Positions 1 to 64,000 of a DNA stretch of 64,000 nt are shown here, piece by piece. Each line of letters opens with the position of its first letter. Positions within the stretch are counted from its first letter, which is position 1. The stretch comes from Candidatus Marinacidobacterales bacterium (GTDB taxonomy: Bacteria > Acidobacteriota > Vicinamibacteria > Marinacidobacterales > SMYC01). The translations under genes were made by a program, and so were the position numbers. Under the pieces are notes generated by a model. It did not search any database and was not told where the DNA came from. It saw only the letters and a program-made list of their open reading frames with translations. The stretch spans positions 32,001 to 96,000 of the forward strand of contig CBDCYI010000011.1 in assembly GCA_965224085.1 (NCBI GenBank), written 5' to 3'.

Positions 1-35
1 GAGCTCGTCAATCGTGAGCTCGGGAAGGCAAACGC

Positions 36-539
36 GTGACGACCTATCGTCCCCTGCTTTTGATGCTTCTCGTCGTGATCGTGGCGGCGTCTTTGGTGTT
101 CTTTTTGCTCGGCGAACCGTCTTGGGCGGACGCGGGTTGGGCTCTTTTCCTCGTGGTGCTTTGGAGTCCGGTAAAGGGCGTGACCTATCGCCGTCTCGGC
201 GGGAAGCTGCCCTATCTCGGTGCTCTCCTCGGCAGTATTTCGTGGCAGGCTGTGGGGCTTCCGATCGACTTGGACTCGTTCTGGGTCATCATGGGCGTGA
301 GCTTTCTCGTCGGGGTAGCGATCGAGACGCTCGCGCTCGCGGCGACGGGCGCGGCACCGAATTTCGCGCGCTGTTTGTTCCTCGCGCTCTATGGAAGCCT
401 GATCGTGCACCTCATTCAAGTAGGATGGTTCGCATCGCAGCGCAGCGTGGCCCTCGGCGTTCCGTTCCTTCTCGCCGGGATTTTCTTGTTCTTCACTCCG
501 GCCTTTTACGCCGACCGTTTCGCTCAGGAACCGCGGTGA
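36..539 (+). CDS. Hypothetical multi-pass membrane protein
   Basis: 167-aa ORF made almost entirely of hydrophobic helices; upstream of the APC permease. Confidence 0.7.
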   Translation: MTTYRPLLLMLLVVIVAASLVFFLLGEPSWADAGWALFLVVLWSPVKGVTYRRLGGKLPYLGALLGSISWQAVGLPIDLDSFWVIMGVSFLVGVAIETLALAATGAAPNFARCLFLALYGSLIVHLIQVGWFASQRSVALGVPFLLAGIFLFFTPAFYADRFAQEPR

Positions 540-603
540 GCCCCCGACTTTGCCAAGGCTTCGTCGGGGCCCGAAGGGCGAAGGCGAGCGCATTAGGGCA
601 GTG

Positions 604-2049
604 ATGCCGAAAGCGGGCCTGAGCCGTGAGCTCGGCCTGCTCGGTCTCGTGGCCACCGGTGTTTGCGCCATGCTAGGCGCGGGCGTCAACGTCGTGCCTT
701 TCATGATCCAAAGGAACGTGCCCGGCATCGGTCCATCGGTGCTCTTCGCCTATGTCCTTGCGATCTTCCCCGCGCTCTTGGCGGCCTTTTGCTATGCGAT
801 GCTTGCCTCGGCTATGCCACGTGCGGGTGGAAGCTACGTCTTCGCGAGCCGGAGCCTCTGTCCCTATCTCGGTTTCGTGGCGAGCTTCTCGCAATGGTTC
901 GGTCTTTCTATGGCCATTGGAGTGGTCTCTTACGTACTCGTGCCGTTTCTTCGCGATCTCGCCGAGGCGGTGTCGCTCACCAATATTGCCGCGCTCCTCG
1001 AGCATGGGCCGGTCCGCGTTGTGCTGCCGCTCGCGTTTTTGTGGCTGTTCACCGGCGTCAATCTGCTCGGTACGAAGTTCTACGAGCGGACGCTCGTCCC
1101 GCTCATGATATTGATGTTCGCGGGTGGCCTCGTCGCCATTCCTGCTGGGTTCTCTTTCACCCACGAAGATTTTGCCGCCGCTGTAAAGCTCCAGGAAGGC
1201 GTGGCGATTGCCCTCCCCGAGCGCGTGCCCTTCGACTGGGGTCCCGTGCTCACCGCCTCGGTGCTCTTGTTCTCGAGCTTCATCGGGTTCGACTCCGTTG
1301 CTCAAGCGGGCGGTGAGGCGAAGCGGCCTGGGCGCAACCTTCCTCTCGCGATTTGCATCACCATCACGACGGTCGGCGCCTACTACATCGCCTTTACCGC
1401 CGCCATCTACCACGCCGTGCCGTGGACCTTCATCGCGGAGCGCGCCATCACGACCGATCTCACCGCGCCTGGGCTGCTCGGCTATCTGATGTCGCCAGGG
1501 TGGACCGTTTTGATCGTCGCGGCGGCCACGATTGCGCTCGCGAACGATCTGCCCGCGATGATCCTTTCCGTGTCGCGCCTCGTTTTCGCTTGGGCAGAAG
1601 ACGGGATCTTCCCGGCCGCCTTCGCGACTATCAACACGCGCTACCGCACACCCCACTGGGCGATTCTGCTGAGCAGTGCTGCTGCCTCCGTGGGTATCGT
1701 TGGCAATCACGTATCGGGAGATTTCTTCCTTGGCGTCGATTTGCTCGTCACGGCCATGCTCGTGAATTTTTTCTTGATGGCCATCTCCGTGATCGCGCTC
1801 AGAAAGAAGAATCCTGCAATCGCAAACAATATCCAATTCATGCGCTCGCGTTTGCTGCAGCTCGCTGTGGCCGTCTCCGCGAGCATTCTTCTGTTCACCC
1901 TCACCATCATCCAGGTGGTGAAGGACCTTTCGACGCACGCGGATGCGTGGTATTTCCACGCCTTTTATACCTATCTTGTCGTGCTCGGTGTCGGCTCTCT
2001 CATCTATGCCTATCGCGTGGCGAGGATGCGCGGGGAAGGGATCGACTAG
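604..2049 (+). CDS. APC-family amino acid permease (natural end probably 2081; 1-bp frameshift near 2046)
   Basis: LSRELGL..GAG TM1 motif, MPRAGGSY, GFD..A..GGE and TPH motifs; ~12 TM helices; the shifted frame continues LESRFARLPDQ*. Confidence 0.88.
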   Translation: MPKAGLSRELGLLGLVATGVCAMLGAGVNVVPFMIQRNVPGIGPSVLFAYVLAIFPALLAAFCYAMLASAMPRAGGSYVFASRSLCPYLGFVASFSQWFGLSMAIGVVSYVLVPFLRDLAEAVSLTNIAALLEHGPVRVVLPLAFLWLFTGVNLLGTKFYERTLVPLMILMFAGGLVAIPAGFSFTHEDFAAAVKLQEGVAIALPERVPFDWGPVLTASVLLFSSFIGFDSVAQAGGEAKRPGRNLPLAICITITTVGAYYIAFTAAIYHAVPWTFIAERAITTDLTAPGLLGYLMSPGWTVLIVAAATIALANDLPAMILSVSRLVFAWAEDGIFPAAFATINTRYRTPHWAILLSSAAASVGIVGNHVSGDFFLGVDLLVTAMLVNFFLMAISVIALRKKNPAIANNIQFMRSRLLQLAVAVSASILLFTLTIIQVVKDLSTHADAWYFHAFYTYLVVLGVGSLIYAYRVARMRGEGID

Positions 2050-2126
2050 AATCTCGCTTCGCCAGACTTCCCGATCAGTGAGCCCTAGGCTGCCTAGCCG
2101 GTAACAACTCGGATTGCGGGAAAGAC

Positions 2127-3383
2127 TTAGAGCGAGCGCGGTCTCGTTTTGGCGATGGCGAGATCCCGGATGGCCTCGGTGAGCTCGTCCGCCTCGGGTG
2201 GATCGAGCCGCCCATCTGTGCTCAGCTGGACGTAAATGCGGAGAACACCGAAGAGGTCGCGCCAGCCCAGGTTACCGTCCTCGTTCAAAGCGGACAGCGC
2301 GTCGAAGGCGGCCGCGAGGCGAGCTCCGTCGTCATCCTCAGTCGCCGTGAGCTGTTGCTCGCTTTGAATCTTCAGTCCCTGAATCACGCTTTCGTGAATC
2401 CGCGTGGGGTACATGCTGTACACCGATGCGACAAAAAGACTCATGAGAACGACGACACCGAGAACGATGGACGCGCCGACGACGAGCCAGCCGAGGCGGC
2501 GCTTGTCCCGTGGCACGGAGGCAAGCTCCTGTGAAAGAGAAACGGAGCTTCTGGGAACGTCCAAGCGCGCCGGGCTTTCGGCGTGTCCTTCTGACTTCAG
2601 TGGGAGGTTCGGCTCGGGGTCTAACCGGCGGAAGTAGTACGCGCACGTCAAACCAAAAATCGCGAGTGCTGGGAGAAGGGTCGCCGGCGGGATCCATAGA
2701 GGCTCGCCGAGCGTGTCGAGATCGGCGATATTGATGAGCAAGAGCCCGGCGACGTTATGGGTGAAGTGCACGACGATAGGGACGAGGATGCTCCGCGTCG
2801 CAAGTGCTACGAAGCCAAGCACGATTCCCGCCGCGGCGATGGCCGGGATCGGCAGAAAATGGATCAACATGAACAGAAAGGACGTCCAGAGCACGGCTCG
2901 GCTCCGCGACATGGCTCGCAGAAAGCTTGTCTGGATGAAACCGCGAAACATCAGCTCTTCGGAGACGGCCGCACCCACGCCGATCGTCCCGATTTTCAAC
3001 AGCCACTCGACCGGGCTTTCGGCTTGCATCATGCGTCGCGTCTCTTGGGCGATCTCTTCGGGCAATGCGAAGAACTCTTCCGTGAGAAGAGACAGTTGAT
3101 CGCCGAGAATGAAAAAAGAGATCGCGAGCGGGAACGCCATGAAAAAGTCGGCGCGGGATGGAAGCCGCAGGAGCAGCGTCTCCGGTAAATCGACGCGAAG
3201 TCGGATTGCGGTAGCCACCGTGAGCAGCAACATCAAGCTGGGCGTCACGATGAGAACGGCGTTCTCCGACACGTTCAGGGCGTTGAATAGAAAAATGGCC
3301 GCGACGTGGACGAGCAGCACGGTCATGTAGAGGCCGACGCCGGCTGCTGGCGACGGGATGCTCGATCGCTCCTTGAGGCTCAT
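2127..3383 (-). CDS. CPBP-family (CAAX/Abi) intramembrane metalloprotease with C-terminal extension
   Basis: SEELMFRG, FMLIH and VVHFTHN motifs; start taken at MSLKERS. Confidence 0.85.
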   Translation of the reverse strand: MSLKERSSIPSPAAGVGLYMTVLLVHVAAIFLFNALNVSENAVLIVTPSLMLLLTVATAIRLRVDLPETLLLRLPSRADFFMAFPLAISFFILGDQLSLLTEEFFALPEEIAQETRRMMQAESPVEWLLKIGTIGVGAAVSEELMFRGFIQTSFLRAMSRSRAVLWTSFLFMLIHFLPIPAIAAAGIVLGFVALATRSILVPIVVHFTHNVAGLLLINIADLDTLGEPLWIPPATLLPALAIFGLTCAYYFRRLDPEPNLPLKSEGHAESPARLDVPRSSVSLSQELASVPRDKRRLGWLVVGASIVLGVVVLMSLFVASVYSMYPTRIHESVIQGLKIQSEQQLTATEDDDGARLAAAFDALSALNEDGNLGWRDLFGVLRIYVQLSTDGRLDPPEADELTEAIRDLAIAKTRPRSL

Positions 3384-3488
3384 GGTCTCGACTACTATAG
3401 ACCAAGGCACATTTTTAATAGTTGGTCGGGGGTTGGACGATGACGGGTGTTTGATATAAGCTCGTATAACTTGTGTCCTATCATTTAG

Positions 3489-4029
3489 TGTCTCTTCCGG
3501 GGATGGTCGAAACCCCTCGCCTTTAGGCGAAGAGAAGATCGTGGTATTGTGGTCGCGTGCGTCACTACAGGCACGGAGCGCACACGAAAACGGACCTAAA
3601 AGCGCACATCGTTTGGATACCGAAATATCGTAAAAAGGTTTTGATCGGTCCAGTAGCGGTTCGTGTGCGCGATCTGATTCGTCAGATCGCGATGGAACAT
3701 GAGCTGCACATAATCTCGGGTAAGGTTGCACGCGACCACGTCCACGTGTTCGTATCCTACCGACCACACCAGGACCTTGAGTACGATCGTGCAGTGGCTA
3801 AAAGGAATAAGCTCCCGAGTACTCCTTCAGGAGTTTGCTCACCTGAGGAAGAAGTTTTGGGGCCGGCACTTCTGGGCCCGAGGATATCTGGCGGTGAGTT
3901 CAGGAAGCATAACGGACGAGATGGTAAAGGAGTACATAGACTCCCAGGATGGCGAGCCTCTTCACGACGACAGTCAATTTCCAATTGACAGCCCTTGAAG
4001 CCACCGCCTTCTAGGCGGTGGTTGTTCAC
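3489..4029 (+). mobile_element. IS200/IS605-family element (tnpA only)
   Basis: Subterminal hairpins TCGCCTTTAGGCGA (~3517-3530) and CCACCGCCTTCTAGGCGGTGG (~4001-4021); right end TTCAC; encloses a Y1 transposase. Left boundary approximate. Confidence 0.8.
3557..3998 (+). pseudogene. tnpA: IS200-type Y1 transposase, frameshifted near 3776
   Basis: HIVWIPKYRK and HUH motif DHVH in one frame; LKGISSR, FWARGY and catalytic Tyr (KEYI) in the next frame. Confidence 0.88.
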
Positions 4030-4057
4030 TTGAATAGTTTAATCGGAGGTGTGCTCG

Positions 4058-7110
<3,053 letters not shown>

Positions 7111-7207
7111 ACTTATCCGTTCGCAGATGGTGGTAAGTGCCGCTCCAATCAGTTAACCTCCTCGGAGGTTGAACCTCTCATGCTGCTTGGACGTATCTAT
7201 AGCTAGT

Positions 7208-7402
7208 ATGACCAAATTCCTGCTTTGGTTGCTCTTGTTCATCCTTTGCTGGCCGCTCGCGCTGTTCGCGCTCGTCCTCTACCCGATTGTATGGCTACTT
7301 ACGCTGCCGTTCAGGCTCGTCGGTATTGCCGTCGGCGGCGCTTTCGAGCTTCTTCGCGCCATCGTGCTTCTGCCCGCGCGCCTTCTCGGCTCGCGGGTCT
7401 GA
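7208..7402 (+). CDS. Small hydrophobic membrane protein
   Basis: 64-aa Leu/Pro-rich ORF with two TM-like segments. Confidence 0.6.
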   Translation: MTKFLLWLLLFILCWPLALFALVLYPIVWLLTLPFRLVGIAVGGAFELLRAIVLLPARLLGSRV

Positions 7403-7470
7403 CGTGGGTCGGCGAGAAGCGCTGAAGAAGTCGCACGCCTCGCGTTACTAGAGAACCTTGTTTCCGAGCT

Positions 7471-9093
7471 CTAGATAGCTGCTTTTTGTACGAGCTCCGA
7501 GGTCCTTTGATTCCCTAGCGGAGCCGTAGACGCACTTCGAAGCCCGCCCCCCCCGAGAGACGACGCTTGGGCGCGGATCGACCCTCCACGACGCTCCAGA
7601 ATGGCTTTGACGATCGCAAGCCCGAGCCCGGTATGATCCCCGCGGCGGCTCGCGTTCGTCCGGTAGCTGAAGAAGCGGTCGAAGACGCGCTCCGCGTGCT
7701 CTTCCGGAATGCCTGGGCCGTCGTCTTCCACGAGCACCACTGCCTCGCGACCCTTCGCCTTCGAGCTTACACGTACGTGGCCTTTGCTCGAGAAGTCGGC
7801 AGCATTGTCGATGAGGTTCTCGAACACGCGCGCCATGCGATCGGGACCGGCGGCAACGGTAAGCTCAGCGTCGCTGAGTGCAAGCTCGAGCTCGAGGCTC
7901 CGGTAGCGCTCTCGCTCCGCCACGCCGCGCAAAAGCACGTTGAGGTCGACCGGTCCCGGCTCTTCGTCTTTGTCGTCGCTCGTCCCGTCGAGCAGCGTGA
8001 CTTCCCGCACTTCGGAGAGCAGCTTTTCGAGCCGGGCGATGTCGCTCTCGACGATGCGGGCAAACCGCGCGCGCTCTTCGGGGTCTTCGACTTCGGCGAG
8101 CACCTCCGCGGCGGAGCGCATCGACGCGAGGGGATTCTTGAACTCGTGAGAAACGTCGGCGGCGAAGGACTCGATGAAACGCATCCGCTCTTCGAGCCGC
8201 GACGAGAGCTCGGAAAGAGCGCGGCTCAAATCGCCGATCTCGTCGAGGCGCGCGGACCCGCTAAAACGTCCTCTCAACCGGCCGCGTCGATCGACGATCG
8301 CCTGCGCTTGTGCCCGCAATCGTTTCAAGGGACTCGAGATCGTCGTCGAGACCAGAAGGCTCAAAACGGCGGCGACACCGACAGCGCCGAGCAGAAAGCG
8401 AAAGATCGCGAGGCGGACTTCGTAGAGGTCTTGAAGAATGTGAAAGGTCGAGCGCGAGACGAGCACGGCGCCCACGATCTCGCCTGTGTTCTCGATCGGA
8501 AGCGCGCTGTAGAGCGTGACCGAGCGCTGGCCTCCCGTTGTTACCCGGGTGGCGGCGCCGTATTGCCCTTTCAAAGCGAGCTGGACTTCCGCGCCGTCGA
8601 ACGGTCGCTCGGCCGAGTAGAACTCTTCACCGATGGCGGGTCTGGGTCCGCTCACGACGTAGTCGACGAGGCGGAAGAGTGACGAACCGATCCGGTAGAG
8701 CCAGCTCGTGCGCAGGCTCTCGTCATCTAGAGTGTCGTCGAGTGTTTTAGGCTCCCGCCGTGGCCCGAGTTGGCTCGTGTCCAAGACGAGCCGCCGGTCG
8801 GGACCGATCACGCGGAGTCGCGATGTGGTGCGCTGCCGTAGGCGTACGAGAATTGGCTCGACAAGAGCAGCGTCGAGAGTGTCGCGCTCGGAGAGCGCGG
8901 CCGCGAGTACGCGGCCCTGCTGCACCATCGAGCGCTCCTGAGCTCTCAAGAGCTGCCGCTCGAAGATAGTGAGATAAGACACGCCGGCGACAGGGAGAAA
9001 AACGAGGAGAACGTTGAACGCTAGAAGGCGAATCGAGATCCGGGAGAGAAAGCGGCGCAGGCTGGTCAAAGCACTTTCAGTCTTCGCACTCAC
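7471..9093 (-). CDS. Sensor histidine kinase (ChvG/PdsS-like); extreme C-terminus frameshifted in a G8 tract (natural end probably 7515)
   Basis: Two TMs, HAMP (DEIGDL), H-box ADVSHEFKNPL, NLIDNA, DDGPGI, GLGLAIV. Confidence 0.92.
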   Translation of the reverse strand: MSAKTESALTSLRRFLSRISIRLLAFNVLLVFLPVAGVSYLTIFERQLLRAQERSMVQQGRVLAAALSERDTLDAALVEPILVRLRQRTTSRLRVIGPDRRLVLDTSQLGPRREPKTLDDTLDDESLRTSWLYRIGSSLFRLVDYVVSGPRPAIGEEFYSAERPFDGAEVQLALKGQYGAATRVTTGGQRSVTLYSALPIENTGEIVGAVLVSRSTFHILQDLYEVRLAIFRFLLGAVGVAAVLSLLVSTTISSPLKRLRAQAQAIVDRRGRLRGRFSGSARLDEIGDLSRALSELSSRLEERMRFIESFAADVSHEFKNPLASMRSAAEVLAEVEDPEERARFARIVESDIARLEKLLSEVREVTLLDGTSDDKDEEPGPVDLNVLLRGVAERERYRSLELELALSDAELTVAAGPDRMARVFENLIDNAADFSSKGHVRVSSKAKGREAVVLVEDDGPGIPEEHAERVFDRFFSYRTNASRRGDHTGLGLAIVKAILERRGGSIRAQASSLGGGGLRSASTAPLGNQRTSELVQKAAI

Positions 9094-9793
9094 GATAGCG
9101 GTAGCCTAGCCCATAGACCGTGTCGATCTCACTGAATGCGTCATCGATTTGAGCGAACTTTTTGCGAAGTCTCTTCACGTGGCTGTCGATCGTCCGCTCG
9201 CTGACATAGGCGTCGTGCGGGTAGCACTCTTCCATGAGCCGGGCTCGCGACTTGACGTGGCCGGGCCGGCGCGCGAGGGCATGGAGCAGCGTGAACTCGG
9301 TGACGGTGAGCGTGAGAGGCTCGCCTCTCCACGTCGCTTGATAGCGCCCCATATCGAGCGCAAGCGGCCCGAGGCTCACACGTTCCTCGGGAGCGGTGGC
9401 GGCGCCGGCTCCCACGAGCGCGAGCCTGCGGAAGAGCACTTTGATGCGCGCGACGAGCTCGCGCATCGCGAAAGGCTTGCACAAATAGTCGTCGGCGCCG
9501 AGCTCGAGCCCGAGCACGCGGTCGAACTCCTCATCCTTCGAGGTCAAGAAGATGATGGGAAGCATCTCGGATTGGCCGCGCAGCTTGCGGCAAAGCTCGA
9601 GCCCGTCCATGCGCGGCATCAATATGTCGAGCACGCAGAGATCGGGGAGCACGTTTTGAAGCTGCTCCCACGCGTTCAGGCCATCCGTGTAGAGATCAAC
9701 ATGGTAGCCCTCCCGGCGGAGCGCGTAGGCGACCGTATCGCGAATGTTCTCTTCGTCGTCGACAACGGCCACCGAACCGGTGTTTTTGTCCAT
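9077..9793 (-). CDS. OmpR-family response regulator (ChvI/PdsR-like)
   Basis: VVDD, LDILMP (phosphoacceptor D), LTSK, KPF, wHTH ERTIDSHVKRLR..GLGY. Confidence 0.95.
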   Translation of the reverse strand: MDKNTGSVAVVDDEENIRDTVAYALRREGYHVDLYTDGLNAWEQLQNVLPDLCVLDILMPRMDGLELCRKLRGQSEMLPIIFLTSKDEEFDRVLGLELGADDYLCKPFAMRELVARIKVLFRRLALVGAGAATAPEERVSLGPLALDMGRYQATWRGEPLTLTVTEFTLLHALARRPGHVKSRARLMEECYPHDAYVSERTIDSHVKRLRKKFAQIDDAFSEIDTVYGLGYRYRECED

Positions 9794-9940
9794 GTAATTC
9801 CAATGTAGCGCATGAGATCGATGACGGCTACCCGCGACACAGGTTTGCCACATTGTTTCATCGTATCGCCTCGATGCCGTCGCAAGCTCCACGCATCGGA
9901 ACGTTCAAATAGATCCATGAACGCGAGGGGGAGGACCACG

Positions 9941-12049
9941 ATGCCGAAGACGAAATCTTTCCTGATGGTGCTGGCGCTTCTGGCGCTAGCGACAGAAAGC
10001 CAAGCGTGGCGACCGCGATCCCAAGTCGTCACTCCAGCCGATATGAAGATGGGCAGCCTCCTGCTCCGTCCGGACATGGACCGAGGCTATGTGCAAGCAC
10101 CGACAGTCGAAACGAAAGTGCGGATTCGCGTCACTGGCCTCGTCGGGCGCACGCGCGTCGTGCAACAGTTTCGCAACCCGTCGGACGAGTGGGTCGAAGG
10201 CGTCTACGTCTTTCCGCTCCCTGTACGCGCCGCCGTGGACACGCTTCGCATGAAGGTGGGGGAACGGGTCATCGAAGGACAGATCCAGGAAAGAGCCCAA
10301 GCGCGCCGGACCTACGAAAAGGCCAAACGGGAAGGGAAGAAAGCGACTCTTGTCGAGCAGGAGAGGCCGAACATCTTCACAGTCTCGCTCGCCCATATCG
10401 GACCTCTGGAGAGCGTGCTGATCGAGCTCGAATATCAGGAGGAAGTCCGTTACGAGGCCGGCCGCTTCGATCTTCGCTTCCCGATGGTGGTAGGCCCTCG
10501 TTACATTCCTGGAATTCCCGCGAGGACCGAGACGGTCTCCTTCAAGGGTACGGGCTGGGCGCAGCCGACGCGCGCCGTCACGGATGCCGACCGGGTAACA
10601 CCGCCGGTGCTGCCACCGAGCTCACGTCGCGAGAACCCCGTCGAGCTCGACATCGAGCTGTATCTCGGGATGCCGCTCGCAAGCGTCAAGTCGTCCTCAC
10701 ATGCTTTGAAGGTGGAGCACCAAGTAGGGTTCGGTTACCACGTGACGCCCAGGGATGGGGCGGTGCCGGCAGATCGGGATTTCACCCTCAGCTGGGCTCC
10801 GGATGTCGGTGCCGCCCCAAGGGCCGCGCTCTTCACCGAAAGCGTCGACGGCGATAACTACGTGCTTTTGATGCTGATGCCGCCTTCAGACGGCCAGAAG
10901 ACGGCGCGTCTTCCACGCGAGACGATCTTCGTGATTGACACCTCGGGCTCGATGCACGGCACTTCGATCGAGCAAGCGCGCGGCGCTCTACTCGAAGCAC
11001 TCGATAGGCTTCAGCCGGACGACACGTTCAATGTGATCCAGTTCAACGCGTCGACGTCGAAGCTCAACCATCAGCCCGTGCCCGCCACCCCCGACGCGGT
11101 AGAGCGCGCGCGCAACTACGTCCGAGGGCTCGAAGCGAGGGGCGGCACCGAGATGATGTCGGCTTTGACGGCCGCCTTCGGCCAACGAAGCCCTCCCGAG
11201 TTGCATCGTGTCGGGCGTGTCCAGCAAATCATTTTCATAACGGATGGTAGCGTTGGGAATGAGCCCGAGCTCTTCGGTCATATTCAATCTCATCTTGGAG
11301 AGCGGCGCCTTTTCACCGTCGGCATCGGCTCGGCGCCGAACGCACACTTCATGACCCGTGCCGCGAAGTTCGGCCGTGGCACATTCACTTATGTCAGCAC
11401 CGCGGCCGAAGTGTCGACCAAGATGGAAGAGCTGTTCGAAAAGCTCGAGAGCCCCGTGCTGAGCCACATCGAGCTCGGCTTCGAGGACAAGACCGCCGAG
11501 GTTTGGCCCCGGGACGTTCCCGATCTATATGCGGGCGAGCCCATCGTGGTGGCGGCGAAGGTGCGCGGTTTTGCGAGCGGGCTCGACGTGCGCGGTCGAC
11601 GCGGAGAAGAGCCGTGGGGCATCGGTTTTCAGCTGCGCGGCGGCAAGACTCAATCCGGAGTCGCGGGACTCTGGGCCCGCCGCAAGATTGCGGACCTCAT
11701 GGACACGATGACGGTCGCGAAGGAAGTTCCGGAACGCGACGCGGCCCGCGCCGGCATCGTTGACGTCGCTCTTCAGCATCATCTCGTGTCACGCTTCACA
11801 AGCCTCGTGGCCGTCGACGTCACGCCGTCCGCCCCGCCCGGCACGACGGCGATGACAAAGGCGGTGCCCACAGAGCTTCCCGCCGGTTGGAGCCATCAGC
11901 ATGTAGTGGGGACGTTGCCTCAGGGAGCGACGGCGGCGGAGCTTCTGATGCTGCTCGGGTTTCTCGCCCTCGTCACGGGGGTTCTGATCTTTTGGAGCGG
12001 GGATAGGTCATGCAAAGAAAAGCGGTCGGTGTTCTCCTCCTTGCCATAG
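9941..12049 (+). CDS. Sortase target protein: signal peptide, VIT and vWA domains, C-terminal LPxxA sorting signal
   Basis: VIT domain (F.NP..EGVYVFPLP), MIDAS DTSGSM, GGTE, ITDG; LPQGAT + TM + basic tail. Confidence 0.9.
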   Translation: MPKTKSFLMVLALLALATESQAWRPRSQVVTPADMKMGSLLLRPDMDRGYVQAPTVETKVRIRVTGLVGRTRVVQQFRNPSDEWVEGVYVFPLPVRAAVDTLRMKVGERVIEGQIQERAQARRTYEKAKREGKKATLVEQERPNIFTVSLAHIGPLESVLIELEYQEEVRYEAGRFDLRFPMVVGPRYIPGIPARTETVSFKGTGWAQPTRAVTDADRVTPPVLPPSSRRENPVELDIELYLGMPLASVKSSSHALKVEHQVGFGYHVTPRDGAVPADRDFTLSWAPDVGAAPRAALFTESVDGDNYVLLMLMPPSDGQKTARLPRETIFVIDTSGSMHGTSIEQARGALLEALDRLQPDDTFNVIQFNASTSKLNHQPVPATPDAVERARNYVRGLEARGGTEMMSALTAAFGQRSPPELHRVGRVQQIIFITDGSVGNEPELFGHIQSHLGERRLFTVGIGSAPNAHFMTRAAKFGRGTFTYVSTAAEVSTKMEELFEKLESPVLSHIELGFEDKTAEVWPRDVPDLYAGEPIVVAAKVRGFASGLDVRGRRGEEPWGIGFQLRGGKTQSGVAGLWARRKIADLMDTMTVAKEVPERDAARAGIVDVALQHHLVSRFTSLVAVDVTPSAPPGTTAMTKAVPTELPAGWSHQHVVGTLPQGATAAELLMLLGFLALVTGVLIFWSGDRSCKEKRSVFSSLP

Positions 12050-12573
12050 CCCTCGCCTTCATCGGCCAAAGCGTGTGGATGGACGCGAAGGCTCGGTTGG
12101 CTCAAGTGCTACTGGCACGGGCGTGGCAGGAACGGGTCGCGGGCACGCCCGAGCCGAAGCCCTGGCCTTGGGCCGACACCTGGCCGGTGGCGCTCTTGCG
12201 GGCGCCCCGGCTGGGTGCGAGACAGATAATACTTGCCGGCGCGAGCGGTCGGAACATGGCTTTCGGGCCGACCCATCTCTCGAGCTCCGCACGGCCGGGA
12301 GCCGACACGAACGTCGTCGTGAGCGGACATCGCGATACGCATTTTGCGTTTCTCGAGCATCTCGAGATAGGCGACGAGATCGTTATCGAGACTTCGGGCG
12401 AGCTTGAGCATCGCTACGCCGTAACGGGCGTGGGGGTCGTGGACGAACGCGACACGTGGGTCGCGGAGCCAACAGACGACAAGATGCTCACCCTCGTGAC
12501 CTGCTACCCGTTCGACGCGATCATCCCGGGCGGGCCCGAGCGCTATGTTGTTCGGGCGACCGCCTATCCGTGA
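12010..12573 (+). CDS. Class GN (proteobacterial-type) sortase
   Basis: PWPWADTWP, GHRDTHF (His), TLVTCYPF (Cys), PERY (Arg). Confidence 0.93.
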   Translation: MQRKAVGVLLLAIALAFIGQSVWMDAKARLAQVLLARAWQERVAGTPEPKPWPWADTWPVALLRAPRLGARQIILAGASGRNMAFGPTHLSSSARPGADTNVVVSGHRDTHFAFLEHLEIGDEIVIETSGELEHRYAVTGVGVVDERDTWVAEPTDDKMLTLVTCYPFDAIIPGGPERYVVRATAYP

Positions 12574-12619
12574 GCGGTTAGAAGCAGAACGAGAAGATGG
12601 GACACGGCGGGCTTTCGGA

Positions 12620-12907
12620 CTACGCGCCTTCGACGACGACGAAGTGGCCGGTGGCGGCGCCTTCGCGGGCCGCTTTAGCCTCCCGATATTCGGGCGAGTC
12701 GTAGAACTTCTTCGCCTGCTCGAGCGTGGTGAAGGCGACGATGACGACACGCGCCGTCTCTTCGCTGCCCTCGAGCGTTTCCGTGCGTCCGCCGCGCGCG
12801 AGGTAGCGGCCGTCATATTTGGCGATCGCCACGGCGGCGAGCTTCTTGTAACCCTCGTAAGCTTCCGGGTTCGTCACGTGAACGCGTGCGATGAGATAGG
12901 CGGCCAT
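12620..12907 (-). CDS. DUF1330-family protein
   Basis: Y.GRYLARGG, LEG, FYDSPEY..A...R, VEG signature. Confidence 0.88.
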   Translation of the reverse strand: MAAYLIARVHVTNPEAYEGYKKLAAVAIAKYDGRYLARGGRTETLEGSEETARVVIVAFTTLEQAKKFYDSPEYREAKAAREGAATGHFVVVEGA

Positions 12908-12927
12908 TTCGGGAATCTCCGTCTTGA

Positions 12928-13341
12928 TTACGGATAAGTCGCGATCACGTCGATACTGATCCCGCCGCGTGGCGTGAAGCGTCCCGTGACTGTGGCTCGG
13001 CGCGGCGCGCAAGCCTCGACCATATCGTCGAGGATTAAGTTGACGATGGCTTCGCCGAAGCTTCCGTGGTTCCTAAACGAAAACAAATAGAGCTTCAAAG
13101 ACTTGCTCTCGATGCAGCGCTCGTTCGGCACGTATTCGATCGTGATGTGGCCGAAATCCGGCTGAGAGGTGATGGGGCACACGGAGGTGAACTCGGGGCA
13201 GTCGAAACGTATGACGTAGTCACGCTCCGGGTAGGCATTTTCGAAAGTCTCGAGCTTGGCTTCATCGGGTGAGGTTGGGTAGGCGCGATCGCTGCTTCCG
13301 AGAAGCGTCAAGCCTTCGTAGACTTTCTTTTCGTCGTTCAT
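12928..13341 (-). CDS. queF: NADPH-dependent preQ0 reductase (type I)
   Basis: EFTSVCPITSQPDF, ESKSLKLY, FTPRGGI. Confidence 0.95.
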   Translation of the reverse strand: MNDEKKVYEGLTLLGSSDRAYPTSPDEAKLETFENAYPERDYVIRFDCPEFTSVCPITSQPDFGHITIEYVPNERCIESKSLKLYLFSFRNHGSFGEAIVNLILDDMVEACAPRRATVTGRFTPRGGISIDVIATYP

Positions 13342-13457
13342 CGAGCCCGATCCTACCATGTCACATAACGTTGACAAGGGGGAGGTGCTCCTATATTCTC
13401 ACTCTTCCTTCGCTGGATGGTCCCAGTCCGATTTTCACAATTCATTACGGAGACGGC

Positions 13458-14984
13458 ATGAGCGTCCATTTGATAAACCCAAGCGACACTTCTTTTGGTA
13501 TCGGCATCATCGTTCCTCGCTGGCTCTACGTGATCGCGTCGGCGACACCGGGCGGTTTCGGAACGCCGAATATCGTAGATGAGACGCTCGATCCGATGGA
13601 CTATTCCAAGATCCAGCCAGGCGACATCGTGGGCATCGGTATCCACACGTTGAATGCGCTACGAGGCTACGAGGTCGGGCGAAAAGCGCGCGAGCGTGGT
13701 GCCTATGTTGTGTTCGGCGGCTCGCATGTGACGCTCTACCCGGAAGAAGCGTTCGAGCATGGCGGCGCGACCGCGGTCGTGAAGGGCGACGGTGACAAAA
13801 TCTGGAGTCAGGTGCTCGATGATATCGATAGGGGTGAGCCGGGACGGATCTACGACGGCGGCCGCATAGAAGGGGACTCCTTCCTCCCGGCGCGTTGGGA
13901 TTTGATGCCATCGGAGAGCTACATGATCGCCTCGGTGCAGACGGTGCGCGGTTGTCCGAAACACTGCTCCTTTTGCTCGGTATGGCGCACTGACGGGCAA
14001 AGGCCGCGGCAGCGCGCCTCGGACGTCGTTGTCCAAGAGGTCGTCGAGCTGCGAAGGAAAGGATTTCGTTTCATACTTCTCGCCGACGACAACTTCTACC
14101 CCGTCACGCAGCATGACGTCGAGCTCGAGGAGCGCCGGAACGGCGCGCGTGTGGAAGAGCTGAAAGCTATCCGCGCGGAGCGTTTCGAGCTCTTGAATCG
14201 CCTCGCGGAGCTTCCGCACGACATGGTCTTTTTAACGCAGATTACGATGGAAGCCGCGGACGATGAGGAATATCTCGATGCGATGAAACGTGCGCACGTG
14301 AAAGGGGCGCTCGTCGGTGTCGAGTCGGTGACGGAAGAAGGTCTGAAGGCTGTATTCAAGGATTTCAACGTCGCGGGAGACGCTCTCGTCGACCGGCTCC
14401 GCAAGTTTGTCGACCACGACGTCCACATCCTCGGCTCTTTCATCTTTGGGCTTTCGACGGATCGCGACGACACGTTCGACGCGACCGCCGACCTCGCTGC
14501 CCAGGCAGGGCTCGATTTCGCTCAGTTCTTGACTTTGACCCCGTTTCCAGGAACGGTCGACTTCAAGAAATGGGAGGACGAGATCGATCAGTCCAAAGAG
14601 ACTGTAGACGGGATCCCGCTGAACCGGTTCTGGCTCATTCCGCGGAGCAAACGCCCCAAGCTCTACCTCCCGCATCCAACAATGTCGCCGTACGAGATGC
14701 GGATGAAAACGAAGGCAGTCTGGAACAAGTTCTATAGCCTGCCGAATGTGTGGAAGCGCTCTCGGGTCACCAACAAGCTGCGCGACCGGCTGGCCTATGT
14801 TTTGATTTCGTTACTTTTCCCCCAGATGTACGCGAACACGGGGCTCGCCACCGATAGCGCTCGCGCCCGAGCGCGCCAGTGGGCGAAGTTGATCGCGAAA
14901 CCGTGCCGCCGGGTCTTCACCGCAAAACCGATGCCCGATCTGCAGGTCCCGGCGGTCAAGCCGCCGCGGCCTCAATACGTCTGA
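13458..14984 (+). CDS. B12-binding-domain radical SAM protein
   Basis: N-terminal cobalamin-binding-like region (VFGGSH, GDGD); RGCPKHCSFC; DDNF; GVES; TPFPGT. Confidence 0.9.
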   Translation: MSVHLINPSDTSFGIGIIVPRWLYVIASATPGGFGTPNIVDETLDPMDYSKIQPGDIVGIGIHTLNALRGYEVGRKARERGAYVVFGGSHVTLYPEEAFEHGGATAVVKGDGDKIWSQVLDDIDRGEPGRIYDGGRIEGDSFLPARWDLMPSESYMIASVQTVRGCPKHCSFCSVWRTDGQRPRQRASDVVVQEVVELRRKGFRFILLADDNFYPVTQHDVELEERRNGARVEELKAIRAERFELLNRLAELPHDMVFLTQITMEAADDEEYLDAMKRAHVKGALVGVESVTEEGLKAVFKDFNVAGDALVDRLRKFVDHDVHILGSFIFGLSTDRDDTFDATADLAAQAGLDFAQFLTLTPFPGTVDFKKWEDEIDQSKETVDGIPLNRFWLIPRSKRPKLYLPHPTMSPYEMRMKTKAVWNKFYSLPNVWKRSRVTNKLRDRLAYVLISLLFPQMYANTGLATDSARARARQWAKLIAKPCRRVFTAKPMPDLQVPAVKPPRPQYV

Positions 14985-15081
14985 TTCGATCTCCTAGGCC
15001 GCCGAATTACGACTCGGGGTGTCGGTGGTAGACCTTGTCTGTAATCGTCCAGCCGTCGGCGAGCTTCATCAGCGACAAGTA

Positions 15082-15980
15082 GAGTCCAACGTGACGATCC
15101 TGCCGTCCGGGGTCGCGATGGGCAGCTCACCGAGACGGTGCGTGCGGTGGGTGTCGGCGTCGGGGTCATTAAGGTCCGACATGACCCGGATGTCGATTTC
15201 TCGGCCGTTCAGCTGGTAGTCGCTCGCTTTCGCGCCGTCGATGAGTGCACTGACGGCAAAGCCGCGCTCGCGGTTCGACAGCCCGAGCTCTGCCGCGCGG
15301 CGGCGGTGGGTGACGACCCCGATTTCAGGATTGTCGAGCGTGAGCCCAGGGATCGGACGGCCTTGCGAACCGGGCAGCTCTTGCCGGACTTAGCCGAAAA
15401 TCTCCTGGCCGAGCGTCATCAGCTTGGAAAGCTCGGGCCCTACAATATTGATATCGATGTTCCGGCCCTCGTCGAAGCCGCGCTGAAAGATGCTGCTCTG
15501 GTTGACGATGACGAAGGTCCCTGGAATCTCCGCGCCCACGGCCATGATCGGCGGGATGAGCTCCCGCACCCGAAGCGGGTCGCGCGCGTTGACGCCGATG
15601 AACGCTTCGTTCGGGAGCGCGACGAACCAGAACCCGCGCATGCCGCCGCCCGGTTGCGCCTCTGCTTCGGCGGAGCCGGGCTCGGACCCCCACAGAGGCC
15701 GCAAGGCGTCTTCGTAATAACTTTGAGCCGGGCGGCGGGATCATGACGCCGAACAAGAAATTGTTGTTCCCGACGGGCAGATATTTGGTCTTCGGCATCA
15801 AAAGCCAGCTTCCGCCCACGGCGATGACGGTGAAGATGGCGGATCGTGTTGAGCGCGATGACTTGCTCGCCGGTGCGAAAGACTTTGGCTCCGGGTTTGC
15901 GGTAGCCGAGCTCGGCGCGGCCGACATCGCGCAGATAAATGGGGACGCCGTCGCGAACGGCGATGACGATGTCCTCCACT
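15082..15980 (-). pseudogene. Degraded AcrB/AcrD/AcrF RND permease: several non-contiguous pieces, frameshifts and an internal stop
   Basis: Fragments DIVIAVRDGVPIYLRDV, MPKTKYLP.GN.N, RNIDINIVGPEL, GAKASDY..GREID and LPIATPDGRIVTL lie in different frames with large internal deletions. Confidence 0.75.
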
Positions 15981-16077
15981 TCTTCGGGTGAGATATTCGA
16001 ATAGCTTATGGAACTCAGATGTAGAATGCACCGACGGAATGGGACCTATTAGTAGGTCAGTTTCAGTGACCTGAAGC

Positions 16078-16112
16078 AAAAAAAAATGGGATGGCCAATG
16101 CCATCCCATTTT
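16078..16112 (-). terminator. Intrinsic terminator of the KamA-like gene
   Basis: AAAATGGGATGGC-CAAT-GCCATCCCATTTT stem with a T9 run on the minus strand, ~15 bp after the stop. Confidence 0.85.
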
Positions 16113-16127
16113 AGCAACCAGTTGATT

Positions 16128-17501
16128 CTAAATGCTTTGTTCTGTTAGCGCCTCCTGGAGCCTGCGAAACTCGGACTCGAAGAAGAACTCCCTCTTGCCA
16201 AAGGCGGGCTCCAGGTCGTCGAGCCAGCTCGCTTCAGGATCGTAGCTGGCGAAGAACGGACGCCCCACCCAATCGGGGTTCCGACCTTGAAGTAGCTTGA
16301 GGACGAATACCTTTTCGCCTCCGATCTCGGTCACGCCGTCCACAACGACCTTGCCGGGTGACGCCGACATCGAAGGTCCTCGGACCGTGCGCGCGAGTCC
16401 GGAAATTCGCCGGTAGGCCTCGGTGTAGACGCGAAGGGCTTTGGCGAGCGGGATGGCGAAGTAGTTCTGCGCGCCCGTGTCCCGCTCCACGAACATGTAG
16501 TACGGAACGGCGCCGAGCTTGACTTGTTCGGTCCACATCCGCGCCCACACGTCGGCGTTGTCATTCACGTGGGAGATGATGGGCGCTTGGCAGCGGATGA
16601 CCGCCCCAGTCGAGCGCACGCGACGGATCGCCTCCTGTGCGACGTAGGTCTCGAACTCCCGAGGATGCGAGCAATGAGCCATGAGCGCGAGGTTCGTGCC
16701 GGCTTCGCTTACCTCTTCAAACAGGCGCAGCAGATCGTCAGCGTCGTCATCAGTGACGAATTTATAGGGCCAATAGGCGAGGGCTTTGCTGCCGATGCGG
16801 ATGCTCTCCAAGTGCTCGAGCGAGGGGTCGAGCAATGGCTCGATATAGCGACGGAGCACCTTCGACTTCATCACAAGCGGGTCGCCGCCCGTAAAGAGGA
16901 TGCTGCGTACTTCTTTGTGCTGGCGCACATATTCGACGAGCTTGTCGGCCTGCTGTGCCGCGAATTTGAGCTCGTTGATGCCGACGAACTGGGCCCATCG
17001 GAAGCAATAGGTGCAATAGGCGTGGCACGTCTGGCCGGCGGCGGGGAAAAAGAGCACCGTCTCCCGGTATTTATGCTGCATGCCGTCAAGCGCCTGATGG
17101 TCCATTTTCGGGACGTTCAGCTCCATTTGTCCGGCTGGATGCGGGTTCAGCGCGTGCTGAATCGTTCGAGCCGCGTTCCTGATGTCTTCCGCGGTCGCGT
17201 CTTGCTGCACGAGGGCGCGCATGTGCGCGAAATCCCCGTCCTTCAGCATGCCGGGCTGGGGAAACGTCAACTGGTAAATCGGGTCATCGGGGATGTTGTT
17301 CCAGTCGATGAGATCCTGGATGACGTAATTGTTCACGCGGAATGGCAACACGGCGGAAACCGCCTTCATGTCCAGACGCTGCTCTTTGGAAAGGATCCGA
17401 AGCTCCGGGATGTCGTCGATGTCCTTTCGTATGTAGACTTTGAACCCTACCCGGGTGGTCTCGTCTTCGAAGACCTCGAGATCGGTGGAAACTACCGCCA
17501 T
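16128..17501 (-). CDS. KamA-family radical SAM aminomutase-like protein
   Basis: HKYRETVLFF, CHAYCTYCFRW, TGGDP, IRIGSK, HPRE, PYYMF, GPSMS. Confidence 0.9.
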   Translation of the reverse strand: MAVVSTDLEVFEDETTRVGFKVYIRKDIDDIPELRILSKEQRLDMKAVSAVLPFRVNNYVIQDLIDWNNIPDDPIYQLTFPQPGMLKDGDFAHMRALVQQDATAEDIRNAARTIQHALNPHPAGQMELNVPKMDHQALDGMQHKYRETVLFFPAAGQTCHAYCTYCFRWAQFVGINELKFAAQQADKLVEYVRQHKEVRSILFTGGDPLVMKSKVLRRYIEPLLDPSLEHLESIRIGSKALAYWPYKFVTDDDADDLLRLFEEVSEAGTNLALMAHCSHPREFETYVAQEAIRRVRSTGAVIRCQAPIISHVNDNADVWARMWTEQVKLGAVPYYMFVERDTGAQNYFAIPLAKALRVYTEAYRRISGLARTVRGPSMSASPGKVVVDGVTEIGGEKVFVLKLLQGRNPDWVGRPFFASYDPEASWLDDLEPAFGKREFFFESEFRRLQEALTEQSI

Positions 17502-17731
17502 TCACACCTCCTGTCATTCGCCTGCGCCCCGCTCACTTGGGCTCCCCGGCCCAAATTAAGCTCGACCCACGGGCGCCGTTTGTCGTACCGTGTTGCTCCC
17601 CGCAAAGTTGAGGCTCAGCGAGCTTCTTCGGGAGCCAAATGCTTCGGGGGGCGCCTACCGTGGTTCGGGCGAACTATATCAGAGTTCCGGCACGGTTGTC
17701 AACTTCTGATCATTGTCTATATGACTTAAGC

Positions 17732-17887
17732 ATGACGGATAGACGAAATATTGAGCTGAAAGACTTGGAACCTATTGATAAAAAGAAGCTTCTAGACCGC
17801 TTGGAAGCTTTTCAAAACGGCCTTCCAGACCTCAAGAGAGCCGCTGCGGGAGAAGAACCACTGTTCTGTTTGGAGAACGAGCCGTGA
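17732..17887 (+). CDS. Small protein coupled to the amidase (GatC/AtzG-like accessory subunit candidate)
   Basis: 51-aa ORF whose TGA overlaps the amidase GTG (GTGA); ends EEPLF. Confidence 0.5.
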   Translation: MTDRRNIELKDLEPIDKKKLLDRLEAFQNGLPDLKRAAAGEEPLFCLENEP

Positions 17888-19236
17888 GCAGGGCCGAGAC
17901 CCTCGTTTCCGTCCGCGACCGCCTCAACCGTCGGGAGTCGAGCTCCGAAGAGCTCGTTCGCGCTCAAATCGACCGGGCCGAGAAGCTCGATGCCCTGAAC
18001 GCGTTCATCACGCTCCTCCCCGAACGCGCGATTGAGGCAGCCCGCCGGTCGGATAGGGAGCGGGCCCGCGGTGAGCTTCGCGGGCCTATTCACGGCATCC
18101 CGATCACCGTAAAGGATTTGGTCCATTCAAAAGGGGTTCGGACCACGTCGGGCTCGAAAATCTTCGCCGAGCTCGTTCCTGACGAGGACGCGCCCTGTCT
18201 CGCCTCGCTCCTCGGGGCCGGCGCCGTGTTGTTGGGGAAAACCAACATGCACGAGCTCGCCTATGGGGTTACGAATGTGAACCCCCACTACGGGGCGGCG
18301 CGGAACCCGTGGGACACCGAGCGAATCTGCGGCGGCTCGAGCGGCGGCTCGGCGGTGTCCTTGGCAGCGGGCGTCGGCTTCGGCTCGATAGGCACCGATA
18401 CTGGAGGCTCGATCCGCATTCCATCGTCGCTTTGCGGCACGGTCGGACTCAAACCTACCTACGGTCAGGTGAGTCGCGAAGGGGTAACCCCGCTTTCGTG
18501 GAGCCTCGACCATGTCGGGCCGATGGCGCGCACCGTTGACGACGTGGCCCTACTCTACGAAGTGCTCACCGGGCGGCCCTTGCAGGAGCTTGAGGACGCT
18601 ACGAGCGCGGGGCCGCTCAAGCTCGGGATTCATGAGCGCTATTTCTTCGATAACCTATCCCCGGACGTCGAAGCTTCTGTGCGCGTGGCCATTGCGGAGC
18701 TCGAGCGTCTCGGCATGAAGCTCGTCGAAGTGGATATACCGGAGATCGAGCTCCAGACGACGTGTCGGAACACGATTGCGTTCTCGGAGGCGTCGTCCTT
18801 CCACGAAGACAACGTTCGCGCGCGTCCGGAGGATTACGGCGCGGACACCCTCGAGCTCCTACGGCTTGGCCTTCTGATCTCGGCGACGGACTACCTCGCC
18901 GCGACGCGAGCGCGGCGTCGCATCGTACGCGCTTTCCGGAAGGCCTTTCAGAAGATCGACATGTTCGTGACGCCCGCAACAGTTGCGGCAGCGCCCCGCA
19001 TCGGCGACACGACGCTCGATAACGGCGAAGAGCTCCGAAGCGGTCTGCTTCGTCTTTCGAGCCCCTTCAACACAACGGGCTTTCCCGCGGTGTCGCTGCC
19101 CTGTGGCTTCACGGAGGACGGCCGCCCGATGGGTCTTCAGCTTGCAGCAGCCCCGAACGATGAGAAGCGGCTTCTCGAGCTGGCGCGCGTTTACGAACGG
19201 AGTCAGGACTGGTCGCAGCGCGCCCCAGTGATATAG
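17884..19236 (+). CDS. Amidase-signature family enzyme (GatA/AtzE-like)
   Basis: GIPITVKD (Lys), GKTNMHE, GGSSGGSA, GTDTGGSIRIP. Confidence 0.93.
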   Translation: MSRAETLVSVRDRLNRRESSSEELVRAQIDRAEKLDALNAFITLLPERAIEAARRSDRERARGELRGPIHGIPITVKDLVHSKGVRTTSGSKIFAELVPDEDAPCLASLLGAGAVLLGKTNMHELAYGVTNVNPHYGAARNPWDTERICGGSSGGSAVSLAAGVGFGSIGTDTGGSIRIPSSLCGTVGLKPTYGQVSREGVTPLSWSLDHVGPMARTVDDVALLYEVLTGRPLQELEDATSAGPLKLGIHERYFFDNLSPDVEASVRVAIAELERLGMKLVEVDIPEIELQTTCRNTIAFSEASSFHEDNVRARPEDYGADTLELLRLGLLISATDYLAATRARRRIVRAFRKAFQKIDMFVTPATVAAAPRIGDTTLDNGEELRSGLLRLSSPFNTTGFPAVSLPCGFTEDGRPMGLQLAAAPNDEKRLLELARVYERSQDWSQRAPVI

Positions 19237-19255
19237 TTCGCCGCCGGAGGTCTGG

Positions 19256-20035
19256 ATGTTATTGGAAGGGAAGCGTGGTCTCATCGTCGGCATCGCCAAC
19301 AAGCGCTCGATCGCCTGGGGCATTGCGCAGTCGGTGGCGCGCGAAGGGGCGCGTCTCGCGGTCACCTATCAGGGAGAGCGTCTCGAATCGCGTGTGCGCA
19401 CGCTCGCGGACGAGCTCACCGATCCGGTTATTTTGCCGCTCGATGTGACCAACGACGATGAGATGGACGCTGCCGCTAAGACCATTCAATCGCAGATGGG
19501 TGGGCTCGATTTCTTGGTTCACGCGGTTGCTTTCGCGCTCCGGGAGGAGCTCGATGGCGAGTTCGTCGACACGTCTCGCGAAGGTTTCCGCATCGCCCAC
19601 GATATCTCTGTTTTTTCGTTAACCGCCTTGACCAAACGTGCCGTACCGCTGATGGGAGAGGGCGGCAGCATCATCACGCTGAGTTATTTGGGCGGGGAGC
19701 GCGTCGTGCCAAACTACAACGTCATGGGCGTTGCGAAGGCCGCACTCGAAATGTCCGTGCGCTATTTAGCGGTCGACCTCGGACCGAAGGCGATTCGCGT
19801 CAATGCGATCTCCGCAGGTCCGATCAAGACCTTGGCGTCATCGGGGGTGCACGGGATCTCGAAGATGCTCGCATTCCACCGGAGCCATGCGCCCTTGAGG
19901 CGCAACACCGAGCAAGCGGAAGTCGGCGATACGGCGGCGTTTTTGGCCTCGGATCTCTCTCGCGGCATCACTGGCGAAGTGATCTATGTGGACGGCGGCT
20001 ACAACGTGCTCGGTACCGTCTTTCCACCGTCATGA
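19256..20035 (+). CDS. fabI: Enoyl-ACP reductase
   Basis: GIANKRSIAWGIA, YNVMGVAKAALE, NAISAGPIKT. Confidence 0.95.
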   Translation: MLLEGKRGLIVGIANKRSIAWGIAQSVAREGARLAVTYQGERLESRVRTLADELTDPVILPLDVTNDDEMDAAAKTIQSQMGGLDFLVHAVAFALREELDGEFVDTSREGFRIAHDISVFSLTALTKRAVPLMGEGGSIITLSYLGGERVVPNYNVMGVAKAALEMSVRYLAVDLGPKAIRVNAISAGPIKTLASSGVHGISKMLAFHRSHAPLRRNTEQAEVGDTAAFLASDLSRGITGEVIYVDGGYNVLGTVFPPS

Positions 20036-20230
20036 GATTCGTCGTCACCGACGACATCTTCGCGACCTTTCCCGATGTGCGCATCGGGGTTCTCGTAGCG
20101 CGCGGGATAAAAACCCCGCCTAGCTTCGATTTGAGCGACGCGCTCGCGGCGGCCCAAGAGAGGGTGCGGACGTCGCTCGCGGGCACGAACGTCACCGACC
20201 ACCCTCGGATCCACTCTTGGCGGGAGGCTT
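20032..20230 (+). pseudogene. 5' fragment of a B3/B4 (PheRS-beta editing-like) domain protein fused to unrelated sequence
   Basis: F.V...IF..FPD.RIG..V start and HPRI.SWREA motif, then abrupt loss of similarity. Confidence 0.6.
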
Positions 20231-20644
20231 GTGGACGAGGCCATACTCGACCATTTCCGCCGCGCGACCTCTCTAACAATCTAAACAATCTACGCCTCTC
20301 GAAACAAGTGCTCCGTAGAGCCGAGAAAGAAGCGGGTCTCGCGCACCACAAGCGCGACTCAAAGAGCATTCTCTAGTCCACGTCGCCACAACCCGGCAGC
20401 CGGATGGTCTCGCGTTCGATGCCGTTACGGCACCTTATTGTATTCCGTCCATGCAAGCGCTTGTTGGCAGGAAACCCCTCGTCGCGTAGGCGATTCACTA
20501 CGTCGGAACCCTCAAGTGCGGGCGCGAACGCGTGCGGACCAGGTTGCAAGGGTCGTAACTACCTTGCGCGCAAGGAGATTGGGCCACAGACACGAGACCT
20601 GGGCGCCGGAACGGATCTTGCTTTGCTCTCGAGGGGACCAATTG

Positions 20645-21547
20645 ATGAGTGCGGCAGACAAGGACACCCTAGTCGGGAAGCGTTTGCGTGAATACGTTAT
20701 TCTCGAGCTGATCGGCAGGGGCGGGATGGCGAAAGTCTATAAGGCGCGCCACGCTCTCCTCGACGAAATCCGCGCGATCAAATTCCTTCGGCCGGAGCTC
20801 TGCGAACATAAAGAGAGCGTCGCGCGCTTCCACCGCGAAGCTCGAGTCATGGTGCGGGTAAAGAACCGGCACGTGGTGACGCTCTACGAGTTCGGAACGG
20901 TGGGCAGCGAGCTCTTCTTCCTCGTGATGGAGTTTCTGCGGGGGGAAAGTCTCCGAAAGCGCCTCCGGAGCAAGAGCTGGGTCCCGACCGCCGAAGCGGT
21001 GCGCATCGTGAAGCAAGTTGCGCTCGGTCTTGTCGACGCGCACAAGCTCGGGATCGTCCATCGGGACATTTCGCCCGACAACATCCTCATCGTTCCGGAA
21101 GAAGGCGGGGAGATCGTGAAGGTCATCGATTTCGGCATCGCGAAGAGCATGGCGCCCGGAAGCGCCAAGATCACCCAAGCGATGAAGTTGGTGGGCAAAG
21201 CGGAATATGTCGCACCCGAGCAGATCTACGCCCCCACAGGCGACGATGACCGCGCCGTGGATGGTCGTACCGATATCTACTCACTCGGCGTGACTTTCTA
21301 CGAGCTGCTCGTCGGTGTGAAACCGTTCGAAGCGTCGAACTCCAAAGCGCTGCTCGCGAAACACCTCACCGAGGAGCCGAAGAGTTTTTCGGAGGCAAAC
21401 CCTCTCGTCCGTGTCCCGCCCGCCATCGAGAGCCTCGTCTTGCGCATGCTCGCAAAGAGTCCATCGGATCGACCCGCCTCTATGGAGCGGTTGTACATGG
21501 AACTCGCGGCGCTCGCGCATGACGCGCCGATGTTGACGCCGGTTTAG
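20645..21547 (+). CDS. Hanks-type Ser/Thr protein kinase (kinase domain only)
   Basis: IGRGGMAKVY, AIK, HRDISPDN, DFGIA, YVAPEQ, DIYSLG. Confidence 0.95.
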   Translation: MSAADKDTLVGKRLREYVILELIGRGGMAKVYKARHALLDEIRAIKFLRPELCEHKESVARFHREARVMVRVKNRHVVTLYEFGTVGSELFFLVMEFLRGESLRKRLRSKSWVPTAEAVRIVKQVALGLVDAHKLGIVHRDISPDNILIVPEEGGEIVKVIDFGIAKSMAPGSAKITQAMKLVGKAEYVAPEQIYAPTGDDDRAVDGRTDIYSLGVTFYELLVGVKPFEASNSKALLAKHLTEEPKSFSEANPLVRVPPAIESLVLRMLAKSPSDRPASMERLYMELAALAHDAPMLTPV

Positions 21548-21580
21548 AGGGTCCCGACGAACCTTGGCAAGGTCGGACGC

Positions 21581-22783
21581 GTGGGGCGAGGCTCTGATAA
21601 CATCGCGTCCGTGCCGACCAGCTTTTCGCGATCGCTCCGCTCTCTCGAAGCCGACCGCTTCGGCGGGAGCCTAATCGGGGTTGCAGTGGGACTTTCGCTC
21701 CTCGCGGCGTGGCTCACGTGGTTCGTGTTCGCTCGCGTCGCGCTCTACGAAGTTTCCGATGTCGCTCGGCTCGAAGTCGATGTCGAGCCGCACGAGGTGA
21801 TGAGCCTCATATCCGGGCGCGTTATCCGCAACGAAATGGTGCTCGGGCGAGAGTTCGAAAAAGGGGAGCTTCTCGTAGCGCTCGATGCGATCGAGACGCA
21901 ATACGAGCTCAAAGAAACGGCCGCCGAAGCTCGCGGGGGAGCGGATCAGCTGGAGCGTCTCCGTCTCGAGATATCCGCGCAACGTCAAGCGCTCGATTCG
22001 TCCGAGCGCGCCTCCCGCTCGGCGCTCGCGGAAGCCCGGGCGCGTCACCAGGAGGCGCTCGAGTCCGCCGAGTTTGCCGCGCAATCCGCAACGCGCCAAG
22101 CGAGACTCCACGAAGAAGGCTTGCTCGCCGAAGCCGAGGCCGATGCGGCCGCCACGGCTCACCTGCAGCGCGTGAAGGCCGCGCAAGCACTCGAGAGCTC
22201 CGTCGAGCGGATGGACCGCGAGTGGCAGGTCGGACTCGCCGAAAAGCGCGCGGAGCTCGAGAGCCTCGAGCGCGAGCTCTCTCGACTCGAGTCGACGGTA
22301 GAGAGCCTCGATGCCGTTTCCGACCGTCTCGAGCACGGCCTGTCGTTGCATCAGCTGCGCGCTCCGGTGGCCGGTCGCATTGGTGACCTCGTGACCCTCA
22401 AAGTTTCCGAGGTGGTCTCGGCGGGACAACACCTGGGCACGATCATTCCATTTGGCGACGTTCACGTCGTCGCCGAGTTCGCTCCTCACCGTGCGCTCGG
22501 ACGTATTCGATCGGGTCAGCGCGCGAAGCTGCGTCTCGAGGGGTTTTCGTGGGTCCAGTATGGCGCCGTGCCGGCGACGGTGAGCCGCGTCGGTAGCGAG
22601 CCGAGCGGCGGCACCATCCGGGTCGAGTTCAGACTCGATGATCCCGATGCGTTTCCCGTCGATCTCGGTCACGGCCTGCCGGGTATCCTCGAAGTTGAGG
22701 TCGAGCGAATCTCGCCGGTCGCGCTCGTTCTCCGAGCTGCCGGCAATACGCTGTCGAGCCCCGTTCTGCCGGGTGTGCGATGA
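21581..22783 (+). CDS. HlyD-family membrane fusion protein
   Basis: N-terminal TM, lipoyl half-motifs, long coiled coil, LRAPVAGRI, GQRAKLRLEGF. Confidence 0.85.
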   Translation: MGRGSDNIASVPTSFSRSLRSLEADRFGGSLIGVAVGLSLLAAWLTWFVFARVALYEVSDVARLEVDVEPHEVMSLISGRVIRNEMVLGREFEKGELLVALDAIETQYELKETAAEARGGADQLERLRLEISAQRQALDSSERASRSALAEARARHQEALESAEFAAQSATRQARLHEEGLLAEAEADAAATAHLQRVKAAQALESSVERMDREWQVGLAEKRAELESLERELSRLESTVESLDAVSDRLEHGLSLHQLRAPVAGRIGDLVTLKVSEVVSAGQHLGTIIPFGDVHVVAEFAPHRALGRIRSGQRAKLRLEGFSWVQYGAVPATVSRVGSEPSGGTIRVEFRLDDPDAFPVDLGHGLPGILEVEVERISPVALVLRAAGNTLSSPVLPGVR

Positions 22784-22851
22784 CGGGTGACGGCCTGTTT
22801 CGCGAATCGCATGATTCAGGATCTATATGAGACAGCTCGTCGAACAGGTAT

Positions 22852-24123
22852 GTGAAGCCGCGGCTTCGGGGAGATGACGCGTTGTCGCGAGAAAGCGATC
22901 TCATCTACGACTGGAATCGGGTCGATCCTTCCGCTTTGGAAAAGCCCCCCAAGGCAATCGAGTTCGACGACGAGACCCTCCGTGATGGATTGCAAAGCCC
23001 GTCGGTCCTTTCCCCACCCATCGAGTCGAAGGTCGAGATTCTTCACCTGATGGCTTCGCTCGGGATTCAGTCCGTCAATATCGGTCTGCCTGGTGCTGGG
23101 CCGCACGTACAGAAACAAGTGCTACGCCTCGCGAACGAGATCGTCGACCAAAAGCTCGCGCTCGTCCCCAATTGTGCGGCACGCACTCTCGAGGCCGACA
23201 TCCGTCCCATCGTCGAGATCTCGCAAAAGGTCGGGATCCCTATCGAAGCTGCGACGTTCATCGGCTCGAGTCCCATCCGTCAATATGCGGAGAACTGGGG
23301 GCTCGACAAGCTCGTGAAACATACTGAGTCCGCGGTGCGCTATACGGTCGAGAACGGTCTTCCGAATATGTACGTCACCGAAGATACGATTCGCGCGACG
23401 CCCGAAACGATTCGAAAACTCTACACTACCGCTATCGAATGTGGGGCGCGGCGGGTCGTGCTCACCGATACGGTCGGTCACGCCACTCCGCGAGGGGTGA
23501 AAGCGCTCGTGGCATTCATGCAGCAAGTCGTCGCGGATAGCGGTGAAGACGTCAAGATCGACTGGCATGGGCACCGCGATCGCGGGCTGTCCGTCCCGAA
23601 CAGTTTGGCGGCAATCGAGGCGGGTGTCGATCGCGTCCACGGTTGCGCGCTCGGCATCGGTGAGCGCTGCGGCAATACGCCGATGGACATCTTGCTGGTG
23701 AACTTGAAGCTCTTGGGTTGGATCGACAACGACTTGAGCCGCCTCGCTGAATATTGTCGCGTGGTCTCGTTGGCGGTGGGCGTTCCTATTGCTGCGAATT
23801 ATCCAGTCGTCGGGGAAGACGCCTTCCGGACGGGAACCGGCGTACACGCGGCCGCGGTGGTCAAGGCTCTCAACAAACAAGATTCTTGGCTCGCCGACCG
23901 TGTTTATTCCGGTGTCCCGGCGGGCGAGTTCGGTCTCGAACAAAGAATCGAAGTCGGTCCGATGAGCGGTCTGTCGAACGTGCACTATTGGCTAAGCTCG
24001 CGAGGACTGCCTGTCGAGGACGCCATCGTCCAGGCGATTTTCCACAAAGCCAAAGCGTCGAACCGCGTTCTCGAAGACGCGGAGATCGAACAGGTTGCGC
24101 GCGATTTCGGCGAGCGCGCCTGA
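22852..24123 (+). CDS. LeuA/homocitrate synthase-like DRE-TIM enzyme, short form without a regulatory domain
   Basis: DETLRDGLQ, DTVG, HGHRDRG, GIGERCGN, GVHAAA. Confidence 0.85.
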   Translation: MKPRLRGDDALSRESDLIYDWNRVDPSALEKPPKAIEFDDETLRDGLQSPSVLSPPIESKVEILHLMASLGIQSVNIGLPGAGPHVQKQVLRLANEIVDQKLALVPNCAARTLEADIRPIVEISQKVGIPIEAATFIGSSPIRQYAENWGLDKLVKHTESAVRYTVENGLPNMYVTEDTIRATPETIRKLYTTAIECGARRVVLTDTVGHATPRGVKALVAFMQQVVADSGEDVKIDWHGHRDRGLSVPNSLAAIEAGVDRVHGCALGIGERCGNTPMDILLVNLKLLGWIDNDLSRLAEYCRVVSLAVGVPIAANYPVVGEDAFRTGTGVHAAAVVKALNKQDSWLADRVYSGVPAGEFGLEQRIEVGPMSGLSNVHYWLSSRGLPVEDAIVQAIFHKAKASNRVLEDAEIEQVARDFGERA

Positions 24124-24906
24124 ATGACCATCCATCCTACTGCCATCGTCGACAACGAAGCCCGCCTTGCCGAGAACGTCACGATTGGTCCATACGTGGT
24201 CGTGGAGGGCGATGTCGAGGTCGGCGAAGGCACGGCGGTCGGCGCGCACGCGGTTTTGAAGACCGGACTACGTCTCGGAAAGCGGGTGACGGTAAACGAG
24301 GCGGCGGTGCGCGGCGGATTCCCGCAGGATCTCAAGTTCTCCGGCGCTCGGAGCTATGCGGTCGTGGAGGATGGTGCGACGATCCGCGAGTTCGTCACCA
24401 TCCATCGAAGCGGGCACGAAGACGGCGTCACCCGGGTCGGGCGCAACTGTTTCATCATGAGCTACGCGCACGTCGCTCATGATTGCGACATTGGAGACGA
24501 CGCCATCATCGCAAGCTATACGGCGTTGGGCGGGCACATCCGCATCGGACCCAGAGCCTTCGTCTCGGGCGGCGTGGTGATTCATCAGTTCACGCGCGTC
24601 GGCGAGCTCGCAATGGTTGGTGGTGGCTCCAAAGTGAATCTCGACGTGCCGCCATTCGTCATTGTCGACGGCGTTCCCGCTAGAGTTATTGGGCTCAATA
24701 CGGTCGGGCTTCGACGCGCGGGCGTCGCGGCAGAAGAAGTCAAAACTTTGAAGCTCGCCTACCGAGCTCTGTTTCGCGAGAAGCGGCCTTTGGAGCAAGC
24801 ACTTTCCCAATTGGATGGTTTGGATGGCGAGCTCTGCGCGAAAATGGCAGCGTTTTTCAGAGGGAGTGAGCGTGGAGTCTGTTGCGCTCGGGCCGCGAAA
24901 CGTTGA
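24124..24906 (+). CDS. lpxA: UDP-N-acetylglucosamine acyltransferase
   Basis: IHPTAIV, hexapeptide repeats, PQDLKF, IREFVTIHR, HVAHDC, HQF. Confidence 0.93.
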   Translation: MTIHPTAIVDNEARLAENVTIGPYVVVEGDVEVGEGTAVGAHAVLKTGLRLGKRVTVNEAAVRGGFPQDLKFSGARSYAVVEDGATIREFVTIHRSGHEDGVTRVGRNCFIMSYAHVAHDCDIGDDAIIASYTALGGHIRIGPRAFVSGGVVIHQFTRVGELAMVGGGSKVNLDVPPFVIVDGVPARVIGLNTVGLRRAGVAAEEVKTLKLAYRALFREKRPLEQALSQLDGLDGELCAKMAAFFRGSERGVCCARAAKR

Positions 24907-24943
24907 CGCTCAGCTCGAATCGTTCGGCCAAGAACCGAGCCCA

Positions 24944-25417
24944 CTATAACCAGCGGCGGACTTCGGACTTGTAGCTGAGATAGGTGTCGCCGAAGGCGCG
25001 CTCCAGATAGGCTTCTTCGCGAGCGATGACTTGTCGGTTCATTACGATGAGAAGCGGCACGAGCAGCAGAATCACCCACAAGCTGTTCGTCCAGAGTCCA
25101 ATCCCGAGATAGGACGTCATGAGCGACACATAGAGCGGGTTGCGCGTGAAGCGGTAGGGCCCGCTGGTCACAATCGTCGAGCTTGGCTGATCGGGTCGGA
25201 TCGTCGTCTCGTGGCGGCGCAGCTCGCGGAAGCCGGAGACCATGATCGCGATCGCGACAACGACAAAAGCGATCCCGAGCACTGTCGCGTAAGACGGCGG
25301 CACGACGGCGAGAGGCCGCACTCGGGAAAGTAGCAGTCCCGCGACGAGAAAGCTCAAATAAATGAACGGCGGTGGAAAGCGGATGCCAGCGTGATCTTCA
25401 CTCACCCCTTTACTCAT
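24944..25417 (-). CDS. Isoprenylcysteine carboxyl methyltransferase (ICMT/PEMT)-family membrane protein
   Basis: GPYRFTRNPLY, EEAYLERAFG..Y..Y...VRRWL. Confidence 0.9.
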   Translation of the reverse strand: MSKGVSEDHAGIRFPPPFIYLSFLVAGLLLSRVRPLAVVPPSYATVLGIAFVVVAIAIMVSGFRELRRHETTIRPDQPSSTIVTSGPYRFTRNPLYVSLMTSYLGIGLWTNSLWVILLLVPLLIVMNRQVIAREEAYLERAFGDTYLSYKSEVRRWL

Positions 25418-25543
25418 ACCGCAACGGAGTCGCCGGCGCAATCCGAGTCGCGTCGCGATCGGGTTCCGGTTTCTCGTCGCCATGGACGGGCGGGCGGGCG
25501 GCCGCTACACTCGATCCAGACCTTTTGGAAAACGGACGAATCG

Positions 25544-27112
25544 ATGCGTGTCGCTATCTTCCACGGCTTCGAGCTCACCGGCTCGGGCAGCAACGAGTAC
25601 ACACGCTATCTGTCGCGCGCGCTGGCCCGGCAAGGCCACGACGTCCACGTCCTGTGCCGCGAGCCCGATCCGGCGGCTATCCCGCACGTGGCGCGTGCCT
25701 TTGCTTGGGATGCGTCGGGAAAGAACCGACGGCTCTTCTCGCGTGACGCCGGAGACGAAGGCGTAACGCTCCACCAGCTTGCGAACGGGGCGGTGCGACC
25801 CGTCTACGTCACCGACAAACAACGCGCCGGCAACGTGAAAGCGTTCGAGTCGCTGACGGATGACGAGCTCTCCGCATATCACGCGGAGAGCGTGCGCCTC
25901 GTCGACCTTGTTTTGCGCGAGCACCCCGTCGAGCTCGTGCACGCGAACCATCTCGTATGGCAGCCATGCGTACTCGCCGAAACGTCGCATCCGTTCATCG
26001 TGTTTCCTCACGGGAGCGCTATCGAGTACACCATCCGGAGAGACGACCGCTATCGCGGCCACGCCGCGATAGCGCTCAGTGCTTCGAGGGGCATCATCAG
26101 TGGGAACCAGGAAGTGCTCGATCGCATTCTCGACCTCTATCCCGACGAGCGTGACGCGCTGCAGGCGAAGGGCACCATCGTGGGTGTGGGCGTCGATACG
26201 TCGCTATTTCGTCCCGTGATCCGCTCCGAGCGCAGGGAGACGGTGTCCCGGGTCCAGGGGGCTCTCGGGGGGAAGACGGTCGCGCAATCCCGCGAGCTCG
26301 TCGAACGGCTCGAACGGGGAGAGCTCGATGCGGTGACGCGGTACTGCGGAGCGTATGACCAGGCCGTCTCCGACGAGCAAGTGAAGGAGAAGATCGCGCG
26401 CATTCCCTGGGATGAAGGCCGGGTACTGCTTTTCGTCGGTGCGCTTACGGCTGGGAAGGGAATCCAAACGCTTTTGTGCGCACTACCGGCGATCCTGCGT
26501 GAGCATTCGGATACGCATCTCGTTATTGTTGGGAGCGGCGCCTATCGCGAAGTTCTCGAGGCATTGGTCCATGCGAACGCGGCCGGCCGGCAGGGACTGT
26601 TCGACTATCTCGTCGCCCATGGCTTCGACCTCGACCGCAGCGAGCTTACCGGTAGCTGGGAAGGGCTTTCGGGCGCGGTGCCCACTTATCCCGGCTTCGA
26701 AGAACACGTACACTTTCTCGGCCGACTCCCTCATGCGCTGTTGCAGTTCGTCGCGCCGTGTGCGGACCTTGCCATCTTTCCTTCCGTCCTGCCCGAAGCC
26801 TATCCTCTCGTTCTGATGGAGTCGCTCGCGGCCGGTGTCCTCCCGCTCGTTTCTGATTTCAGCGGGTTCGCCGACGGGCTGAATCAGCTCGAGGGATTTC
26901 TCGGAAGAGAGCTGACCGACCGGCTCCGCCTGCCTTTCGATCCGGACGATCGCGTCGAAGGCTTGGTCGATAGGGTTTGCGGCTTGTTGAGGGACTTCCC
27001 TGACGAAGAGACCCAAGGGCGATTGCGGACCGTGGCCGTCGAGCACTTCGACTGGGACATCCGGGCCCGCGAGATGGCGGCCGCTTATCTTCGCTTCGCT
27101 GCGCCAAGCTAG
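25544..27112 (+). CDS. GT4-family glycosyltransferase
   Basis: GSGSNEY..L, FVGAL..GKG, FPS..PEAYPLVLMESLA, FDW. Confidence 0.88.
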   Translation: MRVAIFHGFELTGSGSNEYTRYLSRALARQGHDVHVLCREPDPAAIPHVARAFAWDASGKNRRLFSRDAGDEGVTLHQLANGAVRPVYVTDKQRAGNVKAFESLTDDELSAYHAESVRLVDLVLREHPVELVHANHLVWQPCVLAETSHPFIVFPHGSAIEYTIRRDDRYRGHAAIALSASRGIISGNQEVLDRILDLYPDERDALQAKGTIVGVGVDTSLFRPVIRSERRETVSRVQGALGGKTVAQSRELVERLERGELDAVTRYCGAYDQAVSDEQVKEKIARIPWDEGRVLLFVGALTAGKGIQTLLCALPAILREHSDTHLVIVGSGAYREVLEALVHANAAGRQGLFDYLVAHGFDLDRSELTGSWEGLSGAVPTYPGFEEHVHFLGRLPHALLQFVAPCADLAIFPSVLPEAYPLVLMESLAAGVLPLVSDFSGFADGLNQLEGFLGRELTDRLRLPFDPDDRVEGLVDRVCGLLRDFPDEETQGRLRTVAVEHFDWDIRAREMAAAYLRFAAPS

Positions 27113-27121
27113 GGGGAGCTC

Positions 27122-29575
27122 TTACTCACGGCGCAACGCAGTTACCGGCGCAATCCGCGTCGCCCGTCGGGCTGGCATGTAGCTTGCTAGAAGCGCCACG
27201 ATTCCAAGAAAGACGGTCACCGCCGCGAGCGTTGCCGGATCGCCGGCGCTGACGCCGAAGAGAAGCCCCGTCATGACCCGTCCTGCCGCGAGCGCGCCCA
27301 CAATGCCGAGCGCGAGACCGACCGCGACCAAGCCGAGTCCTTGGCGCGTGACGAGGCCGAGGACGTCCGCCGCCCGTGCGCCGAGGGCCATACGAATGCC
27401 GATCTCGTTCGTTCGTTGGCTGACATTGTAGGAGAGCAAGCCGTAAATACCCATCGCGGCGAGCACCATTGCCGCAGCTCCGAACAGACCGAGCAGCAAC
27501 ATGTTGAAACGCGGCTGGGCGAGCGCTTCGCTCATCAGCCGCTCCATCGTGGTCACGTTAGAAAGAGGAAGATCCGCATCGAGCACCGAAATGTCTTCGC
27601 GTAGGCGCGCGCTCAAAGCAGCTGGGTCTCCCGTTGTGCGTGCGACGAGTGTCATTTGGCCGAGAGGGAATTGCCGCGACGGGACGTAGAAAGCTGGCTC
27701 GTCCGCCGTGTCTGGGCCCAGGAACTTCACGTTCCGCGCGATCCCGACAATCTCGAATTGATTCCGTATGGACTCGCCCCAAAGGGCTCGCGGCGTGCTC
27801 GTGTAGAGCGCGCGGCCGAGCGCGTCGTCGTCGGGAAAGTAACGCCTCGCGAAAGCTTCGTTCACAATGACCGCACCTGGATGACCAGGATCGTCGAGCT
27901 CGGTAAAGGCCCGGCCGGAAACGATGTCGATGCCCATCGTGCGGAAGTAAACCGCGCTAACGATGCGGAATGTTGCGGCCATGGACTCGTCGGTCTCGGT
28001 CCCCGTCACAACGCGGAAGGAGTCGATCCAGTTGGAGTCGAGAGGGTGATCGTAAGCGACCGCCACGTTCTGGACGTCGGGTGCGGTCCCAACCCGCTCG
28101 AGAAGCTCGGTGTAAAAACGCGAGATCTGCGCCGCGTCCGAGTAGGTCGAAGAGGGAAGCGAGAGCTCGGCGACGAGCACGTTCTCAGCGCGAAATCCCG
28201 AATCGACTCGGCGCAGCTGCTGAAAGCTCTGGATCAAGAGCCCGGCGCCGAGGACGAGGATCACCGCGATGGAGACTTCGACGACCACGAGAAGACGCCG
28301 GAACGCGAGACGTTCCGTCGAGCGGGCGCCTTGTTTCAAGCTCGCGTTGATGTCGGTTCGCGAAAGGTGAATCGCCGGTGCGAGACCGAAGACAACGCCC
28401 GTGACGAGAGACACCGCGAACGCGAAGCCGAGGGCCGTCAGATCGAGCCCTGATTGCGCCATGCGGGGCACGTGCTTCGGGCTCAAGCGGACGAGCCCTT
28501 TGATCGCGAACACGGCGAGACCGACACCTGCCGCGCCGCCCGCCATCGCCAACAGGAGGCTCTCGGCCAGGAATTGCCTGATGAGAGCTAGCCTTCCTGC
28601 TCCGAGCGCGGTGCGCACGGCAACCTCGCGCGTGCGACCGGACGCCCGCGCGAGCATAAGGCCGGCCATGTTCGCGCACGCGATCAGAAGCACGAGTCCG
28701 ACGGCACCAAGGAGCACGAGGAGCGCCGGTCGTGCGGAGCCGACGAGCTCATCCATGAAAGGCTGCACGAGAATCGCTTCGCCTGCGTTGCTATCCGGAT
28801 AGGTCGCTTCGAGCCGCCGGGCGATGGTGTCCATCTCCGCCCGCGCGCGCTCGAGGGTGACGCCGTTTTGGAGCCGCGCCAGCACGCCGAATAGATGGGA
28901 GCGGCGATCGGACAACCGTTGCTCGCTGAGCGCCATGGGGACGAAGATTTGCTGGTAGACGGGAAGAAACGGCATGCGACCGGACGCTTGAGGCCAGGTC
29001 GGGTACACCCCGGGCGGCAGCACGCCGACGACCTCGTAAGGCTGGCCGTCGAAGCTCAGCGTCTTCCCCAAGACGTCGCGTGCGCCTCCGAACCGGCGGA
29101 GCCAGAGTCCATGGCCGAGGATGACGACGCGGTTTCCACCGGGCGCGTCTTCCTCGGGAAGAAAGCTTCTCCCAAGGATGGGCTCGACGCCGAGCACGTC
29201 GAAATAGCTCGCGCTCACGCGGGCGCCGAGAAGCTGCTCCGGCTCGCCCTCGCCCGTCCATGTGAACCCGGCCGAGCCGAAAACAGCCATGTCCTCGAAC
29301 ACCTTGCTCTGCGCCTTCCAGTCGAAGTAATTTCCGGCGGTGGCGCGCGATTTGTTCATGCGGCCCGCGTCGTCGGGCACGTATTCCCATAGCGAGAGGA
29401 GCTGTTCCGGCTCCTCGAAATCGAGAGGTTTCAGCAATACGCCGTGCACGATGCTGAAAATCGCTGTATTGGCACCAATGCCTAGAGCGAGCGTGAGCAC
29501 CACGATGGCCGTAAAACCTCGCGTTTTGATGAGATTGCGAAAGCCGAAGCGCAGATCGCGAACGAAGGATTGCAT
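27122..29575 (-). CDS. ADOP-type duplicated MacB/FtsX orphan ABC permease
   Basis: DLRFGFR, LALGIGANTAIFS, LLIACAN, R..E..VR.ALGA twice, PARRA..ALRRE. Confidence 0.93.
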   Translation of the reverse strand: MQSFVRDLRFGFRNLIKTRGFTAIVVLTLALGIGANTAIFSIVHGVLLKPLDFEEPEQLLSLWEYVPDDAGRMNKSRATAGNYFDWKAQSKVFEDMAVFGSAGFTWTGEGEPEQLLGARVSASYFDVLGVEPILGRSFLPEEDAPGGNRVVILGHGLWLRRFGGARDVLGKTLSFDGQPYEVVGVLPPGVYPTWPQASGRMPFLPVYQQIFVPMALSEQRLSDRRSHLFGVLARLQNGVTLERARAEMDTIARRLEATYPDSNAGEAILVQPFMDELVGSARPALLVLLGAVGLVLLIACANMAGLMLARASGRTREVAVRTALGAGRLALIRQFLAESLLLAMAGGAAGVGLAVFAIKGLVRLSPKHVPRMAQSGLDLTALGFAFAVSLVTGVVFGLAPAIHLSRTDINASLKQGARSTERLAFRRLLVVVEVSIAVILVLGAGLLIQSFQQLRRVDSGFRAENVLVAELSLPSSTYSDAAQISRFYTELLERVGTAPDVQNVAVAYDHPLDSNWIDSFRVVTGTETDESMAATFRIVSAVYFRTMGIDIVSGRAFTELDDPGHPGAVIVNEAFARRYFPDDDALGRALYTSTPRALWGESIRNQFEIVGIARNVKFLGPDTADEPAFYVPSRQFPLGQMTLVARTTGDPAALSARLREDISVLDADLPLSNVTTMERLMSEALAQPRFNMLLLGLFGAAAMVLAAMGIYGLLSYNVSQRTNEIGIRMALGARAADVLGLVTRQGLGLVAVGLALGIVGALAAGRVMTGLLFGVSAGDPATLAAVTVFLGIVALLASYMPARRATRIAPVTALRRE

Positions 29576-29728
29576 GCTGCCCTCCCTGGTCTTATTTAGA
29601 CGAACAGAGCAGGCGGGGAGTTCGCTAGAACTTCAGGGAAAATCCGATGCTGAGATACGACGCCTGAGCCTCGCGATGTCCTCGACGACCTAGACGAGAT
29701 AATCGGCGTGCGTCAACAAGGACGTGGG

Positions 29729-30112
29729 CTACCCCTTGGCATTCCAGATATCGCGATGCCAGAGCCACTGGCCGTCGACTTTCTTCCACACCACGATGAA
29801 CTTGGCCACCGCCTGTGCGGCCTCGCCCCCGGCGGGTGCTAACTCGAGCGTGGCTTCGCCGATCTCGCAAGCCGCGTCGTCTGAGATGAGCTCGAGATCC
29901 AACGCCTCGAGCTTGACGGCTTTCAAGCCCATATCGTTGACGACCGAGCTCCAGAGACTCCGCAGAGCCTCGTGCCCTTTGACGACGGGACCGTCCGGAG
30001 GAAGAGCGACGCCGTCCTCTGTGTAGACGGCCGCCATCCCCTCGATTTCGCCCTTCGCGGTCGCTTCCTCGAACCGACGGCTGACCCTGGCAATTTCTTC
30101 ACTGCTCATCAC
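29729..30112 (-). CDS. NTF2/SnoaL-like (DUF4440/YybH) protein
   Basis: YTEDG..LPP, KFIVVWKK.DGQW...RDIWN; AGGAGG RBS. Confidence 0.85.
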   Translation of the reverse strand: MMSSEEIARVSRRFEEATAKGEIEGMAAVYTEDGVALPPDGPVVKGHEALRSLWSSVVNDMGLKAVKLEALDLELISDDAACEIGEATLELAPAGGEAAQAVAKFIVVWKKVDGQWLWHRDIWNAKG

Positions 30113-30200
30113 GCCCTCCTTTAGATAGAAATTCTGAAAGAGTTTACGAGACGTGTATGGGTTGCGCAAGCGAATGCGGGCTATCGGCTATCATGGGAGC

Positions 30201-31250
30201 ATGAAAATCGCAGTCTTGCTGTCCGGTGGTGTGGACAGCTCGGTGGCGCTCTGCCTCCTGAAGGAGGAGGGGCACGACCTCACCGCTTTCTACCTCAAGG
30301 TGTGGCTCGAGGACGAGCTCGCTTATCTCGGCGAGTGCCCGTGGGAGGAAGACCTCGAGCTCGCCCGCGCGGTCTGCGATCGCTTCGATGTACCGCTAGA
30401 AGTGCGCTCATTGCAACAAGAATATTGGGATCGTGTAGTGCAGTACACGATCGACGAGCTGCGCGCCGGCCGCACCCCGAGCCCCGATATCTTCTGCAAC
30501 CAGCGGATCAAATTTGGCGCATTCTTCGACGAGATCGACGCGAGCTTCGAGCGCGTGGCGACGGGGCACTATGCCCGGCTCGAGCCAGCGAATGGCGGTG
30601 TCCTTCTGAAGAAGGGCGTCGATCCGGTCAAGGACCAAACGTATTTCTTGTCGCACATGTTCCAGGAGCAGCTGAAGCGCGCATCGTTTCCGATTGGTGC
30701 GCTCCAAAAGTCCGACGTGCGACAGCGCGCCGCCGCGCTCCATTTGCCGAATCAGGCGCGTAGAGACAGCCAGGGCATCTGTTTTCTAGGGAAGATCAAA
30801 TATAGCGAGTTCGTGCGCCATCATCTCGGAGAGAGAGAAGGCGACATCCGCGAGCTCGGTAGCGGGAAAGTCCTCGGCACCCATCGAGGCTACTGGTTCC
30901 ACACTATCGGTCAGCGGCAGGGGCTCGGTCTTTCGCACGGCCCTTGGTTCGTGCAGAAAAAAGACCTCGAGCAGAACATCATCTATGTGGCGCACGCGGA
31001 CACGTTTCTGAGATCGGCGAAGGACCGCTACCGTGTCGAGAAGCTCCATTGGATCGCAGGCCCGCCATCGAAGCGCGAGCTGCAAGTGCGGGTCCGGCAC
31101 GGACGCACTCTCTTCGACGCGGACGTCGTGCTCACCGAGGACGGAGCGCGTGTGCATCTCGATAGAGGCGAGCGAGGCGTCGCCGCCGGGCAGTTCACCG
31201 TTTTTTACGACGGGGACGTCTGTCTCGGTGGCGCGACGATCGTGGGCTAG
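30201..31250 (+). CDS. mnmA: tRNA 2-thiouridine synthase
   Basis: SGGVDSS, PDIFCN, ATGHYA, KDQTYFL, DSQGICF, TIGQR.GL. Confidence 0.96.
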   Translation: MKIAVLLSGGVDSSVALCLLKEEGHDLTAFYLKVWLEDELAYLGECPWEEDLELARAVCDRFDVPLEVRSLQQEYWDRVVQYTIDELRAGRTPSPDIFCNQRIKFGAFFDEIDASFERVATGHYARLEPANGGVLLKKGVDPVKDQTYFLSHMFQEQLKRASFPIGALQKSDVRQRAAALHLPNQARRDSQGICFLGKIKYSEFVRHHLGEREGDIRELGSGKVLGTHRGYWFHTIGQRQGLGLSHGPWFVQKKDLEQNIIYVAHADTFLRSAKDRYRVEKLHWIAGPPSKRELQVRVRHGRTLFDADVVLTEDGARVHLDRGERGVAAGQFTVFYDGDVCLGGATIVG

Positions 31251-31448
31251 AAACTCGTATGGTGATGGTCGCGAATCTCGACGGCGACACCGATGCCGTA
31301 GCCTGACGTAGAACGATCCCAGAAAGTAGCCTGGCTCTCTTTCGAAAACCAGACCACATTGGGAGCAAGATCTCGAAGGCTCGAAAATCCGTTCATTGAC
31401 GGCGCCCTCGAGGCACCGGGGGAGCGGCGCGCGCGGATGGCGTACCAT
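31247..31448 (-). pseudogene. DUF983-like zinc-ribbon membrane protein fragment
   Basis: PRC..G..C..CGLVFEREPGYFLGS, then frameshift/truncation. Confidence 0.55.
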
Positions 31449-31493
31449 CGCGAGCGCGGCTTTGCCCTCCGGCTTCGCTCAGTCATCTGTGGA

Positions 31494-31724
31494 TCAGGAC
31501 GCGGCGCGGAGCTCTTGCTCGGCCTGAAGCCAGTCCGCATCCGGATTGCCCGAGTTGCAGCCGCTGGTGTAGATCTCGAAAGCACGGAGCCGGATGGCGT
31601 CTGTAGCAATCTCTGGCGTTTTTGCCTGCGTCATGGTCGTTGCGGCTTTGTTGGTCGCTCGCCGCGGCTTGCGTGGTGTCGTCTTCTTCTTGGTCGTGGG
31701 TTTCTTCGTTACTTTCTTAGCCAT
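31494..31724 (-). CDS. DUF2934-like small protein with Lys/Thr-rich N-terminus
   Basis: IRLRAFEIY...DWLQAEQEL; AAAGGAG RBS. Confidence 0.8.
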   Translation of the reverse strand: MAKKVTKKPTTKKKTTPRKPRRATNKAATTMTQAKTPEIATDAIRLRAFEIYTSGCNSGNPDADWLQAEQELRAAS

Positions 31725-31852
31725 GTTGGGTCTTGTTGCTCCTTTGTTACAAACACACAGAAAGCTGCAAAGTGTGCACATCCGGTTCGGTAGTCTTTTC
31801 GTGGAAGAGTTCCCAAGAAAGATTAGCAATAACCCACCAGACTGGCAAGAAA

Positions 31853-32577
31853 TTAGTCGCGTCGCCACACTCTTTCTAGCCATCGGCCCACTTCGCGTAG
31901 ATTTTCGGTGAATCCTGGGACGTCGTAATGCGTCACGTCGTCGACGATGGCGAGCTCGACATCCGCCGCGTTCCAGGCGCGCAGCTGCTCGACGGCCGTC
32001 GCCGTCGGCTCGAGGGGAACGACGCTATCGATGCGCGAATGGATGGCGTAGAGCGGCAGCTTGGCGAAGACGCGGAGCTTGTCCTCAGGGACGTTGCGCG
32101 GCGCTCCTGCCATCGGCACGGCGGCGGTGAAGCGGTCGGGATGTTTGCTCGCGATAGTCCACGTACCCATGCCGCCCATGCTGTAGCCGGTGAGCACGAT
32201 CCGTTCTGGGTCGACGCGGTAGCTCTTGGTGAGAACGTCGAGAAGGTCGAGAAGGTCGAGAACCGCCCGCTCGCTATCCGGGCTGGTCCACCCCTGGCCC
32301 GGACTGTCCGGGGCGGCGATGATGGCGCCGAGCTCGCGCAAGCCCGGTCGACGAGCTCGGTCAAGATCCCGCGGCCGAAATGCGCGCGATTCTCGCCGGC
32401 AAAGTGGAGTGCTACAACGAGCGGCCGAGGCTCGTCCGGGTCGAAGCCCTCGGGAATGGAGAGAGAGTAAAGGACCGGAGCGCTTGTCCCGGCCTGTCCG
32501 GGGGCTTTTTCTCGCTCCAGCGTGAGGTCGTAGATTCCGGGAGTCGTGGCGAGCTGCAGCGCCATCAAGAGGCACAT
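31853..32577 (-). pseudogene. Alpha/beta-hydrolase (peptidase/esterase), frameshifted near 32348
   Basis: PLVVALH in one frame; IIAAP, VDPERIVLTGYSMGG, HS..D.VVP and His in the other. Confidence 0.78.
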
Positions 32578-33065
32578 TACTGCAAGCCGCCGCGAACCGA
32601 CGTGATCCGATTCGTGTTGAATCCGAGCCAGTGCATCCGGCCGACATAGCGCGCGTGCTCGACCTTGATACAACGATCCATGATCACGGAAACACCGCCG
32701 TCCTCGGCGATGCGCCCGCCTTCCTCGTTGATGACGGTGAACTGGCACCAGAGATTCTTCGCTTTCGCGGCCACGGTTTCTTCCGCGATAGCCGGAAGAG
32801 CCGCCGGAGCGCGGAAGACGTTGACGACATCGATCGGGATGGGCACGTCCTTCAGGCTCGGATAGCTCGTCTCGCCGAGGATCTCCGACTCCCGCGGGTT
32901 CACCGGGATGACTTTGTATCCGTGGCGCTTGAGATAAAAGCCGACGAAGAAGCTTGCGCGCAGCATGTTGGCCGAGAGCCCGACGACGGCCACCGTCTTT
33001 GAATTGTGGAGAACGTGCTGAATCGTTTCGGTGTTCTGGTAACGCGTGATGTCGAAGCCACTCAT
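32577..33065 (-). CDS. CoA-binding protein (YccU-like)
   Basis: AVVGLS, GYKVIPVNP, DVVNVFR, DRCIKVEH. Confidence 0.9.
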   Translation of the reverse strand: MSGFDITRYQNTETIQHVLHNSKTVAVVGLSANMLRASFFVGFYLKRHGYKVIPVNPRESEILGETSYPSLKDVPIPIDVVNVFRAPAALPAIAEETVAAKAKNLWCQFTVINEEGGRIAEDGGVSVIMDRCIKVEHARYVGRMHWLGFNTNRITSVRGGLQ

Positions 33066-34378
33066 GCGCCGACGACCTCCTTCGCTCGGGCTTTCTTAGC
33101 CGCCTCGAAGCCTTGGTCGAGATCCCAGAGCAAGTCGTCGAGGCTCTCGGTGCCCACCGAGAGCCTCACGGTGCCGGCGCGCACACCCGCGGCCTCGAGC
33201 TCTTCGTCGTTGAGCTGCCGGTGGGTCGTGCTCCCCGGGTGAATGATCAAGCTTTTGGAATCGCCGACATTAGCGAGGTGCGACCAGAGCGTGACGCCGC
33301 CGATGAAGCCTTGGCCCTCGACACGGCCGCCTTTCAAATCGAATGAGAAGACTGCGCCCGCGCCCTTCGGGAGATATTTGTCGACGAGCGGCTTGTAGCG
33401 GCTTCTCTCGAGCCCTGGAAAGGTGACGCGCTCGACCATTGGGTGAGCATCCAAATATTTCGCGATCGCGATCGCGTTCTCGACGTGCCGCTCCATCCGA
33501 AGGGACAAGGTCTCGAGACCTTGCAGGAACAAAAAGGCGTTGAAGGGGCTCATCGCCGCGCCGAGATCGCGCAGCGTTTCGGCACGGAGCTTCATGCAGT
33601 ATCCGTAGGTGCCGAAGGTCTCGTGAAAGGCGAGCCCGTGATAGGCGGGCGAAGGATCTGCGACGACGGGGTAGCGGCCGTTCGACCAGTTGAACTCGCC
33701 GGAATCCACGACAATGCCGCCAATGCTCGTGCCGTGGCCGCCGATGAACTTCGTTGCCGAGTGGACGACGATGTCGGCGCCCCATTCGATGGGGCAGCAT
33801 AGGTAGGGCGTTGCGAACGTGCTGTCCACCATGAGCGGCACGTCGTGCTCGTGAGCGATGGCCGCGATGGCTTCGATGTCGAGTACATTCCCGCCCGGGT
33901 TGCCGATCGTCTCGCCGTAGAGAAGCTTCGTGTTGTCCTTGACGGCGCCTTTCCACGCATCGAGATCATCGGGGTCGACCCAGCTGAGCTCGACGGACAT
34001 CTTGCGGAAATAGTGCTTGAGCTGATTGACGGTGCCGCCGTAGAGTGCTCTCGACGCGACGACGTGGTCGCCCGGCTCGAGCATCGTGAACAGCGCGGCC
34101 GCTTGAGCCGCGATGCCGCTAGCGAAGGCCACGGCACCACAGCCACCTTCGAGATTGGCGACGCGCTCTTCGAGAGCTGCGACCGTCGGGTTCATGATGC
34201 GGGAATAGGTGTTTCCGTATTCCTTGAGATTGAAATAAGCGGCCGCCGATTCCGGATCTTCGAAGACGTAGCTCGTCGTCTGAAAGATAGGGACGGCACG
34301 GGCGCCGGTATTGGGCTCTGGCCTTTGACCCGCATGGACTTGCCGGGTCTCGAAGCCGAAAGCGCGAGGTTCTTCCAT
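33062..34378 (-). CDS. metY: O-acetylhomoserine aminocarboxypropyltransferase
   Basis: YSRIMNPT, ASG.AA, HSATKFIGGHG (PLP Lys), LANVGD.KSL.IHP..TTH. Confidence 0.93.
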   Translation of the reverse strand: MEEPRAFGFETRQVHAGQRPEPNTGARAVPIFQTTSYVFEDPESAAAYFNLKEYGNTYSRIMNPTVAALEERVANLEGGCGAVAFASGIAAQAAALFTMLEPGDHVVASRALYGGTVNQLKHYFRKMSVELSWVDPDDLDAWKGAVKDNTKLLYGETIGNPGGNVLDIEAIAAIAHEHDVPLMVDSTFATPYLCCPIEWGADIVVHSATKFIGGHGTSIGGIVVDSGEFNWSNGRYPVVADPSPAYHGLAFHETFGTYGYCMKLRAETLRDLGAAMSPFNAFLFLQGLETLSLRMERHVENAIAIAKYLDAHPMVERVTFPGLERSRYKPLVDKYLPKGAGAVFSFDLKGGRVEGQGFIGGVTLWSHLANVGDSKSLIIHPGSTTHRQLNDEELEAAGVRAGTVRLSVGTESLDDLLWDLDQGFEAAKKARAKEVVGA

Positions 34379-34391
34379 GGTGATACGCCTC

Positions 34392-35636
34392 CTATTGGCG
34401 AGCGAGAAAATCTCGGATCATCGGCGTCTGCCGCGCCTCTTCGAGCAGGAAGCAATCGTGCCCGTACGGTGCGTCGATGACGTGCAGCTCGACGTCTTTG
34501 TCGTTTGCCGTGAGAGCGGTGGCGAGTGCCTCTGAGTTCTCTGGCGGGTAGAGCCAATCCGAGCTGAAGCAGATGAGAAGTGTCTTGGCCTGAACCCCGG
34601 CTACGGCACGTTCCAGGCTGCCTTCGCCGTATTGTCGTGCCAGATCGAAATAGGTCAGGGCTCGAGACGTGTAGACGTAGGTATTGGCGTCGAACCGCTT
34701 GACGAACTTGTCGGCTTGGTGGCGAAGATAGCTCTCCACCTCGAAATCGGGAGAGGTCAAGCTATAGGAAACCTCGTCCTTGTCCTGGAGGCGTCTCCCG
34801 AACTTCTCCTTCATGGAGGCAGCGGAGAGATAAGTAATGTGACCCACCATCCGCGCTAGAGCCATACCCGTTCGGGGCTCGCGGCCGGTCCTATAATAAT
34901 GACCGTCTTGCCAGTCGGGGTCGGTGACGATGGCGTTGCGAGCGATGGCGTTCCACGCGACACCTTGGGCGTTCAGCGCGTGCGTGCTCGCGATGGGTAT
35001 GATGGCTCGGACGGCATCGGGATACAGAATGGCCCACTCGAGGGCCTGCATCCCGCCAAGCGAGCCCCCGGAGACGGCAAAAAGCTCGTGGATATCGAGC
35101 TCTTTTAAAAGACCGCGCTGTGCGCGGACCATATCGGCGACGGTGATGACGGGAAAGTCGGATCCGTAGGGCTTGGCATTCTTAGTCTCAGTCCCAGTGG
35201 CAGTCTCAGTGGCCGGGTTTTTGGACGACGGTCCTGTAGAGCCGCGGCAGCCGCCGATGAGATTCGTGCTCACAACGTAGTACTTTTCGGTGTCGAAGGC
35301 TTTGCCGGGACCGATCATGCCGTCCCACCAACCCAGGCCTGCTTTTTTCGAAGCGTCCCGCTCATCGGCGCGGAAGCCGTCGCGAGTACTCTCGCCCGTC
35401 GGCCGCGCCGCGTAGCCAGCTGCGTGGGCGTCGCCGCTCAGAGCGTGGCAGACGAGGATGACGTTGTCTTTGCTCGGCGAAAGGGTGCCGTAGGTTTCAT
35501 AAGCGATCCGAACCGGGGAGAGCTCGCTCCCGCAATCCAGTGCGAGTGGTTCGCGTAGCTCGAGGTGCTGGGTCTCGACCATACCGACGGCACCGTCCTC
35601 CGGCCTCACCGTGGGTTTCGTCATGGGTTGCATCAT
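34392..35636 (-). CDS. metX: Homoserine O-acetyltransferase
   Basis: CHALSGD, GGC.GSTGP, GGSLGGMQ, RFDAN, GHD.FL. Confidence 0.95.
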   Translation of the reverse strand: MMQPMTKPTVRPEDGAVGMVETQHLELREPLALDCGSELSPVRIAYETYGTLSPSKDNVILVCHALSGDAHAAGYAARPTGESTRDGFRADERDASKKAGLGWWDGMIGPGKAFDTEKYYVVSTNLIGGCRGSTGPSSKNPATETATGTETKNAKPYGSDFPVITVADMVRAQRGLLKELDIHELFAVSGGSLGGMQALEWAILYPDAVRAIIPIASTHALNAQGVAWNAIARNAIVTDPDWQDGHYYRTGREPRTGMALARMVGHITYLSAASMKEKFGRRLQDKDEVSYSLTSPDFEVESYLRHQADKFVKRFDANTYVYTSRALTYFDLARQYGEGSLERAVAGVQAKTLLICFSSDWLYPPENSEALATALTANDKDVELHVIDAPYGHDCFLLEEARQTPMIRDFLARQ

Positions 35637-35716
35637 ACATCTATCTGGCCTCGTCAGAGGCCTTGAGGGATCTGTCTGAGATCTTATGCCTATCTACACG
35701 AAGCGTTAACTGCGTG

Positions 35717-35771
35717 GCGGAGGAGGAGCTCTTCCAACCATCTCGGGCGGTTGGCCCCTGATTAACCTCGC
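35717..35771 (+). ncRNA. Structured RNA candidate (resembles the Acido-Lenti-1 motif from memory)
   Basis: Nested pairings GAGG/CCTC and CCAACC/GGTTGG, with AGGAG and CCCCTGA internal segments; intergenic. Confidence 0.4.
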
Positions 35772-36063
35772 TTCCTGAGCGGAGAAAAAAGCTGCGCCGG
35801 GCAACGTTGACGCGGTGGGGCCAGTGCCGGTCGGCTCGGCATTCGGGCGGAAGAACGTCATTTCTCGCCTCTTTCTTTGGCAGCTCGAATTTTTCCGAAA
35901 AAATGGATTCCCCATGATCCATTTCGATTCCTGATTGCGGTTGTTTATTCGACGGTTGTTCTGGCTGTAACAACCGAAAAAGTCGTTATTAATTAACCCT
36001 AATCGCAAAATCTTCGAAGCACGAAAACGCGAAACAGCCGCACTGGGCGCAGGCGAGAAGCTC

Positions 36064-36755
36064 GTGCTGGGGCACCCGCTCGCCGCCACTATAGAGGCGC
36101 AGGAATCACACTGGGGTGTCACCATGAGTTTCGTGCCTCGGTGGAAGTCGACCCCGGAGCTCTACGAGCTCCTGTACGACGACGCGGATCTCGATGCGCA
36201 CGGCAAGGAGTTCCGCATTGGCGTGGCACGTGGGAGGGACCTCGGCGGTGACTGGAGCGTCACGTTCGTCCGAAACTGGTTCTCCTCAGACCAGGTGTTC
36301 GATGATACTTTCGAGCAGACCGTCTTCCTCCCACCAGACTTTATGACCTCTGAAACCGTCACTGAAGGCAGCATCTTCACTATCCCTGGCGACATCGAGG
36401 TCTTGGGTGTCAAGTATGAGAGGTTCACGCCGTTCGTGACCATCCGGGACCGCGTCCAGATCGGTATCACCTACGGTGCTGGTATCGGCTCACTGAGTGG
36501 CACCGTCATCGAGCAACGGTTCGAGGCTTTCGACCTGACACGGGAGAGCCGATTATCCCACCTACCGAGACGATCATCGAAAGAGACATCAAAGAGTTCT
36601 ATGCCCTTGACTTCGTGCCGATCGGCAGCGTCGAGGCAGCTGTGGCCTTTGTGCTTGCACCAGGATTGAAGGCGCGGGTAACGGGTGGCTTCAACTACCC
36701 GAACACCCAGGTCTTCTCCTTTACGGTCAACTACTTGTTCGGAGCCTCGCGATGA
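36064..36755 (+). pseudogene. Outer-membrane beta-barrel-like hypothetical protein, frameshifted near 36540, 5' end uncertain
   Basis: Alternating amphipathic strands; second frame ends GGFNYP..FSFTVNYLFGASR*. Confidence 0.55.
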
Positions 36756-36869
36756 GACGACCAGCCCGAGCCACGGCGGGGCGACGCTTGTCGCGAAGGC
36801 GCCCCGGCGTGCGGGCTGCCAGCGTCGGAGCCGGACGTCAGCAAATGTCCAGATCTATCTTGCCCCGCC

Positions 36870-37540
36870 CGGAGGCCTGTTCTCGCGGAGGTTGTGCCGG
36901 GCCCCGAGAACGGCCGCGTGCAGGTGAACCCCGACGGCACCATGGACGTGACGTGGAAGCTTCGTGAGGGCATTCTGTGGCACGACGGCACGCCGCACAC
37001 TTCTGCGGACGTCTCCTTCACCGTCGCAGCCATCAACGATCCGAGCTACAACCCCGAATCGACCGAAGGCTTCGATCTCATCGACTCCGTCGCCCCCCTG
37101 ACGCGTTCACGGCCGTCGTCAAGTATCGCGAGATCTATGCCGCCTATCAGGATCAGTTCTGGCGCGGCACGCTTCCGAAGCACGTTCTCGCCGGGAAGGA
37201 CTTGAACGCGTTTCCCGAATATGACCGCAACCCGCTCGGAACAGGCCCATATCGTGCGAAAGAGTGGAAGACCGGAGAGTATTTGCTGCTCGAGCGTCAC
37301 GAAGATTATTGGCGCGGGCCGGCCGCGATCATCCACTTCGCCCCGCCGTTAGCCGCTATCGAGGCCGGCGGTCAATGGAATACCTACGAGATCACGGCTT
37401 TCGGCTCTCACATCGTCGTCCATCTGAACGACACGCTGGTAGTCGACCTCGAGGACGAGAGCTACTCCGCGAGGCCCATTGCTTTGCAGAACAACGGTGG
37501 TTTCATTCGATTTCGCAACGTGCAAGTGAAGCTGCTTTGA
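36870..37540 (+). pseudogene. Chimeric fragments: family-5 ABC substrate-binding protein fused to a DUF1080 C-terminus
   Basis: TWKLREGILWHDGTP..ADV.F and PLGTGPY..EW (SBP5), then GQWNTYEI..G..I.V.LN..IALQ..IRFRNV (DUF1080). Confidence 0.7.
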
Positions 37541-39040
37541 CTATCCTCGCGAGCGCGGCTCGAGCAGGATCTCTCCGAGGATGAGCGCTTCGGCAAAGTT
37601 CTGACGTGTCCATCCCTTGGACGGCGTCGTTGGTTGAGCGGCGCGCTTGGCCCGCCGCTTCGGGACGCTCTTCTGACTCAGCGATTGGTAGAGGCTCGCG
37701 TGGATCGTGACGAGGGCGTCGGGAGACTCGAGGGCCGCGTCGATGGCGCCGGCGACGATGGCTCGCGCGGAGCCACGTGCTTGCTCTCCAGCCGAAAGCG
37801 CCACTTTGGCGTCGCCGGCGTCTTGCGCACGGATATTCCAATCGGAAAGTCCTGGCACATATTCGAGCCGTGTGCCTCCAAGAGATGGGAGCGACGCTTG
37901 GAACAATTGGTCGACGAGGTTCGCGGCTGCCTCGAGAACGGGCGCTGCCGGAAGCTGTGACGTGGAGCCCAAGAAGCCGAGCCTCGACGGTTCGCCGTGG
38001 CTCGCGTCCCACGCGTCGCGGACGTCCGTGGCTTCGTGGTCGTAGCCCATGCGCAAGACCCATTGCGCCGTCACGTGGACGCGAGCGTGCGGCGGAGGCT
38101 CGGCGTGGATGCTGCCATCTGTGTTGAGATGGATGGAGGTCACGCTGGCCGGCGCGTCGGGTCGAGCGTAGAGCCGCGCGAGGGCACGAAGATAGGCAGG
38201 GCCGAAGAAAAGAGCGCCGACCGCATCGGCGAGGATGCGATGGAGCCACGACGCGAAGAGAACCCCCGTGATGGCGGTGGCGTCGGCGCCGATGCGCGCT
38301 TCGTTCGAGCCGAGCCCAAGCGCATCGTAGATATCTTGGTGGAGCTCGGGAGCGCTCCTCTCGATGTAGCGCGTTAGAGGGTCGGCGAAGAGCGCCCAGT
38401 GAGAAGGGTCCGCCATCGCTGAGCGCGCCACGAACAGCGTGGACGGCGCGAGCGGGGAGGTGCGCAGCCGATCGTCTCCCGCGACGTCCCAGACGACCGC
38501 GACCGGGGGTGCGAGACTTCCGTCCGCTTTTTTGGCCTCGTAGAAATCTGCGACGAGACGATCGGCGATGAGGCCCGGCCCTTGAATCTCGCGCCGGGCC
38601 CGGATCGTCGAATGCATACGCCCTGCCCGCAGCAAGTCGCGATGGAACGCGACCGAAGCGTTCGCTTGCAGCAACGCGGCTGTTCGGTTCGCCGATGTCT
38701 CGTCACCGAGATCGCGCCGAAGCGCCGAGGCTTCGTTGCGAAAGCGCTCGTCGTAAAAAGCGACTTGCGCCCGGACTTTCTCGTCGAGCTCGGGGAGGGT
38801 AGCTTCGATCTCTTTCTCGAGCTGTCCGAGAGCTTCGCTCGCACGCTCGCTCGGGCTGGCGGCCCGCACCGGAAGCGGAGGTGGAGCCTTCGGGAGCTCG
38901 GTGCGCGCGCGCACGGGCTCGGGGGGCGGGTGTGGCGGCGGTGGTTGGGATTTCGCCTTCGTTTTCTTAGCGGCCGCTAGCGCTTGCGAGACGAGCCAAT
39001 AGAGGAAGAGCGCGACGTAGAAATAGTCTCCGGAATCCAT
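37541..39040 (-). CDS. Membrane-anchored hypothetical protein downstream of floA
   Basis: N-terminal TM, Pro-rich linker, W...ILADA.G...GPAY and PP..R motifs, C-terminal EALILGEILLEP. Confidence 0.75.
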   Translation of the reverse strand: MDSGDYFYVALFLYWLVSQALAAAKKTKAKSQPPPPHPPPEPVRARTELPKAPPPLPVRAASPSERASEALGQLEKEIEATLPELDEKVRAQVAFYDERFRNEASALRRDLGDETSANRTAALLQANASVAFHRDLLRAGRMHSTIRARREIQGPGLIADRLVADFYEAKKADGSLAPPVAVVWDVAGDDRLRTSPLAPSTLFVARSAMADPSHWALFADPLTRYIERSAPELHQDIYDALGLGSNEARIGADATAITGVLFASWLHRILADAVGALFFGPAYLRALARLYARPDAPASVTSIHLNTDGSIHAEPPPHARVHVTAQWVLRMGYDHEATDVRDAWDASHGEPSRLGFLGSTSQLPAAPVLEAAANLVDQLFQASLPSLGGTRLEYVPGLSDWNIRAQDAGDAKVALSAGEQARGSARAIVAGAIDAALESPDALVTIHASLYQSLSQKSVPKRRAKRAAQPTTPSKGWTRQNFAEALILGEILLEPRSRG

Positions 39041-39046
39041 CGGTAG

Positions 39047-39187
39047 CTACCTCTTCGATCGCGGCAAGCGCGGCGGCTTCCGTCCCTTCGGCGGAGCGAG
39101 TGCTACGGCGAGAACGAGCCGATCGCGGAGCCGCTTCGGTTTCCGAAACAGCTCCGCGAGGCGGAGCTTCTTACGTTTCGTCGCCAC
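39047..39187 (-). CDS. Small basic protein (46 aa) overlapping the floA stop
   Basis: GTG start with GAGGG RBS; [46 protein letters not shown]. Confidence 0.5.
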
Positions 39188-40157
39188 TCGAGCCCTCGTC
39201 TTCCGAATCAGCCGAGCGCGAGATAGAGTCGCGCATCTTGGTGTCGGAGACGACGTTCTTCATGTTGTAGTAATCCATGACCCCGAGATGACCGTCGCGA
39301 AACGCTTGCGACATCGCGAGCGGCACTTCTGCTTCGGCCTCGACGACTTTGGCGCGCATCTCGTGGACGCGCGCTCTCATTTCTTGTTCCTGAGCGACCG
39401 CCATCGCGCGACGGCCCTCGGCCTTGGCTTGCGCGATCTGTTTGTCGGCTTCGGCCTGCTCGGTCTGGAGCTTGGCGCCGATATTGGCGCCTACGTCGAC
39501 ATCGGCGATGTCGATGGAAAGGATCTCGAACGCGGTTCCGGCGTCGAGACCCTTCGACAACACGGTCTTCGAGATCGTGTCCGGGTTCTCGAGCACGGCT
39601 TTGTGAGACACCGACGAGCCGATGGTCGACACGACGCCTTCTCCGACGCGTGCGACGATGGTCTCTTCGCCAGCGCCGCCGACGAGGCGATCGATGTCGG
39701 CGCGCACGGTGACGCGGCTCAAAGCGACGAGCTGAATGCCGTCTTTCGCGACCGCGGCGACTTTGGGCGTCGTGATGACTTTCGGGTTGACGCTCATCTG
39801 AACGGCTTCGAGCACGTTACGTCCGGCGAGATCGATGGCGGTAGCTTGCGAGAACGTGAGCTTGATGTTGGCTTTGTCCGCGGAAATGAGGGCGTTCACG
39901 ACGCGATCGACATTGCCACCGGCGAGGAAGTGAGCTTCGAGCTGATCCACACTCAAGTCGAGGCCGGCTTTGACAGCGCTGATGCGCGGTTTGACGATCA
40001 TCGATGGAGACACGCGGCGCAGTCGCATCGCGATGAGTGTGCCGATGCCGACATAGGCGCCGGATGAAAAGGCCGCAATCCACAATCCGAGCGGTACGAA
40101 GTACAAGATGAATCCCATGCCGACGAGAATCAGCAGGGCAAGGGCAGTGAATCCCAT
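39171..40157 (-). CDS. floA: Flotillin-like protein FloA (YqfA)
   Basis: [51 protein letters not shown]. Confidence 0.95.
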
Positions 40158-40171
40158 GAACTAACCTCCTT

Positions 40172-40660
40172 TTAAGTAGGCAACGCGTTCTCCGACGCTG
40201 CCGCTTCGACTACGATGCGGGAGCCCCGGACCTCGGTTATGACGACACGCGTATGCGTGTCGATGAACTCGCCTTCGGTGACGACGCTTTGACGGTCTTC
40301 GCCAAATCGGGCTACGCCGGCGGGTCTCAGATCGGACTCAGTGACGCCAACGTCTCCGGGCTCGAGTGTCGTCTCGGCCGCTTTGGCAGTTGCCAGTGTC
40401 GACGAGTGTACGACATCCTTGCCAAAACGGGTTTTTGGAAGCCACCACATCGCGACGGTTACGGAGCTCAGTACGAGCACGATCGTGAACGTCCCCAAAG
40501 CGGCGTCGAACTGCTGATAGGCGAGATAGCAACCCGCCCCGAGACTGATGAGGCCGGCAATTCCCGGGACCCCGAAGCCAGGGATGACGAACGCCTCGAC
40601 GGCCAACAAGAGATAGCCGGTGACGAGAAGTGCGATGACGGTCAGAGTCGGATCGCTCAA
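40172..40660 (-). CDS. Short NfeD-family protein (TM + OB fold)
   Basis: E.F.IPGFGVPGI, SDLRPAG, V.TEGEFI; TTG start overlaps the upstream stop. Confidence 0.88.
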   Translation of the reverse strand: MSDPTLTVIALLVTGYLLLAVEAFVIPGFGVPGIAGLISLGAGCYLAYQQFDAALGTFTIVLVLSSVTVAMWWLPKTRFGKDVVHSSTLATAKAAETTLEPGDVGVTESDLRPAGVARFGEDRQSVVTEGEFIDTHTRVVITEVRGSRIVVEAAASENALPT

Positions 40661-42039
40661 GCATCCTCGCGCACGACAGCATTTCCGGAGCGCCAAGCAA
40701 TGATCGTCACTCGGGCGCCGTTGCTGATGAAATCGCCTTCGGAGACGGCATCGATGCGCGCGCCGTCGATTTGGATCTTGCCCGCAGGGCGCAAGTCCGT
40801 AATGGCTTCGCCTGTGGTGCCGAGCGGAAAGCTTTCCTTCTCGTCTTCATCATGCGAGCTGAACCCGTCCTCGGCTTTGAGCGCTTTGTCTAACACCATG
40901 CGGCGCGCGGTACGCGTCGATGGCAGGAATCGCACGAGGAGAACGCCGGCGACTCCCGTGCCGACGATCGCTGTCGACACCGTGAAGAGTGCTTCATTGA
41001 GAAATCCCAGATCCCAGGACACGCGGAGATCGAGTGCTAAAAGCGACATGACGATGCCGGCGAACATCAAGGCAGCCCCGCTGATGCCGGCAATGCCGAA
41101 GCCGGGGATGACGAGAAGCTCGAGGAGCACGAGGACGCCGCCGAGCACGAAGAGAAGAAGCTCCTCCCAGCCAGCGAGCTGCGCGACGTGGTGGCCGAAG
41201 AAAAACGTGACGAGCGATAATGCGCCAAGAGCGCCGGGAAGCCCGAACCCCGGATGCTGGATCTCGACATAGATCCCGAGCATTCCGAGCATGAGCAAGA
41301 TCGAGGTCACTTGGGGGTCCGAGACGACGCGCGCCAGCGACTCGGCCCACGTGAGCGAGCGATCGAGAACGGTCGCGCCCGACAAGCCCAAAGCTTCGAG
41401 CGCGTCGTCCACCGTACCGGCTTCGTGGTCGGCGATCTCGAGCGCGAGTGCTTCTTCGGTGCTGAGAGTGAGCACTTTGCCTTTTTCGACGACCCCCTCG
41501 ATCTCGATCTCCCGATCCACCATGGCTTCGGCGACGTCGCCGCGACGCCCGCGCGTCTCGGCGGTGGTGCGCATCTCGGTGCGCATGTAGGACATCATCT
41601 TCTCGTCGACCGCGGTCGGCTCTTCCGTTTGGCCTCCGCTATAGATAGGTGTTGCGGCGCCGATGGAGCCTCCGGGAGCGATGACGATTTCTTCGCAAGC
41701 CAAGGAGATGAGAGCGCCAGCCGAGATCGCGCGCGGGTGGATGAACGCAACGGTGCGCACGGGCGATTCGAGAAGCGCGTCGCGGATGAGCACCGCCGCG
41801 TCCACGCGCCCGCCGAAAGTGTCGATGTCGAGGAGCACGACCGCGCCTTCGATCTCCAAGGCTTCGTCGACGACGCGCGAAACGAACGGTGCGAGCCCGT
41901 GATCGATCGTGCCTTCAACGGGGATCCGGAACACTGTCGGAGTTTCATCGCTTGGGACACCGAGGGCACGACCGAGCACAGCGTTGAGCACTAGAAGCAG
42001 CCAAACAGCTTCGAGGTGCGATCGAGGTTTCTTCGTCAC
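40657..42039 (-). CDS. Long NfeD/YqeZ membrane-bound ClpP-class serine protease
   Basis: DIDTFGGRVD, AISAGALI, GAATP, AEAMVD, PGFG repeats, TDLRPAG OB fold. Confidence 0.92.
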   Translation of the reverse strand: MTKKPRSHLEAVWLLLVLNAVLGRALGVPSDETPTVFRIPVEGTIDHGLAPFVSRVVDEALEIEGAVVLLDIDTFGGRVDAAVLIRDALLESPVRTVAFIHPRAISAGALISLACEEIVIAPGGSIGAATPIYSGGQTEEPTAVDEKMMSYMRTEMRTTAETRGRRGDVAEAMVDREIEIEGVVEKGKVLTLSTEEALALEIADHEAGTVDDALEALGLSGATVLDRSLTWAESLARVVSDPQVTSILLMLGMLGIYVEIQHPGFGLPGALGALSLVTFFFGHHVAQLAGWEELLLFVLGGVLVLLELLVIPGFGIAGISGAALMFAGIVMSLLALDLRVSWDLGFLNEALFTVSTAIVGTGVAGVLLVRFLPSTRTARRMVLDKALKAEDGFSSHDEDEKESFPLGTTGEAITDLRPAGKIQIDGARIDAVSEGDFISNGARVTIIAWRSGNAVVREDA

Positions 42040-42344
42040 GTCATCCTTTCGGAGGGCCAAGGGATGTCGTTGTGGTGGCTCTGAAATCCGTTGTCCACAT
42101 TGTATAACAAGCGTCCGAGCCGTGGCGGCATGCGAGCGCATGGCTTGGGATCAGACGTTCTCAAAGAAAACGGGACGCGTCGAGTGATCGCCTAAAGTTA
42201 TAAAAATAAGTACTTTAGTACAGGTTGGCTACAAAGCTGAGTCCGGGTGCCGTTCCGGGTCCCCAAGGTGCCGCTCCGCGTGGCTTGGCGACCGTTCTTG
42301 CCGGTAAAGCTCGCCTGGCTAGTATGGATCCATAAACTGTGCGC

Positions 42345-42806
42345 ATGCTGATCTGGGCGCAGACCAAACAAGGCGCGTGGAGTGCCACGCGCATACCCGG
42401 CGAAAACGGCCTTTCCATCGCCTCGAGCGTGTTCGTCCTGTGCTTAAAAGGCCACCATGCGTGCGGCATCTTCGTTCATGGTGACGCGGATGTCAACGGT
42501 TGTGCGGCGCTCCCGTTTCACGTTCTCGATCATCGAGACGAGATCCGCGTCGACGGTAACCTTTATTACATAAGCGCCGCGTCGGCGCCGGAGCCTTACC
42601 CCTTCGTGCCCGCCGACAAACCGATCCTCTGCGCGCGATGCGGCGACGAGCCCAAGGCGGCGGAACTTGTCGTGCGCTGTCCTCTCTGTGACGCGCTGCA
42701 TCACCACATCGAGTGTTTCGACTACGACCCCGAGTGCGGTGCGTGCAAGCGGGTGACGTCGTGGATGCCGGATTCCCTCGAGGAGAACGAGCGATGGCAT
42801 CACTGA
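42345..42806 (+). CDS. Prokaryotic RING-finger protein with a possible FHA-like N-terminus
   Basis: CxxC-x12-CxxC-xxx-HH(H)-xx-C-x6-CxxC; VNG...L...DEI.V upstream. Confidence 0.7.
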   Translation: MLIWAQTKQGAWSATRIPGENGLSIASSVFVLCLKGHHACGIFVHGDADVNGCAALPFHVLDHRDEIRVDGNLYYISAASAPEPYPFVPADKPILCARCGDEPKAAELVVRCPLCDALHHHIECFDYDPECGACKRVTSWMPDSLEENERWHH

Positions 42807-43042
42807 TGGACGACCGCTACAGCCGTATCGCCGAGATGCCTTTGGTTGGGCCAGATGGGCTGGCCAAGCTCCAACGCTCTTCGGTGGCCATCGTGGGCGT
42901 CGGAAACGTGGGAGGTCAGCTCGGGCCGCATTTTTCGATGATGGGCTGCGGTCTCACGCTCGTGGACCGTGACGTCGTCGCCCGGGTAAACCTCGGAACG
43001 CAAGGCTTCTCTTCGAAGGAAGAAGGGATAGACTTCGTATGA
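42794..43042 (+). pseudogene. ThiF/E1-like adenylyltransferase, 5' fragment only
   Basis: RYSR, G...L..S.VAIVGVGNVG, LVDRD.V...NL..Q; stops after 82 aa. Confidence 0.8.
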
Positions 43043-43045
43043 GCG

Positions 43046-44032
43046 ATGTCGAGTGCGGAAATTCGCCGCTCTGTGAGCCATCTGAGGCAGCTCCTTCGTT
43101 CCGGTGGCTTCGAGAAGGCGGCCGAACAAGCGGAGGAGGCGATGGCGCGATACCCGGATAGCGTCGAGCTCCTTGCCGTGTCCGCGGATATCCACCGGCG
43201 TGAGAAAAAGCTCGATGAGGCGAAAGCGCTTCTCGAGCGAGCGCGCGCCATCGAGCCCATGCACCCGGCCGTCCTCGCTTCTTCCGCAGATCTCGCCTAC
43301 GACCGCGGGCGGTTCGAAGATGCGGCCTCCCTCTACTTGGAGCTCGTTGACCGGCGCCCGAGCAGCTATCACTACTCGCGTCTCGTGGCGGCCAAGAATC
43401 GACTCGGCGCGCACGAAGAGGCGGCTGCGATTGCCCGGCGCGCGCTCGAGCGCTTCCCCGGCGATCCGTGGAACCTCCGCGGCCTCGCCACCGCCGAGAG
43501 CAAGCTCGGACGAAGGGAAGAAGCCGTCGCCGTTTACGAGGCGCTTCTATCCGTAGCGCCCGATGACCGCTTCGCTTACAAAGAGCTCATGCGCCTCAAG
43601 ACCGACGAGAGCTCTCCCGAAGAAGCGGCTTCCGCCCTAAAAGGGCTCATGCGGAGCGGTGGTCGCAGCCGAAATCCCCACCTCAGGACATTGGCCGCCG
43701 AGAGGCTACGCAAAGCGGGGAAGCTCGAAGACGCGGTCTCCGAGTACGAAGACGCTCTCGGCCTCGATCCAGGGAGCCCCTACATCCTGGCCCAGCTCGG
43801 CTTCACCCAAAAAAAACTCGGCCGCGAGCAAGACGCGATCGAAAGTCTCTCTAAAGCGTTCCTGGCAAAGCCTTCCGACCCCTACGTTCGCAAGAGCCTC
43901 GAGTCTCTCTTGAAAAAGCGCGGCGAGATCGCGCGTTTCGTCGAGCTCGTCGACGAAGCGCTGCGGCTTCATCCCTCGGTGAAGCTCCTTCACGGCATTC
44001 GCAAGCGCGTCGCCCGCCTTGCGAGCTCGTAA
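43046..44032 (+). CDS. Tetratricopeptide-repeat protein
   Basis: Several 34-aa helical repeats with A..A...YP, LA......G..EEA..YE.AL..P patterns; no signal peptide. Confidence 0.9.
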   Translation: MSSAEIRRSVSHLRQLLRSGGFEKAAEQAEEAMARYPDSVELLAVSADIHRREKKLDEAKALLERARAIEPMHPAVLASSADLAYDRGRFEDAASLYLELVDRRPSSYHYSRLVAAKNRLGAHEEAAAIARRALERFPGDPWNLRGLATAESKLGRREEAVAVYEALLSVAPDDRFAYKELMRLKTDESSPEEAASALKGLMRSGGRSRNPHLRTLAAERLRKAGKLEDAVSEYEDALGLDPGSPYILAQLGFTQKKLGREQDAIESLSKAFLAKPSDPYVRKSLESLLKKRGEIARFVELVDEALRLHPSVKLLHGIRKRVARLASS

Positions 44033-44047
44033 GGTACACTCCTCGCG

Positions 44048-47000
44048 ATGGCAACAGTCCGCATCGGCGAGCTCGTGGAGCTTCCACGCGTTCGCACTGT
44101 CATCCAGCTCGTGGACGTATCGGACGAGGCACTAGCCCGGGGGATCCTCGACGACTTCGTTCTCACGGCCGATTGCGACTTCGCTCTGAGCGCGCTGCTC
44201 GACGCGATGACGCATGACGAAGGCCAGGGTTTTTTCCTGCAAGGAAATTTCGGCTCGGGCAAGTCCCATCTTCTCGCGCTCGTGGAACTCTTGTTTCGAC
44301 CCGCTGCCGAACCGGACATTAATAAAGAGGACGGGTGGGGAGCGCTCATCCGGCAAAGCCGCCGCTATGAAACGCTACGAAAGAAGCTCTCACCCCATGC
44401 CGGAGCGAGCGTGGTCGGAGCGGTCTCCCTCGTCGCGCACGCCGGCTCGGAAAGACTCGAAGACATCTCTATCGCGGCGCTCGAAAAGACGTTCGAGGGG
44501 CCACTCGGCCTCGCTCCGAGCTTCACCGCGGAGACCGCAGCAGTAGGAGAAATCAGGGCCGCTCTCGAGTCGCGACATCGGGACGCGCTCGAGAGTTTCC
44601 AGAACCGGCGCTCTGTGACCGCCGAGCGTTTGTTCGACGCCGGCCGACCCGATCTGCTCGACGATCTCGTGCGTGAGCTCGACCTTCCGTTCCGCGTCCG
44701 TCGCCAGCGAGGCGCGTTCTTCGATGCCCTCGAGGCGCAGCTCGGAAAAGGCAGCGCGCCGAAACGCGCCCTCCTCATCGTCGACGAGCTCTCGGAGTTT
44801 CTGCGCTCGAAGCCCGATGCCCGCGCGTTCAACGAGGACATCCGCTTTCTCCAGTTCCTCGGTGAAGCGAGCCGACGCATGCCCTTCTTCATCGTCGCTT
44901 CGCTCCAGGAGCACATAGAGACGACGGGCGAGATCGATCAGTCGACGTTCGGCAAGATCAAAGACCGCTTCCCTTCGCGTCTCGCTCTTACCGGAAGCCA
45001 TCTCCGCGAGATTGCAAGCACGCGTCTCATCCTGCAAAAGCCCGGTGCCGAAGCGCAGATCGCAGAGATCTATCGGAAATTCCGCATTGCTTTCAAAGGC
45101 CTCGCCGTATCCGAGGCTGATTTCACCGCACTCTACCCGGTCCACCCGGCGACGGTGGATCTTCTCGACGACTTGTTGCCGCTGTTCAGTCGGCATCGGG
45201 GGGCGGTAGACTTTCTCCACTATCAACTCGCTGGCGATCCTCAGCGACACATCGCCGGGCTATTAGACGCGCCAGCCGAGTCTCTTCTCGGGCCCGATGC
45301 GATCCTCGACCACTTCCGGATTCGCATCCAAGAGACACTCGAGACGAGCCCCTACATCACCGTAGTGCTTGCTTTCTACGAAAAGGAGCTCTCGCGTCTG
45401 TTCGCCGAGCCTGAAGATCGAGAGACGGCGCTCCGTCTCGTCAAGTTGCTCATCCTTCTCGCGATCTCTCCCATCCCCCGGCGCCGCACTGTCGCCGAGC
45501 TCGCCGAGATGCTTCTCAAGAGCATCACCACGCTCGAATCCGAAGCCAACTACGATCACGTTCACGATCTCCTTGAAAAGATGCACCTCGAGGGCGCCTA
45601 TCTATCCCGCACTGAGGGCGAGGACGGCAAAGACCCGTACGAGAATGTGTACTCCCTCGACCTCGCCGCCGACGTCCAGCTCATCATCCAGAGACGGATG
45701 GAAACCCTGCTGAAGGATCCAGGCTTCACCGTCTCTCGAGCCGTGGGGAAACTTCTCCCATATTTCAAGAGTCCCGAACTTCCGCTTGCGTCGCTGGCTA
45801 AGTCGCCGGTCACCGAGCGGCGCGTCTCGTGGCAAAAGACCTACCGCGAAGGAAACCTGCTGTTTTTCCGCGACGCAGACGACCCCCTACTCTCCGATGA
45901 GCGCCTCGATGAGCTGGTGGAGAAGCTCTGGACCACGGAGCTCGACTTCTGTGTCCTACTCATGGCTCCGGGTGGAGGGGTCGAGCCAGCGACGCTAGAC
46001 CGGTTCATCGGACGACTCGACGAGCGAGCGCCCGAGCCCTTCCTTGTCTGGGTGCCGGCGCCGCTCGAAAAAGGCAAGGAGAAGCCCGGCCAGCTCATTC
46101 GCCGGGCGGCGGCTCGGCTCGCCGTCCGGGAGCACTTTCATCAGGAAGGCTCGGACGTAGCGAAGCGTGTGCTAGCGGCCCTCGAACCTCTGATCCGGGA
46201 AGATCTCGAGCTCAGCGAGAGTGTCGTTCAAAAAACCTATCGAGGCGGGCGCTTCATGGCGCCGTCGGGGAGCCCTACGTTGACGCCGGCTGAGCTTCCA
46301 TCCATCGGCTTCGATCGCATCGTGACCCGCCTGGCAGAGTTTCCCCTCGTACGGCGTTTTCCCAACCACTACGACATCGCGCCCTCGCTCGAAGCCTCAG
46401 CGACCGACCTGCCCGCACCGATTCTCCGCGAGTTTTTCCGGGCCGGAGAGGTCGCGCGACAAAACACCTCCGAGATGCTTCGCACGACGCTCGAGTCCAG
46501 GCTGCGCGCGCTCGGACTCGTCCGCCGCACCGCGACCGGTTATCGCTTGCAACCCGACCCCTCGGAGAGCGACCTCGTGCGCCGCGTGCTTACGCGTGTC
46601 GGAGAAAAGCGCGTTGTTTTGGAAGTGCTGTACCAGGAGCTTCGAAAGGGCGCGTTCGGTCTAACGCGGCCGTCCTTCGAGCTCGTCGTGCAGGCATTGT
46701 TGTATTCGGGCCAGCTGACGGCCTACGCTTCGGGCCGAAAGCTTTCTCTCGACGCGCTCGAGACCCGCTCCGTGAGCCGCATCCAGGAGCTGGGCGCAGG
46801 CGAGATGCTCTCAGGCGAGCTGCAAGCCGTGCTGGCTGGACTTCCTTTCGTGCCGCCCCGGCTTCAACAGGGAGCGTTCGGCTTTGCGCAACAACGTGAG
46901 CTCTGGGACTGCGTTGTTCAATGGAAGTCGGAGCTCGAGCGCGGCGTCGCCGATTTGAAGGCGGAGCTCGAGCGGTCGCGTGCCTACCGCTCGGCGGCCC

Positions 47001-49423
47001 ACCTCGATCTCGACGCGCTGAACTCGCGCATCGAGCGGCTCGAATCGCTGGGCAAAGAAGTCAAAGTCTCCTACGCGGCAAGAGAAGGACTCGAGCGCTT
47101 CGCGCGCCGCGCTCGCGAAGAGCCCGACCTCACCCAGGATTTCGAAGCTTTGGTCGAGCTCTCGCGCTTTTTTCGAGAAGACTGGGAGCGCTATCTCTTC
47201 GTTCATCGCTACTTGAGTGATGCCGCGATGGAGCTTCCTGTGCAGGACGAAGAGCACAAAGAGCTCGGCGCGAGACGTCATCGCCTTCGGGAGCTTGCTT
47301 CCCGTCCCGATTTGCCCTTTCTCCCCGCGTTGACGCGACGGCTCAACGATGAAATGCAGGCTTTCGTTTCCACCTACAGCGCTGTGTACGAGAGGGCGCA
47401 CCGCACGCAAAAATCCCGCGAGCGGGTGAAGCGTCTTCTCTCGCTCCGGGACGAGAAGAGCTATCGCGTACTCCAACGGCTCGCTGCGCTCGAGCTGATC
47501 TCGGTCGACGATGATCGGGTGAAGGCGGACCGTCTTTTGGACGAAGCGCTGGCAAAAACTTGCGATAGGCTCTCTCCGGAGCTTCTGCGCGCGAAGCCCG
47601 CATGCGACTGCGGCTTTAGGCTAGGAGACGTGCTCGAGCTTCCCGCACCGTCCGAGGTTCAGACCGTCATCGATCGCGGCATCGTCCAGTACTTGGAAAG
47701 ACTACGGGAGCCGACCTATCTAGAGCCCATCGAGAGCGCACTCCACGGGCTATCGGAAGTGGGCAAAGACTCTCTTGTGTCTAAAATCCGCAAGCTCGTA
47801 GAGCTCGACCTCGAAGCGCCCGATCTTCTGAAGCGCGTCGACAAGCTCGCCGCGAGCGAGGTCATCGACGCGGTGAACGATGCGCTCGCGGGGCACGCAG
47901 TTCTCGTCGAGAGAAGCCTCGAGGATCTCGCCGAGCGCATTGCGGAAAGGAGCTTCCCCCGCAAGGCGCTCCTCGACATCGTGGCACGATGGATCGACGG
48001 TGACGCGGCGCTCGCATCGGAGGACTACATCAAAGTGGTTTCTCAAGGAAAAATCGCGGCAGAGCAAAGTGTGCTTGCGTCTTTCGTCCGCGAACGTTTC
48101 TCGGAGCTGTGGCCGTGGTGGGAGAAGCTTGGTGAGCGCAAAGCTTGCCGGCTCATGGTTCTGGCCTTTCGCGCTCCCGCTCCGGTTGAAGAGGTCGAGC
48201 CACGGATTGCGGAGCGTCTTCATGACGCCTTTGACGCGTTTACCAGCGAGGCTCCCGACGAGGTCTTGTCGGTTTTCGAGCGTGTCGAGAGCGAGCTGAC
48301 GGATGACGAGCGGCGCGCGATTCTCTCACACAATGACGGCGACGACGCGGAGACGCTCGCTCGTCTCGCTTATGGGGAAAAGTCGTTTCGCTTCGCGGTT
48401 AGGGATCGAGCGAGAAAGCTCATCCGCATGGTCCTTGCGGGCTCGCTAACGAGTGTACCGGCCGGCGCGCGTAGTTCGGATCCAGACCAAGACGTTCAGC
48501 GCGAACGGCTCGGCCTCGAGGCACTCACCCGAGCGCTCGAGTCGGGCGTGAGCCTCTACCGCGGGATACACTACGTGGACGGGCTAGAAAAATCCCCCGA
48601 CACCCCAGAGGGCTGGGAGACGCTCTACCGTGAGCACATGGCGCCGATGCCCGTGGCGCTCTGCCATCTGCAGGAATCACTCGACGAGCTCAAGCTCGCG
48701 GATGCGATTGACCTAAAAGGCCCGACCCGAAACGCACGTCGCCTTCTCGAAGCGCGGGCGTCCGACTTCGAGACTTTTTTTCTCGCTCAGGCCCCCGCCG
48801 AGGGTGCGAGAACACTCCGATACCTTTTCGAAGAGTTCGCCGAAAAATACCGAAGAAAGCTCGAGCCCGCCAGCGAGAGGTTTGTGTTCCTCGACGGCAT
48901 GCGCTGGGACGTGTGGAGTCATTTACGAGCCACGCTCCTGCCTCGACTCCGGGCCGTGTACCGCGTCGTCGACGAAATTCCGCTCTGGTCCATCCATCCC
49001 ACGACGACCCAAGCTCAGCTCGAGGCCGCCGGGATCGGCGTTCCCCAGCTCGAGCTCGTCGCGGAGTCCCAACCGAGCTACGGCCAAAAGGCGGAGACTT
49101 CGGTACTGCCCGGTTTCAAGCGTCTCCATGGACCGGGCGGTGAGCCGATCGAGCGACTGAATCTCGTGGACGACAAGATCCACGAGTCGTCGATGCCCCT
49201 CTCCGATGTACTCCGCGAGATCGAGCTTCACGCGCGAAGGACGCTCGGGACTTTGCTGGAAGAAGCGCCGCGGCGAACGCTCGTGTTTCTTTTCTCCGAT
49301 CACGGCTTTCGCGAAGATCCCCGCTGGAGCGAAACCTCCCGGCATCGAAAGCCTCGTTACCGGCACGGCGGCGCGAGCCTGTGGGAGGTCATCACCCCGC
49401 TCGTGATCCTGTCTCGAAGCTGA
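44048..49423 (+). CDS. BrxC/DUF6079-type P-loop ATPase fused to a C-terminal PglZ-type alkaline-phosphatase-superfamily domain (1791 aa)
   Basis: Walker A GNFGSGKSH, Walker B LIVDELSEF, FLQFLGE, KIKDRF, YPVHP; C-terminal LDGMRWD, PTTT, DDKIH, SDHGF, HGGAS..EV..P. Confidence 0.88.
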   Translation: MATVRIGELVELPRVRTVIQLVDVSDEALARGILDDFVLTADCDFALSALLDAMTHDEGQGFFLQGNFGSGKSHLLALVELLFRPAAEPDINKEDGWGALIRQSRRYETLRKKLSPHAGASVVGAVSLVAHAGSERLEDISIAALEKTFEGPLGLAPSFTAETAAVGEIRAALESRHRDALESFQNRRSVTAERLFDAGRPDLLDDLVRELDLPFRVRRQRGAFFDALEAQLGKGSAPKRALLIVDELSEFLRSKPDARAFNEDIRFLQFLGEASRRMPFFIVASLQEHIETTGEIDQSTFGKIKDRFPSRLALTGSHLREIASTRLILQKPGAEAQIAEIYRKFRIAFKGLAVSEADFTALYPVHPATVDLLDDLLPLFSRHRGAVDFLHYQLAGDPQRHIAGLLDAPAESLLGPDAILDHFRIRIQETLETSPYITVVLAFYEKELSRLFAEPEDRETALRLVKLLILLAISPIPRRRTVAELAEMLLKSITTLESEANYDHVHDLLEKMHLEGAYLSRTEGEDGKDPYENVYSLDLAADVQLIIQRRMETLLKDPGFTVSRAVGKLLPYFKSPELPLASLAKSPVTERRVSWQKTYREGNLLFFRDADDPLLSDERLDELVEKLWTTELDFCVLLMAPGGGVEPATLDRFIGRLDERAPEPFLVWVPAPLEKGKEKPGQLIRRAAARLAVREHFHQEGSDVAKRVLAALEPLIREDLELSESVVQKTYRGGRFMAPSGSPTLTPAELPSIGFDRIVTRLAEFPLVRRFPNHYDIAPSLEASATDLPAPILREFFRAGEVARQNTSEMLRTTLESRLRALGLVRRTATGYRLQPDPSESDLVRRVLTRVGEKRVVLEVLYQELRKGAFGLTRPSFELVVQALLYSGQLTAYASGRKLSLDALETRSVSRIQELGAGEMLSGELQAVLAGLPFVPPRLQQGAFGFAQQRELWDCVVQWKSELERGVADLKAELERSRAYRSAAHLDLDALNSRIERLESLGKEVKVSYAAREGLERFARRAREEPDLTQDFEALVELSRFFREDWERYLFVHRYLSDAAMELPVQDEEHKELGARRHRLRELASRPDLPFLPALTRRLNDEMQAFVSTYSAVYERAHRTQKSRERVKRLLSLRDEKSYRVLQRLAALELISVDDDRVKADRLLDEALAKTCDRLSPELLRAKPACDCGFRLGDVLELPAPSEVQTVIDRGIVQYLERLREPTYLEPIESALHGLSEVGKDSLVSKIRKLVELDLEAPDLLKRVDKLAASEVIDAVNDALAGHAVLVERSLEDLAERIAERSFPRKALLDIVARWIDGDAALASEDYIKVVSQGKIAAEQSVLASFVRERFSELWPWWEKLGERKACRLMVLAFRAPAPVEEVEPRIAERLHDAFDAFTSEAPDEVLSVFERVESELTDDERRAILSHNDGDDAETLARLAYGEKSFRFAVRDRARKLIRMVLAGSLTSVPAGARSSDPDQDVQRERLGLEALTRALESGVSLYRGIHYVDGLEKSPDTPEGWETLYREHMAPMPVALCHLQESLDELKLADAIDLKGPTRNARRLLEARASDFETFFLAQAPAEGARTLRYLFEEFAEKYRRKLEPASERFVFLDGMRWDVWSHLRATLLPRLRAVYRVVDEIPLWSIHPTTTQAQLEAAGIGVPQLELVAESQPSYGQKAETSVLPGFKRLHGPGGEPIERLNLVDDKIHESSMPLSDVLREIELHARRTLGTLLEEAPRRTLVFLFSDHGFREDPRWSETSRHRKPRYRHGGASLWEVITPLVILSRS

Positions 49424-49465
49424 TCGCGGGCGCCAACGCATCATCGAAGTCCACCGCTCACGGTC

Positions 49466-49660
49466 CCGGACGAAGATCCAACTCGGCCGGGTCTTGCTCC
49501 CGGCGAAGGAGCGAGTCTCGTCGGCCTGGAGCTCCTCGGCAATAAATCCTGCGATCCTTGCCTGGTTGAAGCGCCGGCACGCGTCGGCGGCCATCTCGAC
49601 CCAGCGGGCCACGGTGTTCCAGGCAATACCTTCGATACGACCGATCGCCGACACGAAGCA
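49466..49660 (-). pseudogene. IS1-family-like transposase fragment
   Basis: SAIGRIEGIAWNTVARW (HTH) and ELQADE.RSFAGSK..WIF (start of DDE domain). Confidence 0.6.
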
Positions 49661-49664
49661 CCAG

Positions 49665-51190
49665 TTACTGTGCATCGAAAACGCCGGGTGGCGCTTGTGT
49701 TTCTCTAGGGGGCGGGTACGCCAAATGTTTTTCCATCTGAAACCAGGGAACCATCCACGGTTCTTCACGCCATGTGCTATCCAACAGGGCAACGTATTGG
49801 TCAACCAATCCGCGAACCCGTGCGTCATGGCTGATCATGTCGTGGACAGGATCGAGTGGACCGACAATTTTCGCATAGACCTGGCCCGCGGAATCTACAT
49901 GATTGAAAACAGCGAATACGGTTGCGCCCGTCGAAAAGGCTAGCTCAGCGAAACTCGTCCGGAACGGTCGCCAGCGACCGTGAAAATCGTATCGGATGCC
50001 GGAGCTTCGGCCATGATGGCCGTCACCGGCGATGGTGACGACACCCCCTCGTTGAAGCGTCCGTCTTGCGGTGTTCAGCTGATGAGAGAAAAGCGAGTTT
50101 TCTAGAGTGCTGCTGGAAAGCTCGAGCCGCTTTAGGTAGATGTGGACGCCACCTACGTTGTAGCTGCCGAGCTGCAAAAGGCTGGACCAAGATTGAGCAT
50201 TGTCGTGACAGCACACCAGGACCACGCCGCGTTCTTGATCGAGGAATCGTTGCAGCTGCTCCTTACCCTCGATCGAGAAGCGATTCGCATACTCCTGCCG
50301 CCGGGCCTCATCCCTTGGCACTCGGCCCCACGGTCCGATCCTATAGTGGAAGAGGCTACCGAACAACAAACAGTCGTGCATCAATCGATTCTCGTCCGCA
50401 TCGATGTCGAGCACACCGAGAAAGCGGCGGATCAGTCGAATGTAGTATCGAAACAACGCGTCTTGCATCGACGGGTATTCGAGGGCAGTGCTCAGGAGTC
50501 GGTACGCCACGGGATAGGGCAGGGCATTCGCCACCGCACTCGCCCACCTCCGACGCCCATGCCACCCCTGTGAGATCGTCGCCTTGGGATCCGCACCAAG
50601 ACGTGGCTGCTCGATACGCTCGTAGAGCGCGTCCAGCGCTTCCGTCTTTTCCGGCTGAACGGCGAAATCAGGATGGACTCGGGTACCCGTACCGTCGGCG
50701 TCGTGCGCATGATCTCCCTTGGACGACCGATCGGGGCTGAGCATGGCGGCCAGTTCCGCCACGCTCGGATTGCGAAAGAACGACTTGAGCGGGATATCCA
50801 CCCCGAACTTTCGTTCCAGTTGCGCGGCGAGGCGTAGGGTCAGCAAGGAATGTCCGCCCAACTCGAAGAAATTATCGTGCACCCCGACTTGCTCCACGTC
50901 CAGTATGTCGGCCCAGATAGCTGCCACTTCTGCCTCGACCTCTGTGCGTGGACCCACGTAGGCGTGCTCGAGATCGGGCCGGGTTGGCTCGGGGGCGGGC
51001 AATTTTCGCCGGTCGACCTTGCCGGTGGGCGTTAGCGCCAGGTGATCCAACTGCACGAAGACGATTGGGATCATATAGTCGGGCAGTTTCTGGCGGAGGA
51101 AACGGCCCAGGTCGCGGCTATCGATCTTGCGGTTCACCACCACGTAGGCCACCAACCGCCTGTCCTGTGGCGTATCTTCTCGAGCGGTAC
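49665..51190 (-). pseudogene. 3' part of an NRPS-like gene: A-subdomain, PCP and LpxL-like acyltransferase domain (5' truncated)
   Basis: RLVAYVV, LPDYMIP, TPTGKVDR; DNFFELGGHSL; GVVLVCCH, L.RGGVV.IAGDG, FHGR.RPF...FAELA..TGA. Confidence 0.8.
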
Positions 51191-51251
51191 TTTCGAGTGA
51201 ACGAACGATTTCGGTCACTCCCCGATGACCTCCGCCCACGCGGGCGGTGCC

Positions 51252-52057
51252 ATTGCTGTCAAATTGAGCTGGTGACTGACAGAATGGTCCAATGAAGACC
51301 GATGCGCCAAGCTACCACGGCTATCGATTTCCACCGGAAATCATCAGCCACGCCGTCTGGCTCTACCACCGATTCTGCGTGAGCTTTCGAAACGTCGAAG
51401 AGCTGCTTGCTCAGCGAGGCATCACGGTTTCCTACGAAGCGATCCGACTTTGGTGCATCAAGTTCGGGCCGGAATACGCTCGGCGACTGAAGCGTCGGCA
51501 GGGTCGCCTTGGTGACACGTGGCACCTGGACGAGGTCTTCATAAAGATACAAGGCGAACGCCAATACCTCTGGCGCGCGGTAGACCAAGATGGTGATGTG
51601 ATTGATATCCTCGTCCAGCCTCGCCGTGATCAGAAAGCCGCCAAACGATTCTTCCGCAAGCTGTTGAAAGGGCAAGGCCGTCCGCCCTGGCAGCTGGTCA
51701 CCGACAAACTGAGAAGCTACAGTGCCGCTCACCGCGAGGTCATGCCGTCCGTCGTCCACGACACTGACCAGTACAGAAACAACCTAGCCGAAGTCTCGCA
51801 CGAACCGACGCGACAACGGGAACGACAGATGCGGAAGTCTAAAGCTCCTGGGCAGGCGCAACGATTCTTGACCGTGCATGGACTCGTGCAAAACCTCTTT
51901 CGCGTCGGACGGCATTTGTTGCAAGCGCATCATCATCGGGAGCTACGAGACCGCGCTTTCATCGTCTGGCAGGAGGTAACCTGTGCCGTCCGATGAGAGC
52001 AAAGGAAGTCAGCTCGACGCAATAGGTTCGCTCGCTCAACGTCAACTTGACAATACC
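51252..52057 (+). mobile_element. IS6-family insertion sequence
   Basis: Imperfect terminal IRs ATTGCTGTCAAATTGA (51252-51267) and TCAACTTGACAATACC (52042-52057) around the transposase. Confidence 0.85.
51292..51996 (+). CDS. IS6-family transposase
   Basis: GYRFPPEII..AVWLY.RF, WHLDEVF, LWRAVDQ, VTDKL.SY, NNLAE.SH. Confidence 0.95.
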   Translation: MKTDAPSYHGYRFPPEIISHAVWLYHRFCVSFRNVEELLAQRGITVSYEAIRLWCIKFGPEYARRLKRRQGRLGDTWHLDEVFIKIQGERQYLWRAVDQDGDVIDILVQPRRDQKAAKRFFRKLLKGQGRPPWQLVTDKLRSYSAAHREVMPSVVHDTDQYRNNLAEVSHEPTRQRERQMRKSKAPGQAQRFLTVHGLVQNLFRVGRHLLQAHHHRELRDRAFIVWQEVTCAVR

Positions 52058-52284
52058 TTCTCGCCATCCCCTATGGCACGACGGTGGCCTATAGCGAGCT
52101 CGCGCGGCGACTTTCGAAACCTGCGGCGTTCCGGGCCGTGGGCGCGGCCAACGGCCAGAACCCCATCTCCGTCATCATCCCCTGCCATCGATTGATCGGA
52201 AAAAACGGTAGCTTGACCGATTATGGTGGAGGGCTCGATAGGAAGCGGAAGCTTCTCGAGCTCGAAGGTGCCATTTCGGAGTAA
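52058..52284 (+). pseudogene. ogt: O6-methylguanine-DNA methyltransferase, 3' fragment cut by IS6
   Basis: IPYG.T.AY..LA, RAVGAANG.NP, IPCHR, YGGG..RK..LL.LE. Confidence 0.88.
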
Positions 52285-52321
52285 AGTGGTGGTCGACGAC
52301 GCGTTTTGGGTCACCATCATC

Positions 52322-52529
52322 CAGGAGGCGTCGTGACCCGACGCTGGCAGGAGGCGTCGTGACCCGACGCTGGCAGGAGGCGTCGTGACCCGACGCTGGC
52401 AGGAGGCGTCGTGACCCGACGCTGGCAGGAGGCGTCATGAGACGACGTTGGGAGGAGGCGTCATGAGACGACGTTGGGAGGAGGCGTCATGAGACGACGT
52501 TGGGAGGAGGCGTCATGAGACGACGCTGG
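52322..52529 (+). repeat. Tandem array of eight 26-bp units, each containing an SD, a start codon and an overlapping stop
   Basis: 4x CAGGAGGCGTCGTGACCCGACGCTGG then 4x (C/G)AGGAGGCGTCATGAGACGACG(T/C)TGG. Confidence 0.97.
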
Positions 52530-52997
52530 CTCCTCGTGCTGCCGCTCCTCGTCTTGACGGTCGCTTGCGATCAGACATCGAAACGGCTTGCGGCGGAGCT
52601 TCTTCACGGGCTCGGCCCGCACGTCTATATGGGAGGCTCCGTCACTCTTCTTTACTCGGAGAACGCGGGCGCCTTTCTCGGCCTCGGCGCCGCGCTCGAG
52701 GCGACCACGCGGTTTTGGCTCTTCACCGTGGGCGTGTCGCTCCTGCTCTTGCTCTTCGCGTTCAAGCTGCTCCGCGCCTCGAGCGTGACGGAGCTCGTCG
52801 GCTGGTCTCTTATCCTCGGAGGCGGTGTCGGAAATCTTTTAGACCGCCTGTTCCACGACGGGCACGTCATCGATTTTCTTCGCGTCGGTGTCGGCGGGCT
52901 CCGAACAGGCCTTTTCAACGTTGCCGATGCAGCTATCGTCCTCGGGCTCATCGGACTTCTGTTCGCCGCCGTCGCTCCGCAGGCGAAACCGCGCTAG
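52515..52997 (+). CDS. lspA: Lipoprotein signal peptidase II
   Basis: DQTSK, ENAGAF, GGGVGNLLDR, VIDF, FNVAD. Confidence 0.95.
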   Translation: MRRRWLLVLPLLVLTVACDQTSKRLAAELLHGLGPHVYMGGSVTLLYSENAGAFLGLGAALEATTRFWLFTVGVSLLLLLFAFKLLRASSVTELVGWSLILGGGVGNLLDRLFHDGHVIDFLRVGVGGLRTGLFNVADAAIVLGLIGLLFAAVAPQAKPR

Positions 52998-53143
52998 ATG
53001 GATGACAAAAACGCAAGGACTGTGGCAGAGCGACCAGGAAGCGGGTAGCTTTTAGGCAGTAGCAACTCGTATTACGGGAACTAGATGACGTAAAATGCGG
53101 GTGGCCTGCGGATCCCAACCGTGTGGCTTCGGATGCGAATGAG

Positions 53144-53548
53144 ATGATGAAGCGGAAATGGTTCTTTGGGGTCGTCCTGGCGGTGCTTCCCTTCGCGGTT
53201 TCTTGCCAGGATTTGAGCGATTACCCCTATTTGTTCCTCACCGGGTTTTCGGAGAGAGAGCTCGTCAAGATGTCGCGCATGTCCGTTCGCGAGCTCGAGG
53301 AGCGCATCGGGCTCAGTGAAGTTCCCGGTGGTTTCTGCGGCAACAACGCGGCTCGCGGACAAGCCGCTCACGCCATCGCGAGCTATCTCGGCACACGCCG
53401 CTGGGGGCCGGACATCACGCTGGCTTTCGGTTACTTGAGAGAGTATGGCCATTGGTTCCTTTACGATAACGAGGCCGATCCGATCGACCTTGCGGCGAAC
53501 TATGCCGGCATTGCTTTTGCGCTGCAGGAGGCGGAGCGACACGAATGA
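53144..53548 (+). CDS. Hypothetical lipoprotein
   Basis: Basic N-terminus, hydrophobic stretch, lipobox-like AVS-C; stop overlaps the next ATG. Confidence 0.6.
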   Translation: MMKRKWFFGVVLAVLPFAVSCQDLSDYPYLFLTGFSERELVKMSRMSVRELEERIGLSEVPGGFCGNNAARGQAAHAIASYLGTRRWGPDITLAFGYLREYGHWFLYDNEADPIDLAANYAGIAFALQEAERHE

Positions 53549-55554
53549 GCTCGGGCACTCTACCGACGTCTTGCGTTCTCGATTGTCCCGACACGTGCTC
53601 GCTCGAAGTCACCGTGGAGGACGGCGTCATCACCAAGATCGAAGCGGCCCCTGATAGCGGCAATCCCGTCACGAACGCTTTCATCTGCTCCAAAGTGCGG
53701 CGCTTCGCGAAGCGCGTCTATCACGAGGACCGGCTGTTGCACCCCTTGCGTCGTGTGGGCGCCAAGGGAAGCGGTGCATTCGAGCCTATCTCATGGGACG
53801 AAGCGATTGAAGAGGTCGCGTCGCGCTTGGGCGCGATTAGAGACGAGCATGGCGGTGAGGCCATCCTGCCCTACTCCTATGGCGGCTCGAACGGCTTCAT
53901 GACGGACGAGCTCGTGGACAGCATCTTCTTCGCCCGGCTCGGGGCCTCGCGTCTCGCGAAGACGATTTGTGCGGCGCCGACGAGCGCCGTTGCCGAGGAG
54001 ATGTACGGCAAGATGGCGGGCGTCGCTTTTCCCGATTATGTCGAAGCGGAAGCGATCCTCATCTGGGGTGCCAACCCGAAGGCGTCGAACATCCACCTCA
54101 TTCCCTATTTGAGAGAAGCGAAGAGCCGCGGTGCGTTCATCGCCGTGGTGGACCCCGTTCGTCAGCTCTCGACAGACCTCGTGGACCTTCACCTGCCGGT
54201 GTTCCCCGGGGCCGATTTGCCGCTGGCGCTCGGGATGATCGACCATTGGTCCAAGGAAGGGAAGCTCGATCGCGGCTTCATCGAGCGCCACGCTGAGGGG
54301 CTCGAGCCGCTCTTGGACGCTGCATCCTCGTGGCCGCTCGAAAAAGCCGCCGTCGATGCTGGTGTGGACGAGGTAGAGTTCCGCGAGCTCGCCGAGCGCT
54401 TCGCGGGTGCGCCAAAAGCGCTACTCCGCTGCGGCTGGGGTCTCGAGCGCAATCAAAATGGTGGACAAGCCGTCGCGGCCGTTATGGCCATTCCCGCTCT
54501 CCTTGGAAAATTCGGCAAACGCGGATGCGGCTTCACGCTCAGCAATAGCGGCGCCGGCGAGATGGACGTTTCGCAGATTTGGGACCGGGCGTCTTGGAAC
54601 ACCCGCGTCGTCAACATGACGGAGCTCTCGCTCGTTTTGAATACGCCGCCCGATCCTCCGATTCGCGGCCTCTTCGTCTTCAACTGCAATCCAGTAGCGA
54701 CGGTTCCGGACCAGAACGGGATTATCCGAGGTTTGTCGCGCGATGATCTCTTTACTGTCGTTTCGGAGCAGGTGATGACGGACACGGCGCGCTACGCAGA
54801 CATCGTGCTCCCGGCGACGACCTTTCTCGAGCATCGCGAGCTCAGGCGCTCTTACGGGAACTATGTTGTCGGGGCTACTGAGCCCGTTATCGAGCCGAGA
54901 GGCGAGGCACGCACGAACCTAGCTCTTTTCCAAGCCCTCGGCCGCGCGATGGGTTTTACGGACGACGCGTTCCGATGGAGCGAGGACGAAACGCGCGAGA
55001 AAGTGATCGCCGCGATCCGCTTGAACGGCAAACTCGTTTCGGCCGAGCCTCTTCGCGCAGGGAAGTTTCACGGCTACGATTTCGATGGTCCTGCGCCCAT
55101 TCAATTCGAGAACGTGTTTCCGGAAACGCCCGGCGGCAAGATTCAGCTCACGCCCCGATGTCTCGGTGAGCGCCCGTATCATTATGATCCGGTTCGCTCC
55201 GAGGGCTTTCCCTTGGCGCTCATTTCTCCGGCAACGTCCAAGACAGTGAGCAGCACGCTCGGCGAGTTCAATCTGTCCGAGTTGCGCGCGACCCTTCATC
55301 CTCGTGATGCCGTGCCAAGAGGGATAAAAAGCGGGGACCGCGTACGTGTCTTCAACGAGCTCGGAGAAATCATGTGCCACGCGCGTGTCGGCGAGCACGT
55401 CCGGGCTGGGGTCGTTCACATCCCGAAAGGCGCGTGGATGAAATCCTCTCTCAATGAGCGCGTATCTACCGCTCTCACGCCGACCCACGTCAACGTGGTT
55501 GCCGGCGGCGCGTGCTTCAACGATGCGCGCGTCGAAGTCGAGCTCCTGAGCTGA
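53545..55554 (+). CDS. Molybdopterin oxidoreductase (YoaE-like) with N-terminal 4Fe-4S site
   Basis: CVLDCPDTC..CSK, RLLHPL, ISWDEA, WGANP, TDTARYADIVLPATT. Confidence 0.92.
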   Translation: MSSGTLPTSCVLDCPDTCSLEVTVEDGVITKIEAAPDSGNPVTNAFICSKVRRFAKRVYHEDRLLHPLRRVGAKGSGAFEPISWDEAIEEVASRLGAIRDEHGGEAILPYSYGGSNGFMTDELVDSIFFARLGASRLAKTICAAPTSAVAEEMYGKMAGVAFPDYVEAEAILIWGANPKASNIHLIPYLREAKSRGAFIAVVDPVRQLSTDLVDLHLPVFPGADLPLALGMIDHWSKEGKLDRGFIERHAEGLEPLLDAASSWPLEKAAVDAGVDEVEFRELAERFAGAPKALLRCGWGLERNQNGGQAVAAVMAIPALLGKFGKRGCGFTLSNSGAGEMDVSQIWDRASWNTRVVNMTELSLVLNTPPDPPIRGLFVFNCNPVATVPDQNGIIRGLSRDDLFTVVSEQVMTDTARYADIVLPATTFLEHRELRRSYGNYVVGATEPVIEPRGEARTNLALFQALGRAMGFTDDAFRWSEDETREKVIAAIRLNGKLVSAEPLRAGKFHGYDFDGPAPIQFENVFPETPGGKIQLTPRCLGERPYHYDPVRSEGFPLALISPATSKTVSSTLGEFNLSELRATLHPRDAVPRGIKSGDRVRVFNELGEIMCHARVGEHVRAGVVHIPKGAWMKSSLNERVSTALTPTHVNVVAGGACFNDARVEVELLS

Positions 55555-55641
55555 GCGGCCTTGACACGCATTGAAGCGCGTCGCCTGAAAAGCCGCTTTG
55601 CCACAAGCGAACGGCGTGGATTATCCGTCCTGGCTCCGCGG

Positions 55642-57080
55642 CTACTGGTCGGAGTCAGCCGTCGCCGTGGTGGAGCGTTTCCGTTCGCGAAACTCGAACT
55701 CGGGATAGTCGCGCTCGATGCGCACGACCTCGAAGAGCGTCGCGATGAGCTCGTCGTCGTCCCCGGCTCGTGCGGGGTTGTGTAATACGTCCACACCACG
55801 TCGAGATCCTCGGTCACTTCGAAGGCCCGGCCGCTCGTCGTCTCGGTGATCAGCGTATTCCCGTTCGGGAGTCGCTGGTTGGATCCACAGATTGGACTCG
55901 AGAAACCGTTGACTTCGTTGCCGCCAAAAAGCCACCGGATCTCCTGGGTGAGAGGGTCGAACTCCACGACCTTCGACATGCCGAAATGGCCTTCGTTGTC
56001 GAAGAGCAGCATGTTGCCGTTCGCCAGCAAAGTCGGTTGGTGCTGCGCGGCCCATAGTCCCGAGAGGGCCCAGACGACGGACTCTGTCTCCATGTCGACG
56101 ATCGCGATGGCGTTCGTCGTCGGCGAGGAGATGAGAGCGTTGCCTTTTGCGAGGACCGGAGATCGTGCGGCATGGGATCCGTCGAGGATCTCGATCGTGT
56201 TCGTGTGCAAAACGTCGCCGAACCTCTCCATCTTGGCAAGAAAAGACGCATAGGGCGATCGCTCGAAGGCCTCGAGCACGGATATCTTCTTGACGATATT
56301 GCCGTTAATGTCGAGCACGACGATGAAGTCCTTGAGCACGAGCTCAACGGGATGGAGCCTCGGGATGACTTTCGCTTCGCGCGATAGGGTGTGGATGAAG
56401 CCGTTCTCATCGACGAACAGATCGTGATGGATGCGGGCTGGATTGGCCCATATCAAATTCGAATCCATGTCGAGCTTGATGAGACCAAAACCGTCGAAGA
56501 TCGCGAGCAAATCGCCGTTCGGGTACATGTAGGCGCGGCGCCAGAATTCGAGATAGGAGACACCGCGTGGCTCTTTGGAGTCGGGAAAGGCCCGATGAAA
56601 CGGTTGCCGCCATTCGTGCAGCACCGTTCCGTCCATGTCGATGAGAACGGCCTTCTCGGAATCCCCGGAGGTGTAGAGGCTCAGGCCGTCATAGGCGCGC
56701 TCGCGGTCGTAGGCCGTCACGCCCTTTTTTTCGGGAGAGGCTTCGTAGCCGCTCAAATAACCCACGGCACGCAAGCGAGCCATTTGCTGTGCCTGTTCGG
56801 GGCTGAGATCCGAGGCGTCTGGCGGGGCCTGAGTCTTCTCCCAGAATCCTTTTCGCCGATCGGGGGCGAGGTAATTTTCTTGCAAGTAGTAGTACACGCT
56901 CCGCGTCAGCGGCCGCGTTCTCACCCAGAGGATGGCGCTCCGAATCGTTTGGTAGGGAGGGATTTGATGCGCGTGGACCATATAGCCGAAGGAGAAAGCA
57001 ACGGAGAGAAGCAGCGCTAGGACGAGACCGGTGCGCACAAAGCGTGGGGTCCTTGTGGCCGATGGGGTGTCGGTGGTCAA
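55642..57080 (-). CDS. Arylsulfotransferase (ASST-like) family protein; frameshift near 55782
   Basis: HHD, HTNTI, QHQP, LLFDN, GSNQRLPNGNTLITE; C-terminus (NPARAG..IATLFEVVR) in another frame. Confidence 0.8.
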
Positions 57081-57184
57081 AAGAATGTGCCTTTTCTAGA
57101 TAGTGTGCGATCTCAGTGCTTTATTTGGGATTGGGTCGGATCTTTAGAAGCGTAGCATCGCCCTTTGGCAGCCACAACCGGGCG

Positions 57185-58678
57185 CTACGTTTCGACGGCA
57201 GCTTCCCGTGGCGGCAGCCGAAGCCACCGACCGAGACGCGCGCCTCCCGGAATACCTTGCATCGTGGCGGTAAGAACGCTCGGAAAGAGAACGCGGACAA
57301 CGAGAGCCGTGATGCATAGGTAGAGGGATCCGCGGCAAAGCAGCTGGACGATGAGCGGCAAGCTCTCGAGGCCTAGGGTTACATGCAACGCGAGGACGGC
57401 CACGGTGGCGCCGACGAGGGGTGGTGCGAGGACGGTTCGAGGCCAGCCTTGTTGAAGCCACCTCGTTGCCACCCCAATCGCTACGACCGCGGCCACGAAC
57501 TGCCCCGCGGCAAGCGCCCAGGCATAAGCGACCATGTTGCCGCCGAGCATGACGGTGAAGATGACGGGCGCTGTCGCGAGCGCGACCGTAACGTCGAGGA
57601 GCACACACCGCCTTAACTCGGTCTTTGCTAGAACAATGTTGTAGCCCGCGCCGAACACACAGACCGCGGCGCCGATGGCAGCGCCCGGAGCGATCAGAGG
57701 ATCCGCGGCGATCCAACGCTCGCCGTAGAGCACGCGGAGCACCGCTTTTCCTTGCCAGCCGACGAAAAAGGCTCCCGGCAAAACGATCCAGAACACCACT
57801 TGAAGAAAAAGGGTCGCCGTTCTCCTGTAGCGCTCGGGCTCCGCCGCGTGTTTCGGAAGAAGCGGGTACACCGTCTCGGCGAAGATGCTGTTCACTTGCC
57901 CGACGGTGCTGAGAAAAAGCGATTGCGCACGTTGCAGGAGTCCGAGCGCGGCAAAACCGAGCTGTAGAGGCAAGACCGCTGCCTCGAGCGCGCCGCGCGA
58001 GGATTGGAGCAATCCGGACCAGCTTTGCTGGAATCCGAAGAGTAAGGAAGACTTGTATCTCCGCCAATCGAGAAATTTGAACCAGCCTGGGGGGCGAAAG
58101 CGGTGCACGAGGAGAAGATCGACAGCACCCGGAATTGCGGGAACGACGTTCGCGCCCGCCACGATGGCAAGTGCGCCGAACCCAGCGACGCCCAAGCTCA
58201 ACATGGTCAGAATGCTAAAGGCTTTGCTGATGCCGTCGAGGATGCGGAGACGGGGAAAATCCAGTGCCCGCTGGAGCATGGTGCTGCGAAGAGCGCTCGG
58301 GCACTCGAAGACAGCGCCGAGCGACGCCAAGTGCAAGAGGAACGCGATAGAGCGGTGGCTCGGCAAGAACCAAAGGCCGCCGGCGATGGCGTTCGTCACG
58401 ACGAAAAGAGTAGCTTGAAGCCAGAAGCCAGCCCGCCAATGCATGGTCCAGTCCGGCTCTTCACCTTCGGGGAGCTGTAGCGCTTGGCTCACGAAGGCTC
58501 GGCAGCTCAAAACGTTCAGCATCGTGAGGACGCCGACGACCGCTCCCGCCCGTCCGTACTCCTCCGGCGGGATGATCCGCACGAGAACGAGCATGGCGCC
58601 GAACTGAGCGAGCATCGCGAAGACGCGATAGCCGGTCGTCCAGGCGATGCCTTTAAGAATGATGTCGTTGGTCGCCAT
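57185..58678 (-). CDS. Oligosaccharide flippase (Wzx/PST family)
   Basis: G.AWT, L.RI..PEEYG, LQR.LDF..L, ~12-14 TM helices. Confidence 0.85.
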   Translation of the reverse strand: MATNDIILKGIAWTTGYRVFAMLAQFGAMLVLVRIIPPEEYGRAGAVVGVLTMLNVLSCRAFVSQALQLPEGEEPDWTMHWRAGFWLQATLFVVTNAIAGGLWFLPSHRSIAFLLHLASLGAVFECPSALRSTMLQRALDFPRLRILDGISKAFSILTMLSLGVAGFGALAIVAGANVVPAIPGAVDLLLVHRFRPPGWFKFLDWRRYKSSLLFGFQQSWSGLLQSSRGALEAAVLPLQLGFAALGLLQRAQSLFLSTVGQVNSIFAETVYPLLPKHAAEPERYRRTATLFLQVVFWIVLPGAFFVGWQGKAVLRVLYGERWIAADPLIAPGAAIGAAVCVFGAGYNIVLAKTELRRCVLLDVTVALATAPVIFTVMLGGNMVAYAWALAAGQFVAAVVAIGVATRWLQQGWPRTVLAPPLVGATVAVLALHVTLGLESLPLIVQLLCRGSLYLCITALVVRVLFPSVLTATMQGIPGGARLGRWLRLPPREAAVET

Positions 58679-58811
58679 GCGTCCGATTGGGAAGGGGAGT
58701 GAGGTCTTGAATCCAGACTAACATGTCGTGACGCGCAGTCAACGGATCGGGCGGGGACGCATATGAATTGGGGACAGGCATGACATAGAATCCCTGCCGG
58801 AGGTTGGAGCG

Positions 58812-60422
58812 ATGAATCGATTGGTGAGTGATTTTCGAAGCTTGATTCTTGCGGTGGGCTTTTTGACGATTGCGCTTTGTGCGACCGCGGCCGAGCCCCC
58901 GGATGCCCGGCTCGACGAGCTGAAACGCGAGGCTGTCGAGGAGGTCGAGTCGCTTCGAAAGCTTACCCAAGTGACCGTGGATATGATCTTCAGCTTCGGT
59001 GAGCTCGGCTTTCAGGAATTCGAGACCTCGGACTACGTTACGGGGCTCTTGCGAGACAACGGCTTCGAGGTCGAGATGGGAATGTCGGACATGCCCACGG
59101 CGTGGATGGCGCGCTGGGGATCGGGCCGCCCGGTGATTGCCTTTGGGAGCGACATCGACGGTATCCCCAAAGCGTCACAAAAACCCGGCGTCGCTTATCA
59201 CGACCCCATCATCGAGGGGGCGCCCGGCCACGGCGAAGGCCACAATTCCGGGCAAGCGGTCAACGTGACGGCCGCGATCGTGCTGAAGAAGATCATGGAG
59301 CGCGAAGGCATTCCCGGAACGCTCGTGCTTTGGCCGGGGGTCGCGGAAGAGCAGCTCGGCTCCAAAGCGTGGTTCGTGCGCGACGGCTATTTCCAGAACA
59401 TCGACGCGTGTGTGTTCACCCATGTGAGCCGAAACCTCAACACGAGCTGGGGGCAGCGAAGCGGCAACGGGCTCGTCTCCGTCGAGTACACCTTCCGCGG
59501 CGAATCGGCGCACTCGGCGGGATCGCCGTGGCGCGGACGCAGTGCGCTCGACGCGGTGGAGCTCATGAACAGCGCGATGAATGCTCGTCGCGAGCACCTG
59601 CGGCTCTCGCAGCGCACGCATTACGTCATCACGAATGGCGGGGATCAGCCGAACGTCGTGCCCTCGGTGGCTTCCGTTTGGTACTACTTCCGCGAGCTCG
59701 ACCAGCCGAACATCAAGCGGCTGTTCGACATCGGCAACAAGACCGCCGAAGCGGCCGCGATGATGACCGACACCGAAGTCGAGTGGCGCATCCTGGGGAC
59801 GGCCTATCCAGGTCATTTCAACAAACCGATTGCCGAGGCGATGACGAAGAACATCCAGGTTGTGGGTCTTCCGGAATGGAGCGAAGCTGACCAAGCTCTC
59901 GCCAAGGCGCTCCAAAAAGAGATGGGCACCGAGCCGACCGGTCTCACGACCGAGCTCGCCGAGCTTCAAGGACCGGCTGAAGAGCCGCGCACGGGCGGCG
60001 GCTCGGACGATATCGGAGACATCTCGTGGAACGTTCCCACGCTCACGCTTCGTTTTCCTTCGAACTTCAGCACAGGCGGCGGCGGGCATCACTGGTCGAG
60101 CGCCGTCGCGATGGCCACCCCTATCGCTCACAAAGGCGCGACGGCGGGCGCCAAGGTCATGGCGATGACCGGGCTCGATCTCTTTCTCGACCCGGAGCTT
60201 CTCGAGGAAGCGCACAAATACCTCAACGAAGTGCAGAAGAAAGACCACGAGTACACGCCGTTCATCTCGGATGCCGATCCACCGGCGACGCACCTCAACG
60301 AGGAGATCATGAACCGGTATCGGGATGAGATGAAGAAGTACTACTTCGACCCCGAGAAATACGACACCTATATGGAGCAGCTCGGGATCGAGTACCCGAC
60401 GGTACGGGAGGAGAATCAATAG
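58812..60422 (+). CDS. M20-family amidohydrolase (AbgB-like), secreted
   Basis: Signal peptide; ELGFQEFET, GHGEGHN, AEE, H.AG.PW.GRSALDA, GSDDIGD. Confidence 0.9.
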   Translation: MNRLVSDFRSLILAVGFLTIALCATAAEPPDARLDELKREAVEEVESLRKLTQVTVDMIFSFGELGFQEFETSDYVTGLLRDNGFEVEMGMSDMPTAWMARWGSGRPVIAFGSDIDGIPKASQKPGVAYHDPIIEGAPGHGEGHNSGQAVNVTAAIVLKKIMEREGIPGTLVLWPGVAEEQLGSKAWFVRDGYFQNIDACVFTHVSRNLNTSWGQRSGNGLVSVEYTFRGESAHSAGSPWRGRSALDAVELMNSAMNARREHLRLSQRTHYVITNGGDQPNVVPSVASVWYYFRELDQPNIKRLFDIGNKTAEAAAMMTDTEVEWRILGTAYPGHFNKPIAEAMTKNIQVVGLPEWSEADQALAKALQKEMGTEPTGLTTELAELQGPAEEPRTGGGSDDIGDISWNVPTLTLRFPSNFSTGGGGHHWSSAVAMATPIAHKGATAGAKVMAMTGLDLFLDPELLEEAHKYLNEVQKKDHEYTPFISDADPPATHLNEEIMNRYRDEMKKYYFDPEKYDTYMEQLGIEYPTVREENQ

Positions 60423-60458
60423 CGAGTCACGTACTAGCTAAAAAAAAAGAGTGACCGT

Positions 60459-61904
60459 TTGATCGGCTTCGAAGGATTGGACCTGGCCGTCCTCGTCGGA
60501 TACTTGACGGCGACGACGGCCTGGGGCGCCTGGCTCGGTCGAGGGCAGACCGGTGGGACCGACTACTTTCTGGGAAACCGGGAGCTCCCCTGGGGGGCGG
60601 TCATGCTGTCCGTGGTGGCCACGGAGACCAGCACGCTCACTTTCCTGAGCATTCCTGGTGTTGCCTATCTCGGCACACTGGTTTTTCTGCAGCTGACGTT
60701 CGGCTACCTCACCGGGCGGACTGTGGTCTCTGCGATCCTTCTGCCGGCTTACTACCGGGGAAAGATCACGACGGCCTACGCCTTGCTCGAGACCCGCTTC
60801 GGCATACGCGCCCGGCACTTTACTTCCGGAGTCTTCATGATCACACGCCTGCTCGCGGACTCGGTGCGTCTGTTCGCGACGTCCATCCCCCTAGCCCTCA
60901 TCACGGGGTGGCCCTACGCATTATCCATCGTGGTCATCGGTTTACTCACGGTGGTGTACACCTATTTCGGCGGCATCAAAGCCGTCATCTGGGTAGATGC
61001 GTTGCAGATGTTCCTTTACCTCGTGGGTGCGGTGGCGGCCGCGGTGGCTCTCTCAGGCCTCGTGGAAGGCGGGTGGGCTGCGATGCTTGCGCAAGCTTCC
61101 GCGGCAGGCAAATTGCAGGTTCTGGATTTCGGGCTCGTTGTGTCGCGTCCCTACACTTTCTGGGCAGGACTCGTCGGGGGCGCCTTCCTCACCATGGGCT
61201 CCCACGGAGTGGATCAGATCATCGTGCAGCGCCTGCTCACTTGCAAGGATCTGCGCGCGAGTCAGAAGGCTCTCGTGGGCAGCGGCATCATGGTCATGGC
61301 CCAGTTCGTCATCTTCCTCATGGTCGGCATGGGTTTATGGGCTTTCTATCAGGGTCGAAGCTTCGAGCGCAGCGACGAGATATTCGCGCGCTTCATCGTC
61401 GAGCAAATGCCAGCGGGGCTCTCGGGACTGTTGATCGCCGGTGTCTTCGCCGCGGCCATGTCGTCCCTCTCCTCTTCCATTAATTCGCTGGCTTCCGCCA
61501 CAGCCTATGACTTCTGGGCCCCGGCAACGGGTCGCGAGAAGGACGAGCGAGCCGTATTGCGCATGGGCAAGCTCTTCACGCTCGCGTGGGCGACTCTGCT
61601 CATCGCTGGGGCCATCGTCTTCATCCCTTTGAGTCAAGGGAACGCGGCGGTCGAGGTGTCACTGGCGATCCAGTCGCTCGTCTATGGAGGTCTTCTCGGA
61701 GGGTTCGCGCTGGGAGTGCTCGTTCCTCGAGCGGACGAGCGCAGCGTAATGATTGGAATGGCTGTTGGGATCGGTACGGTCACCGTAATTTGGTTGACCG
61801 CCCGCTCCGCCGTCGCCTGGCCTTGGTTCGTGCTGGTCGGCGCCGCGGTTACAGTCGCCGTCGGGAGTGTCTTGGGTCGAGGACGCACTGAAGCCGCGAG
61901 ATGA
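60459..61904 (+). CDS. Sodium:solute symporter
   Basis: DYFLGNR, SVVATETS, GGIKAVIW.D, DQ..VQR, AAAMSSLSS. Confidence 0.92.
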   Translation: MIGFEGLDLAVLVGYLTATTAWGAWLGRGQTGGTDYFLGNRELPWGAVMLSVVATETSTLTFLSIPGVAYLGTLVFLQLTFGYLTGRTVVSAILLPAYYRGKITTAYALLETRFGIRARHFTSGVFMITRLLADSVRLFATSIPLALITGWPYALSIVVIGLLTVVYTYFGGIKAVIWVDALQMFLYLVGAVAAAVALSGLVEGGWAAMLAQASAAGKLQVLDFGLVVSRPYTFWAGLVGGAFLTMGSHGVDQIIVQRLLTCKDLRASQKALVGSGIMVMAQFVIFLMVGMGLWAFYQGRSFERSDEIFARFIVEQMPAGLSGLLIAGVFAAAMSSLSSSINSLASATAYDFWAPATGREKDERAVLRMGKLFTLAWATLLIAGAIVFIPLSQGNAAVEVSLAIQSLVYGGLLGGFALGVLVPRADERSVMIGMAVGIGTVTVIWLTARSAVAWPWFVLVGAAVTVAVGSVLGRGRTEAAR

Positions 61905-62033
61905 CAAAGTCGACCGCGACCCGAGCACGTTGACATCCTAGTGTTCTGAGAATACTTTCACGTAGATTTGCACGGGTCGATAAGCCGGCCGAAGCCGCCC
62001 CCGACAATGACGACGTGGGGAAGCAAGGACGGG

Positions 62034-62300
62034 CTAGCTCTTCTTGTCGAAGGCCTCGAAGGGGATGGCCTCGTCTTCGAGCATGATGGGGATCGCGTCC
62101 CGGATCGGGTAGAGAAACTTGCGGTCTTCTCTCAAGAGCCCGGCGTCGATCTTTTCCTCGACCGCTTGGCCGCCCCGGTTCGAAACACCGCCCGCCGCGA
62201 TCTGCTCGTTGACGCGGTCGATCGCCTCGCCTTCGAGAAGTGTGACGGGCTGCTTGGTATCTGGGCAACAGAGAATTTCGAGTAGCTCCGAGTCAATCAT
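62034..62300 (-). CDS. Trm112/YcaR-family protein
   Basis: LLEILCCP..K, YPIRD.IP.ML.DEA. Confidence 0.88.
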   Translation of the reverse strand: MIDSELLEILCCPDTKQPVTLLEGEAIDRVNEQIAAGGVSNRGGQAVEEKIDAGLLREDRKFLYPIRDAIPIMLEDEAIPFEAFDKKS

Positions 62301-62445
62301 GGTGCTGTAAAGCTAGCACAAAGCACTAAGCGAAGACGAATGCTGCGTGATAGGTGTCGTACCGCTCCTTGTCGATTTCGCGTGAAGTGCTTCATGGCGG
62401 TGCGGGGTACGAAACGACTAGGATGCACTTGAAGGAGGAACGACA

Positions 62446-63534
62446 TTGCGAGTCCTTCTGTGTGTGGCTGTCCTACTCTCGGCGCCTGTTGCTGACGCGC
62501 AAGAGCACGCGGCACCAAAAGTTCGCCAGATCCCGAGCTATCTCGAAGGCAGAGAACGAAACGCCGCCGAGCTCTACGAGCAGGTCGTACCCACGGTCGT
62601 CACGATCTTTACCAGCCAGCAAGTTTTTACGAAGGCGGGCGAGGAAGCTCAACGCGGCATGGGAAGCGGCGTTTTGATCTCTACAGACGGTCACGTTCTG
62701 ACGGCGGCCCATGTCGTGGACGGCTCGGATGCCATCGTCGTCAAGGTGCACGACGGCTCGATGCTCGAAGTCGAGCTGCTATTCAGCGAGGCGAGCGCGG
62801 ACATCGCCCTGCTTCGACTGAAGGCGCCCGCGCCCGACCTCCCGCACGCCGCGCTCGGCGATTCCGACCTGCTCGCTGTCGGACAGGCCGTCTATGTCAT
62901 TGGTGCACCCTATGGCCTCGAGAACTCTTACTCGCTCGGCAATATCAGCGGGTTTCGCGAGTTCAACCGGCTCTACGACGGCACGATCCTCGCGGAGTTC
63001 ATCCAGACCGACGCGGCCATCAACTCGGGCAATAGCGGCGGACCGATGTTCAACTCGAAGGGCGAAGTGATTGGGATCTCGTCACGCATCCTTACGGAGT
63101 CGGGAGGATTTCAGGGCCTTGGATTCGTCGTCACGATCAACACGGCCAAACAACTCTTGGCCCTCGAAGAACGTGCGTGGACCGGCCTCGATTCCATCTT
63201 TCTCGATCGCGACCGCCTCGCGACCATTCTCAATCTGGATTACGAGGGTGGTTTACTCGTCCAGCGCGTCGCCCGAGGAAGCCCGGCGGACAAAGCCGGG
63301 ATTCGAGGCGGGACCATACCCGCCGAGATCGCGGGGCGCGAGCTTCTGCTCGGCGGCGATCTGATACTCGAGATGGAGGGTCAAGAGGCCTGCCACGCCG
63401 CGTGCCTCGTTCGATCCGCGTCTCGGATCCGCCAACAAGACCGAATCCGCGTCAAGCTTCTGCGCGGCGGCACGGTCATGGAAGTCGTTCTCGACGTTTC
63501 CGACACGCGTCGAAATTTTCTCGATGCGAGCTAG
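62446..63534 (+). CDS. HtrA/DegP-like trypsin serine protease with PDZ domain
   Basis: GSG, TAAHVV, DIALL, IQTDAAIN.GNSGGP, SPADKAG; GAAGGAGG RBS. Confidence 0.93.
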   Translation: MRVLLCVAVLLSAPVADAQEHAAPKVRQIPSYLEGRERNAAELYEQVVPTVVTIFTSQQVFTKAGEEAQRGMGSGVLISTDGHVLTAAHVVDGSDAIVVKVHDGSMLEVELLFSEASADIALLRLKAPAPDLPHAALGDSDLLAVGQAVYVIGAPYGLENSYSLGNISGFREFNRLYDGTILAEFIQTDAAINSGNSGGPMFNSKGEVIGISSRILTESGGFQGLGFVVTINTAKQLLALEERAWTGLDSIFLDRDRLATILNLDYEGGLLVQRVARGSPADKAGIRGGTIPAEIAGRELLLGGDLILEMEGQEACHAACLVRSASRIRQQDRIRVKLLRGGTVMEVVLDVSDTRRNFLDAS

Positions 63535-63573
63535 CGGGGCCCGGGCCTCGATTCGGGTTGAGCTCTACCTCTC

Positions 63574-64000
63574 CTATTCTGGAAGGAGCTCTTCGAGCGC
63601 CAAGCGCGTTTTGGGATGGAGCTCGTTCTCATCGAAGTAGCGGGCCACGATGGCTAGCGCCTCTTTCGCGCTCGAGATATCGAGGTGTCGAAGCAAGTAA
63701 CGAACGTCGTCGAGATCGTGGAACTCTTCGCCGAGTCGCATCGCCGCGCATTTCATGGCGAGGAGATAGTGGGGCTCGGCGACATAGACCCGAAGATGCG
63801 ACCGCTCGAGATAGGGGGCGAACTCTCCGCGAGGGCTGAGAAAGCTTTTGACGGCGTCGTTGAGCCAGGTCCTCGGCACGTTCGCCCGGGCCGCGACCCG
63901 GGCCGCCGACTCGCGAATCAGCTTCGTGGGCTTGAAAAAAGCGTCCACGTCGCGTGTCGCGTCACGCGCCTCCAGAACGAGACACATGACCGCGCCGCCG
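63574..64000 (-). CDS. DUF6036-like nucleotidyltransferase (5' end outside the window)
   Basis: GGAVM..R.AT.DVD, WLND, LLAMK...R..D..D. Confidence 0.7.
   Translation of the reverse strand, partial: GGAVMCLVLEARDATRDVDAFFKPTKLIRESAARVAARANVPRTWLNDAVKSFLSPRGEFAPYLERSHLRVYVAEPHYLLAMKCAAMRLGEEFHDLDDVRYLLRHLDISSAKEALAIVARYFDENELHPKTRLALEELLPE

Follow-up and report, generated by a model that had tools for sequence, protein, structure and literature searches.

A TPR protein and a predicted BrxC–PglZ single-chain fusion: a probable two-gene variant of BREX descent

Can the core of a BREX system be carried by two genes? BREX calls for brxC and pglZ in one locus, and in the BREX and Pgl systems (types 1–6) these two core enzymes are made as two polypeptides. 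In the window, that is, the whole stretch of 64,000 nucleotides from Candidatus Marinacidobacterales bacterium that was analysed, both are found in cis, in one predicted chain. A first-pass annotation had proposed such a fusion, preceded by a gene for a TPR protein and unaccompanied by a methyltransferase. Judged by sequence, the pair is a real, previously undescribed variant derived from BREX; no published description of a TPR gene with a BrxC–PglZ fusion was found in the literature.

The gene pair and its junctions

The features of the locus are the following, with positions counted in the window.

43024..43045, + strand: left cassette edge and leader of the TPR gene, placed by homology breakpoints against congeners
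43046-44032, + strand: TPR partner gene, 328 aa; Pfam TPR_19 8.4e-29, TPR_14 5.2e-26
44048-49423, + strand: gene for the BrxC–PglZ single-chain fusion, an ORF of 1791 aa; full-length homologues have 1700-1870 aa
44048..47977, + strand: BrxC-like part, AAA+ ATPase and remaining BrxC, residues 1 to ~1310; assigned by Pfam, PADLOC, HMM and fold
44243..44266, + strand: Walker A GNFGSGKS, residues 66-73; G66, G69, G71, K72 and S73 invariant in 25/25
44783..44788, + strand: Walker B D246-E247, invariant in 25/25; IVDE is residues 244-247, nt 44777-44788
47561..47611, + strand: Cys cluster C1172-x13-C1186-x-C1188, putative Zn knuckle; invariant in the alignment of homologues
47978..48439, + strand: family-specific helical linker, residues ~1311-1464; all-helical in the AF2 model
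48440..49420, + strand: PglZ module, residues ~1465-1791; helical lead-in and compact catalytic core (1610-1791)
48893..49387, + strand: metal/nucleophile residues D1616, T1654, D1708, H1712, D1751, H1752 and H1773, with E1780; invariant in 25/25 and 24/24
49424..49470, + strand: right cassette edge; last homologous position 49426 (congener G003) and 49470 (G001)

The reading frames are as first annotated: the two genes are co-oriented, and 15 bp separate them. Is the join between them, and that within the second gene, genuine? One explanation is that the pair is what is left of a decayed canonical BREX locus; another, that brxC was linked to pglZ by mis-assembly. Both can point to the downstream side, where there are a PP-binding/acyltransferase ORF that looks truncated and a transposase of the IS6 type (DDE_Tnp_IS240). 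Against them, runs of two other studies yielded contigs, one of 5920 nt (X4, 42994-48913) and one of 5046 nt (X3, 43868-48913), that each cross both joins, TPR to fusion and BrxC to PglZ, with zero indels. The ORFs are intact, the catalytic residues are invariant, and the fusion occurs in 11 phyla or more. In addition, a profile of the C-terminal module matches 169 cluster representatives at E <= 1e-30, and the best 150 of these 169 are mostly proteins of 1500-1850 aa with the match at their C-terminal end. The bridging contigs, the conservation, the invariant residues and the profile matches together refute both explanations, which we regard as hardly credible; the annotation had itself allowed for an assembly artefact or a fusion present only here, and neither was found.

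It had also described both flanks as damaged. This is correct for the right flank, with its truncated-looking ORF and transposase, and wrong for the left one (40036-43023), which matches a pair-free congener at 90% identity.

The two parts of the fusion protein

The BrxC/DUF6079-type assignment of the N-terminal part is upheld by several lines of comparison. Pfam DUF6079 (PF19557) matches it at 1.4e-40 with 139 bits (cut-off 23), and the PADLOC BrxC model at 8.2e-31. An HMM of 1250 positions, built from 20 canonical BrxC proteins, aligns collinearly, with positions 9-93, 173-333 and 907-1219 falling on residues 4-84, 233-395 and 982-1304; the likeness to BrxC thus runs from end to end, with the C-terminal region and the Cys motif included. 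In the AF2 model of residues 1-1200 (pLDDT 83.8), the best Foldseek matches are BrxC structures (9zll/9zdx, E ~2e-11, TM (target) ~0.6), followed by ORC/Cdc6; the sole Avs match is weak, at rank 17 and with a probability of 0.63. By Pfam, PADLOC, collinear profile and predicted fold, residues 1 to ~1310 are therefore a complete BrxC/DUF6079 AAA+ ATPase. The NCBIfam model BREX_BrxC (NF033441) gives 90.1 bits, far under its curated cut-off of 400 bits, so that this part is best described as a divergent relative of BrxC and not as an equivalog.

All motifs of the first-pass annotation are present at their places in the translation, and their key columns do not vary among 25 aligned full-length homologues (27-91% identity). 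Besides the Walker motifs, KDRF occupies residues 305-308 (K305, D306 and R307 invariant) and YPVHP residues 363-367 (Y363, P364 and P367 invariant); the segment LRKGAFGL..FELVVQALLYSG also lies where it had been placed. The putative Zn site, C-x13-CxC, is likewise there and invariant. Might it be a novelty of the fusion? This idea was rejected: 12 canonical BrxC proteins have C..CPxC at these columns, and the cluster is thus an inheritance from BrxC.

Between the two enzymatic parts, the linker is poorly conserved and is not part of the region alignable with PglZ or PorX chains. What follows had been read as a PglZ domain, and the standard family model is of little help here. Pfam PglZ (PF08665) has no match on the fusion protein at E <= 0.1; it matches 1 of the 25 homologues at E <= 0.01, and a precomputed match exists for 11/120 homologues, among the matches listed. 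A profile of the family itself finds the PorX-type response regulators (8p6f/8ted/7pv7, 8.5e-12 to 2.2e-11) and BREX PglZ (9nv3_C, 4.8e-7, profile 136-441 on chain 304-650). The fold gives the same order: with the AF2 model of the C-terminal module (pLDDT 86.6, pTM 0.83), Foldseek returns PorX at 1.3e-8 and BREX PglZ 9zn5_B at 1.1e-6, and NPP and sulfatases only above 0.2. The modelled fold is thus that of PglZ and not another fold of the alkaline phosphatase superfamily.

The metal site is complete. PorX D239, T272, D361, H365, D415, H416, H500 and E507 correspond in the HMM alignment, in this order, to the eight fusion residues listed above; the first seven are given as the metal-coordinating or nucleophile residues of PorX in passages of PMC9757075. 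The motifs around them are LDGMRWD (from nt 48890; D1616 invariant), PTTT (residues 1651-1654; P1651 and T1654), DDKIH (1707-1712; D1708 and H1712), SDHG (from nt 49295; D1751, H1752 and G1753) and HGGASLWE (from nt 49364; H1773, G1774 and E1780, as well as P1784), invariance being counted over the 25 homologues. The PglZ catalytic core, with all its metal ligands, is thereby common to BREX/Pgl and to this module. By profile, fold and site together, residues ~1465-1791 are a compact, divergent PglZ domain with an intact metal site.

PorX-type regulators are the best match of this module by profile and fold, have identical metal-site residues and, like the fusion, carry PglZ and a regulatory domain in one polypeptide. 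The differences are equally clear. The regulatory domain of PorX is a receiver (REC) domain, whereas the fusion carries an AAA+ ATPase of 1300 residues, and no Response_reg match was found on it with Pfam. The core of the fusion is also much shorter: the last His lies 21 residues after the His of the DH pair, against 84 residues in PorX. The NCBIfam PorX model touches only residues 1611-1657, with 17 bits against a cut-off of 300. Finally, PorX controls type IX secretion, a context that the fusion does not have.

A conserved pair and its surroundings

Does the TPR gene belong to the fusion? The family set comprises 37 loci, of which 35 have upstream DNA. In 33 of these 35, an HMM of the TPR partner matches full length within 5 kb upstream of the fusion gene; the two genes are on the same strand in 32 loci and directly adjacent in 24, and in several their start and stop overlap by 4 nt. 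The two loci without the TPR gene (L030, L035) are also without the PglZ module. TPR orthologues (n=28) align collinearly from end to end, and TPR is the sole neighbour cluster found in more than five of the 37 loci. A two-gene unit in 33/35 loci is not a decayed BREX locus, and the earlier caveat that partner genes may have been lost falls with it. In G001/G012/G017 the TPR protein is 90/77/62% identical to its orthologues, and the fusion 91/79-81/60-65%. The partner thus changes at no higher rate than the enzyme, which argues against a fast-adapting sensor; the earlier suggestion that the TPR protein senses a trigger gains no support.

Another question is whether the pair is only the conserved core of a larger BREX-like system, with a methyltransferase or other modification enzyme acting in trans, or a helicase (BrxH) that is unlinked or varies between lineages; such a system would operate in the manner of ordinary BREX. 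Some loci would fit. Helicase genes (SNF2, RecQ, UvrD-PD-(D/E)XK) stand beside or within the operon in 6/37 loci, and three of the SNF2 proteins match the BrxHII HMM (4e-26 to 1.5e-49), a resemblance to BREX; moreover, G003 has a separate canonical BrxC-like ORF of 1237 aa. The remaining 31 loci, however, have no helicase beside the pair. An HMM for PglXI, the type-3 BREX methylase, which matches in 18/20 canonical loci, gave 0 matches at the 37 loci when all ORFs down to 70 aa were searched, over up to 10 kb; of the BREX modification genes, this search covered PglXI. No DNA-methylase Pfam family was matched by two or more of the 137 neighbours, which agrees with the first-pass claim that no methyltransferase accompanies the pair. 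BrxF-like, WYL and unnamed clusters taken from the control loci had 0 matches in the 37 loci, and among the neighbour clusters no BREX gene recurs beside the pair, contrary to the possibility, raised earlier, that homologues always sit in canonical BREX loci. The window's own genome has no second BrxC-like match and no Pfam PglZ match, and the cassette that varies between congeners contains just the TPR and fusion genes. A larger system is in our view quite improbable.

The more serious alternative is that the pair has nothing to do with immunity. It could be a cellular nucleic-acid or oligonucleotide machine of minority lineages, for DNA maintenance or repair or, as in PorX, for turning over oligonucleotides, linear or cyclic; the TPR protein would then be its assembly or regulatory subunit. 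The surroundings speak for it: among the 137 neighbours, taken from -4 to +3 kb, housekeeping functions prevail (MFS, ABC, aldolase, MreB, aconitase, TIM), and no defence-island context was found around the fusion loci, PADLOC returning only generic kinase and ABC-type matches on the neighbours. The defence role of the first-pass annotation thus gains no support from gene context. Repair-type helicases (RecQ, UvrD) adjoin the pair in some loci, and the C-terminal profile favours PorX, a signalling phosphodiesterase (~1e-11), over BREX PglZ (5e-7). The family tree is near-congruent with the phyla (10 label changes against a minimum of 9), and conservation of the fusion equals or surpasses that of its housekeeping neighbour NfeD (91/92/80% against 87/87/72% in G001/G003/G012). 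No full-length copy was found in 72,556 plasmids, where six records have N-terminal BrxC-type matches only, or in IMG/VR, where none of 37 loci matches past residue 619.

Against such a cellular role stands a very sparse and patchy distribution. Counting the window's own genome, carriers are 3/401 genomes of the phylum and 3 of the 5 genomes searched in the genus; full-length copies occur in 5/41 relatives. The 6.4-kb cassette is a sharp indel with respect to the pair-free congener G002, in a variable region with transposases: homology to G002 stops at 43023, that to G003 begins at 43024 and that to G001 at 43028, and contigs in runs X3, X4 and X9 have matches ending at 43023 and other sequence beyond. 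In G012 the pair is at a different locus, ~0.9 Mb away from the NfeD orthologue. Furthermore, both enzymatic parts otherwise occur together only in BREX-type conflict systems, as far as the main text of PMC12839542 goes. On balance, we consider the cellular machine possible, though rather unlikely.

Possible working and kinship

How might a self-contained BREX-core operon work? The second gene would supply a complete BrxC AAA+ ATPase, a helical linker and then a reduced PglZ metallo-phosphodiesterase or nuclease, its active site intact by sequence; the first would supply a dedicated TPR protein, apparently often translationally coupled to it. Passages of the literature describe PglZ as nicking and cutting dsDNA and cleaving cyclic oligonucleotides, with T538 and H741 required and ATP inhibitory (PMC12205998, in part), and the BrxB:PglZ complex as bound by the N-terminal AAA+ domain of BrxC (PMC13326643, in part). 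The helicase genes beside or within the operon in 6/37 loci also point to DNA. By analogy, the BrxC part may bind DNA and oligomerise in an ATP-dependent manner, as canonical BrxC does, and may position or gate the PglZ domain in cis, which would then nick or cut DNA or cleave oligonucleotides. The covalent link could stand in for BrxB, the scaffold between BrxC and PglZ in type I BREX, and the TPR protein would be an adaptor or regulator that the PglZ-bearing form cannot do without. No methyltransferase travels with the pair, so the choice between self and non-self cannot rest on methylation of the BREX type; the most likely biology would be methylation-independent action against phage or other mobile elements.

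We give about even chances to the pair being an operon of two genes that descends from the BREX core and is complete in itself, with a cis-gated PglZ, a TPR adaptor or regulator and an activity independent of methylation, most likely directed against invading DNA. The stricter proposal of a methylation-independent two-gene immune system, in which a BREX motor is joined to a nuclease that the TPR protein licenses or restrains, with no epigenetic self-mark, is held more tentatively and falls short of that. If true, BREX would here be reduced to its natural minimum, and the fusion would serve as a single-chain model, available without engineering, of the control of PglZ by BrxC.

Compared with BREX/Pgl, the pair adds the dedicated TPR protein and does without the methylase: BREX has a modification gene (a PglX or PglXI methylase, or BrxP), whereas the fusion loci have no PglXI match, nor, among their neighbour clusters, a conserved BrxA, BrxB or BrxL. 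BrxA-like and BrxB-like (iSTAND) partners are termed universal in BREX in the main text of PMC12839542. The PglZ of E. fergusonii has N-terminal BrxB-binding, central and C-terminal beta-barrel domains (PMC12205998, in part), and the fusion PglZ is without all three. In the BREX-related (BR) types 1-3 and the BREX-related capture (BRC) systems (Rakesh and Krishnan, NAR 2026, PMC12839542, main text), too, BrxC-like ATPases occur in non-canonical combinations, PglZ being present or absent: BR systems are built on ATPases of the DUF499 kind, to which a methylase and a helicase are added, and BRC, of seven components, combines DUF6079 with a reduced PglZ. The main text of that paper, supplements aside, does not contain the terms TPR, tetratricopeptide, 'C-terminal PglZ', 'PglZ fused', 'fused to PglZ', 'BrxC-PglZ' or 'two-gene'.

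A last comparison is with immune proteins of the STAND/Avs type, and the likeness lies only in the possible mode of working. In those proteins an NTPase, a TPR array and a nuclease-type effector act jointly. The ATPase of the fusion is of the ORC/Cdc6-BrxC kind, as opposed to the STAND ATPase of Avs, and its TPR partner, in contrast to theirs, is a separate small protein that is not fast-evolving.

Architecture of the gene pair

The pair consists of two genes on the same strand, separated by a gap of 15 bp:

43046-44032, plus strand: TPR gene, 328 aa
44048-49423, plus strand: BrxC-PglZ fusion gene, 1791 aa

The first-pass annotation had described both ORFs together with a series of ATPase and PglZ motifs, and all of them were found where it placed them. 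The smaller protein is TPR throughout (Pfam TPR_19 8.4e-29, TPR_14 5.2e-26). As for the larger one, the proposal that it begins with a BrxC-type ATPase holds on several grounds. The protein matches Pfam DUF6079 at 1.4e-40 and PADLOC BrxC at 8.2e-31, while NCBIfam BrxC gives 90 bits (1.2e-25), far under its equivalog cut-off of 400 bits. An HMM of canonical BrxC, built from 20 BrxC proteins of BREX type-3-like loci in which the neighbours of BrxC are an N6_N4 methylase, an SNF2 helicase and PglZ, aligned with it collinearly: model positions 9-93, 173-333 and 907-1219 fell on residues 4-84, 233-395 and 982-1304, respectively. An AF2 model of residues 1-1200 (pLDDT 83.8, pTM 0.47) found as its top structural matches the Acinetobacter BrxC structures 9zll and 9zdx (E ~2e-11, target TM ~0.6), followed by ORC/Cdc6 proteins. 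The BrxC part is a whole BrxC. Its Walker A and Walker B residues are invariant in 25/25 homologues.

A Zn site peculiar to the fusion was also considered and discarded. The columns of the C1172-x13-C1186-x-C1188 cluster hold C..CPxC in canonical BrxC, so that the cysteines are inherited from BrxC and represent no novelty.

The C-terminus is a different matter, because here Pfam failed and it was the family profile and the fold that gave the PglZ identity. The Pfam PglZ model did not match the window fusion, and at E <= 0.01 it matched 1 of 25 homologues; Pfam on the C-terminus alone returned a single weak match, to Phosphodiest (E 0.029), and NCBIfam PorX matched residues 1611-1657 of the fusion at E 0.0019. 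On the other hand, a profile (A2) built from the C-terminal 462 residues of the protein in 24 loci reached PorX chains at 8.5e-12 to 2.2e-11 and the BREX PglZ 9nv3_C at 4.8e-7, with profile positions 136-441 aligned to residues 304-650 of that chain. The AF2 model of the C-terminal module (pLDDT 86.6, pTM 0.83) matched PorX (1.3e-8) and the Acinetobacter BREX PglZ 9zn5_B (1.1e-6), while other folds of the alkaline phosphatase superfamily gave E > 0.2.

The alignment of individual residues adds to this picture. PorX is described as binding metal through D239, T272, D361, H365, D415, H416 and H500, with P269, G417, G501, G502, E507 and P511 as core residues (PMC9757075). In the HMM alignment, D1616, T1654, D1708, H1712, D1751, H1752 and H1773 of the fusion fall on the ligand positions, and P1651, G1753, G1774, E1780 and P1784 on core positions; all of these are invariant, and the ATPase and PglZ site residues of the fusion are intact. 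The local spacings equal those of PorX (D-x3-H, H-x6-E, E-x3-P), whereas the loops are much shorter, the DH pair being 21 residues from the last His instead of 84. Type I PglZ has a BrxB-binding N-domain, a central domain and a beta-barrel (domain limits from PMC12205998), and the fusion lacks all three. The C-terminus is a compact PglZ domain, as the first pass had suggested, and profile, fold and aligned residues together give the order of the chain.

Domain order of the fusion
Residues 1 to ~1310: BrxC
Residues ~1311-1464: helical linker, family-specific
Residues ~1465-1791: homologue of the PglZ C-terminal domain

Is this chain simply the product of a mis-assembly that joined brxC to pglZ? 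The invariant residues, the family members elsewhere and the contigs from independent runs rule this out. Decay of an ordinary BREX locus is ruled out as well, by the conservation of the homologues and the fused loci elsewhere. The pair is a BREX-derived two-gene module.

The family and its TPR partner

A search of 5.8 billion proteins with the fusion gave 190 matches, many of them of 1700-1870 aa and with a query cover of 100%; the full-cover matches came from Acidobacteria (91% identical), Moorella, Halanaerobiales, Eremiobacterota and Polyangia. Among the matches listed, 11 of 120 carried a precomputed PglZ match. In a clustered set of 1.84 billion proteins, the A2 profile matched 169 cluster representatives at E <= 1e-30, and the best 150 of these are mostly 1500-1850 aa long and match at their C-terminal end. 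GTDB species genomes contained 323 stretches encoding relatives, from which 80 loci were kept. The 37 loci examined were drawn from these, with four loci from relatives and the window, and cover at least 11 phyla (by record titles and tree group labels). The BrxC and PglZ modules lie in a single ORF in 32 of the 37, counting one split by a frameshift (L021); two loci are cut by contig ends, and three are without the PglZ module, namely L018 (truncated, 1348 aa), L030 and L035.

The association with the TPR gene, which the first pass had noted in the window, holds across the family. Within the 5 kb upstream of the fusion, a full-length match to a TPR HMM was present in 33 of the 35 loci having upstream DNA (24 of these 33 built the HMM and nine did not), on the same strand in 32 and divergently in L026. 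The two exceptions are L030 and L035, in both of which PglZ is missing too. In several loci the two genes overlap by 4 nt, and 28 TPR proteins could be aligned end to end. The TPR protein is an obligate partner of the fusion. A complex prediction that paired the TPR alignment (A4) with only the last 462 residues of the fusion scored 0.00 and counts neither way.

Several variants accompany the family. The BrxC-like proteins of L030 (366-5032) and L035 (9296-14020), of 1335 and 1346 aa, are nested within the fusion tree, and each gene is preceded by a same-strand ORF of 220-223 aa without a Pfam family. L048, L051, L053 and L055 form a related subfamily with a weaker TPR homologue on the opposite strand; in L051, L052, L053 and L055 the ATPase protein has 1430-1495 aa and matches the last third only of the PglZ profile (~354-470). 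Among non-fused proteins, the closest to the C-terminal module are stand-alone ones of ~720 aa (P0224, P0225, P0229, P0236, P0237, P0241; E ~1e-39 to 1e-43), with Pfam PglZ at ~471-632 in P0224 and P0236. The fusion gene of L021 (9992-15114) is broken into two ORFs, of 1526 and 252 aa, by a frameshift or a MAG assembly error.

Neighbours and genomic setting

The absence of a methyltransferase, a claim of the first pass, is borne out: no recurring linked methylase was found in the loci of the pair. The PglXI-methylase HMM, which matched in 18 of 20 control loci, had no match in any of the 37. A Pfam and PADLOC scan covered 137 neighbouring ORFs of at least 150 aa, from -4 to +3 kb in 35 loci; the other 14 of the 151 neighbours had been annotated separately (13) or matched the BrxHII HMM (1), and none is a methylase. 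No Pfam family was matched by more than three of the 137 and no DNA-methylase family by two or more; the Pfam list is mostly one of housekeeping families, and PADLOC gave kinase- and ABC-type matches only. When flanking ORFs were clustered up to 10 kb on either side in the 37 loci, the sole widespread cluster was the TPR protein (26 loci, greedy gene set), followed by histidine kinases and ABC proteins with five loci each. Beside these counts, the idea that the pair belongs to a larger system with unlinked components appears improbable.

The one recurring theme is that of helicase genes, which in six of the 37 loci adjoin the pair or sit between its genes, and these loci may represent three-gene forms of the system.

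Helicase genes at the pair
L015, 6924-9575; L026, 2466-4991; L041, 6103-8562: SNF2 (BrxHII HMM 4e-26 to 1.5e-49)
L021, 8817-9995; L025, 15356-17731: RecQ-type
L050, 14838-18032: UvrD-PD-(D/E)XK

The presence or absence of the pair is cassette-like. Five of 41 relatives, the pair's own genome counted, carry a full-length copy, as do 3 of 401 genomes from a sampling of the phylum. Over 40036-43023 the window matches the pair-less congener G002 at 90% identity, and it diverges after that; the congeners G001 and G003 share 43028-49470 and 43024-49426, respectively, and their DNA differs on both sides. The pair thus forms a cassette of 6.4 kb at a variable site beside nfeD/floA; in the relative G012 it lies ~0.9 Mb away from the nfeD orthologue. 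Contigs of three sequencing runs (X3, X4, X9) from two studies stop at 43023 and continue into identical unrelated sequence, which suggests that a strain variant without the cassette co-occurs. No terminal direct or inverted repeats were found flanking the cassette, so that a transposon-like structure is not claimed, and a scan for promoters and terminators over 42100-49800 yielded no more of them than shuffled sequence did.

The surroundings also deserve a description. Directly upstream, on the minus strand (39171-42141), are floA (flotillin-like) and nfeD. They are conserved in each of the five relatives searched and form the stable boundary of the variable stretch. The G002 site syntenic to 43024 (L095 14796-17129) holds a ThiF-family (E1-like) gene and two same-strand ORFs of 177 and 244 aa without a Pfam family, which may be another accessory module at the same hotspot; a DDE transposase is encoded farther on (11716-12936). 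Downstream of the pair, the stretch 49665-51996 holds a minus-strand ORF with the appearance of a truncated NRPS-like gene, in which an AMP-binding_C fragment is combined with PP-binding and lipid-A-type acyltransferase domains; after it comes an IS6-type (DDE_Tnp_IS240) transposase at 51292-51996.

Possible role of the module

What does such a module do? The observations of the first pass are confirmed and its interpretation is partly supported: the BREX descent stands, and the putative defence role, to which context lends weak support, has about an even chance. No full-length copy was found on plasmids or viral contigs. A FastTree of the fusion (without L018, L021, L026 and L036, truncated or split) mostly follows phyla; with support values that are only local and with long branches meeting, it serves for no claim about transfers beyond this. 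Moreover, the TPR protein and the fusion are both as conserved as the housekeeping neighbour NfeD. These three points speak against a mobile defence island. A cellular role, on nucleic acids or oligonucleotides, is a possible but less probable reading.

By analogy with the biochemistry of BREX and PorX, the BrxC part would be an ATP-driven, DNA-bound scaffold controlling the metal-dependent phosphodiesterase or nuclease fused to it in cis, and the TPR protein might act as an adaptor or regulator of the fusion.

The mechanism by which BREX acts on phages is still unsettled; the nuclease nature of PglZ was shown as late as 2025 (PMC12205998), and contacts of BrxC:BrxB:PglZ were reported in 2026 (PMC13326643). 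A natural single chain of BrxC and a minimal PglZ would be a simple object for the biochemistry and cryo-EM of their coupling. It would test the action of the BrxC-PglZ core without methylation, and the pair would bring in control that depends on a TPR protein; should the pair prove non-defensive, BREX core enzymes would be shown at work in ordinary cell biology. No printed description of a TPR protein with a BrxC-PglZ fusion was found, nor did term look-ups in the text of PMC12839542 and its preprint give one; supplementary tables, above all Data S1-S4 of PMC12839542, may contain such architectures. Besides the fusion, G003 encodes elsewhere on its chromosome (L009, G003:C1:8106765-8107253) a separate BrxC-like ORF of canonical length, 1237 aa.
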